From Malacoraja senta (taxonomy: Eukaryota): 64,000 nucleotides of DNA. The DNA is taken from positions 24,926,001-24,990,000 of the forward strand of contig CM075989.1 of NCBI GenBank assembly GCA_038087875.1. The letters run 5' to 3'. The translations under genes were made by a program, and so were the position numbers. The notes under the pieces were generated by a model. It was given only the letters and a program-made list of their open reading frames with translations. It was not told the DNA's origin and ran no database searches. Positions 1 through 64,000 of the stretch are shown piece after piece. Within the stretch, counting starts at the first letter, position 1. Every line of letters starts with the position of its first letter.

Positions 1-714
1 AAAGTGTCCTATCCATGTTAGAGTCATACAGAACAGAAACAGGCTCTTTGGCCCAACATGCTCATGGCAACCAAGATGCCCCATCAACACCAGCCCCACA
101 TGCCCACGTTTGCCCCATATCCCTCAAAACCTGTCCTATCCATGTACCTGTCCAAATGTCTTTTAAATGTTGTAGTTCCCACCTCAACTCCCTCCTCTGC
201 AGCTTGTTCCATTATTACTCTACGTGCCAGTATCAGTACAACTCTAACACAAGACACAGCATGCCACAGTATTGGCAACCTCTTCAGCAGAACATCCAAT
301 GTCTCTCTGAACTACCCGTCTATGGTGACTACAGCGTAAACCATCGTCAAGCTGCAACTCACCAAACCTTCTCTGATAGCCCTTCCTGAGCCCATGATCG
401 CTGCCAGCTAAGATTATGTGCTGGCCAGGTTGTTTATATTTCCACATTTTCATAGAAGGAGGCACTTCATGTCAATGTCAGAGCACAATGCGATCCCATT
501 CCCATGACTTTCTCTGTTCTCTCCACATTCCCCAGTGCTCTACCACTCACCTACACACCAGTACTAAGTAGTGTTTATCTCCCACCCTGCACTTTGGGAA
601 GTGGCAGGAAACCGGAGCCCAGTGGGGATCCCACGCGGTCACGGGCAGGAATGGATCTGCAGGATTCCCGCATCTTCTGTTGTGTGGGAACAGTTTGTGG
701 CAAACCCTGACGTT

Positions 715-1245
715 GAGTTAAACCGAAGATAGACACAAAATGCTGGAGCAACTCAGCGGGACAGGCAGCATCTCTGGAGAGAAGGAATGGATGACGTTTC
801 CGGTCGAGACCTTTCTTCAGACTGAATCAGTGGAGAGGGAGATACAGAGAAGGAAATGTAAGGTGTGAAAACGAGACAAAGGGAATGGAGATCAAGGAAA
901 ATGTAGAGGATCATTGTTGGTATTGAGAAGGAAACAAGAAAGCAAACTGAGATAGAATGTAAACAAGGACAGTCAGACGAGTCGGAGAACTGGGAATGGG
1001 GGGGGGGATGGAGAGAGCGGGTAAGCAAGGGCTACTTGAAGTTATGGAAGTCAATGTTCATACCACTGGGGTCTAAGCTGCCCAAGCAAAATATGAGGTG
1101 CTGTTCCTCCAATGTGCGCTGGGCCTCACTCTGACAATGGAGGAGGCCCAGGACAGGAAGAGCAGTGTGGGAATGGGAGGGGGAGTTAAAGTGTTTGGTA
1201 ACCGGATGTTCAGGTAGGTTTAGAAGGACTGAGAGGAGGTGTTCA
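715..1245 (-). mobile_element. Penelope-like element (Neptune-type) 3' fragment: GIY-YIG endonuclease C-terminus followed by terminal repeat (pLTR) with hammerhead motif
   Basis: EHLLSVLLNLPEHPVTKHFNSPSHSHTALPVLGLLHCQSEAQRTLEEQHLIFCLGSLDPSGMNIDFHNFK* is typical of vertebrate PLE GIY-YIG ends; followed by CTGAAGA-AAGGTCTCGACCG-GAAACGTC (820-793). Confidence 0.85.
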
Positions 1246-1759
1246 GTTTTAGCAGCCTGGTTTAACTGTGCCCTTGGCAGGCCGGCGTTATAATGTAAAT
1301 GTATAGCCAGATGGCCACGTTCCCCACTGCACACTGCTCGGGTCACGAACACCTCTTGGGAACGAAGCCCTGCTATAACCTGGAGAGGATTTGTGTGTTC
1401 CACATCAAACACCACCACGGCTGGTAAACCAGTCACGGGGGGGGGGTAAAGTGAGGGTTAGGACAAGCACAAAGGCAGAGAGAGGCAAGGACAGACCCCG
1501 GGCTGGGAGACTGACCGATGATCAATGCCAACGTTTAATTCACCAACGTCACATAAATCAAACACCTATTTAGACAAATGCAAGTCAGGCACATTTATCA
1601 TTCATGGAAATAACTGTATCCGTTTTTTATTTTAAACCAAAAAGGACCTATAGAGATGATGGAATTTAATTTAGATTGTCAAGTGAAGTCAAGTCACATG
1701 TATTTATATATATAGCACATTTAAAAAACAACTCTGAGTTAGTCTGAAACTCAGAGTAG

Positions 1760-1955
1760 TCAGTACCCCGTTCCTGCCTTCTCCCCATATCCCCTGGCTC
1801 CGCTATTTTTAAGAGCCCTATCTAGCTCTCTCTTGAAAGCATCCAGAGAACCGGCCTCCACCGCCCTCTGAGGCAGAGAATTCCACAGACTCACAACTCT
1901 CTGTGAGAAAAAGTGTTTCCTCGTCTCCGTTCTAAATGGCTTACCCTTATTCTTA
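1760..1955 (-). mobile_element. CR1-clade LINE 3' fragment
   Basis: FRTETRKHFFSQRVVSLWNSLPQRAVEAGSLDAFKRELDRAL. Confidence 0.8.
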
Positions 1956-2939
1956 ACAAATAACACAATATAGAACAGTACAGCACTGGTACAGGCCCTT
2001 CGGCCCACAATGTCTGTGCCGAACATGATGCCGTTAAACTGATCTCCTCTGCCTGCACGTGATCTATACCCCTCCATTCACTGCATATCCATGTGCCCAT
2101 TTAAAGCCTCTTAAACGCCGTCAGAAGGGTTCTTCCCTGATTGAACTTTCATTGGAACAAGCTGAGATACCGATACACTCAGCTAAGGATCGGTGGATTT
2201 TCTCAACTTAGCTTGAAGTCAATTTCAGAAAGAGCACGAGTTATCTGTTGAATCCAATGTAATGGGAGAACACACCAGTCTTTATATTAGACTCCACACG
2301 ACCTTGGCACTGTAATGTCAGAGAGCGAAGTGTGTAATTAGATCAGCAACAAATGCAGGAGTCTGTCTGCAGTTTCATGAGGGTTGAACCAATGATTCAC
2401 AGTGCAGAGAACTCCAATAGTTTCACCCTGAGCGTGTCAGGGTGTTGTGGTCACAAATATTAAACGTGGCTGGCCAGCTGTATAAGTAAGTAAAGATACC
2501 GGCCGTTTACGGGATGGTTTGGAGGGATATGATTTTAAACAACAATTGTATAGCAGGGATGACGAAACAGTTCTCATTTCAACAGATTGAGGCTTTACTG
2601 GAAAATTAGATTCCATAAAATCAATATAATACAACCAAAATAGACATCATAACTTGAGGAAGCAGCACAATAAAACTTGCTTAACTTTGGAAAAATCTGC
2701 TTTAGAAAAGTTAGCTTGCTGAAGATTTGACGGTAATTGGCAAATGTAGTCCACAAAGATCCTCAGAGCCTTGCCCAAGTTTTGCTTTTCCCTGCAGCTG
2801 TGGAAGTGAAGGGGAGAGAAGCCAATTCCATTGGACATTTGCCTTCTCCACAGGGCACTGAGTTCCTCCAGCCTTTCCAACAGATCATGAGATGTGTGTG
2901 TGAAGACTTAGCCTAGCTCTATACACGAGGAACGATGTG

Positions 2940-3243
2940 TTTGGTTTAGTTTACAGACACAGCACGCAAACAGGCCGTGTAATCTGCTCAGACCATCAAT
3001 CACCTGTTCACACTAGTTCCATGTTATCCCAGTTACACATCCTACACACTCAGCGCAATTTACAGAAGCCAATTAACCTACATACCTGCACGTCTTTGGA
3101 ATATGGGAGGAAACCGGAGCATCCGTAGAAAACCAGTCACAGGGAGAACGTACAAACTCCACACAGGCAGCACCCAAGGTCAGGATCAAACTCGGGTCTC
3201 TGGCGCTGCAAGGCAGCAGCTCTACCCGCTGCATCACTGTGCC
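2940..3243 (-). mobile_element. V-SINE (HE1-like)
   Basis: Reverse complement of the 25545-25842 element, including A/B boxes and V-domain. Confidence 0.8.
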
Positions 3244-4008
3244 ATCTTGATCTGAGGGGACAGATTCCGTCTCTACAGCTTGCTGTTGTGATTAGGTTGA
3301 AGCAGATGGGTTTGATTGAAAGCATGTCGTTATATTTTATTGGTGGAGGATGTGATAAAATCTTCCAAACAGATTACATTAGTGAAATGACCTTGGATAT
3401 ATCTTCAAAGATATCGTATCTGGTCTATCAATAAACCAATTATTATTGTCCAGTGTCTGATAAATAGCAGAACAGTAAACTCAACAGAGCGAGACAGTTA
3501 TCAAATTCAATATGGCTCAAAAACAGACTCCCTCTGGACTTGCATTAGTAGCATGATTCTGCACCAAGTCTTAGAATGAAACATCGCTCATCCCAAAGCT
3601 TTTCCCTTTTGCTATTAATGGGAATTATTGGATTAGCTGCCGTGCATCATCTATGTGACCAATGTGGCCGGAATGACTTCTATCCCACTGCTCCTAATCA
3701 ATTCCCCTTCCTACCTCTGGACTACCCATGGCAACGTCATACAAATACAGATCAAGTCCCACATATAGTCACAGAGTGCTGGAGTAACTCAGCGGGTCAG
3801 GCAGCATCTGTGGAGAACATGGATAGGTGACGTTTCACAGAGTGCTGGAGTAACTCAGTGGGTCAGGCAGCATCTGTGGGGAACATGAACAGGTGACGTT
3901 TCGTGTCATAGACCTTTCGTGTTGGGACCTTTCCTCAGACTGAACCCACATGTTCTCTGACCATGCCCAGTGTTCCCTCACCATCTCCACTACCAGCCAC
4001 ACACCCAG

Positions 4009-4292
4009 TACAGGCAGAAGCTCAGGGGCGACCGCGCCTTTGCGGTTGCAGCTCCTAGACTGTGGAACAGCATCCCCCTCCCCATCAGAACTGCCCCCTC
4101 CATCGACTCCTTTAAGTCTAGACTAAAAACATATCTATACTCCCAAGCCTTTCTTGATGTCCTCTGAGCGAGGGCTATATGTATATATGTATGTAGTTTG
4201 TTTGTTTATACTATTCTTATAACAAATGTAAAGTACTTTGGCCAACGAGAGTTGTTTTTTAAATGTGCTATATAAATAAATGTGACTTGACG
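4009..4292 (+). mobile_element. L2-clade LINE 3' end
   Basis: RGDRAFAVAAPRLWNSIPLPIRTAPSIDSFKSRLKTYLYSQAF is the typical L2 ORF2 C-terminus. Tail GTAAAGTACTTTG...GCTATATAAATAAA; a matching reverse tail lies at 1678-1735. Confidence 0.8.
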
Positions 4293-5349
4293 TACAGGGA
4301 GACTGGAAACACCAAAGGCAGTGTCTTCAATCCCCACCACGGACTCCATTCTCCTGTTGGCCACTACCTGGAGCTAAACTGGACTGTTCAGAAGTTTGTC
4401 ATCTCACGTTGCATTTTAAACCCACACCTCGCTCACCCGTTGACCTTGTGCAGGCAGTGTGAAGGTGACGTTACCCTGGACCAGTAGCCAGTGTACTTCA
4501 CCATTGATCACTCCAGGGAGGACATCAATGGTGGAGCACACTGCTGAGCACTCCCAGCTCACCAGCGAGCGGATTTTAAATAATCCAAATTAACACGTCC
4601 AGAATTAAAGTTATTTACAGAAACAGTGAACACAAAGCTACCTGATTATTGTAAAGATCGGCCTGTTTTACAAACTCAGCTTCCTTTGCTGCTCGGTGGG
4701 TCCAGGCCCACCTGTGGATGACCGGTAACCACGACCGTACGTCCACAGCAGGTGAGGAAGAACAAGCGTCAACTTTGCCAACGAAAACTATATCTCGGGA
4801 GCTCCTGAATAAATGTTCTGTCTTGCCCAAACCTCAATGCCTACAGCCTCAAACCTCCAGGCCTTCCGTTGCAAATCCCTGTGATCCCCCCATGTGTCTG
4901 CAACCTCCTTCATCCCATGGCCATGAGATCCTTGTAACCTCTGGAACAACTGGCCATCAAGCCTTCTGTGGAAGGTGGATCTCCCCTATGGTACCACACT
5001 CGGCTCTGATAAATCACTCCTCCAGCTGGAACCTATCCTATTGTATACACCCATGAAGCTTGATATGCAATTTTCCCTATTGTTATTAGAATGTTAATCA
5101 TTCGGACTCTTGATAATGTAACTCCAGTGGGGAAGATGTACTAAACCCCTTAGAAAACAGGTCAAAACGCAAAACATACAGAAGCTAAAAATCTTAAAAT
5201 AAAGAAAGTGCTGGAAATTGCAGCAATGGTACAAATACTGAGTGAGTTCACACTTGCAAGGTGACACAATATCGTCATTCAAACTTTGTAATCAGTCTCC
5301 ACAGCCTCTGATGCAGCATTTGAGCTCCCCGCCCTTACAATGTTCTTAC

Positions 5350-5745
5350 CTTGCTGTGAGTTTCTCTATTTATATCAGTTCCAGCTTCACCAACTCCATT
5401 TGGCTCCAGTTCATGTTCACTTCGGGAAACCCTGACGTTCAAGATTTTCTTCTGGGCCTGTGATACAGCATGAGATTCAGCGCTGTTTTCTGACAATTCA
5501 CCTTCGGGCACTCTGTCCCTTGACGTGGAATCAGTTTCCTCAGCTCTGGCCCTCTCTTCACTGCTCTTTGAGTTACACAATAAAAATGTTCTGGAAATAA
5601 TTCCAAAGCTCCTGTACTTCTTGCTGCTTTTACGTAAAGTGCTTTTCTGACTTCTCTGGGAGGAAGATACATCCTTTTTCTTTTGTCTGTTGCTACAAGA
5701 ATAAAGCATTTCTTTCGAATGGCTTTTATCTATGTTCGCCAGCAT
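5350..5745 (-). CDS. IL16: Pro-interleukin-16, long (neuronal, PDZ-containing) isoform, first coding exon (132 aa); later exons not found in window
   Basis: RKSSKKYRSFGIISRTFLLCNSKSSEE resembles the human nIL-16 N-terminus [23 protein letters not shown]. Strong acceptor tttattttctttccatttacag/ puts the exon start at 5786, with in-frame stops before the ATG. Donor AAG/GTAAGA, phase 0. Position downstream of CFAP161 on the same strand matches human synteny. Confidence 0.8.
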
Positions 5746-6039
5746 GAAGAAACGGATTTATTGTTTTTAAAGTCAACACACAGTTTCTGTAAATGGAAAG
5801 AAAATAAAGATTAAGGTACAGATTCAGAACTCTCACTAGCTGGAGAAATAGCCCATGGAATCAACACACCGTAGCTGTGATTTATTACCATTAACTAGAG
5901 AACATGGAAATAATCTGATGCAAGCAACTTGAGTTCATCTAATTCATGTATCGATGGGAACCACTTTGGGTCCTAAGTTCTGGGACTATGTCCACAAACA
6001 AGACGGACTTGGCCGCGCGATCTCCCGGTGGCCAAACAC

Positions 6040-6510
6040 CCTCTCCCATTCTGACCGTTCTGGCCTGGGCCTCCTCCGCTGTCAGAGTGAGGCCCAACTC
6101 TAATTGGAGGAACAGCAACTCATATTTCGCTTGGGCACCTTACAACCCAGCTTTTCAATTTAACTTCAAGTAACCCTTGCACCCCCCTCTCTCCGTCCCT
6201 CCCCCACCCAAGTCATCGTACTAGTTTCACTGTCGTCCTGCTGAGTTCCACTATCTGTACCACTCGTTAGCACCTTCTCCACAGCCAACAATGGACCATT
6301 GTGGGCTCTACCTTCCCTTGACCATCGTTGCGGACTTGGATTTGTCCTTTTGCATATCTTTCATTCATTTGATCTCTGTGCCTTTTCATATCTTTCATTT
6401 CCCTCTCCCCCGACTCTCAGTCTGAAGGGACTGAAACGTCACCTATTCCTTTTCTCCAGAGATGCTGCCTGACCCGCTGAGTTACTCCAGCTTTTTGTGT
6501 CTATCTTAGG
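6040..6510 (+). mobile_element. Degenerate Penelope-like element 3' fragment (GIY-YIG end plus pLTR) in the intron upstream of the IL16 coding exon
   Basis: GGCCTCCTCCGCTGTCAGAGTGAGGCCCAA...TTGGAGGAACAGCAACTCATATTTCGCTTGGG...AACTTCAAGTAA is homologous to 1032-1170; the hammerhead stem II is deleted. Confidence 0.75.
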
Positions 6511-7878
6511 TGTTAGATGATGCCCGATTTTAAAGGTGAAGTGTGACTTAGTGGAGTTCCTCATTCTCATTACTCTGTGTAACTGTTGTCAGTGCTACCT
6601 GTAAGGTTTGTAGTTGCACCTCCACTAACATGCCCTGAGAATGGGACGTACTGCTGCCAGGCAAGGCTCTGACAGGGTACAGTGGGGTGGCTGTAACTGA
6701 TGCTGCTTGCTGTGATGATTCCTTAAGATATTGTTGACCTTGTATATATTCACCACATGGAGGAAGGTCATTTAGCCCACAAGTCTATGACAATTCTCAG
6801 GCCAACCCTATCAGTCACATCCCCCACTTTTTACGATCTTGCAGAATCTATGTGTGATTTATATATCATTTATGTTTTTGTGTGTTAGCTTTGGCCATGT
6901 CTCTGTGATCCTGCTGCAGGTGAGAATTGCATTGTAACAATACCTCACCACACGTGCATACCACAATAAACTGGACAGGACATTACACTGATTCTCCTAC
7001 AAGAAGCCAATTAACCTACTAACAAATCTCAGGGATGTGCTGGAAATGGGAATAGCTGTGGGAACCCAGGCAGTCACAGGGAGTACATGCAAACTCCACA
7101 CAGAGGTCACGACCATAACCAGCCCCCCCCCCCCCCCCCAGCTGTGAGGATAGGCACTACCCGCTGCACCACTGCATCCAGTCCAATACAGCAATGACAA
7201 TGTGGTCTTTCATGTAGAACCTTGCATGCCTTATCTAGTGATCTGACATTTCAGGAGTTGCCTTTGTGTAAATGATGCCGTCTGGACATCATCATGTTGC
7301 TGTTTGTGGGATTTTGCTATGGAAATATAGCCACTGCCTACAGACCAGTGCTGAGCCTGGAAATCTAACGGCATAGCACCGTCTTATTGTAGTGTCTGGT
7401 CATGAGAGCGAGCAACGTTTCAGCTGTGGAGCAACAACACAGAGTTGCCTCGGTGTGAACGGGATCTCTCAGCATCTCCAGACAAGATGTGTTTCAGTTG
7501 CTGCAGTTTGACGGGACACTGCTGTGTGGAGACGGTGAAAGATGCTGCAGAATTTCTTCTGCTTAAAAGTTCACTCATTTCAATCTTCAACACTTAATGC
7601 AAGAGACAACAGCTTCATAAATCTCCCACATGCTGTTCTTTTCCAGCTTTCCCTGTGCAGGAGTTGAAGTCATACATTCACAGCAGCCACAAGCCCAGTG
7701 TGTCTCTCCATCTCCATCCGAAAATTAACATCCTGAGAAAGTATCATTTATTTTATTTACACCAGCCCTGTGTCCCATCCATGGGAATCTCCCAACTAAC
7801 ACATGATTCATATGGTCATTACCAGATTATACCCTGTGGCCTGCTGAAATATGGTTCAGAAATGCTTCAACATGAGTA

Positions 7879-8089
7879 GACATTGCATTAGAGAGGCTTC
7901 ATGTCTGTGAGTGTGACATTGCATTAGAGAGGCTGCATGTCTGTGAGTGTGACATTGCATTAGAGAGGCTGCATGTCTGTGAGTGTGACGTTGCATTAGA
8001 GAGGCTGCATGTCTGTGAGTGTGACGTTGCATTAGAGAGGCTGCATGTCTGTGAGTGTGACGTTGCATTAGAGAGGCTGCATGTCTGTG
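7879..8089. repeat. Minisatellite, 36-bp unit GAC(A/G)TTGCATTAGAGAGGCTGCATGTCTGTGAGTGT, about 6 copies
   Basis: Direct inspection. Confidence 0.95.
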
Positions 8090-8239
8090 TAACTGAATCC
8101 GACTCAGGGTTTAAGGCCACTGGCAGCTTACTGCTTCACTCTGACTCAGGTGAAGTACACCCTGCCCCCTGTGGCTCTCACTGGCATTACACCCTTGAAA
8201 AAAATGTGTTTAGACTTTGATCATTTTCATTCCAATAGT

Positions 8240-8530
8240 GTGGGCAGCAGGCGAGCAGGGGTAGAGTTGCTGCCTCACAGCGCCAGAGGCCTAGGTTCAA
8301 TCCTGACTACGGGTGCTGTCTGTATGGAGTTTGTACGTTCTCCTTGTGACCATATGGGTGCTCCGGTTTCCTCCCACACTCCAAAGACATGCAGGTTTGT
8401 AGGTTAATTGGCTTAGGTAAATTGTTTCTAGTGTGAAGGGTATAACTAGTGTCCGGATGATCACTGGCCATCACGGACTCCATGGGCTGAAGGACCCACT
8501 TCCACGCTGTATCTTTAATCCTAATCTAAA
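8240..8530 (+). mobile_element. V-SINE (HE1-like)
   Basis: GGTAGAGTTGCTGCCTCACAGCGCCAGAG...GGTTCAATCC...V-domain...CTAATCTAAA tail. Confidence 0.8.
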
Positions 8531-8644
8531 GAAGTGCAGTTGCCAAATTCAGACCAGACCAGCACTTGAGGTTAACACTATTCCCTTTATGAAATGTTGA
8601 TGCTTTCCTCATTACACTGCCTCCTTTCTCTCCCTGGGCAGTCC

Positions 8645-9030
8645 CAGGGGTAGAGGATGACTTGCCTTGTGTTTTTGATATTTATTATTATATGTATGAC
8701 TGCCAAAATTCCAAAAGGTCTGAATGACAATAAAGGATAATTCAATTCAATTCAAAACAGGCCCTTCAGCCCACCGAGTCCACACTGACCATCAATCACC
8801 TGTTCTCTGGGTTCGGAGGTGGCTGATGAGACTGTGTGGACCACAGACCCTTTCCCCAGATCATGAAGGAGTGTGCGGTGGGCAGGTGGTAGGGGCGATT
8901 GTGAAGTGGTGTGCTCCCTCTGTCATTTACCTGGGATGTTGCGTGATGCCAACACCTCACCTCAGCTCAGTCTCATCCCGTCTCCACTCCGACTTGGCAA
9001 GGCCCATGCACTCTCTCAGGGACGCTTGGA
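8645..9030 (-). mobile_element. Degenerate RTE-clade 3' remnant, interrupted by other repeats
   Basis: Reverse strand encodes VCGPHSLISHLRTQ; 3'UTR-like GGCAAGTCATCCTC. Confidence 0.45.
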
Positions 9031-9375
9031 GTCAAATCCGATTTGGGAACAGCTCCATCCAAGACCGCAAGAAATCAACCCGCCCATTAGAGGTTCAAAA
9101 TACAGTTTAGCACTGTCCACTCACGGGCAGTTCGGGATGGGCAGTAATGATGGCCTTGCCGTTAATAATTGTATCCCAAAATATAAAGTTTCACACAAAA
9201 AAAACTAAACTCCAGCCCCATTAATGTTCAACAAATGTCCTCCTGATCATGTTAATATTTATCCATCAAGTTGGCAATGGCCTCAGTGATAAGAATGTCA
9301 ATCAGATATGATCCAGTAAACATGTTCATATCTATCCAAAAATCAAACCTCACTGTAACTTGTAAATATTTTCTT

Positions 9376-9513
9376 ATCTGGTGTATCTGGTGTACCTGGT
9401 GTACCTGGTGGACCTGGTGTACCTGGTGTACCTGGTGTACCTGGTGTACCTGGTGTACCTGGTGTACCTGGTGTACCTGGTGTACCTGGTGTACCTGGTG
9501 TACCTGGTGTACC
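9376..9513. repeat. 9-bp tandem repeat (ACCTGGTGT), about 15 copies
   Basis: Direct inspection. Confidence 0.95.
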
Positions 9514-10419
9514 ACTGTTAAAATATTTAAAACCATTGGCTTATGGTCATTTGTCACGCCAAAACTTGGCTGCAATAGTTTAGTTTTGAAGATTAGCACA
9601 AGCAACAAACTGATTTGTTAAGGGAGGCATAAGTTTCTGTTGTGGGTAAGCAACCTTAATGTTAGAACTGTGATTTTCAGGCAATAATATCAGGGAGAGC
9701 ATTTTCACAAAGTCTGATTCCAACAAAAACATTGGAAGTTTCAGAGTTTGCAGAACTTATGAAAGTTCTTTTGAAGCTGGAAGCAAAATGGAGGAGCAGC
9801 AGGTGAATGGAGTAAGGAGCAGCATGTCCATCAAGTAGACACTGCAGATGCTGGCTTGGTTCAGTCTGGTGAAGGGTCTCCACCCAAAACATTACCTTAT
9901 CTCCAGAGATACTGCTTGACCCGCTGAGTTACTCCAGCATTTTGCCTCTATCTTTGGTGATGTATTTAGGCTGGAGTTCACTGCCAATGCGGGGAACCTA
10001 TGGGAATAGAGGTACTGCTCAGGCAGAGCGACCAACAGGAACCTCGTCCATAGCCACAGCTTGCATGGGTCCAGTAGTGGCAACATCAGGAGGCTCTGGA
10101 GAGCTCCAGGACAATACACTGGGTTCACTGCCAGGGTGCCTTGTGCCCAGGGCCTGCAGTTTACCACAGAGTTCAAGCCTAAAAAAGCAATCTATTGCCA
10201 CAGACAGTGGTGGAGGCCAAGCCAATGGAAATGTTTAAGGCAGAAATTGACAGATTCTTGATTAGTACGGGTGTCAGGGGTTATGGGGAGAAGGCAGGAG
10301 AATGGGGTTAGGAAGGAGAGATAGATCAACAATGATTGAATGACGGAGTGGACTTAATTCTGCTCCCATGTCTTATGAAAAGAATGAAGCAAGATTCAAG
10401 TTAATTGATTAGCAGCTTA

Positions 10420-10730
10420 ATTGAAAAATACAGCACGGAAACAGCTCTTCGGCCCATCGAGTTGCCCCCTCCCCAACCATCGATCACCTATTCACACTAG
10501 TTCTACTTGCATCCACTCCCTACATACGAGGGGCAATTTACAGAGGGGCAATCAACTTACAAACCCACACCGCTTTGAGACGTGGGAGGAAACCGGAGCA
10601 TCCAAAGGAAATCCACAAGTTCACAGAGATAACATGCAAACTCCACACAGACAGTACCAGAGATCAGGATTGAACCCAGTCTCTGGCACTGTGAGTCAGC
10701 AGCTCTACAACTGCACCACTGTGTTACCTC
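10420..10730 (-). mobile_element. V-SINE (HE1-like)
   Basis: Homologous to the other copies, reverse strand. Confidence 0.75.
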
Positions 10731-11087
10731 CTTTCTGATCACAATTCTGCAACACTGTGTTAGTCTGGGTTAGGACCAGGTCAATACTGTGGCATAGATG
10801 TTCACCAAGCAAGTACCATCCAATGATGGATGTCAGGTTCACACAGAGATAAAGACAGTGAGTGCAGTGAGATCACCTCACCTAGCATCATAGTATCACC
10901 TCAGCACAGGGAAGGTCAGAAATAAAAACTCATAATACTGGAAACACTCACCAGGCCAGTCCTGGGGAACGGTCTGAACTCTGCTTCTCTCTCCACAGAT
11001 GCTGCCCGACCTCCTGAGTGTTTCCAGCAGTTTCTGTTTTTATCTCAGATTCTCTGCACCTGCACCATCTCCATTGAGCTGGGCGTG

Positions 11088-11545
11088 GACACCAGGGTAC
11101 ACACCACACCAGGGTACGCACACCACACCATGGTACGCACACCACGGTACACACCACACCATGGTACGCACACCAGGGTACACACCAGGGTACACACCAC
11201 ACCAACGTACACACCAGGGTACACACCACACCAACGTACACACCAGGGTACACACCACACCAACGTACACACACCACACCAGGGTACGCACACACCATGG
11301 TACGCACACCACACCAACGTACACACCACACCACGGTACACACCAGGGTACACACCAGGGTACGCACACCACCAGGGTACGCACACCACCAGGGTAAACA
11401 CCAGGGTACACACCGCACACCATGGTACACACCGCACACCATGGTACACACACCACACCAGGGTACACACCGCACCAGGGTACACACCGCACCAGGGTAC
11501 ACACACCGCACCAGGGTACACACCAGACCACACCATGGTACATGG
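11088..11545. repeat. Complex satellite built from CACAC / CAGGGTA / CATGGTA / CAACGTA modules
   Basis: Direct inspection; it explains the overlapping low-complexity ORFs. Confidence 0.9.
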
Positions 11546-12359
11546 ACACAGAGACACAGCAACATCCCGCCAGGGCAGCGAGCGAGGAACGGTGGATGTT
11601 TCGCCGGTGCCGAGTCTTGTTAAGGACACCAGCCGTTCCCCTCCCCTCCCCTCCCCTCCCCCGACTCTCAGTCTGAAGATGGGTCTCTCCAGAGATGCTG
11701 CTTGTCCTGCTGAGTTACTCCAGCATTTTGGGTCTAATCTTCCAATGGAATCGGTTACATTTATCTGAGAAGTTAGAGGGGGGGGGGGGTCTATTTAGCA
11801 GCTCATTGTAGAGATGTTGGGAACGGGAGATCACACGCGAGGGTGGGGACAAACCATCATCGCTGTGCCGGACTTCACACCAACCACACATGTTGGGCGA
11901 GGTTTAAACGAATGCAACATATGTAGGAAAGAACTGCAGATGTTGGTTTAAACGGAGCATAGACACAAAATGCTGGAGTAACTCAGCTGGACAGGCAGCA
12001 TCTCTGGAGAGAAGGAATGGGTGGGGTTTGGGGTCGAGACCCTTCTTCAGACTGATCCAAGGTAGTCTTTGCGCCCGTTCCCCGCCTCGGTGCTCCCGTG
12101 ACTGGTTCCCAGAGCCCACGGGATGCGTCCACACATGCATCACCCTACACGCGAAGCAAGGAACTGCAGATGCTGCTTTACACCCAAGGCAGACACAGAG
12201 TGCTGGAGTAACTCAGCGGGACAGGCAGCATCTGTGGAGAACATGGATAGGTGACGGTTCGGGTGGGGACCATTCATTCTCCAGCCCTGTCTCCCATCCA
12301 TCGCTCTACACTTCCACATGTAACAAGTACCCGGCTGACTCGGCGCAACAATAAATAAC

Positions 12360-13200
12360 TCTCGTCACCCGCACCGGGAAACACGACAAACTCGCTCGGT
12401 ACTAGTACTGAAGGACAAGTAACGGTTTACCCGGCCAGGAGCTTCATTGAAGTAGCGCCTGTCTCGACCACGGATGGCGTGTCTGCTGCCTCTGGCCGCC
12501 CTCCAGCTGACTGGGATGGGAGCAGGACGCCGGCCTCATGCCCGGGAAGTAACGGAGACTTGCGTTGCCCGCTGTCGGAGGTGGTGTGTGATTTAGAGCG
12601 GCTCTCCTGGCCGCTGCAACAGCCGCGTTATTTATTCCAGTGCCCAAAGAGAGTGTCGTGGCTGATCTCCTCCACAGCTCCACAGCCCCACCCTGGGGCT
12701 CTCTCTCTCAATCTCTCAATCTCTCACTGACGCACAGCCCACTCCGTTAACTCTCTGTTGTCAGACTGACGGAGAGAGAGAGAGAGAGAGTTTGTCAACA
12801 AGTTTGGTAGAATGTGAAACTTTCTCCGCCGCGGCACGGCCGCTGTCTTGCTGGCAAAATGGGTTTAGAAAACTCACCCCGGTTGGTTCTGGGTCAATGG
12901 GAACCATTCATCTGTATCCTGATAGACCCCAGTGACACTAGTAAATACCGCCTTTCATAGCGTTCGCCAGGGCACTCCTGGGCCGGTGGTTGTGAATAAC
13001 CCCTATGTCGTGTAGACCTGCTGTGAATGACAGCATAGAGAGGGAGCCCAAAGCAAACAGTCCAACACAGAGAGAGGTTGATTCAACCGCCGGCCACATG
13101 CGGAGGGCAACGAACGCCCAGAACTGTATCCTGACTGGAAAAAAACAGCCACATTATTCACCAGCCAGATTCACCGCCCGCTCACAACAGCGTCATGTAT
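12360..13200 (-). promoter_or_regulatory. CpG-enriched region; candidate promoter and non-coding first exon(s) of IL16
   Basis: Unique CpG-enriched sequence between CFAP161 and the IL16 coding exon. Minus-strand donor-like sites GGG/GTGAGT (exon end 12878) and CGG/GTAAAC (exon end 12431). ETS-like CGGGAAGT at 12543-12550. The exon starting at 5786 requires an upstream exon. Confidence 0.45.
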
Positions 13201-14017
13201 TTACATTGCATGTGTAATACTTTTAAAACACTTGGAGTATTTAATATTCATTAAAGTAAATTCAAAATTATATTGCGCCTTAATTCACCCACAATTAACA
13301 TAATGACCTTGTTATTTAGTAACTAGAACTTGGACAGGAATATGTTCAGCAATTTGAACGCGGGCGCTCTTTTCCTTGCACATTTATACAAAGCAAGATT
13401 TGATTTTTAGTTTAGTTCATGGTTGTCAAGTGTAGGGAGATGCAGTGAAAAGCACTTTGAGCAATTCAAAGATGAATTTTAACCGGGAAATAGTTGGGCC
13501 ATTTAGCCCAATTTGTTGATTGGAGCATTTGTGCAGTTCTAATCAGTTCATGCACCCTCACCCAATAGCCATGTATGTAATCGAATCTTCAATACTGTTA
13601 TAATCTGGGTGAAATTGGAGTTTGCCACAACAATGAATCAAGATCACGACCTGAAGTGTTTTTAATGGAAAAGCAAATGTACCGCTTGCTGTTTGTGATT
13701 CATTCCTGGGCCCATTCACAACATTGGCCAAATTACATCCACCCCACTATCTGCCTCCACCACCAACCTTACACGTGAATTCCACAGTTTGTGTCCATCC
13801 ACAGCCTGACTGACCAATCGATATTCTGCATAAAGAATATCCTCACAGCTAGACATGCTAAAAGGATTTTTTAGTTGCACCATCTTGCAACTTAACTTTC
13901 TCATTCTTGGCCAACTCCTCGAGCCACAGAGTGATACAGTGTGGAAACAGGTCCACACCCGTCAACATACCCTTTCTACAATAGTCCCACCTGCCTGCAT
14001 TTGGCCCATATCCCTCT

Positions 14018-14717
14018 AAAGTGGCGAATCTCTGGAATTCTCTGCCACAGAAGGTAGTTGAGGCCAGTTCATTGGCTATATTTAAGAGGGAGCTAGATGT
14101 GGTCCTTGTGGCTAAAGGGATCAGGGGGTATGGAGAGAAGGCAGGTACAGGATACTGAGTTGGATGATCAGCCATGATCTTATTGAATGGCGGTGAAGGG
14201 CAGGAACGGGGTACTGATTGGGGATGATCAGCCATGATCACAGTGAATGGCGGTACTGGCTCGAAGGGCCGAATGGCCTACTCCTGCACCTATTGTCTAT
14301 TGACCTGAGCTATAGGGAGAGGTTGAACAAGTTAGGATTTTATTCATTGGAGCACAGGAGGATGAGGGGTGATATTATAGATGTGTATAAAATCATAAGA
14401 GGAATAGATTCGGTAAAATCACAGTCTTTTATGCAGGGTAGGGGAATCAAGAACCAGAGGACATTGGTTTAGGGTGAGAGTGGAAAAGATTTAATAGGAA
14501 CCTGAGGGGCCACCTTTTCACGCAGGGCTTGTGGATGTATGGAACAAGTTGCCGGAGGAGATCGTGACAATAGCAATGTTTAAAAAACATTTCGACAGGT
14601 ACCTGGATTAGACAAGTATAGAAACATAGAAAATAGGTGCAGGAGTAGGCCATTCGGCCCTTCACCGCCATTCAATAAGATCATGGCTGATCATCCAACT
14701 CAGTATCCTGTACCTGC
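14018..14717. mobile_element. Cluster of CR1 3' fragments (plus 14018-14300 and 14300-14615; minus 14617-14717)
   Basis: LSYRERLNKLGFYSLEHRRMRGDIIDVYKII; conserved tail GAAGGGCCGAATGGCCTACTCCTGCACCTATT. Confidence 0.8.
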
Positions 14718-15397
14718 AGCAGCACTCACACTGAATGTGACCTGGTTTGATGGGTTTTACTTCCTATAATTAGTTGCAGAAATGTATGGTTAGGGTACTG
14801 GAATAACTCCAAAGTTCACGGGTTCAATCTTCCTAAACTATGTGGTGAAATTGAATTCAATAAATCAGGTTCTATGTTCTTACGTCCAGGAAAAACGACG
14901 GGGAAATCTAGTGGATTACCATAAAAACCCAACAGACTGCCATTTTCTTGAGGGGGGACACCAGCTGTTCGCCCTCACTCCCACGCACTCCTTCTGCCCT
15001 CTGAAGAGTCTTGTTTGAAGGCCATCCTGTACAATCTCTACCACCATCTCAGGGCAACAGTGTTAAATTGCCCCAACAACCTGCCTTCCTGCAAAGGCAA
15101 CTGGAGGCACAGAAACAGTGTCATTCTCTCCTGAAACCTCCCCATATTCCTTTGAGGATTTCAAATATCAGCTCAGCATTTATATTTAGAACATAGAACA
15201 CTGCAGCACAGGAACAGGCCCTTCGGCCCACAATGGCTGTGCTGAACATGAGGCCAAGGCCAACTCTAATCTGCCTGCACGTGATCCATATCCCTCCATA
15301 TCCATGTGCCTATCCAAAAGCCTCTTAAACCTCTAGGAGGTCATTGTCCCTTTCCATGAATGATGCCCGACCTGCTGAGAATTTTCTCTGCATTGTA

Positions 15398-15672
15398 AGC
15401 CCTTCGGCCCACTGAGTCCATGCCAACCATTGATCACCTGCTCACACTAGTTTTATGCTATCCCACTCCCTACACGCTAAGGGCAATTTACAGAGCCCAA
15501 TGAACCTACAAATCCACACCTCTTTGGGATGTGGGGGGAAACCAGAGCATCCAGGACACCCATGCGGTCTCAGGGCGAACGTGCAAACTCCACACAGACA
15601 GTAGCCGAGGTTAGGAAAAAAATCCAGATCTCTGGGTTTGAGGCAACGGCTCTACCCGCTGCGTCACTGTGT
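15398..15672 (-). mobile_element. V-SINE (HE1-like)
   Basis: Homologous to the other copies, reverse strand. Confidence 0.75.
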
Positions 15673-15929
15673 GGACACTGGTCTGTTTTTGCATCACCAA
15701 GGATTGCAACAAAAATAAGCTGAGAGCTGAATATTCATGAGCTGGCCATTCAGGACGGATTCCTGCAAAGATGCCACAAGCTGTACTGACATGGTGCAAC
15801 ATTGCAAATCATTTCATTCCCATCAACAAATGAAACTTCCTTCAGTAAATTAGTATTTTTCCATTACACTTTTCAAGTTAAGCCTTGAGATAGCTTATGC
15901 CCCTGAGCTGATGATTAGAAAAAGAAAAA

Positions 15930-16200
15930 GAAAACTTGCATTATATCACTTCTTTCATGTTCCAGAGCACTTTGAAGCCAATGAAACCCTTGGTGCTGTG
16001 ATGTATAAAAGACATTACCGACATTTGTAGAACAAGCTTCCACAATCGGCTGTATAATTGCGGCCCATGTTCCGTTTTGTGACGTGGTTTGAGAGACTCA
16101 CAAAAAGGTAACACTTTGGGAAGAACTCACCCACTCTTCTAAAAATTGCCAAGGAACATTTTGTTCATTTGCAAGGGCATGTCGGAGTTGTTTGGTGTCT
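15930..16200 (-). mobile_element. Ancient Deu-domain SINE remnant (AmnSINE1/SacSINE1-like)
   Basis: ACTTGCATTATATCACTTCTTTCATG...AGCACTTTGAAGCCAATGAA...AGCTTCCACAA resembles the reverse complement of the recalled AmnSINE1/SacSINE1 3' region. A plus-strand piece TTGCTGTTTGTGGGATTTTGCT lies at about 7297-7318. Confidence 0.45.
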
Positions 16201-16298
16201 TATATTGATGGTTATCTGGCTGTTATAGACTGCGGGCCACAGATGGCATCTATATCATTGCAGATGAGATAACATGGCTGCTCTGTATGCATGGCTGT

Positions 16299-17650
16299 TC
16301 TCAATGACTATCGACCAGTGGCACTAACGTCTGTGGTGATGAAGTGCTTTGAGAGGTTGGTTATGGTGCACATCAACTCCTACCTCGACAAGAACCTCGA
16401 CCAACTACAGTTCGCATACTACCACAACAGGTCAATGGTAGATGCAATTTCACAGGCTCTCCACTCCGCACTGGACCACTTGGACAATAAAAACACCTAC
16501 GTCCGGCTGTTGTTTATAGACTGCAGCTCGGCGTTTAATACCATCATCCCTTCCAAGCTCGTTACCAAGTTCACGGAACTGGGCCTCTGCGCATCCCTCT
16601 GCAATTGGATTCTCGACTTCCTCATCCACAGACCACAGTCTGTTCGAATTGGAGGAACCACTTCATCCTCAGTAACAATTAGTATGGGAGCACCTCAAGG
16701 CTGCGTGCTCAGCCCCCTGCTTTACTCACGCTATACCCATGACTGCGTAGCCAGTCATAGTGCAAACTCCATCATCAAGTTCGCTGATGACACCACTGTG
16801 GTTGGACGAATCACAGATGGGGACGAGTCAGAGTATAGAAGTGAGATCGACCGACTGACCAAATGGTGCCAGCACAACAACCTGGCTCTCAACATCAGTA
16901 AGACCAAGGAACTGATTGTGGACTTTAGTAGGGGAAGGATAATCCTGTTTATATCAACGGGACGATAGTGGAGAGGGTCAATAACTTCAAATTCCTGGGC
17001 ATGCATATATCAGAAGATCTTTCCTGGACCCAGCACACCGATGTAATTGTAAAGAAGGCACATCAGCGACTCTACTTCCTGAGAAGTTTACGGAGATTTG
17101 GCATGTCAAAGAGGATTCTCCTAAACTTCTACAGGTGCACAGTAGAGAGCATTCTGACTGGTTGCATCGTGGCCTGGTTTGGCAACTTGAACATCCAGGA
17201 GCGAGAAAGACTACAAAAAGTTGTGACCACTGCCCAGTCCATCACCGGCTTTGACCTCCCCACCGTCGAAGGGATCTTCCATAGTCGCTGCTTCAAAAAG
17301 GCAGCCAAAATCATCAAGGACCCAAACCATCCTGGCCACACACATCTCACCACTGCCATCAGGAAGAAGGTACAGGAGCCTGAAGACTGTAACGTCCAGG
17401 TCAGGAACAGCTTCTTCCACACAGCCACCCGGATATTAAACACAATGAATAAGCTATGAGCTCTGAACTGCAAACGACTATATTATTATTTGTTATTTGC
17501 ACTATATTTGTTATTTATTGAACGTTTCCTTTTCCCCCCCGTTATATACAATGTTTACATATTCACATATTCTGTTGTGCTGCAGCAAGTATGAATTTCA
17601 GTGTCCCGTCCGGGACATATAATAAAAACTCTTCACTCTTGACTTGACTA
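16299..17650 (+). mobile_element. 5'-truncated Rex1/Babar-type LINE (RT), frameshifted near 16940
   Basis: [70 protein letters not shown]; 3'UTR with AATAAA and (GACTT)n tail. Confidence 0.88.
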
Positions 17651-19399
17651 GACACAGTGCACACACACAGTGGCTTTTGGGGATATTTATGGATTGGGGC
17701 ATGTTGTGACCATGCTTGAAAATCCTTGTTTCCATCAAGAGTTTTATGAACAGTGGTTCTTTGTGCTTTTATGTCCACTGATACTCTGCCCAGGTGACTT
17801 GTCTCACTCCAGACTCCCTGGTGGGAACCGCACAAGGTTGCTACATGTCACCCTGACTCCTTATTTATGGAATGGCTTCTAAGCCTCATCAGTCCTCTTT
17901 ATTGGAACATTCCTGCAGGGTTTTTTCGTAAAGCTGCAAATAAAAAAGTCTCCAGTAAAATACCATCAATTCCTCATTCTGTAATAATATTTTCCTCCTG
18001 GCTCCAAAATAAATGTAGTCGGGCTTCCTGCCGCCTTCTATGGAGTCCACACGCTGTGAGACAGCCCATTACACAGAAAATTTCACACTCAAGCCTGCAG
18101 TGGGACAAATGCCTTCAGTTCGTTAATGCTGCAAATGTGATTGGAAGCGAGTCAGCATTGGGCTTCATCCAGCAACACTGCTGCTCAAAGCGGGGATGGT
18201 GCATGGTGGCACCTACATTACAAGCCAGTGCTGAACTACCATCTACTTCTGGTGACCCTCAGACTATCCTTCATCAAACCTTGCTGGCTTTACCTTGCAC
18301 TAAACGTTATTCCATTATCATGTATCTATACACTGTAAATGGCTCGATTGTAATCGTGTATTGCCTTCTGCTGACTGGATAGAACGCAACAAAAGCTTTT
18401 CACTGAACCTGCAGTAACCCAGCAGGACAGGCAGCATCTCAGGAGAACATGGAAAGCTGACATTTCAGGTCTAGACCCTACAATCAGTCTGTGGAGGGGA
18501 CCCGACCCGAAACGTCCCCGTCCGTGTTCTCCAGTGATGCAGCCTGACCCGTTGAGTTACTCCAGCACTCTGTGTCCATTGTGTATTAACCAGTACCTGC
18601 AGTTCTTTGTTTCTAACTTCTGTTAACCTGTTTGGCACGGGTCGAATGTGAAGGACCCAAACCAACACCTTCGCCTCCATCTCCTGCGCCATAGACAGGA
18701 ATCAGCATTGCAGGTTACAAAGGCTCCTGGAGGTTTCTACATATTACACCCCCCCCCCCACCCACCCCAATCATTCTCCCACTAATGATCCAGCTTCACT
18801 TTCCCAAAGCCGTTGGGAAATGAGCAGATCCTTGGTTAGATGGTCCTTGTTGTCATTTATTCTCCATTCCTTTATTTTATGACAGTTTCATCCAGAATTT
18901 TCAGACAAGAATTGACAAAAATATATTTTTTAATGCATGGATGATTTTCTTTCCAGGACTATGATCTGGAGACTATCCTTTAATTGATGGTGACTTTGGG
19001 ACAATCTTGGGGGATGCCAACCATGTCGTCATTATGGATGGCCTGTGGTTGGTAGGAAAGCTAGAATCACATTGTCCATGGACTTAGAGACATATTGTTC
19101 TCAGTGACAACAATAGCCTTGCTTTTTCAGTAAGAACTAGTCGAGAGAGGGGGACCTGCAGATGTATTAGATTTAGACATTTCAGAGGTAGTACGTAGAA
19201 GGTTGGTGCTTACGGTTATGTATCACGGCTTTGTTAGCATGGATTGAGTGGGAATAAATAGCTCTGGGTGCCCAGGGAGCAGCTCGTAGTCCTCAGTTAT
19301 TTACAATCCAAGGTAAGGAGGTGTGAAGAGGCAAAGCTCAACCCTGTCACATTTATCATCTACCGGGCAGCAGTGATCCATGACCTCCTGTTTCTTGCA

Positions 19400-19760
19400 A
19401 GATCAGGACTATCTTCAGCAAGTACCTCAAAACTCTAGAAAGTTGCCACCAAAAATTCCTTCACAAAGTCCTCCAAATCCAATGGAAAGATAAATGAACC
19501 AATGCCAGCCAACCCAACATTGATACCATAATTACCTCCAGTTGGCCCTGTTAGACTGGCCATGTCTTTCTCACACTGGGCACCCCACTCACAAAACAGA
19601 CACTATATGCCTAAAGCCCAGCAAAAACAATGAAAGGAGCTCCCTTCCTCCTGCCCACCTGCGGCAAGGTGTGTAGTTACCACTTTGGCTTCGTGAGGTA
19701 CGTCAGACCCCATAGAACTAGCATGGAAACAAGTCATTCTTCATCTTAAGGGAGCACCTG
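19400..19760 (+). mobile_element. Degenerate RTE-clade LINE 3' remnant
   Basis: Decayed TIFSKYLKTLESCHQ..LHKVLQIQWKDK*TN and C-terminal xPTCGKVCSYHFGFVRYVRPHRT-like finger remnant, typical of RTE. Confidence 0.55.
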
Positions 19761-20337
19761 AGTGAAATAAGACGTTAGTCTAAGACTGAGTCGGAAAACA
19801 ACTGCAGTTCATTTCACTTCAATTCCAACAAGTTCTTCTCAAGGCTCCTACATAGGCGAGAAGTCCGATCACACCAAGATCACAACTAATCTCTTTTACC
19901 TTGGTGAAATTAGATTTTATTGTTAAAAATCTTCAGAAGTGTCAACCAATGTCACACAGTTATGGCTAAAACAAACAAATCTTCACAGAGCAGTTGTTAA
20001 TTCAGAAGAATAGACTGTATTTGAAATGCGGAATGAAGAACAGACTGAAAAACTTCAACAAATACAGAGTTCAATTTATAATCCCATTTGTGTTCATAAA
20101 TTGCTAAGTGCTCCTTTTTAACTGCATCCACCTCAAGGGGGGTTTATTAGAAGACATTAGTTCACCTTAGCTCTCAAATCCACATCTAAATGTTATGTCT
20201 TCCTCCATTTCACTGTTCCCTATTACTGAAACAATCAGGCATAGCCTTGCTTATCAGTGGCTTGATAACAAATACAGTCTCACATTAACATTTACACACT
20301 GTGTAATGATGCAAATTCACCATGCATTATTGCAGGC

Positions 20338-20538
20338 GAGGACACAAAGTGCTGGAGTAACAGGCAGCATCCTAGAGAACATGGATAAATACCCTATTGG
20401 GTTGAGTCTGAAGACGGATCCCAACCCAAAATTTCACCTATCCATTTTCTCCAGAGATGCTGCCTGAACTGTTGAGTTACTACAGCACTCTGTGTATGTT
20501 GTGTATTAAGCAGCATCTGCAGTTCTGTTTCTACATTT
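20338..20538 (+). mobile_element. Fold-back pLTR-derived mini-element with 16-bp TSD
   Basis: Exact direct repeat ATGCATTATTGCAGGC at 20322-20337 and 20539-20554 around inverted pLTR halves. Confidence 0.75.
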
Positions 20539-22800
20539 ATGCATTATTGCAGGCTTGTTACCTCTCACTTAATTACGCACACACACCATGTTCCCTGTGT
20601 CAGGTTAGAGACATCACTAAACTAGTGATCTCCCCAAAGGCTCAGAATGAATCGGGAAATCTTTGCAGATTTGTCTCATCTGCTCTATTGTGTAAGATGA
20701 CAAATGGATAAGGACACAACATTCTCAAAAGAAAGTCATCAACTACTTCCCTGACCTCCCCAATAAGGTGTTTTAGAAGTCTCAGGGATATGTTCCTTCA
20801 TTAGTTGAGCCACAGATTGCAGGAGCTGGGAGGTTCTGCTGAAACTCGCTACACTAATTGGGTCACGGTCTGAGTAAAGTACACAGTTCCAAGTCACCTC
20901 ACTAGAAAGTGGTGCAGAGGTGATTCGTGAGATTGTTGCCAAACTAGAGACCTTTAACTATGGGTAGTTTTAGATAAGCTAAGGCCGCTTTCTCTGGAAC
21001 AGAGCAGGTGGAAGGGGTACTTAATCGAGGCGTATAAAACCACGTGGAAACATCTTGAGTAAATAGGCAGGACCTAATTCCTATAACAGAGAGATAAAAA
21101 ACAATGGGGGATGGATAAAAGTGATTGATAAAAGGACTCGAAGGTCAGGAAGTTTTGATACTCAGAAGAGCGTTACAAGTTAGGAGGTCGCTGCATGAAA
21201 GGATGATAGTGGCAGGAACTCTCACGTTTAAGCAATAGTACAAGACTATAGGAGCAGGAGTTGGTCCCCAGGCCCTTTAAGACTGCCCCATTCTTGAATG
21301 AGACTGTAGCTGATCAGTGCTGGGGTCAGCTCCTTCCCCCATAACCCTCAATTCATTGATCTCCCAAAAAATTATCCATCCCCACCTCAAACATATCGAC
21401 CTCTATCACCTTAGGGAGCAGAGAATACCGAAGATGCTCCAGAGATGGGCGAGAACTTGAAGAGCCAGGCTGCAGGGTCAAGGGCCTGGTTTGAGTTTGC
21501 TCTAGATTTGGCAAAGTCGACTGTGCTGCAGATATTCTGGTTCCATAACTTCCAACATGTGCTGCTGGAATTGTTATTATAAATGCTCTCACTGCCTTCT
21601 TACTCAACCGTCAATCTGGATTGAGTTAGTACCACTGGTGCCTGAATTAGAGGAATGTGGATTCATGTGTGGGCACAAGGTGCTGACTGGATTCCCAATG
21701 CTATCTTGAGGGAGCTCTCCTCCACTTATGGGAAGTCAAATGCTTCAGGCTATTATTGTAAACTAGTCTCTAATAAACCAAATGGGCAATTCAGCAGAAC
21801 TTTGCCCAAAGGAAATTCACTGTTTGAAACTTGATTTCATAAGGCATACTTGAGGTCAATCAGATAGATGCACTTAGAAACATAGAAAATAGGCACAGGA
21901 GTAGGCCATTCGGCCCTTCTAGCCAGCACCGCCATTCACTGTGATCATGGCTGATCATCCACAATCAGTAACCTGTGCCTGGCTCTCCCCATACCCCTTG
22001 ATTCTGCTAGCCCCAAGAGCTCTTGAAAGCTAGAATCGGATGAAAGACAGAAAAACACTAGAGTCATAGAGTTTTAGTCAGCGTGGCACACAGGCCCTTC
22101 GGCCCAACTTGCCCACACCAACCAACAAGTCCCATCTACACTAGTCCCACCTGCCTGCGTTTGGCCCACATCATTCTAAACCTGTCCTATCCATGTACCT
22201 GTCTAAATGTTTCTTAAACGATGCCTAATAAATACCAGAAAGCTGTGTGTGAAGCATCAACATTCCCGTGGACTAGCTGGAATGAAAAACCTGAATGTGT
22301 GCCATTTTTTGTGCATTTGGAAATGCCTGCTCAATGGGTTAAATAGCAAATTTTGTGTTTTCCTTTCATAGTCAAACCTGCCCTCCCTGTGGCCCACACG
22401 ATTAACTGCAGTAGATGGGCTGAGGAGAGCGGAGGGCTGTGGGTGGCATGGCCACGTGATCTCACTTAAATCAAATCTGCAGCTAAATACCTAATTGATC
22501 ATTTGAAGATAAAACAAATTGTTGGAGGAACTCAACAGATCAAGGAAGATGTGGTGGGAAATGGATTTTGGGTCGAGAAGATAGGTCCAATCCCAAACTA
22601 TTGTCTTTCCATTCCCTTCCACAGATGCTGCCTCACTCACAGAGTTCTTCCAGCAATTTATTTTTTGCTCGAGACTCCATCTTCTGCACTCTGATTATTT
22701 GTACTTTAGGTTTAAGATGATAATGAGAATTAGAATGAATTCCATTATTGACAGAGTCAAGTCCACAAACCTGACCCCATTTTAATAGATTTACTTAATG

Positions 22801-22806
22801 TTTATT
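22801..22806 (-). terminator. Candidate polyadenylation signal AATAAA of CFAP161
   Basis: Plus-strand TTTATT about 330 nt downstream of the stop codon, in AT-rich unique sequence. Confidence 0.5.
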
Positions 22807-23136
22807 CAGATATTTTCATAAAGTAGAGAACAAAGTACAATTAGTTGGTTTACTTAAAGAATATAGCTGTTAATATTTTAAACTTTGCCTCTCATCCCTT
22901 GTTGGGTTTTGGTAACAGTGAACATCACATTCTGCACAAGTTAGAGAAATGTGTAACTTCCATGAACATTTTCTGATTGATTATATTCAACAATCTACAT
23001 ACAAGAAGCTCATATACAGAATTGTGTCGTTGGTTAAAGACAAATTCAGGTTGGGGAAGGAGAACTGATACCTTTATGTTTGAATGAATCATGGTAGATC
23101 ATAAGGTATGTTAGCTCATTTTGTGGACAATAAACT

Positions 23137-23347
23137 TCATTTTTGATTGATGCAGTCGGGATACTCCTGGCTGGGCTCTTTCTTTGGTTCTGGGTCTTCA
23201 CAAATAGGTGGAGGCCTTTGAAACAAGGTGCCGTGGGGAACACCCGGGTCCCCAGTGACAATCATCCAATGGTTCAGGTCTTCTTCAGCCCGATGGGGAT
23301 CAAAGAAGGTGTGAGTGGTAATTTCATGCTCTCTTCCAAACATTGTC
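23137..23347 (-). CDS. CFAP161: CFAP161 exon 7, last coding exon (TMFGREHEITTHTFFDPHRAEEDLNHWMIVTGDP...CINQK*)
   Basis: Acceptor gttttgcag/GAC; TGA stop at 23139-23137. Confidence 0.94.
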
Positions 23348-26300
23348 CTGCAAAACGCAGAAAATATTGCTGCTGAATTTTGGTTCAATTATTTCATATT
23401 TTATTGCACGAGCTTAAGAGTTTTGATGGAAGTAAAGTTTATCCTCACTGGACTGGACTCACACGGCTCCACCATTCAGTTAAATAGACGGACAAGATGG
23501 GCCGTTATGACAGATTTTGTGGTAGTTTCTGATGTATCAATGCTGAGGATGAGGGGGACCTCATTGAAACTTACCGAGTAATGAAAGGCCTGGATACAGT
23601 GGATGCGGAGAGGATGTTTCCATTAGTGAGTGAATCTAGGACTAGAGAGCACAGCCTTAGAATAAAAGGATGTATGTTTACAAAGGAGTTGAGGAGGAAT
23701 TTCTTTAGACAGAGGGTCATGAACCTGTGAAATTCATTGCCACAAACAGCAGTGGAGGCCAAGTCTTTGGGTATTTTTAAGGCAGAGATTGGCAGATTCT
23801 TGATTAGTAGGGTGTCAAGGGTAATGGAGAGAAGACAGGAGATTGGTGTTGAGAGGGAAAGATAGATCAGCCATGATTGAATGGCGGAGTAGACTTGATG
23901 GGCCGAATGGCCTAATTCTACTCCTATCACTTATGACTTTAATATAAAAGTTTGAAATAATTATTTGAAAATAATAATTTGAAACTCTGAAAACTCGTAC
24001 TAATTTGCTGTACTTTGTTAAGCAATACTTACCAAAAGGAGTGCTGCTGAAAAACTGCTAAAGCTTGATTGGTGCGGGTATGGTTGATAAGTACTTTTAC
24101 GTTAGCCTAGAAAATCAGAAGTAAAAAAATCACATGATACCAACCCCACCGGAAAAACAAACGATGCACCTTATTCATATCTAAACGGATGGGATTTAAA
24201 GGCACAAACATTATACAATTTGTATAGGCCAATAGTGAAGAACTGTGCATAGTTCTACAGCATGAAGAGATATGAGCACATTGTAAAATGTCCAAAGAAG
24301 ATTGGCAAAGTAGCTATTCGTATCAAAAAACATTGTTTAATTCACAAGGAAAAATTGAAGAATGCCCAGATAGATGTCTTTAAACATTTAATATAAAGAG
24401 GGACTGAAGATGTTTCCTCTCAAGAGGAAGAGGCTGCATTGGTTTTGAGAGGTGTAGTGTTGAGAAAGCTTTAAATAATTGTTACAAAGTAAACATTAAC
24501 TATAAAATTAAAAACAAAACCAAGGCAAATAATTTTAAACTTTTGTGAATAATTTAAAGGCATAAATATACCTAAAAATAATGACAGATAAAGTGAACTT
24601 TTCTAAAATTACCTTTGAAATGAAACCAGCAGCTCAACTTCTCCTCTCTCCCATCGGGCAAAAGGTACAGAAGTGTGAAAACACACACCTCCAGATTGAG
24701 GGACAGTTTCTTCCCAGCTGTATCAGGCTACTCTGCCATCCTATCACAACCAGAGAGCAGTGCTGAACTACTATCTACCTCATTGGGGACCCTTGGACTA
24801 TCCTTGACTTTGCACTAAATTGGGGACCCTTGGACCTCATTGGGGACCCTTGGACCTTGCACTAAACGTTATTCCCTTATCATGTAACCATACACTGTAA
24901 ATAGCTTGATTGTAATCATATATTGTCTTTCCGCTGACTGGTTAGCACGTAACAAAAGCTTTTCACTGTACCTTGCTACATGTGACAATAAACTAATCTG
25001 AACTGAACCCAACTGAAATGAGTAGGGCCACACTAGGTGTAGTGGTTTTGAGTGGCGTAAAGCAGAGTTGTTGTTAATGTCCAACCATGATCTCGGAGAA
25101 CGGAGAATGTTGGTTGAGTCTTGTGATCTACTCTCCCTTCTAGTTATTAAGCTCTTATTAGATCTGGATTCCTTGGATTAAGATTCAGCATTGATACAAT
25201 CACACAGATTGTGCTAAATTTATCAAAGCTCTCCACTGGAACCAAGGAAAATTACATAATTGGAAAATCACTTAACTCACATGAGGTTAAGCTACACATA
25301 AAATCACAAAATCAATGGAAACTTGCAACTTCTTTCCCAAGAACCATGTGAGGTCTCAAATGTGCACCAAGGCACACTTAGCAATCTATCAGACATGAAC
25401 ATAACAATTTTACGTCTTGTATTGCAGTTCTCATATTCAATGAACTGCATTTTTTAGACAGAATAATACTTTAAAATCCATTAAAGATTCATTAAAAAAT
25501 GTGTCCTTGGCATCTTCATTATGCCTGTAAAAATTCCTTAGCATGTGGCACAGTGGCGCAGCGGTAGAGTTGCTGCCTTACAGCGCCAGAGACCCGGGTT
25601 CGATCCTGACCACGGGTGCTGTCCATACGGAGTTTGTACGTTCTCCCCATGACCGTGTGGGTTTTCTCCGAGTGCTCCGGTTTCCTCCCACACTCCAAAG
25701 GTGTACAGGTTTGTAGGTTAATTGGCTTCTGTTAAAATACCCTTGTGTCTGGGATATAACTAGTGTACAGGTGATCGCTGGTCGGTGCGGACTCGGTAGG
25801 CTGAAGGGCATGTTTCCACACTGTATCTCTAATCTAAACTAATATTTGGCCAGCAGAGATTCTTGATGCCAGGGGAGTATTGAAGAATACATCGAAGCCA
25901 CAGACATTGGAAAATAAAGGAAATCACTCAATCTTTGGAAATCAACAAAAAACACTAATATTTTATCAAAGACCAATTCTTCTGTAGCACTGAAAGCTTT
26001 CAACTAGATCCATATAATGTTCAGCACAGAGTGATGAGATAGATTACATATATGTGCTACATTATTATTCAATGTTATGTTTCCTACAACATTGGAGAAG
26101 GCCATTCAGTCCATTGAGTCTATGCTGGCTCTCTGAGCAAAAGATAGACACAACAAGCTGGAGTAACTCAGCGGGCCAGGCAGCATATCTAGATAGAAGG
26201 AATGGGTTATGTTTTGGGTTGAGACCCTTCTTCACACTTTGTTTAAACCAGCATCTGCAGTTCCTTGCTACACAATCTCATTTCCCCATTTATTTTCCCT

Positions 26301-29300
26301 CCAGACTATTTTCTCGAATGTACTCATCAACTGATTCTCCCTATCGCATGCCTACATTTGGGATCATTTGCAGCAGACAATTACCTATTAACCAGCATGT
26401 CTTCATGATGTAGGAAACCCAAACCATTACAGGATCATACCCAGCTGTGAGGTAACACAACTTATAGAAACATAGATAGAAACATAGAAAATAGGTGCAG
26501 GAGTAGGCCATTCGGCCCTTCGAGCCTGCACCACCATTCAATATGATCATGGCTGATCATCCAACCCAGTATCCTGTACCTGCCTTCTCTCCATACCCCC
26601 TGATCCGTTTAGCCACAAGGGCCACATCTAACTCCCTCTTAAATATAGCCAATGAACTGGCCTCAACTACCTTCTGTGGCAGAGAATTCCACAGATTCAC
26701 CACTCTCTGTGTGAAAAATGTTTTTCTCATCTCGGTCCTAAAAGATTTCCCCTTTATCCTTAAACTGTGACCCCTTGTTTTGGACTACCCCAACATCGGG
26801 AACAATCTTCCTGCATCTAGCCTGTCCAACCCCATAAGAATTTTGTAAGTTTCTATAAGATCCCCCCTCAATCTTCTAAATTCTAGCGAGTACAAGCCGA
26901 GTCTATCCAGTCTTTCTTCATATCAGGCTAACCTACAGAACTGCTTACCTGGGAATCTTCTACACATTTAATCTAAAGTTTGAACAGTGAACACTTTTAC
27001 TCTTTATTACAAAGTTAAGTTGAAGAAGGATTTTCAATGACAAAATGTCCATACTGGTACTGGGTATCCATCGTACTCAAGTCGCATCTGTGGGTCCAGG
27101 TACAAGACCTGCCAGCAACTCAGGAAGGAGAGCTGATCCATCAAATTTACTAGTTGCATCCGAGACTTCTTGGCAAATTTTAAAAATAATTGCATATCAC
27201 TTGTCAGAAATAGCTGGAAGAGAAGAAGCATTTGTATTTCAGTGCAATGATCATGAGACATCATGAAGCAATTACAATTGTTTCCCTCACCTTTTCTTCC
27301 AAATACCTAATTGCTTTATTACAAAATATCATGTTATATTTTTGGAACCATCAGAAAGTGACTGTTTGTATTGTTACCTGTCCTGAGAGCCCTTCCAATG
27401 TTCTGAGGGTAAAGTTCTGTCCATATCGAAGAGGATCACCTTTGCAACTACCATCAACACTGATAGAAATAAAAGTTAGTGAGTATGTGAAACACAAACA
27501 ATGTAAAAAGTTATCATTAAATCAATAAAAAATAATGTTGCAATTCATTTGATCAATTAGCTTTGGGGTTTAAGTTAAGCTACGCGGCACAGTGGTAGAG
27601 TTGCTGCTTTACAGCGCCAGAGACCCAGGTTTGATTCTGACTACGGGTGCTGTCTGTACAGTTTGCACGTTCTACCAGTGACTGTGTGGGTTCTCTCCAG
27701 GTGCTCCGGTTTCCTCAAACATTCCAAAGACATGCATGTTTGCTGACTTTGCAGGTCTGACATTTCTGTCCCGGGTCTCCTCCACTGTCAGCGTGAGGCC
27801 ACACACAAATTGAATGAACACCTCATTTTTCGCATGGACAATTTACAACCCAGAAGTATGAACATTGATTTCTCTAATTTCAAGTAACCCTTGCAATTCC
27901 TCTCTCCCCTACACAAGTCAGCCTGCTAGTCCCACTGTCCACATCCCTGTATCCCTTTATTATCACCTCAAGAAAGTGTTTGGATTCAGATTTACAGGTC
28001 TTTTACACCAGGTTGGCATTGTCAAGATTAGTTTCACCAGTAGAGTGTAACTGGCCTTCACCTGTTGAATGGTCACAGACGATAATGTGCTGTATAACAA
28101 TATCAATTTATGTTCACCTCTTCCATGTTTACATAGCCATATTCATTCTTTTAACGTGTAAGAAAGAACTGCAGATGCTGGTTTAAATCGAAGGTAGACA
28201 CAAAATTCTGGAGTAACTCAGCGGGACAAGCAGCATCTCTGGAGAGAAGGAATGGGCACCGTTTCGGGTCGAGACCCTTCTTCAGAGTCTATTAACTCTA
28301 TTTCTCTTCCCAAAGTGGCCTAACCTGCTGAGTATCTCCAGCACTTTCTGTGCTTTTTGAGATTTCCAGCATCTACAGGGTTTTTTTCACTATGTGTTAG
28401 TGTAAAGAAAATGTTATATTAAAAACATTGGCTGCTCAGAAAAACAGCCACTTTTGTCATATAATGCAGAAGGAATGTTATTAACACAAAATTAACAGAA
28501 TGTTGTTAAAGACTAGACTTACCTTGTGATAATAAAAGTATTTCTCATGCAAGGGGTTAGGTTCGCACTGCCACATACATCACATGGAGAATCAACTTGT
28601 TTGCTAGTCATAAATCTGCTTTGATCAATGTTCATTGTCAGTGCCATGGGGGAGCGAAGCGGATCGCTGGGATGGTTCTGGTCGCTGCCTGGATTTATAA
28701 GTAACACTGCGTCCCCAAAATGAATATGCCCGTCAGCATTTTTGGCGAGCTCAGTCTAAATAAGCCAGAAAAGCAATTATTGGTTAATGCAAGCTATGTT
28801 CTCCAATGTGAAATAAAGCTTAAATAATAACCGTCGGGAATTTATTACATGAAATGTAGAAACACAGAAAATAGGAGGAAGAGTAGGCCACTCGGCCCCT
28901 TGCACCTGCTCCACCATTCAACACATTCATGGCTGGTCACAGTACCCTTCCTCCACTCATTAATCTCTTTGGCACAAGGGCCGTGTCTAGCGTCTTCTTG
29001 GATATATTTAATGATATTTAATGACTTCCACTGCCTTTTGTGATACACAATTCCACAGATTCACCTCTGGAGTTTAATCCAAACAAATGTGCATGGAGTT
29101 GAAAGGTCAAATGTAAGGGGAAAATATACAGTTAATGGCAAGACCCTTAACAGCATTAATGTACAGGGACCAAGTCTACAACTCTCTGAAAGTGGTGACA
29201 CATATAGATAGAGTGGGAAAGAAGACTTATGGTATGCTTGCCTTTATCGGTTAGGCCGTTGAGCAGAAGGATCAGGAATTTATGTTGGCACGGCAGGACT

Positions 29301-32300
29301 GATGTACGAGGAGAGATTAGGTTGTCTTTCTTGGACCATCTGGCTGCTCACTAAAGCTATCTGTCCCAAAGATTTGCCAATAGTACCGTGAATTATCCCA
29401 GCCCTTACTCTTGAAGGACAGTGGCACGTGACTTGGCCATGTTAAATAGATGGGGAGCAAGAAAGCTTTGTGGAGACTCTGGTTAAAGAACCAAGCTGGG
29501 ATTTCACCTCCTCTGCTGCTTTGTCAACCCTGTAGGGCCACCAATGCCAGGCCCTGGACCAGAGACTAAAGATATAACATTGCAACACTGTAACACTATC
29601 TTCTGCACTCTGCACTATATTATTTTCTCTCTGCATTATCTGTTGTACTTAAAACAAGGTTTTCACTCTCTCTCGGTACAGGTAAGAATCCAAGGATCAG
29701 ACAAGAGGGCCACATCAGGCCGGGTCTCCTCTGCCCTCAAGTAGAGAGCCAGGTCCATAGAGCCAGATATACTGTACTGGCGGCCACATATCCATCACAA
29801 GGAAATGGACAATACTAGTGGATCCAGGTCAGTCCCTGTATAACTGTTGGATGCAATACTTCTGGGCACAACCATAGCAAGGTGGAAACAAACACCAACG
29901 ATGTGTAAGTATACCAGAAAGGGGCAATGACTGGAGCAGTCAGGAGATCTCGGGGAGGTAGCCAAGTATGATTCAGAAAGCAGTGGAGTGGCAGTGATTG
30001 AGTTAGTGAGAAGACAGTGAGTTGGGTAGCAAGAAGTCAATACGAGTTTGGCATGTGTATCCTCCAATCTGGCTCAATATATCTGTATGTCCAGTTAAAA
30101 TAAGAGGTTTGGATTGTAAATTGCATAAAAATGGCACACCATTGGTTTAACTAGTGACTATAAAGTGGAAAAATTCACACTGTAGATCAATGTAATTAAA
30201 GTCATGATGATTCTCACATAAATTTGGAATAATTAGACCTTGAAGTTAATTGCAGCCTCAGAAGTTATGATTTACTGAGCTGATTCTATTCAGTTTCTGA
30301 GATGGTAGGTGGTAATCAGCAGTATTGATTAAAGAGAATATTGCAATACTGCAGAGAGGGCATCCTGAAAAGGTCAAGGAGTTGACACAGAAGGTGCAAT
30401 CACACCACTGCCACTATTCCAACAGCTGACTAGTGGGAAGTGTATTGGAGAGCAAATGTATACAAGATTGCAGAGATATGCAAACACACTGACCTCTGAT
30501 AATGGGAAGGGTGTAGGAAGGAACTGCAGATGCTGGTTTAAACTGAACTTAGACACAAAATGCTGGAGTAACTCAGCAGGACAGGCAGCATTGACAGGCA
30601 GCGATGCTGATAAGGAGGTCTGGTCTGGTCTGGTATGGGATGCTCATTGAAATAGAACTAACACTGGCAAGTTTACATTGTAAGCATTTCCTCTTGGGAA
30701 TAATGGCAAACATCATTATCTGTCCCAAACATTACCCATGATACCCCAGAAATAAGGACAATGATTTATGGATGTTCAACTATGTAAATATCATTGGCGC
30801 TCAGAAGCTAAGACACTCAGAACACAAGGATGAACTGAGAGAAATGGACAGCACCAAGCCACAGGTGGAAGGCAGGTCCTGCAGGTATAGGCAGGTAGGT
30901 ACTAGACAGCTAGGTCGTAGGCAGGTAGGTACTAGGCAGCTAGGTAGTAGGCAGCTAGGTAGTAGGCAGCTAGGTAGTAAGCAGGAGCCATAGACATGAA
31001 GCTTCTCCGTTTTATAATCTATGCCAGTGGCTTGCAAATGCTGTTTCTGTAGTCAACATTAACTGGAGGGCATTTATAGGTATTTTCATTGCACAGAATT
31101 GCAAAGTACTTACACCTTTTAGAAAAAGGTGAGTAAGCTAAATGGTCTTTGATGCACTCTACTTTCTGCTATGAATGTAAGATGAAGCTGTTGTGAGGAA
31201 ACACAAATCATAACAGGTTGAGAATTTTCCCCAACTGTACAGGTGAAACATCGGGTTTTAAACATTGGCATTGAGTCAAACCTCCCAACCTATAATGCCA
31301 TGAACCGGCAAAAGGTGACAATATGTAACGGCTCATTTTATCACCTCCACAGCAAATAGATTTGAACAGCTTATTTTAGTTAATAACACTGATTTAAAGC
31401 AGTCTTGTAGATACAAAGTAAAAATAAATCACCTTGTAATTGTTACAGTGACAAAGTCATGATTCTAAAAGTACATTCAATAATTAATGAAAATAACAGT
31501 TAAGATAAATATGGTAATACTTAAACTAGATTAGTCACCTTATTCAGCAGATCATCTTTAAAAGATCCTAGTTTTTGCATCAAAAGCTCGCCACGTTCCT
31601 TCCTGTTAATGAAGTCTTTAAGAACATCCTGCAAGATATATTTTAAAGAAGCATTTGTGTTCTGTCTTACTTGCTCTATAAATACAACTTCAAGTCACCA
31701 GAGACAATTTTTCACGTCATGCCTGAACTTCCATCGCATTGATTGATATGTGGTGGAGCAGTTGTAATACTTCGATAACCCATCCACAACTTCCACCAAG
31801 GCACCACATCAAGATGGGGAAATCATGCTGTTATTGTACCATTGCTGGAGATGATGAGAGAGATAGTGGGGAGTGGCTGCAGTGGGCCAAATATCTTTCC
31901 AGCATGTCCTTTAATGGATGTTATAGATAGTTATCACTTCTTAGGAAGACGTCAGAATGAACTGCAACGTCAAGAATTTGAAGAGCTGAAAACATCCACC
32001 CAGATTTCTACTGCACCAATGAAAGAGTATTGCAGGCCATCTGAAGGAATATGCAAAAACCTTCAGGACAAGCCAAATCACCGCAGAGAGCAATATAGGT
32101 TTAATGACCTCACAAAGGTGGCCAAGGTAAGATACTAGTAAGTTTCATGCAGATCCCGTAATTACTGTATAACAGTATAATGCTATGGTAATCCATTCCT
32201 TGTAGACTATGCCAAAGTCAAAGCCAATTGGAAAATAAATCAATAGTTTCATTCAGATCCTTATTTCTATCTCTTTTGGAACTTAAGAACACTCAAATTG

Positions 32301-35300
32301 GCTAACTTTGGATGTCACAAGGATTTGTTTGATTTAGTAGTCGATATGCTTGCATTGCTTATTGGCATGTCAAGCGTAACATCATGTGAGTACTTTTAAA
32401 GACATTCTAAAACCTGTAAAATTACTCTCTGTCCATCTAAAGGTAGAGGTAGCATGTTTTTACACAACAATTGGATGAAGTTTAATAACTAACACACAAC
32501 GGTTGGAACTCTACATAATAATGCATCTCCACCATGGCCAATTTTAACCCATCATTCACATAAGCAAAGCAATTGAGTATAAACTGTTAAGATTACACAG
32601 TATTTTTTTTTAATCAATAAAGCATCAAGACAAAGGTAGTCTGTTACAGGTTTTCGTTAGTGGGTCAGCAGTGGAGAGAGTTAGGAGCTTTACATTCCTG
32701 GGTATCAACACCTCAGGTGACTTGCCCTGGGCCCAGCACGCACCTGTACATGTAATCACACCTATACTTATTTGGTCACGTCCCCGAATACTCTAACGAA
32801 CTTCTACAGAAGCACTGTAGAAAGTACAGAGTGGTTGTATCACGGCATAATGGATCACCCCTTGCACTACCACCGACTTGTTTTCTAAATGCATCTCACA
32901 CCAAAGTCTTGCTTTTTGCAGTCTTTTTCTTATCACAGTCTTGCAGAATTTGTGTAATTTATGTATAATTTGTGTTTCTGTGCGCTGTCTGTGTCTCTGT
33001 GCCAGTGATGCTGCTGCAAGCAAGTTTAGTTTAGCGTAGAAACAGGCCCTTCAGCCCACCGAGTCCGCACCAACCAATGATCACCAGTACACTAGTTATG
33101 TCCTACATGCTAGGATTTACAGAAGCCAATTAACCTACAAATCTGCACATCTTTAGAATGTGGGAGGAAACCGGAGCACCCGGAGAAAACCCTCGTACTC
33201 ACAGGGAGAACGTACAAACTCCACACAGACAGCATAATAAGATGATATTCCAGGTACTTAATCAGAAGAGTCCTCTGAAATTAACTTCCGCCCTCTTTTG
33301 TTGCTCAACACAGCTTGCCAGAGGGTTGCATATTTTATCACCCTGGTATTGAAGTAGTCCCAGATCACTGGATGTGTGGAAGGTGCCCTAACCTGTATCT
33401 TCCAAAGATAGACACAAAATGCTGGAGTAACTAAGCGGGTCAGGCAGCATCTCTGGAGAGAAGGAATGGGTAATATGCGGCCTGTCCCGCTGAGTTACTC
33501 CAGCATTTTGTGTCTATCCTCAGAGTAAACCAGCATCTGCAGTTCCTTTCTACACATTTGTCTGTAGCTTCCAAGGCTGGGCCATTTGCACTGACAATTA
33601 CAGCGTTTTGATTCCATATGAGATTGAGACAAAAGGTTTGGACACGCTAGAGGTAGGAAACATGTTCCCGATGTTGGGGGAGTCCAGAACCAGGGGCCAC
33701 AGTTTAAGAATAAGGAGTAAGCCATTTAGAACGGAGACGAGGAAACATTTTTTCTCACAGAGATTGGTGAGTCTTTGGAATTCTCTGCCTCAGAGGGCGG
33801 TGGAGGCGGGTTCTCTGGATGCTTTCAAGAGAGAGCTAGATAGGGCTCTTAAAAATAGCAGAGTCAGGGGATATGGGGAGAAGGCAGGAACGGGGTACTG
33901 ATTGGGGATGATCAGCCATGATCACATTGAATGGCGGTGCTGGCTCGAAGGGCCGAATGGCCTAATCCTGCACCTATTGTCTATTGTCATACAGGGATCA
34001 GGCGCTGCCCAGGCACATTGAAGGAGCCTTTAGTTGTAAAGACAATCCAAGGCTTTCATCTACTTTTACATATTTGTTTACAATATTAGTCTTGGTGATC
34101 ACTTCCATCATGCACTCCATACATTCCATGTCTGTAGTCACTTCTACTGTATCCACTATCAACCACTATCCCCTCCCAATTGTTTCCCAACTGACATCAC
34201 CTCTACCCTTCTCCATTATCCAGACCCTTTACTTCCAAGTACCAACATCCACCCACGCCAGTATCAAGCATTTGTTATAAAGATAACAAAAAAGATCATC
34301 TCTCCTCCAATCCTCAATCTTTATATAATGTCCTGATGTAAACAACCACTAGATGGGGTCTGTGTACTGAACATTGGATTCTAATTTCACATTGCTGCAT
34401 TTAAGGTAATTCAGATTTATAGACCAACAAAACAAAGGATATTAAATGTTTCTATCACAAGGAAACATAAGATGTGGTAAGATTTTTACAGATAAGAACA
34501 ACACCCATGTAAAAATTAGACAGATTAAACATGCTTACTTGCTAGAGTGGTGGAATTATCTCTGTTACAGTGAGAACGGTCGAGATTGCAAGTAAATCAA
34601 AATAACTGCAATATGCAATAAAGTGAGCTTTGGTATATATAAACTGAAGCAATGTCCAGCAAAAGATTTCCACCCAGAGAGTACAAAGGAGCAGCATCCT
34701 CTCTAACATTTAATTGAGGTGTCCGGTGGCAATTGTGGGTCAGTTTAACAAGTTATTTACTGGGAAAAGAAACAGTCTTCGTCACAGTAAAGTCTGGGAA
34801 TATGCTACAGCAATTATGGAAAAAAAAGATGTTTCATTTGCCATTAGCATGGAAAACAAGCTCCCACAAAAATCTTCCCAAAGACTCACTCTGAGTGTAT
34901 GGCCTACTTTCATGGGATTCTTTGTGATGTCACAATTTTACAGCAACTTCTGTACATTCAGTAAAACATCACAAAGTGTGCTCTACAGGAAGTCACGCTC
35001 AGACATTGATTATGTACGTTACCCAAATTCAAAATATACAATGTATAACTTGGAAAGATGACTATTGACTGAGGTTTTGCATTCCACTAAGTGCTCTTTG
35101 TTTCTGTAAACAAATATACTATTGCAGGAATTTGATGAATTACACATTTACTACTGGGCGTGCCCCCTTTATACATTGAGGCTGGCACACAAACAACTGC
35201 TTTCCAAAAGAGCTAAATGAAGACATTAAGTATTTATTGTTACATCTAACAGTTTGTCCAATATGCTTTAAGTTAAGATTGAATTTAAAATGTCCCAGAG

Positions 35301-36738
35301 CTCAAGGTAGACAATTAAGAACAGTAATCCTCTTGATACAATGACAATGTAAAAAATATATATTTTTGCATTAGTAAATAAAATATCCCTTTAATTCATT
35401 CTGTACAACTACCTGCCTTATATCCCCACCTTCTTGTTCAATAAGGAGATCCTGCATTTCTTTATCACTTAGATCATCCATTTAGTCCCTCTATGCAATT
35501 GTCTCTTTCCTTATACAACAAGCTAATTTTTCCAGAGGTTTCCTCCTTGCTCTAGTGCAAAGTTTCCTTTGCTATCCTCATGTCATCTATCATTCAACTC
35601 GTTCAGCAGCATCACTGATAATTGAAGGTGTTACTTCCTGCTCCCAATTTCACTTCCCAGCCAACTTTCACCTTAATTAGTGTTGTCAGCTTCTACACAG
35701 TTCTGGATAAGACATAGTTACCTGCAGCCCATACAATGAACCATGTTCTCTTAACATCGATTCCATTCTTTTGTATTGTCACTGAATGAATGGTGACTGA
35801 GTGACTGAATGTCACTTATTTTACTGAAACTGGAAATGTCCACAATCGCTGGAGAAACTCAGCGGGTGAGGCAGCATCTATGGAGAAAAGGGTTTTGAGC
35901 CGAAACGTCGCCAATTCCTTCTCTCCATAGATGCTGCCTCACCCGCTGAGTTTATCCAGAATTTTTTGTCTACCTTCGATTTTACCAGCATCTGCAGTTC
36001 TTTCTTAAACATGTTGTCCACAATCGCCGTTCAACTGGTCTTAATTATGATAGATCTTACTTATGAGCTGCAGGATCTGCACATCCGCTTCTTCCTTGAA
36101 GACAGAGCTCCCCCTTTCCCCCTCTTGTTCCCCATCCCCGTAACTCCTCCAAAAACAATTTCTGCAGCTCCTACTCTAAGAGTTCTCTAAACCTACGCCT
36201 TTGATCAAGATTTTGATCTTTCTCCTTAAATTCTCCCTTTAGGCCTAGCATCTCTCGTCTTGTTCCTTTTTGTGAAGAAGAATATTCGCCTAAAACAGAC
36301 ACGAAATGCTGGAGTAACTCAGTGGGACAGGCAGCATCTCTGGAGAGTAGGAATGGGTGACGTTTCAGACAGAGACACTTCTTCAGACTCTAGGGGGAAG
36401 GGGACAGGGGGAAGGAGGGGGAGACGGTGAGTGTGAGAGGGAGGAGGGGGGGTGGGGAGGAGGGGGGTGGGGTGAGGGCGACGTGAGGGGGAATGGGTGA
36501 GGGGGAGGAGGGTGGGGGGAATGGATGAGGGGGAGGGGGGGGTGAGGGCGACGTGAGGGGGAATGGATGAGGGGGAGAGGGGGAGAAGGTGGGGTGAGGG
36601 GGGACTGGGGGGGCGGGAATTCCGCTCTAGGTTTAGCCGTGCTCGATGTTTGTCCCTCGGCCTCCTCACCTGATCCAAGGCGATTTCCTCGAACCAGTTG
36701 TGGAGCAGCACGGACGAGTTGTACGTCCTCTCGCCCAT
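23137..36738 (-). CDS. CFAP161: Cilia- and flagella-associated protein 161, complete spliced CDS: join(36670-36738, 31539-31628, 28523-28755, 27378-27459, 27055-27213, 24033-24106, 23137-23347), 918 nt, 305 aa
   Basis: Seven exons (69+90+233+82+159+74+211 nt) splice in frame via GT-AG introns with no internal stop. Motifs match recalled vertebrate CFAP161/C15orf26: NWFEEIALDQ, DGHIHFGDAVLLINP, RNTFII, LRYGQNF, KKSRMQLV, CWQVLYLDPQMRLEYDGYPVPAN, FGREHEITTHTFFDPHRAE, NHWMIVTGDP. IL16 lies downstream, as in human. Confidence 0.96.
23506..23937 (+). mobile_element. CR1-derived element with a distinctive ~40-nt head, antisense in CFAP161 intron 6
   Basis: RMRGDLIETY...GLDTVDAERMFPLVSESRTREHSLRIKG; tail GGGCCGAATGGCCTAATTCTACTCCTATCACTTATGA. 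Confidence 0.75.
24033..24106 (-). CDS. CFAP161: CFAP161 exon 6 (ANVKVLINHTRTNQALAVFQQHSF-W)
   Basis: Acceptor ttttctag/GCT; donor TTG/GTAAGT; 74 nt; resembles human ANAKILINHCHTNRGLA. Confidence 0.92.
25545..25842 (+). mobile_element. tRNA-derived V-SINE (HE1-like), near full length, in CFAP161 intron 5
   Basis: A box TGGCGCAGCGG (25554-25564), B box GTTCGATCC (25598-25606), V-domain GGAGTTTGTACGTTCTCCCC...GCTCCGGTTTCCTCCCAC, LINE-like tail GGCTGAAGGGCATGTTTCCACACTGTATCTCTAATCTAAAC. Confidence 0.85.
26463..26923 (-). mobile_element. CR1-clade LINE 3' fragment in CFAP161 intron 5
   Basis: (TTCTATGT)n-type tail; reverse strand encodes YEERLDRLGLYSLEFRRLRGDLIETYKIL. Confidence 0.85.
27055..27213 (-). 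CDS. CFAP161: CFAP161 exon 5 (LFLTSDMQLFLKFAKKSRMQ...DPQMRLEYDGYPVP)
   Basis: Acceptor ttcttctcttccag/CTA; donor CCA/GTATGG; 159 nt. Confidence 0.94.
27378..27459 (-). CDS. CFAP161: CFAP161 exon 4 (S-VDGSCKGDPLRYGQNFTLRTLEGLSGQ)
   Basis: Acceptor tttctatcag/TGT; donor CAG/GTAACA; 82 nt; completes the phase-2 codon AGT. Confidence 0.93.
27583..27745 (+). mobile_element. V-SINE 5' half
   Basis: tRNA-like head plus V-domain, abutting a PLE remnant. Confidence 0.7.
27755..27960 (+). mobile_element. Degenerate Penelope-like GIY-YIG remnant in CFAP161 intron 3
   Basis: GGTCTCCTCCACTGTCAGCGTGAGGCC...TATGAACATTGATTTCTCTAATTTCAAGTAACCCTTGC, homologous to 1032-1170. Confidence 0.7.
28523..28755 (-). 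CDS. CFAP161: CFAP161 exon 3 (TELAKNADGHIHFGDAVLLINPG...RNTFIIT)
   Basis: Acceptor ttatttag/ACT; donor AAG/GTAAGT; 233 nt, ends in phase 2. Confidence 0.94.
30889..30985. repeat. 15-bp tandem repeat (AGGCAGCTAGGTAGT), about 6 copies
   Basis: Direct inspection. Confidence 0.9.
31539..31628 (-). CDS. CFAP161: CFAP161 exon 2 (DVLKDFINRKERGELLMQKLGSFKDDLLNK)
   Basis: Acceptor tcttgcag/GAT; donor AAG/GTGACT; 90 nt; resembles human ELMKDFLEKRDKGKLLIQ. Confidence 0.92.
32655..33022 (+). mobile_element. Degenerate Rex1-type LINE 3' remnant in CFAP161 intron 1
   Basis: Decayed VERVRSFTFLGINTSGDLPWAQH and NFYRSTVES; 3'UTR-like GCTGCTGCAAGCAAG. Confidence 0.55.
33024..33235 (-). mobile_element. V-SINE 3' part
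   Basis: (TTTAG)n tail and V-domain on the reverse strand. Confidence 0.7.
33406..33561 (+). mobile_element. Fold-back pLTR-derived mini-element with 13-bp TSD (1 mismatch)
   Basis: 38-bp inverted arms 33407-33444 and 33481-33518; CTGTATCTTCCAA (33393-33405) / CTGTAGCTTCCAA (33562-33574). Confidence 0.75.
33632..33988 (+). mobile_element. CR1-clade LINE 3' fragment
   Basis: KGLDTLEVGNMFPMLGESRTRGHSLRIR...LWNSLPQRAVEAGSLDAFKRELD; (CTATTGT)n tail. Confidence 0.85.
35850..36014 (+). mobile_element. Fold-back pLTR-derived mini-element with 13-bp TSD in CFAP161 intron 1
   Basis: Inverted arms about 35849-35890 and 35917-35959; exact direct repeat TGTCCACAATCGC at 35837-35849 and 36015-36027. 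Confidence 0.8.
36393..36618 (+). repeat. G-rich low-complexity tract (G-quadruplex-prone) at the start of CFAP161 intron 1
   Basis: Many runs of 4-8 G; internal duplication GGGGTGAGGGCGACGTGAGGGGGAATGG. Confidence 0.8.
36670..36738 (-). CDS. CFAP161: CFAP161 exon 1 (MGERTYNSSVLLHNWFEEIALDQ)
   Basis: Perfect Kozak context GCCGCCATGG; donor CAG/GTGAGG; 69 nt, phase 0. Confidence 0.93.
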
Positions 36739-36771
36739 GGCGGCCGAGTGCAGGCCGGGCCCGCGCGTCCC

Positions 36772-36785
36772 GTCGCCACGGCAAC
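36772..36785. promoter_or_regulatory. RFX X-box 1 (GTCGCCACGGCAAC)
   Basis: Close match to the palindromic X-box GTTGCCATGGCAAC, 34 nt upstream of the ATG of a ciliary gene. Confidence 0.8.
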
Positions 36786-36816
36786 CGGACACGGCGCCCT
36801 CTGTCCCGCGCCGGGC

Positions 36817-36830
36817 GCTGCCATGGCGAC
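36817..36830. promoter_or_regulatory. RFX X-box 2 (GCTGCCATGGCGAC; minus strand GTCGCCATGGCAGC)
   Basis: Second X-box-like palindrome, 45 nt from the first. Confidence 0.7.
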
Positions 36831-37827
36831 GGGCCTAGTGCTGCAAGGCCTAGTGCAAAGCCTCGGGCCCGGGCAGTGGGACCACTGGGCTGCGGCACCC
36901 GGGCAGCGGGGTTCGATGGAGCGGCCCGACCAAACGCCCGTCTCCACCCAAGAAGTCAGCTATTCCTTCTCTCCAGAGATGCTGCCTGTCCCGCTGAGTT
37001 ACTCCAGCATTTTGTGTGTTTTTTCAGTGGAGACCAGCACCTGCAGTTCCTCTCTGTCACACACAGTGATTGTCTTGCCTGCTATCCGGTCAAACCATCC
37101 ATACATGCTCAAACCATGCAGACTATGGTGTCACAGTTACAGAGAAAGTGCAGATTTGAACAAGTATTGTTGTTTCAACTTATTGATTCCCCCCACATTT
37201 TATTGTACATTATCCAAGTGTATTGCATTTACAGCCTCATGCTGCTGCAAGTAAGAATTTTATTGTTAAGAATGTGGAAACATGGAACTACAGATGCTGG
37301 TTAATACCAAAAGGTTAAAGTATCATTCATTGAAAAGGACACAGAGTGCTGGAGTAACTCAGCGGGTCAGGCAGCATCTCTGGAGAACATGGATAGGTGA
37401 CGTTTCACACAGTGCTGGAGTAACTCAGCAGGTCAGGCAAAATCACTGGAGAACATGGATAGGTGACGTTTTGGGTCGGGTGCTTCTTCAGACTGATTCT
37501 TGCTGGGAGAGGGGATTGGTAGGGTGGCAGGTAAGAGGTGGACACTCCCTCTATCGATTATATCCATCCATTACCTGAAGGGCTTTGTCCTGCCTCTCCC
37601 TCTTCCACCAGAACTTCATTGTTCCCTCATTGGTGCAAATGATAATTAGACATTCTTGACTCTTAAAAGGATCACGGAATGGTAGTATGGGAATTGGGAA
37701 ATCATCTTTATTATCCATATATGCATACATGGCTGTAGAATGAGGGCAGGAGTGTCAGTGTCCGTTCTAGTTACTGGGTGAGACTGGCAATGGTTTCAGG
37801 AGTGTGACTACGTTCTGTTAAACCCAG

Positions 37828-40484
37828 TTTCATGAGATAACGACCCCCTATCTATTTAATTTATATACTTACGTTTTTAAAGAAAATAAACTACCTGAAA
37901 CATTAGCAGAATCAACTATTACGCTTATTCCAAAGAAAGATAAAGATCTAGAGGAACCGGGCTCATATAGAGCTATATCACTTTTAAATACAGACCAGAA
38001 AATTCTAGCAAAGACTTTAGCTAGAAGACTAAGCAAATATATTAGTAAATTGATAAACCCTGATCAAACGGGGCTTATACCCAAAAGATATTCATTTAAT
38101 AATTTGAGACGCCTGTTTAATATAATGTACTCACATAAAGTGGAGGAAAAAGACTTAGCAATTATTTCTTTGGACGCAGAGAAAGCATTTGATCAGGTAG
38201 AATGGCAGTATTTATACAAAGTATTACAAAAATTTAATATGGGAGAGAATTTTATTGCATGGGTGAAATTATTATATGATAAACCGATGGCAAGAATATT
38301 AACTAACAGCATGTTATCTCAAAAATTTCAATTATCAAGGGGTAATAGGCAGGGATGTGCTTTATCACCCCTGCTATTTGCCCTTATGATAGAACCTCTG
38401 GCTGAAAGTATAAGAAGTCATCCGAATATTCAGGGTTATAATACTAGGGACTCAAATAATAAAATTTCATTGTATGCAGACGATATTTTGTTATATATAA
38501 CAAATTCACAAACGAGCATACCAAATTTATTAAATTTAATAGAGGAATTTGAGTCCTTTTCTGGATATAGAATAAACTGGAACAAAAGTGAAATCATGAC
38601 GTTAAAACCTCAAGAATCTACACACTTATTGAAATTCCCCTTTAAAATAGCAACAGAAAAATTCAAATATTTGGGTATTCAGATTACTAGAAAACATAAA
38701 GCTTTATTCAATGCCAATTTTATACCCTTAATAAATAAACTTAATATAATGATAAAATTTTGGAAAACACTCCCTTTATCATTAATAGGCAGAATAAATG
38801 CTATTAAAATGAGCTTCCTACCACAGTTATTATACCTATTTCAATCTATACCAGTATATGTACCAAAATATTTTTTTTCTAAACTGAACGCTAATATTAC
38901 TAATTTTGTTTGGGATTATAAATCACATAGAATTTAAAAAGAACACTTATGTAAACCAAAAGATGTCGGGGGACTTTCACTCCCAAATTTTTTGTATTAC
39001 TATTGGGCAATACATATTAAGAATATAATTTACTGGTTGGATAGTTCAACTCAACAGACAGAATGGATAAAAATGGAGAAAGAGGATTGTTATCCTTGTA
39101 ATATAGGAACAATCCTCTTCTCCCCGAAAAAAATGAACAATACAATATATAAGAAAAACCCAATTATACAAGATACAATAAGAATATGGAAACAAATAAA
39201 ATTATCCTTAAAATTAAGAAACCTATCATTGTTAACACCGATAGCGAATAATCCTTTATTTAAACCATCTATGATGGATAAAATATATAATCAATGGGAA
39301 AGTTTAGGAATTAAAAGGATCGGGGACATGTATGAAATGGGAGATTTATTATCATTTCAACAATTACAATTAAAATTTAAACTGAAAAACACTCATTATT
39401 TTAAATATTTTCAGATTTGTAATTTTTTGAAGACATACATACAGGGATATCAAAAAATAACTCCTGATTTACTAGAAGAAGTAATGAATATAAAAGCTGA
39501 TACACAAAAATTAATATCATATTTATATAATAGTATCTTAAATATAGATTTACCTGTGACCGAGGTAATTAGAGAAGAGTGGGAACGGGAATTATTGATA
39601 AAAATTACGAAGGCTACATGGGAAAAGTATTTGACATACATTCACAAGTGTTCGATTAACGCAAGACATAATCTAATCCAATTTAAAATTTTACATAGAT
39701 TATATTACTCAAAAACAAGATTAAATAAATTTTATCCAAATATATCGCCCATTTGCGATAAATGTTTAACCCAAGACGCAACTATAACACACTCTTTTGT
39801 TTCTTGTATAAAACTTCATGGATTTTGGAGTGAAATTTTCGAAATATTTACAAAACTATTTAAGATAAAAATGGAACCCAATAATGAATTGATTATATTT
39901 GGGGTAATGGAAGACGGGAACAAATTGAGCTCATCTCAAAAGTCAATTTTTAATTATGGTTTAATAATAGCAAAAAAATTAATATTGAAATTTTGGAAAA
40001 ATACACCAATACCAACGCTCAAAATGTGGATTGCAAGTATGTTGGATACCGCACATCTTGAGGAAATGCGATTCCTCCTAATAGATAAATTTGACCAATT
40101 CATAACGAGTTGGTCTCCATTTGTCGTCTTTTTGGAAACATATGGTGCAAAACAGGTGTAAAAGCTAATCCGTGACTGCGGATGGTCAAGATTATAAATG
40201 ATCTCCTTCTATTTTCTTTTCTTCTCTTCTCTTCTTTTATTCTCTTTCTTCTATTTTCTATGTCTCAACTTTCTTTTTTCATTCTTTATTTTTCTTTTTC
40301 ACACACTATATATCTCACACTTTTCTATTTTTCATTATCTAACTTTTTTCTTTTTCTTCTTTATTACAAAAAATTTAAAAAAATAAGAAGCTGTACATAA
40401 AAGGTATTATGAAAATATGATTGTATACAATTGTACTTACTTCTAATAAAATAAAAATATTTTAAAAAAAATTTAAAAAAAAAA
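37828..40484 (+). mobile_element. 5'-truncated L1-clade LINE (ORF2 RT plus C-terminal CCHC knuckle), young
   Basis: One reading frame 37828-40161 with a single TAA at 38935-38937. Motifs YRAISLLNTDQKIL, SLDAEKAFD, GNRQGCALSPLLF, LYADDILL, KYLG, GGLSLPN, CDKC-x8-H-x4-C. T-rich 3'UTR, AATAAA and A-rich tail. Candidate TSD AAACCCAG (37820-37827) / AAAACCAG (40481-40488). Confidence 0.93.
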
Positions 40485-41369
40485 CCAGCAGCTGAGGGGA
40501 TTGGAACAAACAACGAGCTGCTGGAGGAACTCGACAGGTCAGGCAGCACCTGTGGAAGCAAAGGTATAGTTGCCGTTTGTTCTTCTGCTTAGTAATCAGC
40601 TTTTGGAATTTCTCCAGATTTTTGTGTCCATCTTTGGTTTAAAGCAGCATCTGCAGTTCTTTCCTACAGCATTTGTCGGATTATCAGGTGCACATACGTT
40701 TTTTGTTAAAAGTCAATTTTGGTTTATTGGCCTGTATTGTGCTGTAGTTCTATATAAGCTAGAAGCTTAACAGGAATCTGGCATCTGTTGTTCCAGCATA
40801 ACAATGTCCTTGCCTTTGTGTATTTTGACATCAACACAAAATGCTGGAAGTACTCAGCAGGTCAGGCAGCATCAATGGATGGAGAAATGGTTAACATTTC
40901 AGGTTCCTGGTCTTTATAGACAGAACAAATGTTAGAAATCAAATGTGCTTTAAGTTCAAGGAAGCAAATGTGGTCACCTCCCTTTAATGAATGTTCCCTT
41001 GTTTTCTCCACCCTTCTTCCTCTGGACTTTAAAACACATTTAATTCCTCATTTTCCAGTTCTGATAAAATCTGAAACATTAACTTTGTTTTCCTCACAAT
41101 GAATGCTGTCTGACCTGCTATCTGTAGAACTTTTTGATTTTATTTCGTATTTCCCATTTTTTCTTTGCCCGATATGTTGATGCATTTGAGAATGACCTAA
41201 GGGAGGATAAGCTAAATTTGCCGATGTTACAGAGATGCAGAAATAGAGGAACACAGTGGTGCATACACAAAGTGACCACCTCCTTGTAAATGAGTCAAGT
41301 CAAGAGTGTTTAATTGTCATACGTACCGACAATGGAACAGTGAAATTCTTACTTGCAACAACAAACTAT

Positions 41370-42072
41370 AGGCGGACTTTAGGAGGAGAGGAACACCCTT
41401 GTCCCCTGTCTCCATCAATGGTGTGGATGTGCAGTTTACCATGGAGACAGTAAACTGGACTGGACCAGGAATGCTGAGGCCCTGTACAAGAAGGGACAGA
41501 GCCAGCTGTACTTTTTGAGAAGGCTTCACTCCTACAACGTCTGCAGTAAGATGCTGCAGATGTTCTACCAATCAGAGGTAGCCAGTGCCATCTTCTTCAC
41601 TGCCGTGTGCTGGGGCAGCCGGGCGAAGGTCGCGGATGCCAATAGGATCAACAAACTCATCAGAAAAGCTGGCTCCGTCCTGGGGGTCGAGTTGCATTCA
41701 TGGGAGTTGGTCTTGGAGGGGAGGATGCTTCTTAAACTGCGGAGCATCCTGGACAATACAGCTCACCCCCTCCATGACACACTGATCAACCTGAGGAGTA
41801 CCTTCAGCAACAGACTGGTTCCACCAAGATGCAGGACAGAACGCCACAGGAGATCCTTCTTCCCTGTGGCTATCAAACTTTACAACTCCTCCCCCTTCTG
41901 TCGTGGGGTAGACTGAGACTGACTCCCCTCCCCCCTCCCTCCCCAATCTTTGCACATCCCCCAAACCTTTCCTCTCGTCACTTTAATTTCATGTTTCATG
42001 TATTTTGTGTTTTTGACTGATGGCAGATCAATTTCCCTCCTGGGATAAATAAAGTTCTATCATATCATATCA
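41370..42072 (+). mobile_element. Rex1/Babar-type LINE 3' fragment, nested in an opposite-strand Rex1-type 3' end (about 41316-41360 and 42075-42390)
   Basis: LYFLRRLHSYNVCSKMLQMFYQS, HPLHDTL, RTERHRRSFFPVAIKLYN; tail TTTCCCTCCTGGGATAAATAAAG-(TATCA)n. Confidence 0.75.
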
Positions 42073-45000
42073 AAAAACAGGCACAATATCACAACACACA
42101 TAGATAATGTGTAATAAAAATTCAAATAAATTAATAACCCCAATACTAGTGCAAAAAAACCCTAAAGTCCTTTGTGCAACCGAACACAGTCCACAATTCA
42201 TCAGTTCAAGTATAGTTCATGTATTGTTCAAGAGCCTGATGGTTGTTGGGAAGAAACTATTCTTGAACCTGGTGGTCACAGTTTTCATACCCCTATGCCT
42301 TCTTCCCGATGGTAGAAGAGAAATGAGAATGTGGCCAGGGCAGTGTGGGACTGACGCCAGCTGCCTTTTTGAATCAGTGCTTCCTATAGATATTGCTTAA
42401 AGGACCAAACAAGCCAGCTGGCTACAAGCCTGGACTGATCAGAAGTCCGATCCAGGTGTTGACACAGAGTTCGAGCAGCAAATAATTTATAAGAATAAGA
42501 AGGAACCGCAATGACATCTACACAGTTCCTTGAAGGTTTAAAAGGAAAACAGCTGATAGACTGTTTGCCATGGCATGAGCATCCAAACGTAGGGGCCACA
42601 GTCACAGGGTGACAGATTGGTCAGTTTGGACTGAGATCAGAGTAAATGTCCTCACCCTGATGATTATGTCATGGGGAACACTGTGTACAAGACTGTGATG
42701 GATTGATTTTGGGCACGATGGGACTAGGGGACTGGGTGGGGAAATAAATATAATAATATTTATTATATTTTAATATCATAAAAACCATGATAAAAAATGG
42801 GGGAATATGCATGATGCCTTCTCCTGATCATATTGTTTTATTGGCTACATGGTTTCATGAAGTTAAAGCAGAACATATAATTCCCTTTGTTCTTCGTTAT
42901 TTAACCCGATTAACTTCAAATGATTAGATATCAATGTAACTGAAATAAAGCAGGAATAAAGTGATGTGTTAGTTTTCCACTCTCAATTGAAAGGCAGGAA
43001 ATCTTCCTTTATTGTTCAAGATCTGATAGAGTGGGCAATGACCTTTGCATTAAAAAAAAAGTCAGTATATATGGATAGATTGAAGGAAAAGTGACATTCT
43101 GTAAAACCTCATAAATGGAGCTCCGTGCGATCAAACCGAATGAGGACTTTATGCCCTTATCTTGGTTGCACAGGAAACCCACCCCATCATGGTGGGAAGT
43201 TTATCAGGATTGTCTCAAAGCAGCAAATTATCTAAATGCCTCAGGGGGAAGCAAATGAACTGGGAGGCATCAATATAGTCCAGACTAATGACCAGCCTCA
43301 CAAATTATCAGGCAAATGCTATTTGATTCAAAAAGGGAAATTTTGCTCCAAATCTCTTCATCCTAAACCAGGATGGCTTGCAGCATGGAGTATAAGTTTA
43401 CATTAAATATACATTTACTGCAAAGTTATCCATGGATGGAATCTGAACAACTCCATAATTACAATGACTTTCTGTGACACTGCTTCCCTCGTTTCTAGGG
43501 AGCTGTGCCTATTTAGGATGCTTTCAATCCCACGTCATGTCTGAGGTACATATTAATTATTTACACATTAAATCTATGAGAGATAAAATGCATTTATTTT
43601 GAACATTTGTTTTACAAAGTTGTTGCAGTTCTGTAGTATCATGACTTTTAAACAATTTAAACGCTGACTTTTAAAAAGAAATTAAAGTTGAGAATTCTAC
43701 AATCGTATTTTTGTGCTGCACTGAAAATTGTAATAAATATGAAAATGAGTGAACATAAGTTATACATTTACAGACCGCATAAGGTGTCGTTCCGGCCTTG
43801 TTAATGCCCAGTTTGGGCTCCAATTGTATTGTTTTTGTTCCAATAAACAATGTAACTAAAAAGTCATATTGAGAATATATGGCTGATAATATGAGTTTCC
43901 TTTCAAATTATGTAGCAGTGGGAGAAACAATAGGTCGGGTGGAAACTCACACATACTCTGCAAATGATAATTGCCTCAAGTCAAGAGAGGATAGTTTAGT
44001 AGCAGTATTTGCAAAAAGATGGGAAGTAAGAATTTTGGATGAATCCATTCAACCGTGAAAATTCAGTTCATAAACAAAGGTGGATGAACTAGGTCCAACA
44101 ATGACTTAGATGCTGCTGCACCCGCTGAGTTTCTCCAGCATTTTTGTGTACCAACAATGACTTGACTGACTGGGGAAGGAGAGTACCAGATAACATAAAT
44201 AAGGTCTGTAATTTTTAAAGTCAGAAACAGCATTGCACAGCACCACATGTGTTTGTGTTACAGTCTAATTTATATGGAGAATAAAATAAAAATCATGGAA
44301 TTTTCATGTCGATCTCAAATTCCGCTTTTTGTTCTGTGGTTCTCTGTGCGTGTAATTCTTGATACAGAGGCCTGCGTGTGTGTCTGGTCTGCATCTCTGG
44401 AATTGCCATGGATGCCAGAGAGGCTAACACCGTCCACAGGCTACCCGTGCAGAAGTACTGTGCTGGTGAGATTAAAGGGACCTTCCCTGAGCAGGTCTCG
44501 GTCCAGTGCCCTAGATAACCAGTAAGTAGTCTATTTGCCTGATCTTCCATCAAGCTCCCCACAACGCTCACAGAGACAAATAACCTCTTAGTCCTCGCAC
44601 AAATCCCTGGCCCCTCACCTTCATGGCTTTTCTGAACCTGCTCCATTCTGGACTTATCTCCTCAGCCTTTCACAAAAGGAAGGCCTCATCTCATATAAGG
44701 TCTGTTTAGTCGTGCTCTTGAGTTTCCTAGAGGTGGGGTTATGAACAACATATTTGCACCACACCATAATTACAATAGACAATAGGTGCAGGAGTAGGCC
44801 ATTCGGCCCTTCGAGCCAGCACCGCCATTCAATGTGATCATTGATCATCCACAATAATGTACATAATGCGTCTTGGCAGAGACTGGTAAAATTCTAAACC
44901 TAAATTTTCACCAGAAGACTGACCTGTTGCCTTTGATGTTTATCAAAATTCATTTAATTTATAAGGAAACTAGAGACACTAGATGATTTTTTAAATCTCA

Positions 45001-46339
45001 AATGTGCATAGTTATGGTGTTGACTCCATCTGTTTTGAAGCAGCAACATTTGAAGCGATAGATTACTGCCAGCTCCTGCACATTCCCTGCTACCACTTCT
45101 CACGGGTATATTTCATTTCTCCGTTGGAAGCTCCTACATGTTACAACAACCAAGTAATCCCAGAGAAATGTAATGCAGTTCATAGCTGGGGTCACAGCGT
45201 TTGGAACTGGGAATTAAGCTGTTAAAGGTTGAGGCTGGTCCAAAAAATGGGAGAGGAATTAGTGAAGGTAGGAACTATATTGCTGTAAGTGTTTCCCTTA
45301 AAGCAATCAATTCCTAAATACAACATTAATGTACTCAGTGATATATTACAGATAACTGCCTAGAAATTCAAGAGAGAGCTAGATGGGGCTCTTAAAGATA
45401 GCGAGATAGCGGAGTCAGGGGTACTGATTGGGGATGATCAGCCATGATCACATTGAATGGCGGTGCTAACTCGAAGAGCCGAATGGCCTAGTACTGTACC
45501 TGTTGTCTATTGTCATCCCTGGTGAGTAGCAGAGTACATTGCACTGGCACAACTACATACAGCATTACAAGTCAGGATGGGTTTATTGCCATTTGCATGT
45601 ACAAATGGTTTATTGCCATTTGGGCAACATTGACATTGTGAGCCCAACTTCCTGAAAGTCCACAATAAAATTGAAACACATCAAAGAAACCCGTGTAGTG
45701 TGCGGTTGAGTAATTGGCAAAGAATCAAACAGTAAGGGCTGCCAGCTTGTCGCTGCTCTCGTGAAGGAGGAAGATTTTGTTCATTGAATTTGTGGAAGGT
45801 AATTTTGTATATTCTGGAGGTTATTTTGAAACGCAAAAGGTAGTTACTAGTCATCTCCACTTGAGGTCTCTGATCGATCGTTCAGCAGAGGAGGCATGCT
45901 GGGACACACTGGAATGCACAAGAGAACTAAGATTAACAATAACAGGAGAAGAACCAGGGAGAGCAGGAACTGCAGGAATAACCACAGCTTACTACACCCA
46001 AACCTGCAAGTACAAAGTGAGAAGAGAGTGAGAGGTGCAGTGTGCTAAAGGCTACATCCTCCTACACGATTGGATAGGTCCCTTTTCTACAGAGATGCTG
46101 CCTGACCCGTTCAGTTACTCCAGCTTTTTGTGTCTATCCACGGTGTAAAGCAGCATCTGCAGTTCCTTCCTGCACAGATTGGATATGTCTCCTTGAAGTA
46201 ACAAACCACGTGGTCTCACAAGATTCAGTCACAAAAGGTTCCCACAGATGTCTGTCTGCTTAATTAGTGGCTATCAAGTTACCACCGCCATCAATCTGTT
46301 TGCCTTACAATCCTTCCAGTTTCTACTGGAGATTGAAGT

Positions 46340-46367
46340 CTGAGGAAGGGTCTCGATCCGAAACGTC
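46340..46367 (+). ncRNA. Minimal type-I hammerhead ribozyme-like motif inside a 98-bp solo pLTR insertion (46333-46430)
   Basis: CUGAGGA-A-GGGUCUCGAUCC-GAAAC-GUC; the insertion is flanked by an 11-bp direct repeat TCTACTGGAGA (46322-46332, 46431-46441). Confidence 0.55.
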
Positions 46368-46845
46368 ACCCATTCCTTCTCTCCAGAGATGCTGCCTGTC
46401 CCGCTGAGTTACTTCAGCTTTTTGTGTCTATCTACTGGAGACTTGTTCAGGATATCAACATTGTCCACCCAGAAACATACAGGTGACAGATGCCAAGGCA
46501 GACAGTTTGTTAGCTCTGCTTGTGATGGCACCAGTTGGGATGAGTGGTTGCCCACATCTACAGCTCCTGCTGGACTTTCCAGTTCGTGGGTGTCCTCATC
46601 ACTATGCATGTAGCAAATGAAGAATCCCCAAGAATGCTAATCAATGTCAACGGTGTCTTCCTGTCACATGTCAGTGTGGTGAAACCACAAAGATCTTTAT
46701 GTAGCTGTACACAGTATTAACAATCCCCTCATTCAGTGGCAGTCTGTCCTCCTGAATCAGTCTGCATCTCAACATAGACTGACTTCTGACTCATCAGAGA
46801 AGAAGAATCCCGCTTAAAGCACAGCCAATGGTTGAGGCATCTAGA

Positions 46846-47877
46846 GATCTGGGGGCGCTGTTCAGGCAGCAGCCATGTCAGCAGTGCGTCAGTTTTTTCA
46901 ATTTATTTTTATTTTATTATTTTTTTTATTTTTTAGTATGTTTTAAAGTGTGTTTTTAATGTTTCTTTTGGGTATCTTGTGTGGGGGGTGGTGTGGGGGG
47001 GTAAGGGGGAAACCGCTTTGGTCGCCTCCTCCATGGAGAGGCAACTTTTTCCAGGTCGCCTCCCCCGTGGCCTAACATCAAGGATCGGCGCGGCCTTTCC
47101 CGGAGACGTGCCCAGCGCGGCCTTTCCCGGAGACGTGCCCAGGGCTTCAGCGGCGGGCGCAGCGTGGACTCTCGGCGTGGAGCGGGTGAACCCTCGCTGG
47201 GGCTCGCTGGAGGGGAGTGCTCCGTTTCGCTGGCCCGGGGCAGCCGGCAGCCTGAAGTCTCAGCCTGAAGCCGCGGTCTGCAGAGCTCCAGCTGGTGCGG
47301 CGTCTACAGCCCGGGATCCCTCGTGGGGGACCCGGGGGAAGAAGAAGCCATCATTGCCGGCCTGCGGCCAACTTCTACCGCGGGGCCGGCATGGACTTAC
47401 CATCACCTCTGGAGGGGAGCTTCGACCGCCGGCCCTGCAGTCTACGGTGCTTCTGGCTGCGGCGGGGACTTTAAATCTTGACCGCCGGCCTGCGGCCTAC
47501 AACAATCTAAAGCCGCGGTCTCCGGTGAGGAAGAGCCGATCCTGGACTGACTTGGACTCTGGACTCTGGTCCTGTCCACGGGGGGTAATAGAGGAGGACT
47601 GGCCAAATTTTTGTGCCTTCCACCACAGTGATGAATGCTGTGGTGGATGTTTGTGTTACATTTTGTGTGTTCTTTATTATTGTAACGCTGCTGACCCAAT
47701 CCTTGCCGGGTCACTGCTCGTGCGGTCGACCGGTCGGTGCAGAGAGTAGCTTTGAATGTTTGTCTTTTCGTTATGTTGTTTGTGTCCCTTTCTTTTTTAA
47801 AAAAGCTACTGTAATGCGCCCTTTTAAATCGCCCATTGGGGATGAATAAAGTGCTTGATTGATTGATTGATTGATTG
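46846..47877 (+). mobile_element. Unclassified ~1-kb CpG-rich non-autonomous retroelement
   Basis: GC/CpG-rich body without RT motifs; 3' end CCCATTGGGGATGAATAAAG plus (GATT)n; candidate 7-bp TSD ATCTAGA (46839-46845, 47878-47884). Confidence 0.6.
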
Positions 47878-48039
47878 ATCTAGATCATGTGATAGGAGCA
47901 GAATCAGGCCATTCGGCCCATCAAGTCTACTTCCCCATTCAACCATGGCTGATCCATCTCTCCCTCCTAACCCCATTCTCCTGCCTTCTCCCCATAACCC
48001 CTGACACCCATCTTTTAGCTTATCTTTCGAGGTGCAGTG

Positions 48040-48290
48040 AGGGAACAGGCCCTTCGTCCCACCAAGTCCATGCTGACCCCATTACTAGTTCTATCCTACA
48101 CACTGGGGACAATTTACATAGGCCAATTGACCTACAAATCTGCACATGTTTGGAATGTAGGAGGAAACCAGAGCACCCAAAGAAAATCCACGCGGTCACA
48201 GTGAGAACTTACAAATTCTGTACATCTGTAGCCAGGATTGAACCTGGATCTCTAGCGCTGTAAGGCAGCAACTCCGCCGCTGGGCCACAA
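48040..48290 (-). mobile_element. V-SINE (HE1-like)
   Basis: Homologous to the other copies, reverse strand. Confidence 0.7.
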
Positions 48291-49760
48291 ATGTTTTATC
48301 CTTCAATTTTTAAAGTTAAGTATTATTAATAGTTTTTTTATTTGTTATGGCTTTTGGATGCTAAAGAAGGGTGGAATATCAATCACTTTGACAGTATTGG
48401 AATGTATATGTTGTTATAATTTATAGTAACATAATTTATAATACATTTATAAAATAAATATATAAATATTGATATTTAGATATCCCAGAAGACAGTCAAA
48501 TCTGTTGCTGGGGGTGACATCTTCCAGTTAAGTATGAAATGTCTGTACTTCACTTTAGGTCAGGCAGCATCTGTGGAGTGAGACCTAGTTAATGTTTGTG
48601 ACTGGGACTCTTCATCAGAACTGAGCCAGGATAGTCTAGGTAGCACACCAGGGTGGAGAGGGTGATGGGCAGAACAAAGGGAATTACTCTGAAGGTGAAA
48701 CAATGTGGTATGAAGGAGGTTAGGCATTTTCCTGTGTGACGTTGCCAATGTTGATGGTTTGGCTTGTTGGGACATGCCCTGCATGTGAGATCACACGTGA
48801 GAGAAGAAGAACGATAGGGTGACAGACAAAAATAGCCAGCGTGGGGAATGCAAGAGCAAGTCATCCAGAGTTGGATTTACAGACCTACAGATTATAAAAT
48901 GTCTGGTGCTCCTCAAACTAACCTTTGGCTTTCAATGTAACAGTATAGGGGGGCACAGACATGGAGGGCAGGATGGGAGTGTGGAACTACACAGTAACAC
49001 AGCTGGGAGAGCTACATCGCAGTACCAGAGACCCAGGTTCAATCCTGATCTTGGGTGGAGTCTACAAATTCACCTCGTGACCACGTGAGTTACCTTCGGG
49101 TGCTCCGGCTTTCCCCCACATCTCAAAAGACATGCAGGTTGGTAGATTAATTGGCCACTGTATTGTTCCTCGTGTGTAGATGAGTGATAGAATCTAGGGG
49201 GAGTTGATGGGAATGTGGGGAAAATATAAAATGGAATTAATGTAAAGACAAACCACATTTCCCTTCTAACTTAGGAACACAAAACATACAATATTAAGGA
49301 TAAAAATGTATATTTGATTGTGATGGTTGGGAAATAATTTCAAATTAAAGTTGTAATCAGCAACTTCCTGTTCCATCGGGGCATGTGGAATTTATATCAC
49401 CAACATAGTCATGAGGTTTGCTTTGAAGCAGATTCCTTTTTACTGGCCATTGAAACTACTTACATAATGCGATTTGGCAGTATAGCTAGAGTGCTACGAT
49501 CTTGCTTCATGTGCAAGTAAACAAAATGTTCTCTTGGATTCACTGCTGTCTGCTTCTGTAGGTAGTATTAATATGCATATGATGCAATGCTGACAGACTT
49601 TTTTATCATTAATGTTTTTATGAGAGTTATAAAAGAAACCATGTATTCCAGAGCTTTCACTCACTTGCCTGATAACCTGGAAAATTCTCATGGGTAGAAA
49701 GAAAGAACTGGAGAAACATCACCGATTCATGTTGTCCAGAGATAGAAACATAGAAAATAG

Positions 49761-51593
49761 TTCAAGTTCAAGTTCAAGTGAGTTTATTGTCATGTGTCCC
49801 TGATAGGACAATGAAATTCTTGCTTTGCTTCAGCACAACAGAACATAGTAGGCATTGACTACAAGGCATTCTATAAATATATACACAATGGTCAATATAC
49901 TGATAAAGTGCAAATAACAGTATTGGCTAATAAAGTTCAGTGTTATGTCCGAGCCAGGTTTAATAGCCTGATGGCTGTGGGGAAGTAGCTATTCCTGAAC
50001 CTGGTCGTTGCAGTCTTCAGGCTCCTGTACCTTCTACCTGAAGGTAGTAGGGAGATGAGTGTGTGGCCAGGATGGTGTGGGTCCTTGATGATACTGCCAG
50101 CCTTTTTGAGGCAGCGACTGTGATAGATCCCCTCGATGGAAGTGAGGTCAGAGCCGATGATGGACTGGGCAGTGTTTACTACTTTTTGTAGTCTTTTCCT
50201 CTCCAGGGCGCTCAAGTTGCCGAACCAAGCCACGATGCAACCGGTCAGAATGCTCTCTACTGTGCACCTGTAGAAGTTAGAGAGAGTCCTCCTTGACAAA
50301 CCGACTCTCCGTAATCTTCTCAGGAAGTAGAGGCGCTGATGTGCTTTCTTAATAATGGCATCAGTGTTCTCGGACCAGGAAAGATCTTCAGAGGTGTGCA
50401 CGCCAAGGAATTTGAAGCTCTTGACCCTTTCAACCATCGACCCGTTGATATAAACGGGACTGTGTGTCCCCATACTACTCCTTCCAAAGTCCACAATCAG
50501 TTCCTTGGTTTTGCTGGTGTTGAGGGCCAGGTTATTGTGCTGGCACCATATGGACAGTTGCTTGATCTCTCTTCTATACTCTGACTCATCCCCATCAGTG
50601 ATACGTCCCACAATAGTGGTGTCGTCAGCGAACTTGATGATGGAGTTCGCACTATGTCCGGCTACACAGTCATGAGTATAGAGTGAGTACAGCAGGGGGC
50701 TGAGCACGCAGCCTTGAGGTGCTCCCGTGCTGATTGTTATCGAGTCTGACACATTTCCACCAATACGAACAGACTGTGGTCTGAGAGTGAGGAAGTCGAG
50801 GATCTAATTGCAGAGGGATGCGCAGAGACCCAGTTCTGCGAGTTTGGTAACCAGCTTGGAGGGGATGATTGTATTAAATGTAATCGATGAATAACAGCCT
50901 GACATATGAGTTTTTGTTGTCCAAGTGGTCCAGAGCGGAGTGGAGGGCCAGCGAGATCACATTCACCATTGATCTGTTGTGGCGGTAAACGAACTGCAGT
51001 GGGTCCAGGTTTTTGTCGAGGTAGGAGTTGATCTGCGTCATGATCAACCTCTCAAAGCACTGCATCACCACAGGCGTTAGTGCCACAGGTCGATAGTAAT
51101 TGAGGCATGTCACCTTACTCTTCTTGGGCACTGGTATAATTGATGCCCTTTTGAAGCAGGTGGGAACCTCAGACCTCAGAAGTGAGAGGTTGAAAATGTC
51201 CGTAAAAACTCCAGCCAGTTGGTCCGCACAGGTTTTTAGAACACAACCAGGTATACCATCAGGTCCAGTCGCTTTTCAAGGGTTCACCCCTCTGAAGGAT
51301 TTCCTGATGTCGGCCTCTGTGACTGAGACTGAAGTACCATCACAGCGAATGGGGGCTCGGGAAGGCACATCGGTGTTCTCCCTATCAAAGCGTGCGTAGA
51401 ACGCATTGAGCTCATCAGTGAGTGATGTTTCGCCGACATTCGAGCTGCCTCCTGATTTCGACTTGTAAGAGGTGATTGCATTCAGGCCCTGCCACAGCCG
51501 CCGAACATCTGTCTCTTCCTCCAGTTTGGAGCAGAAGTCCCTTTTGGCCTTTTTGATGGCCTTACCAAGGTCGTATCTGGACTTCTTGTAGGC
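49761..51593 (-). mobile_element. 5'-truncated Rex1/Babar-type LINE (RT plus linker), with several frameshifts or stops
   Basis: ORFs 49943-50752 and 50874-51131 carry the same RT motifs as the 16.3 kb copy; upstream linker AYKKSRYDLGKAIKKAKRDFCSKLE; (CTTGAA)n tail at 49761-49778. Confidence 0.88.
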
Positions 51594-51649
51594 CGTTTGG
51601 TGCAGGAGTAGGCCGTTTGGCCCTTCGAGCCAGCACCGCCATTCAAATA

Positions 51650-52004
51650 GCGTTTGGACACGCTAGAGGCAGGAAACATGTTCCCAATGTTGGGGAAATC
51701 CAGAACCAGGGGCCACAGTTTAAGAATAAGGGGTAAGCCATTTAGAACGTAGATGAGGAAATACTTTTTCACACAGAGAGTTGTGAGTCTGTGGAATTCT
51801 CTGCCTCAGAGGGCGGTGGAGGCCGGTTCTCTGGATGCTTTCAAGAGAGAGTTAGATAGAGCTCTTAAAGATAGCAGAGTCAAGGGATATGGGGAGAAGG
51901 CAGGAACGGGGCACTGATTGTGGATGATCAGCCATGGTCACATTGAATGGCGGTGCTGGCTCAAAGGGCCGAATGGCCTGTTCTTGCATCTATTGTCTAT
52001 TGTC
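51650..52004 (+). mobile_element. CR1-clade LINE 3' fragment nested in an opposite-strand CR1 tail
   Basis: Highly similar to 33632-33988; host sequence resumes at 52005 (AATATGATCCTGGCTGATCATCC). Confidence 0.8.
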
Positions 52005-52154
52005 AATATGATCCTGGCTGATCATCCAAATCAGTACCCCATTCTGGCTTTCCCCCCATATCCCTTGATTCCCTTAGTCCTAAGAGCTAAATCTCTCTCT
52101 TGAAAACAAACAGTGAATTGGCCTCTGTGGCAGAGAATTCCACAGATTCACAAC

Positions 52155-52425
52155 TTGGAGGAACAGCACCACATATTTGGCTTAGGTAGTTTACACCCCA
52201 GCGGTATGAACATTGACTTCTGCAATTTCAGGTAGTCCTTGCTTTCTCCCTCCTTCCCCTCCCCTTCCCAGCTCTCCCACAGCCGACTGTCTCAGCCTCT
52301 TCCTTTCTTTTTCCCGCCCCAGTGACATCAGTCTGAAGAAGGGTCTCGACCCGAAACGTCACCTATTCCTTCTCTCCATAGATGCTGCCTCACCCGCTGA
52401 GTTTCTCCAGGATTTTTGGCTACCT
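52155..52425 (+). mobile_element. Penelope-like element 3' fragment with intact hammerhead core
   Basis: LEEQHHIFGLGSLHPSGMNIDFCNFR*, then pLTR containing CTGAAGAAGGGTCTCGACCCGAAACGTC (52333-52360). Confidence 0.8.
52333..52360 (+). ncRNA. Minimal type-I hammerhead ribozyme-like motif (PLE-associated)
   Basis: Core CUGAAGA, extra A, stem II GGGU-CUCG-ACCC, GAAA, palindromic ACGU stem III, GUC cleavage triplet. Stem I pairing is weak. Confidence 0.6.
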
Positions 52426-55324
52426 CGAGTTGTTTCTGTTGTGTTTTTAAATATGTTACATAAGTTTTGACGCTTTAAGTTTCTTCAGAACAGGTGGCAA
52501 TTTAATAGATACGCACAAGCAGCCACTTCCTGATTTTAGCAACCTACTCCTTGCCAAAAATAGCTTCTGCAGTAAAGATTTAGTCATTACTGGCATAAGG
52601 GAAAAGAAAATCTCGAAATAACCTGTCTGCATTACGTAGCATGCAATGCTGCAATCTTTTATTAATATTAATGTGGGTATTTCAGAGCTGAATGCAGGAA
52701 AAGCCTCAGGCAGCTGATATTGCCAGCCTTTGGATTAAGCACTGGTATATAGTTGGTGATTCCTGAAAAAATGGTGAGAAAAGGTTTTTCACAAGGTTTT
52801 TTATTATGAGTAGAATTATGGAGTGTGGAAATATGTTTAGGAAGACCTTTTTCCCATGGTCTCTTATAGATTGTAGGGGACCTCTCCCCCCCCCCCCCCT
52901 CCCCTCCCCTCCCCCCCTCCCCTCCCCCTGTTTTATGGCTGTTGGCAGATCAATTTCCCTCCTGGGAAAAATAACGTTCTATCGTATCGTATCGCTTGAA
53001 CATATTCACCAATTTTGATCAATATCAACAAGTCTCTTCTCAGTATGTCCAGGGAATAGTTATTTTTGAAATGACAAATTCATTGACAAATTTGATTGGA
53101 AAGAATAAAACGTTACAAGTGTCCTCGCAGCCAATATAATGGGTGGATCACCAGGAGCTCAGCTCTGTGAGTATAGTGGGTGGATCACCAGGAGCTCTGT
53201 GTGTATGTGGCAGTGACAACACTCTTTAATTTAAACAAGTAACCACTTTGAGGTTTGTGGTAAGTTCAGGGCTCATTTAAAAGAACGATGTATTATTAAA
53301 AAGAACATTTAAATCTTCATTGCAGGAAGTAAACATGAAGCCAAACAGAGAATACAAAGTGAACTATACTGGAAGAATAGAACAGTAAGTGAAGGTTTCC
53401 ATGGGGATGTTGGCCAGAACGACTACAATAGAACAGGAATATCTGCAAATTGATGAACTTATAGGAAGAATCGAATGATGAAACTCAGTAGTTTTGACCA
53501 AAAACAGAATCTACAAAATAGTGAACAATAACAGACAACAGAGAAATGGAAGAATTTGGTGAAGGCAGGGATGTTTTACACATATTGTCCAGGAATATGT
53601 AAGAGATAGTAGAAACTAATTTATTTGATAACAACTTTATATATATAATTTTTGATGTGCAGTATTTATTATAATGTAGGTTAGATGGTTACCACAGCTA
53701 CCACAAACTGCAAAATGATAATTGGATAGACCTCCATCGGCCTTTATTTGGTGAACACTTGGTGATGAACGGTTAGTGAAATGAGTTCCATTGATTTCAT
53801 ACGGTCATAGTTATAGTCATACAGCGCAGAACAGGCCCTCCAACCAAACTTGCCCATGCTGACCATGATGCCCCATCTACATTGGCTCCACCTGCCTGCG
53901 TTTGGCCCATATCCCTCTAAACCTTTTATATCCATGTACCTGTCAAATGTGTTTTAACTTTTTACAATAGTACAGTGAATTGATATGGTGGAATTAGCTT
54001 AATAAAGCAAACATTGCCATATAATACATCATGAGCACTCAGCAGAGGATAAATTCTAATAGTTGGAATAGATGTTTGGTTGTGATTAGCTCCTTCTTTA
54101 AATGAGGGAGCATTCCTTACTTACATTTTGCGATTCCTGTTCCAAGACTCTAGAATCCCATAAACAACAGAATGATAAACTCAGAGTGTCAAATCTTCAT
54201 GCTAACAGTGGAGGTATAGATCTTGACCCAATACTCCTACTCTGGGTAGACAAAAATGCTGGAGAAACTCAGCGGGTGCGGCTGCATCTCGACGTTTTGG
54301 GTCGAGACCCTTCTTCAGACGGGTCTGCTCTGGGTAGTGCTTTAGGACCTTTTATATCTCATTTCAAAGACAAGAATTTCACACTGAAGTGTCAGACACG
54401 ATCAAAGCATGTGGAATGATAACAGAACACACAAACTTCACAAAGAATGTGAAGAACTACCTTCCACTGGGCCAGAGATGAAACTATTTATACTTAACAC
54501 ATTTTCCATTTTTCTCTTTGCACATTTAAAACTTGTTGACTGAGCTCCCTCGTCTTGAAGGAGAATGTCAGGTCAGGCCAGTTCAGTTTAGTTTATTGTC
54601 ACGTATAGCAAGGTACAGTGAGAAGATTTTGTAGCGTGCTAACCAGTCAACACAAAGACAATACATAATTCCAATTGAGTCAGTTACAGTGTATAGATAC
54701 TTGATAAGGGAATAATGTTTAATGCAAGGTAAAGCAAGCAAAGTCTGATCAAGGATAGTCCGAGGGTCACCATAAAAGTAGTCTGTCGTCCAGCACTGCT
54801 CTCTGGTTTTGGGCATTGCATAAAAGGTCATTGATAGCTTTAACTTGTTCGTTGATAAATATGAATGGTCTGAACATTTCCATCATGACTGCGCTTCACT
54901 GACGTGCTACTAGATTGTACTGTTTAGCAGTCCTTGGACTGAATGCATTTAGCAGATGTTTCATGAAGACTGTCCCTTTAATGAATCACTTTGTCGGTGG
55001 GGGCAGGAAAGCACAATCACATGGTTTCACCCAAACTGTCTCTGAAAGGAACGGGCGTCTCCATTATTTTTCCCGGTTGACTGGGCAACAAAACTATTTT
55101 CTTTTGTTTTTTTCCTCCCTCCTTAAATTCCCTTCCCCTCCCTTCATTAACCGGCTGTTGTGCATTTTGAATAGTTAGTTACATAAGAATACCACAGGCT
55201 GCCTCAGATTTGGCGAGTTCCCTTCCTCATTGGTACAGAGAGGCTGGTACTGGAGCAGTACTGTGGACCCAGTGAGGGTACCTGCCTGCTGCCAGCAACT
55301 CCACCAACGTGCCATCCCACGTGG

Positions 55325-55730
55325 CAAAAAATACAAATGTTGCAGGAACTCAGCCAGTCGATCGGCATCTGTGGAAAGAGAAACCAATGAACGTTTTGGG
55401 TCCGGGATCCTTCCTCACAATTGGGGGGAAGAGTGGAGGGGGTTAGTCTTCAAAACCGAGCTGGGGGGAGGCGAAACACTCTATGGAGATTGGACAACAG
55501 AGCTGGACTACTGACCATTTGGGGGTATTTTGCAGAGATTCAGTAAGAAAGGTACATCGGTGTAATAATGGGAACTGAGAAGAAAAAGTCTACCTAGAGT
55601 TTGAAAATTCAACATTTATTCCAGAGGGCCACAAAGTGCCCAGACGGAGAGTAAAATGTTGTTCCACCTGTTTATATTGAGCCTCCCTACGATAGTGGGC
55701 AAGGATGCAGCTGAAGAGGTCAGTGTAGGG
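55325..55730 (-). mobile_element. Old Penelope-like remnant (GIY-YIG end plus decayed pLTR)
   Basis: ORF 55590-55799 ends ILAHYRREAQYKQVEQHFTLRLGTLWPSGINVEFSNSR; pLTR-like sequence at 55325-55420. Confidence 0.6.
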
Positions 55731-56286
55731 GTGGCATTTAGAAGTAGTGACCATTGAACCTTTCCCAGCTCCTGCTCTTACGGCCCCAGTCCACACCATA
55801 CAACTCCCCCCCCCTCATATCCCACCCTTCCCACCCCCTCATCTCCCCATTACTCACTACACACCCTCCCCCCCCCTCCTCCCCCCATGCTCTCATTCTC
55901 CCCAACCCTTCCCCACCCCTGCTAGGGTCTCAGGGTGGATATTTACCACTGCCCTATGCACCCTCTCAGCTGGATGAAAAATATCCCAAGCACAAATACA
56001 CTCCCTAGCGACTGGTGATTTAATACAGCATTACTAATCAGTTTCTGTGGTCACTGCTTTTACAGACCTTGTTACTAGCTGGTTCCCTATCTTATAAAAA
56101 TGCCTACCCTTCAGGAAAGAATATTTAATTGTAATTAACTACCTTGTAGGGTCCCAATTGTGAAAGTTTTTACAGACATGCAACTTGTTCTACTTGACAA
56201 CTGACAGAGTGGGGCGTTCATTCATTACTGACACATTGCCAGCATTCAGCACTGTAGCTTTCCCTGCATTAATTGTTGATGAGAAC

Positions 56287-56572
56287 CAGAGAGAGAGAGA
56301 GGGAGAGAGAGAGGGGGAGAGAGAAAGAGGGGTGGGAGAGAGAAAGAGGGAGAAGGGGGAGAGAGAGAAGGAGAGGGGGAGAGAGAGAAGGAGAGGGGGG
56401 GAGAGAGAGAAGGAGAGGGGGGGAGAGAGAGAAAGAGCGGGAGAGAGAGAAAGGGGAGAGAGAGAAAGAAAAGGGAGAAAGGGGAGGGTGAGGGAGAGGG
56501 GGAGGGTGAGGGAGAGGGGGAGGGGGAGGGGGAGGGAGAGGGTGAGGGAGAGAGACATGGGGAGGGAGAGAG
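56287..56572 (+). repeat. Polypurine (GA-rich) tract
   Basis: About 285 nt almost exclusively G/A. Confidence 0.9.
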
Positions 56573-58384
56573 CACAGCAACATCTCAGGACAGAGCCAGA
56601 CTCAATTAATCCCTACAAAGAATGAAAATAACTTGCCAGTCTTATGAGGGAATGAGAGAAGTGTAGTTTTTAGACAGAGTCCAGATAACATGCAAGTGTT
56701 TCTGCACACTGACAGCAGGCCTGAAGTCCCTCTGTAGTTATACCATGGCTGCTCCTACAGACAGGGGAATGGCCATGTAAGTTTTCAAGAATGCATTTTG
56801 AACTGTGTTTTCGGTGCGTCTTGCATCCAGTGAGATTTCCTGTCCCAGTAAGGTGGGGACAGTTAGCACACCCTGTCCCCTGCTCCAACGACCCTGGAAC
56901 GTTGCACAGTGTCAGCGATGGGAACCAGGATATTGTACGTGTAGAATGCACACTGTGGAAAAGAGGAAACTGCTCCTTTCACACCTACACTTGGCTATTT
57001 CAATGGGGACAAAAATAGACCACCAATCCAGCCAGAGTCCTCCGCCCTAAAAAACACCTCTAAAAATGACATGTAGAAAAAGGAGCAGCCTCCCTTGCTA
57101 ACAATAGCAAATAACGTGTAGCCTCTAAACCACATCTGGTGAACTGCATCCAACTGATCAGTTCAGGGTTCATTATCATGTTTGAATAAATCTGCTTGAC
57201 ATGTGCCTTTGCCAGTAATAATTAATGTGCATTATTATTTAAAATAAATTCATCCTGTTGTGTATCAATATACTTGACTGTATTTCAGACTGAACTGTGT
57301 GGAGAGATGTGAATGCGAACAAGCCCAAATACCAGCACTCTTTGTCAGCTCTCTGGGTAGAAAGCAAATGCCTTTCATCATGATGTTGATTCTTGCAGGA
57401 GGGATGTTAGCATTATACTTCTATTGTGTTTCTATTCAGGACTAATCAGAAAGCTCCTCAATGGCAACTGTCTTAGTTGTGGGAGAGACATCAAGTGTGC
57501 AACGAGTGAATATCTCGCGGTCTGGCCTCCATCATACAACTGTTGCATGGTGTCCTGCCAGCCATGATCCGAAACTAATGGATCATTAACAGAACTAATT
57601 TCCATGAAGACTAATCATTTTCCCAACACCTTTTCTATCTTTATCATATCACACACAAACAGCTTCCCTCTGGACTGAGGCCAATCTACTTGACCAATGT
57701 CCACATATATTACAAGCAGCAATTACTGGAAAATGATCAAGAATCCAAACCAGGACTGATCTTGCCATTTCCCTTCCAAGACAGTAAAGAAAAAAATAAC
57801 GTCACTGCAAATTGATCTGGAAACACCTCATGATGCTGCCTGTTTCTTTACAAGCAAGCAGGCAAAGGAACAAAAGAATGCAAATTAATACTGTATAGAG
57901 AAGTGGAAAGTGTTAAAAGCACTTTCATAAATCACTTTGTTTCAAAATCTTGCTCCTTATTCAAATTCAAAAACGCCACCACTAAATCTTATAATTTAAA
58001 TTAATTTTCAATCCTTTTTGTTTCATGAGTGGTTCATATTATATCTGCAAATACATTCCCCTACATAAAAATCATTTATGGGTTGGACCAGAAGAAATAA
58101 AAGAGGTTAATTTTCATTGGAAGTTTTTTAAGTTGTGCTGGCTTTTGGACATGTTTTTATTGAAAGCCTATTCACAATATTCCATGAAAAATAAATCTAT
58201 TTCTAATTTAAATAAAAAACGAAGTGATTATTTAATAAAGAATAACCAACAATGTCAGCAGTAAACTACACTTTGAAGAGAAAGAAAGGAAAGTAACCCA
58301 GTTTAAAGAAACAATAAAAAAAAAGGCAACTGAGTAAGTATACCTTGCAAATATGTCTTTTATTGAAGGGTGAGTGAATGAAGG

Positions 58385-58655
58385 GTGACACAGTGGCACA
58401 GTGACAGAGTTGCAGCCTTAAAGCGCCAGAGACCTGACTATAGGTGCTGTCTGTATAGAGTTTGTACATTCTCCCTGTGACCATGGGGTTTTCTCTGGGT
58501 GTTCTGGTTTCCTCCCACATTTCACAGATGTGCAAATAAGTTAATTGGCTTCTGTAAATTGTCCCTAGTGTGTTGGATAGATCTAGCAATCGCTGGTTGG
58601 TGTGAACTCACTGGGCCAAAGGGCCTGTTTCCACATTGTATCTCTAAAAACTAAG
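58385..58655 (+). mobile_element. V-SINE (HE1-like)
   Basis: CAGTGGCACAGTGACAGAGTTGCAGCCTTAAAGCGCCAGAGACC, V-domain, GGGCCAAAGGGCCTGTTTCCAC tail. Confidence 0.75.
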
Positions 58656-58977
58656 ATGAAAGATTTAAAAAACGTTGGTTATTGTGAGCTTTACAAATGA
58701 GGTTTATGCAAATAATGTTGTCAAACCCATAAAAAAGCCAGTCATTCTTCACTGCCTGCTTTATAGGAAACAACTGCCAGCTTGTTGTTTCATAGCGACC
58801 TTAACAGATGCTGCTGGTATTACTCTGTAAAAATTGTTGTCAGGAACATCAATGGAAGTATCAACTGTGGGTGCATTAAGGCTTTAACAAAACACATTTT
58901 AAATGAGTGGTGTAGAAAGGAACTGCAGATGCTGGTTTAAACCGAAGATAGGCACAAAATGCTGGAGTAACTCAGCG

Positions 58978-59072
58978 GGACAGGCAGCGTCAGACAGGCA
59001 GCATCAGACAGGCAGCATCAGACAGACAGCGTCAGACAGGCAGCGTCAGACAGGCAGCGTCAGACAGGCAGG
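58978..59072. repeat. 14-bp tandem repeat (GACAGGCAGCRTCA), about 6-7 copies, expanded from a pLTR-derived repeat
   Basis: The array continues directly from ...CTCAGCGGGACAGGCAGC of the pLTR family. Confidence 0.85.
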
Positions 59073-61438
59073 CCACCATGAGTGGGCCTGACTTGTCCAC
59101 TGCTGTTCTACAATTGAGACACATTGAGACACGACACTTGATCTTGGCTGGCTATGCATCGTCGGAGAAACTTGCAGAGAACAGCGATGAAGTTGATGAG
59201 ACGGTAAGTCAACTTATATTTCCATAACAACCTTTGTCAGAAATACCGACTCGTCTCAAAGTGCTGGAGTAACTCAGCGGGTCAGGCAGCATCTGTGGAG
59301 AACATGGATAGGTGATGTTTCACAGAGTGCTGGAGTAACTCAGAATGCTGGATTTGTGTCTATTATTAATGATGTATCCACTCAACTCCTGAATGACATT
59401 CCACACCTAACAATCTCTAATGAAATGTAATGCTGTGAAATGGGAAGAGTAATATTTTGGCTGGGAGAGCGGCCACATAAACTAGAGGGCAAAATTCCAG
59501 AAGGTGTACAGAAACAGATATCTGGAGATATACTTGCATGGTTTAATGAAAGTGGCAGGGCAGGATGATAAAGTGGGTGAAAAAGCATATGGGGTTCCAA
59601 GCATTATAAATAGAGGCATAAATATAGGAGCAAGAATATCACAATGAACATTTATGAAACACTGGCATGGTCACAAATGGGTTGTTATGTTTAGTTTTAG
59701 GCGGCACTCATTATGAATGACGTAAATGCTTTAGAGAACGCACAGAAGTGATTTACTGAAATGATTGTGGGATGAAGGGTTGTTGTGAGAAGCTTTTGTT
59801 GAAGAAACTGAGGCTGTTTTCTCTGGTACAGACATTATGTGACGCAAAATACAAAATGCTGGAGTAACTCAGCAGTTCAGGCAGCATCTGTGGAGAACGC
59901 GGATAGGTGACGTTTCACAGAGTGCTGGATTAACTCAGCGGGTCAGGCAGAATCTGTGGAGGGAATGGACAGGTGATATTTTGGGGAAAAAACATTCATA
60001 TAACCCTTCACCATCAGGCAGTGTGATGCAGGCATTTAAAATGATAAATTACATACACAAAATAAAGTAAAACTGTTCCCTTTGATGGAAGAGTCAAAAC
60101 CAGGGGGTATAGAATGAAGATACCCTTCAGTGACATGAGGAAACACTGTATGCAGCAGTGGATATGACATGGACTCTTGTCCCAGGGATAGCTATGGAGC
60201 AGATTCAATTGTAGTATTCAAGATGGAACTGGATAAACTGGGTTGGAATTGTATAGAGACAATATAAACTCAAAGAGTTAAATGGGAACATCTGCCCGTC
60301 TTCTCTCAATAGAAGCCGACCATTGATCCCCCCCTTCACACTAGTTCCATTTTCCAACTTTCACATTCATCCTTGTATGCGGTGCAGGGAACAATAAGTT
60401 CATAAGCTTCATGGAGATACAGAGAGGTTGGTGGGGTGAGAGTGGAAGGGAATCTTCAGAGTTTCATACATTCTGAATACCTGTTTAACGACATTATTTA
60501 ATACAAACTGTTATGTTCTGTTAAACATCGCCCTGTAGTCTTTGCAATAAATGAGTAATATGTACAGTGGCCAGAGAGCTTTATGGGACACTGTACTTTG
60601 ACTGACTTCTTGAGCTGTTTGTAGGACAGCCGTATTTTGGTTAGTTATTATGCTTTACTGTAACAACGAGGTCTGCAGAGTTTGAGCATGCTCAGATGCA
60701 GCAGGATGCGAGTTAGACGGCAGCTCTGCACTGCGTCTGCCCAGGAAATGGACCACACCTTCACTAAAATGGGCAGAAATATCCTTGGTAAACAGGCCAC
60801 GAGGCAGAACCGTCAGGCATCAGTAGTCACCATAAAGAACCTGCAGTGTTTGTCAGTGGACACGCTTTCACGTGAGGCAAATATCTGATCAAATAGTTTA
60901 AGAACAGTCTATAAAAATGCACTTAGAAATGTTTCTTCTTTTTTTAATACATACTATATGTAAAAAAATAATAGAATCCAAATGACAAAGTTCGTAACCA
61001 TCACCTGTACATTTCAAGGTTCGCATGTCCTCCTCACCTTCCTTTCAGTTTTCCTGCCTGTTCTAAATAACGTTGTTTTATAAACCGTGTGGAGATACTG
61101 ACCAATGTTCCCTCACTCTCACTCCAGTGGGCAGATCACATTGGCTGTGTGTCTGACCCAGACACTCCATCCCTAGCTCTGTCACAGCAGGCAGGATGTC
61201 CTCCATGAAAACATGCAACGTGCAACTGCTGGGAATCCCTGGCCCACGACAATCAAACTAGAGAAAGAAAAAGTCTGATGAAGGGTCCCGACCCAAAACG
61301 TCATCTATCCCCGTTCCCAAGAGATGCTGCCTGACCTGCTGAGTTACTCCAGCACTTTGTGTCTTTCTTTGCAGAAAGAACAATAAGGATGGCACTTAGA
61401 ATCTCGAGTACCTGCTTCAGTCATTCAGAAGCGGCAAG

Positions 61439-61830
61439 TATGACAGATTTCATGGTAGATTTTGATGTATCGATGCTGAGGATGAGGGGGAACCTAATTG
61501 AAACTCACCAAAGAGTGAAAGGCCTGGATATAGTTGATGTGGAGAGGATGTTTCCACTCGTGGGAGAGTCTAGGACCAGAGGGCACAGCCTCAGAATAAA
61601 AGGATGTACCTTTAGAAAGGAGATGAGGAATTTATTTCGAGGGTGGTGAATCTGTGGAATTCATTGCCACAGAAGGCTGTGGAGGCCAAGTCATGGGGTA
61701 TGTTTAAAGCGGAGATTGACAGGTTCCTGATTAGTACGGGTTTCAGGGGTTATGGGAAGAAGTCAGGAGAATGGGTTAAGAGGGAAAGATAGAACAGCCA
61801 TGATTGAGTGGCAGAGTAGACTCAATGGGC
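61439..61830 (+). mobile_element. CR1-derived element with the same head as 23506-23937
   Basis: LRMRGNLIETHQRVKGLDIVDVERMFPLVGESRTRGHSLRIKG. Confidence 0.75.
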
Positions 61831-64000
61831 TTCAGACTGATTGTGGTGAGGAGTGGGATGCAAGGAAGGAGGGGCAGGATAAGACCTGGCAAGTAATAGG
61901 TGGATACAGGCGAGAGGGGGGATTGATATGTAGATGGTTGGGCAAAGGCCAGAGATAAAAAGACAGAAGGTGTGAGACAGGAGGGTTGAAGAATCAGTGA
62001 CCAGAGAGACAAAAGAAGTGGGGGCAACGGGTGGGATGGAGAATGACTTGAGTTTGGAGCGCACTGACTGCACGCAGATTCAATAAAACTTTCAAAGCAA
62101 TTTGGGTAAATAGTTGAATGGGTGAAACATTGTCGACACAAGCGCCATTGGTCACGTTACTTCCTTCTACACTATCATCAATCTTATTCTATGATGACAA
62201 ACAACTTATCTAAATCATAGAGACGGCTAGTATTGTCTAAATATTTTTCAGATTCAGCCTCTTCTTGAAACATTGCTGGTAAAACTAGAAGCCACAAGAT
62301 TCAACAGCAAACTAAATGCTCTCATCTGTCGCTTCTGTTGAGTTTCAAATGCCTCCTGTAGTATTTTAAACTCATAGCATTAGGCGATACCATCCTGTAG
62401 CTCTGTGATATTATACCAGTGAATGTCACAGCCAAAGTTAGAGTTTAAGAATAAGGACCTTGTCCAATGTTAGGCCTCTTCTGAGTTTCTTAGCTGCAAT
62501 CATTGCATCACAACGGTTTTGCTGGATGTTTAAAGAGGCAAGTTTCAATCAAGAGATACAAGGAACTGTAGATGCTGGAATCTTGCATAGAAAACAAAGT
62601 GCTGGAGTAACTCAGCAGGTCAGGCAGCATCTCTGGAGAACATGGATAGGTGACTTTTCAGGTTGGAAACCTTTCTTCAGACTAACTGCAATATCGGGGG
62701 TGGGAAGCTGGAGAAGAGGTAGGATCACTAACAGGCTTTGCCAGTTCCGACCTGAAACGTCACCTATCCATGTTTCACCACAGATGCTGCCTGACCCGCT
62801 GAGTTACTCCAGCACTTTGTGTTCTACACATAGTTCCAGTGGGGTTCTCTACCATGGGAACATGGTTAATTATGACAGATGAGTTACCGATGGGTTAGAG
62901 GTGGCATCACAAAATTTTGACATCAGCTTCATTCAAGGCTGCTGGAGAGTAAACTAAAGCAGTGTAAAATAGGCATCCTGAATGGTTCCAGCTTAGGTTG
63001 ATGTTATTGCTTCTCCTGCCCAACCACCCCACCAATCATAACATCATCTGGAAAACCTGGACAAACCACTCCTAATGAAGCAGCACATTCAGGGGGGAGG
63101 GATGGAAAACCAACAACACAATAAAATAAATATTATCAAGCACTTTGAGATGTACAGAAGGCAAACATGGGCAGATATTTGGTCTTAAGGATTTTTATGA
63201 ATAGGGTCAAAAGAAAATAAATCAAAGAGACAGCTTGTGAATGTTAAGATCACGTGGGGTAGGTCTATAGTTAGACGGTGAAAAAGGAGCGTTTTAATGT
63301 AAAAGGAAGGAATTTACAGGAGGACCTCTGTCCCAAGTCAATCTCACTAAAAACTCAAATATAGACCAAAGGGGTTTGCCCCTGAGTGTTTAATGCTGTA
63401 TCCTTGCAGTTCTCCTTCTTCTTCTCGCGTATGGCATGTACAGCCTAAAGTTGTAAGACAACTTGTTCTGTTTGATCTTCTGTTTGTGCACGCCAAGGTT
63501 GATTGTATCTGTCGAAACAGGGTGGACCATGTGAAGGTTGCAATCTCCCACATCTGCAGTTCTGACTATCTTTCACTTAAAGTATACATTATTGTTCATT
63601 GTCTGCAAACTGAAAGGTGAATCACAGTGCAGTGTCGTTTATAAAAGTGTTGCTTAAAGTAGTCATACACTTTATACACCATCTGAAGAAGGGTCTCGAC
63701 CCAAAACGTCACCCATTCCTTCTTTCCAGAGATGCTGCCTGTCCCGTTGAGTTACTCCAGCATTTTGTGTCTATCACCATTGCTGCATTGTTAAAGCATT
63801 AGTTTCAAAGACATTTTTTGATATTAGTCCAATGTAATATTTTTTAACATTCCTGGAATTCAGTAAACTCCCTGTAATGTGGAAAATCGGCATGAGAAGA
63901 AAACATTATATTTTAATCTCTTGGAGTAGCATCAAATGATTGGTGGCAAATATCACAATCTCATGTATAATGAGACAAAAATACCATCAGGAGTCATCAT

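Follow-up and report, generated by a model that had tools for sequence, protein, structure and literature searches.

The 64,000-nucleotide stretch of Malacoraja senta DNA analysed here (the window) carries, at positions 46322-46441, a short insert with a hammerhead ribozyme motif, and the question raised by this locus is what such short, repeated copies are and how they arose. An earlier note took them for a prolific non-autonomous, ribozyme-bearing retroelement mobilised in trans by a Neptune-type Penelope-like element (PLE). The analysis described below indicates that the repeat was correctly identified as a PLE hammerhead and over-interpreted as a distinct element. With a probability of roughly 0.7, the short copies are mainly abortive 3'-terminal insertions produced by several Neptune PLE families, the hammerhead being a mostly decayed passenger. 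The sequence and coordinates given for the locus were right, an exact 11-bp direct repeat flanking a 98-bp insert:

46322..46332, plus strand: left copy of the target-site duplication, 11 bp long (8 bp, and another 3 common with the element end)
46333..46430, plus strand: 98-bp 5'-truncated PLE terminal insertion, with hammerhead and conserved core and no tail
46338..46369, plus strand: minimal type I hammerhead, found in the sequence, passing a strict scan and matching the consensus of PMC4209133, Fig. S3
46431..46441, plus strand: right target-site duplication, 11 bp, exact repeat of the left one

The length of this target-site duplication (TSD) is to be read as 8-11 bp, because its last three letters also match the element's own end. 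In the hammerhead, helix I is formed by 46338-46339 with 46368-46369 (2 bp) and is followed by CUGAGGA (46340-46346), an extra A (46347) and helix II, in which 46348-46352 pair with 46355-46359 (5 bp including one G.U, with a 2-nt loop). The far side consists of GAAA (46360-46363) and the palindromic ACGU (46363-46366), with the predicted cut between 46367 and 46368.

The repeat of about 100 nt to which this insert belongs is, as had been claimed, the commonest dispersed repeat of the window, reaching a self-BLAST depth of up to 37 versus 13 for the next family. A profile built from the window copies themselves gave 49 matches at E<=0.05 (0, 0, 1, 0 and 0 in five Markov controls); three of these, weaker than E<1e-3, were dropped before locus counting, and the other 46 make up 35 loci covering 4239 bases, that is, 6.6% of the window at a density of 0.55 loci per kb. 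The hammerhead motif pattern, with up to three mismatches allowed, has 11 matches in the window versus 0.00 in 100 shuffles. An Rfam scan of the window returned no hammerhead match, and three weak Rfam hairpin matches, all under the gathering score, were dismissed as chance. No tRNA gene was found in the window, so that a tRNA-SINE head is not seen on the family, and a scan of metagenome contigs for the exact 28-letter motif gave 0 matches. The module is also crossed by a 46-codon open frame, which is within chance; this frame resembles the C-terminus of P0151, a read-through gene model from a shark, at 7 of 10 residues (pairwise E 0.027), which can serve as no more than a lead.

The affiliation of the repeat is revealed by remnants of a PLE endonuclease (EN), of which the three named in the earlier note are real and two others, 27753-27884 (plus strand) and 55593-55745 (minus strand), had been missed:

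715..1245, minus strand: longest PLE remnant, in which 212 nt of C/T-rich spacer separate the C-terminal 70 codons of the GIY-YIG endonuclease (1035-1244) and their stop from a near-intact hammerhead (793-820) and the core
6035..6510, plus strand: PLE remnant, with EN end (6035-6170), spacer of about 250 nt, hammerhead with stem II deleted, and core
52149..52425, plus strand: PLE remnant, in which a spacer of 98 nt separates the EN end (52149-52232) and its stop from an intact hammerhead (52333-52360) and the core
55333..55745, minus strand: old PLE remnant, with EN end (55593-55745), spacer of about 170 nt, decayed hammerhead and core
27753..27940, plus strand: EN end (27753-27884) and spacer start, breaking off before any hammerhead

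Only the last 26-70 EN codons are kept in these remnants, and four of the five have a module on their own strand, 98-250 nt beyond the stop, the fifth ending within the spacer. In the window the EN stop comes first, then a C/T-rich, variable spacer, the minimal hammerhead, a conserved core of about 65 nt and, optionally, a tail of about 36 nt. The motif had been placed 3' of three GIY-YIG remnants and the position is correct in all of them, the copy behind 6035-6170 being without stem II. That these remnants are genuine, as stated earlier, was borne out by the 70-aa one, which has 232 protein matches at E<=0.001 (best 6.8e-20), the best being to gene models of Leucoraja, Rhinoraja and Hypanus. 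Directly upstream, the homologues carry a CxxxxCxxC linker and a GIY-YIG motif, and the longer ones add a reverse transcriptase (RT) with a DKG motif; the linker is found in the closest skate, ray and shark homologues, and in the window the corresponding region has been truncated away. The adjoining N-terminal part of the homologues scores as Pfam GIY-YIG, mostly below the cut-off. A Pfam search with the EN remnant alone gave no match, a word-index search with a 57-aa EN piece found nothing, and the ESM Atlas returned clusters and one GIY-YIG lead at 0.89.

A PLE RT is present in homologues P0110, P0078, P0151, P0152 and P0154, and open reading frames with the order RT(DKG)-linker-EN occur in gene models of Stegostoma, Rhincodon, Chiloscyllium, Hypanus and Mobula. 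The suggested search for a full-length RT and GIY-YIG parent was unsuccessful, with no PLE-type RT in the 64-kb window and none of the 120 matches listed being named as a skate. Of 80 metagenome loci with related PLEs, 18 with a match extending to the EN end were scanned; a minimal hammerhead is present 148-795 nt to the 3' side of that end in 7 of them, and on the reverse strand in 0 of 18. The claimed origin from PLE terminal repeats is upheld by the module 3' of four of the five EN remnants, and on the likeliest reading the repeat is the 3'-terminal module (the pseudo-LTR, or pLTR, end) of several Neptune-type PLE families. A CX2-5CxxC linker between RT and EN marks Neptune and Nematis and not Poseidon (PMC8557442), and the linker and GIY-YIG motif of the chondrichthyan homologues support the proposed Neptune type. 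This putative assignment, suggested by the linker in homologues, would fit Nematis as well, whose linker is the same.

The claim that the copies are independent, TSD-forming insertions is supported by six TSD loci and one empty site. Besides 46322-46441, the copies that bear on the mode of insertion are the following, those without a single orientation being given as both strands:

44095..44163, plus strand: 43-bp core fragment (44108-44150) without hammerhead, exact 13-bp TSD, empty site in a relative
46068..46189, plus strand: 96-bp fragment (46081-46176) with core and tail and without hammerhead, 13-bp TSD with 1 mismatch
54240..54337, minus strand: 78-bp insert (54250-54327), its hammerhead bearing G12->A and missing 18 nt directly behind GUC, exact 10-bp TSD
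20322..20554, both strands: head-to-head inverted pair (20338-20538), tail on the plus arm only, exact 16-bp TSD at 20322 and 20539
33393..33574, both strands: head-to-head inverted pair (33406-33561) without hammerhead core, tail on the plus arm only, 13-bp TSD at 33393 and 33562 with 1 mismatch
37273..37496, minus strand: subfamily B '1.5-mer', one unit and then a second unit beginning at GAAAC
26132..26275, both strands: core copy (minus) joined head-to-head with a tail-only arm (plus), junction at the hammerhead 5' edge

Flanking direct repeats score at least 11 in 6 of the 35 loci versus 0.17% of 1190 mismatched flank pairs, an enrichment whose absence would have told against the earlier note; the six loci include its four. 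A clear TSD is absent from 29 of the 35 loci, and a seventh, A-rich TSD at 61262/61373 is weaker than the six. The clear TSDs are 10-16 bp long and unrelated in sequence; the inserts they bound measure 43, 78, 96, 98, 156 and 201 bp, have 5' ends that all differ, and lack the hammerhead in three of six cases. The three other direct repeats claimed (44095/44151, 46068/46177 and 54240/54328) are present as written. As to the view that all four solo copies within direct repeats bear a ribozyme, those at 44108-44150 and 46081-46176 have no hammerhead, and 54250-54327 cannot stand as an intact ribozyme-bearing copy, given its G12->A change and its deletion. Two of the TSDs enclose whole inverted pairs (20338-20538 and 33406-33561), and the pair within the single TSD of 20322-20554 is one insertion event. 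These two TSDs, like the optional tail and the head-to-head pairs, had gone unnoticed in the earlier note.

Contigs of four DNA-like runs were compared with positions 43900-46800 of the window. In organism G (run X23, record 25), one contig joins 44094 to 44151 with no letters between them and with a single 13-mer, and this empty site in a relative, seen in one contig of one run, proves the 13-bp TSD at 44095-44163. A second contig of organism G (X23) keeps both copies of the 46322 TSD and lacks 46346-46426, so that the 46322 insertion predates the split from organism G and the hammerhead was lost there. Contigs of X20 and X22 run from the element end into the flank to the right of 46430 with only 27-28 element-side letters, fewer than the 31-letter rule demands, and were not counted as bridging. 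Depths summed over the contigs of this comparison do not stand for copy numbers.

PLE insertions are described as marked by loss of the 5' part, by an inverted copy alongside and by a tail of 30-40 bp on one side (PMC8557442, PMC3846280, PMC8969392), and the window shows all of these marks, as 5' truncation, head-to-head inversion and a tail on one arm. The 3' ends fall in two groups, near consensus positions 100 and 137, and the approximately 36 nt between them constitute the conserved optional tail, which reappears in all four runs, where 1821-2318 contigs per run yield it as the consensus of the loose ends behind 46433. Ten head-to-head junctions were counted in the window (one with an arm just under the E cut-off, one with a tail-only arm and one spanning two loci), and the tail stands on exactly one arm in nine of the ten (p=0.011 at 0.5), as scored by eye and with one tail decayed. 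The layout of 26132..26275, a core copy joined to a tail-only arm, recurs at 9841-9959. No 5' or 3' end lies at the GUC cleavage site (0/46), and no tandem with two whole hammerheads was found in the 35 loci of the window, second units beginning at GAAAC.

The short variants share diagnostic bases with EN-linked copies, A1 with 715-1245, A2 with 52149-52425 and a third type with 6035-6510. Subfamily B comprises about 13 arms and has no EN-linked member in the window, and the internal junction seen in 37273-37496 is found also at 3836, 59321 and 59916. This junction at four loci points to a master with an internal duplication, and some masters may have been non-coding, since subfamily B combines the lack of an EN-linked member here with one repeated junction. 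Among the 20 arms that keep the CUGA region, 11 begin within about 10 nt upstream of it, 8 continue into C/T-rich spacer-like sequence and 1 is indeterminate, classes that were assigned by eye and in which host sequence may account for the tract before 36386. The resulting pile-up of 5' ends (11 of the 33 ends within a stretch of 11 nt out of 111; p=2e-4, a rough and hand-classified figure) exceeds the prediction of smooth truncation, and the family is ordinary except for these many copies ending at one spot just before the hammerhead.

The strict scan of the 64 kb found three hammerhead cores, none of them adjacent, at 46340, 52333 and 62680 (minus strand), the last with an intact core and a non-palindromic helix III. 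The two strictly intact hammerheads are 46340-46367 and 52333-52360, both of which had been named as such, and the copy at 793-820 (minus strand) was rightly called near-intact, having lost the first stem II pair (A.G). Core positions C3-A9, G12-A14, A15.1-U16.1 and H17 are present at 46340 and 52333, as are G10.1-C11.1 in helix II, the extra base after A9 and the palindromic 15.2-16.2, a point-for-point match to the published consensus that bears out the assignment to the minimal type I. The caveat that stem I pairs over about 2 bp was equally sound, helix I being exactly 2 bp in the strict scan and predicted to be unstable. Non-CpG catalytic positions are conserved in 227 of 238 cases, versus 69 of 94 for free positions (N7, extra base, loop II) and 2074 of 2376 for the rest, the p-values overstating the case because the copies are related and aligned to a profile made from them; G12, which lies in a CpG, is kept in 14 of 28 copies. 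This pattern is in keeping with masters held under selection and with copies that decay neutrally once inserted.

Covariation was assessed on 18 related, decayed copies with a consensus-derived structure: 81.6% of cells are paired (4 of 500 shuffles as high), three pairs are changed on both sides (115 of 500 shuffles) and the score is 0.208 (18 of 500). For the two intact copies, ViennaRNA gives a pairing probability near 0 for helix I and of at most 0.024 for helix II, and the best folds use a competing hairpin and are no better than shuffles; on these predictions no activity is expected of the monomer. In published work, minimal hammerheads show weak cleavage as dimers (PMC4209133), the hammerhead of an anole PLE depends on the element protein and can be dispensed with for insertion in vitro (PMC11167929), and one of nine Xenopus dimers was cleaved (preprint 10.64898/2026.07.22.740005).

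The course of an abortive insertion can be outlined by analogy with the anole Poseidon PLE, which nicks and extends both strands and is primed internally at two sites one tail-length apart (PMC11167929). The RT-EN protein would bind the 3'-terminal module and nick both target strands, and reverse transcription would begin inside the RNA, either at the core end (about 65 nt 3' of GUC) or at the tail end (about 100 nt). Most cDNAs would end after 40-140 nt, often at the hammerhead 5' edge, and priming by both nicks would yield two separately primed cDNAs joined head-to-head. The hammerhead does not set the insertion ends; it would be under selection in master elements and is predicted to cut probably only as a dimer via the ACGU palindrome or with help from the element protein, as in the protein-assisted hammerhead of the anole PLE (PMC11167929). 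In dispersed copies it would be a passenger, decaying first at the CpG that holds G12.

It appears unlikely that most short copies were made instead by dedicated non-autonomous masters, that is, pLTR-only or internally deleted PLEs with an RNA of about 100-135 nt copied in trans by the Neptune protein, as the earlier note had it. A discrete short RNA would give the same pile-up of 5' ends at the hammerhead 5' edge, there are 5 EN remnants only versus 35 loci, and subfamily B, with its fixed junction at four loci, has no EN-linked member in the window; moreover, trans mobilisation by pLTR sequences has been published (PMC3846280) and pLTR derivatives have been proposed (bioRxiv 10.64898/2026.07.22.740005). 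The pile-up and subfamily B thus speak for the claim, but the TSD-bounded inserts share no common length (43-201 bp), no end lies at GUC, 9 of 20 arms continue into C/T-rich sequence (8 of the spacer class and 1 indeterminate), each short variant (A1, A2 and the third type) has its match among EN-linked copies, and truncation together with internal priming already accounts for the short copies. A separate non-autonomous master is possible and not needed, and both origins can coexist because any module-bearing RNA is a possible template. A further alternative concerns activity only and overlaps the reading of the copies as abortive insertions: the repeat would be PLE-derived and its hammerhead likeness a non-functional relic or chance. 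The 2-bp helix I, the predicted pairing of helices I and II (near 0 and at most 0.024) with its competing hairpin, the absence of an Rfam match and compensatory changes that are not above shuffles all lean that way; the exact agreement with the consensus in print (down to G10.1-C11.1, the palindromic 15.2-16.2 and the extra base that follows A9), the 2-bp helix I with the same GAAACGUC end in Culex (PMC4209133) and core positions conserved above N7 and loop II nevertheless make it quite improbable.

More doubtful still is a non-LTR retrozyme, whose hammerhead would cut tandem units to monomer RNAs that circularise and reinsert. Such elements have been reported from one chondrichthyan (preprint 10.64898/2026.07.22.740005), and a type I hammerhead with palindromic helix III and partial tandems at four loci would suit one; yet a tandem of two complete hammerheads occurs at 0 of 35 loci, 0 of 46 ends fall at GUC (they sit at the core or tail end), and the three strict cores in 64 kb are not adjacent. 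The window holds nothing that answers to the retrozyme definition of the 2026 preprint, as given in its available text, since no tandem there contains two whole hammerheads. Hardly credible, finally, is the notion that the palindromic copies are a MITE-like DNA transposon linked to PLEs by accident. The inverted pairs do form long hairpins with weak Rfam hairpin matches below the gathering score, but arm length and junction vary between loci, one arm carries the tail, the TSDs of 10-16 bp are unrelated in sequence and the module lies 3' of four of the five EN remnants; within the window, the variable arms refute this reading.

The 5' pile-up has three candidate causes. The template RNA may start there, and TCAGT at the pile-up resembles an initiator; an Inr-like motif in a pLTR has been mentioned (PMC3846280). 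Alternatively, two cDNAs may anneal at the short palindrome TCAG-T-CTGA, a cause that is borne out in part only, the palindrome site ranking 1/518 among self-annealing 13-mers in one copy and 10/463, 12/264, 32/400, 6/275 and 25/157 in five others. The third candidate is a stall of the RT at the C/U tract. A splice acceptor (C/T tract and CAG) was set aside, 4 of 11 copies keeping TCAG upstream of the would-be junction. It can be suggested tentatively, with the odds against it, that the pile-up 0-10 nt before the hammerhead is the true 5' end of the template RNA, priming at the core or tail running off after about 100 or 135 nt, respectively. On this view, skate PLEs would turn out large numbers of a defined mini-insert headed by the hammerhead, from the 5' pLTR of their own transcript or from solo copies in trans, and it would possibly be the most numerous short repeat of skate genomes. 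In that event the 2-bp helix I would be accounted for. The subfamily B 1.5-mer, in which another ACGU follows 67 nt downstream, could represent a naturally occurring intramolecular 'dimer' that possesses only one active site.

It has been known since 2014 that Penelope terminal repeats carry hammerheads (PMC4209133), and the hammerhead-PLE class, its truncated solo copies and non-autonomous derivatives are already in print (PMC7229834, PMC4350176), so that cartilaginous fish merely lengthen the list of hosts of PLE hammerheads. No description of the skate family was found in the accessible text of the open-access PMC and bioRxiv literature, and the family may already stand in Repbase or Dfam; in skate annotations it probably, as a conjecture, goes under a wrong label, SINE or MITE. 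Sites with and without an insertion can serve as phylogenetic markers, and the very high copy number makes the family a natural collection in which to study the origin of PLE inversions and of the one-sided tail, and the purpose of the PLE hammerhead.

In comparison with known systems, the hammerheads of PLE pseudo-LTRs (Cervera and de la Peña 2014, PMC4209133) have the same CUGANGA with one extra base, the same G10.1-C11.1 and 5-bp helix II, GAAA-CG-UC without a loop III and the position 3' of EN; they too are mostly single motifs on truncated PLEs, with the second motif on the opposite strand. The helix II loop is only 2-4 nt in the skate copies, and helix I is 2 bp here whereas most of those listed have 3-5, the exceptions with 2 being Culex (with the same GAAACGUC end), Oikopleura and D. 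virilis; the 56 motifs of Fig. S3 in that paper include no cartilaginous fish. Animal non-LTR retrozymes (PMC7229834; Li, Clavereau and Pollet 2026, 10.64898/2026.07.22.740005) are likewise non-coding and pLTR-related, with a type I hammerhead, long TSDs and many dispersed monomers, but the skate copies form no complete-unit tandem, have ends not set by cleavage and coexist with EN-linked copies of the same sequence.

PAc, the Poseidon PLE of Anolis (Frangieh et al. 2024, PMC11167929), shares with the skate repeat two preferred 3' ends one tail-length apart and 3' of the hammerhead cut, as well as insertion ends independent of the cut site. It belongs to the Poseidon clade, whereas the skate elements are putatively of the Neptune type; the first end lies about 65 nt after the cut here versus 85-92 nt in PAc (calculated from +26 and +111-118), and the skate repeat has no start codon at helix II. 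For members of the Neptune clade itself (Craig et al. 2021, PMC8557442), the linker and RT are known here from homologues, the window holding the EN C-terminus only. The likeness to that clade comprises the C-terminal GIY-YIG domain and the Zn-finger-like linker of the closest homologues, together with 5' truncation, partial tandems, an adjoining inverted 5'-truncated copy and a 30-40-bp tail at one end.

In contigs from the four DNA-like sequencing runs, the two alternative 3' ends of the Penelope-like element (PLE) module were found joined to each other, the core end on one strand being connected to the tail end on the other at the joints 44152/46138/46433 with 46176 (12-43 contigs per joint, all four runs). 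No such tail-to-tail layout of the module was seen within the 64-kb window, and the joints may have arisen by self-priming or by insertions landing in the end of the element itself. At the 5' ends of two truncated copies, the GATGCTGCCTGTC segment belonging to the element itself has expanded into short tandem repeats:

58991-59030, minus strand, tandem repeats at the 5' end of a truncated copy
30592-30615, minus strand, tandem repeats at the 5' end of a truncated copy

In the insert at 54250-54327 (minus strand), 18 nt are deleted, starting directly behind the GUC cleavage triplet; this was seen in one copy only and could be due to chance.

Pieces of the PLE ORF were also present inside the gene models P0003, P0011, P0109, P0158 and P0204 (neuromedin-U receptor, ATP synthase c, NYAP-domain, kinase-domain and chitinase-domain proteins), four of which bear skate or ray names; these pieces probably correspond to annotation read-through into PLE copies.

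The module shares the window with the following features:

36640-36738, minus strand, candidate first coding exon (weak CFAP107 match, E 0.12)
37822-40161, plus strand, long LINE ORF2, almost intact, matching RVT_1 (E 9.9e-42) and zf-RVT (E 2.4e-05)
16273-17459, plus strand; 41383-41916, plus strand; 49943-51662, minus strand, three LINE copies, all broken, matching RVT_1 and ALKBH8_N
1761-1936, 14020-14717, 21882-22009, 26484-26718, 33765-33984, 44775-44855, 45419-45510, 51599-52088, CR1/L2-like LINE 3' end copies
8256-8449, 25553-25822, 27590-27742, 58406-58578, SINE-like family (depth 8-10)
9420-9500, 11080-11620, 56190-56600, tandem arrays of simple sequence: a 9-bp unit, a TG-rich unit and a GA-rich tract

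The candidate exon probably belongs to a ciliary gene, and it lies in a CpG island (36540-36960) flanked on either side by module copies (36291-36392 and 36940-37064). The AT-rich LINE ORF2, in which one stop divides two adjoining frames, is probably L1/Tx1-like, and the broken copies are, by their appearance, presumably RTE/Rex-Babar-like. The CR1/L2-like 3' end, which has a short-repeat tail, is the second most abundant repeat in the window (depth at most 13), with one copy adjoining the GIY-YIG endonuclease (EN) remnant at 52149. No tRNA was called by ARAGORN in the four SINE-like copies, and the simple tandem arrays give rise to long ORFs that are spurious.

The related invertebrate-type PLE loci L015, L006 and L009 encode hammerheads with a helix I of 5-8 bp, that of L015 being located 786 nt after the EN. 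Compared with the skate PLE hammerhead, these forms have a longer palindromic helix III, and they would be likelier to be active.
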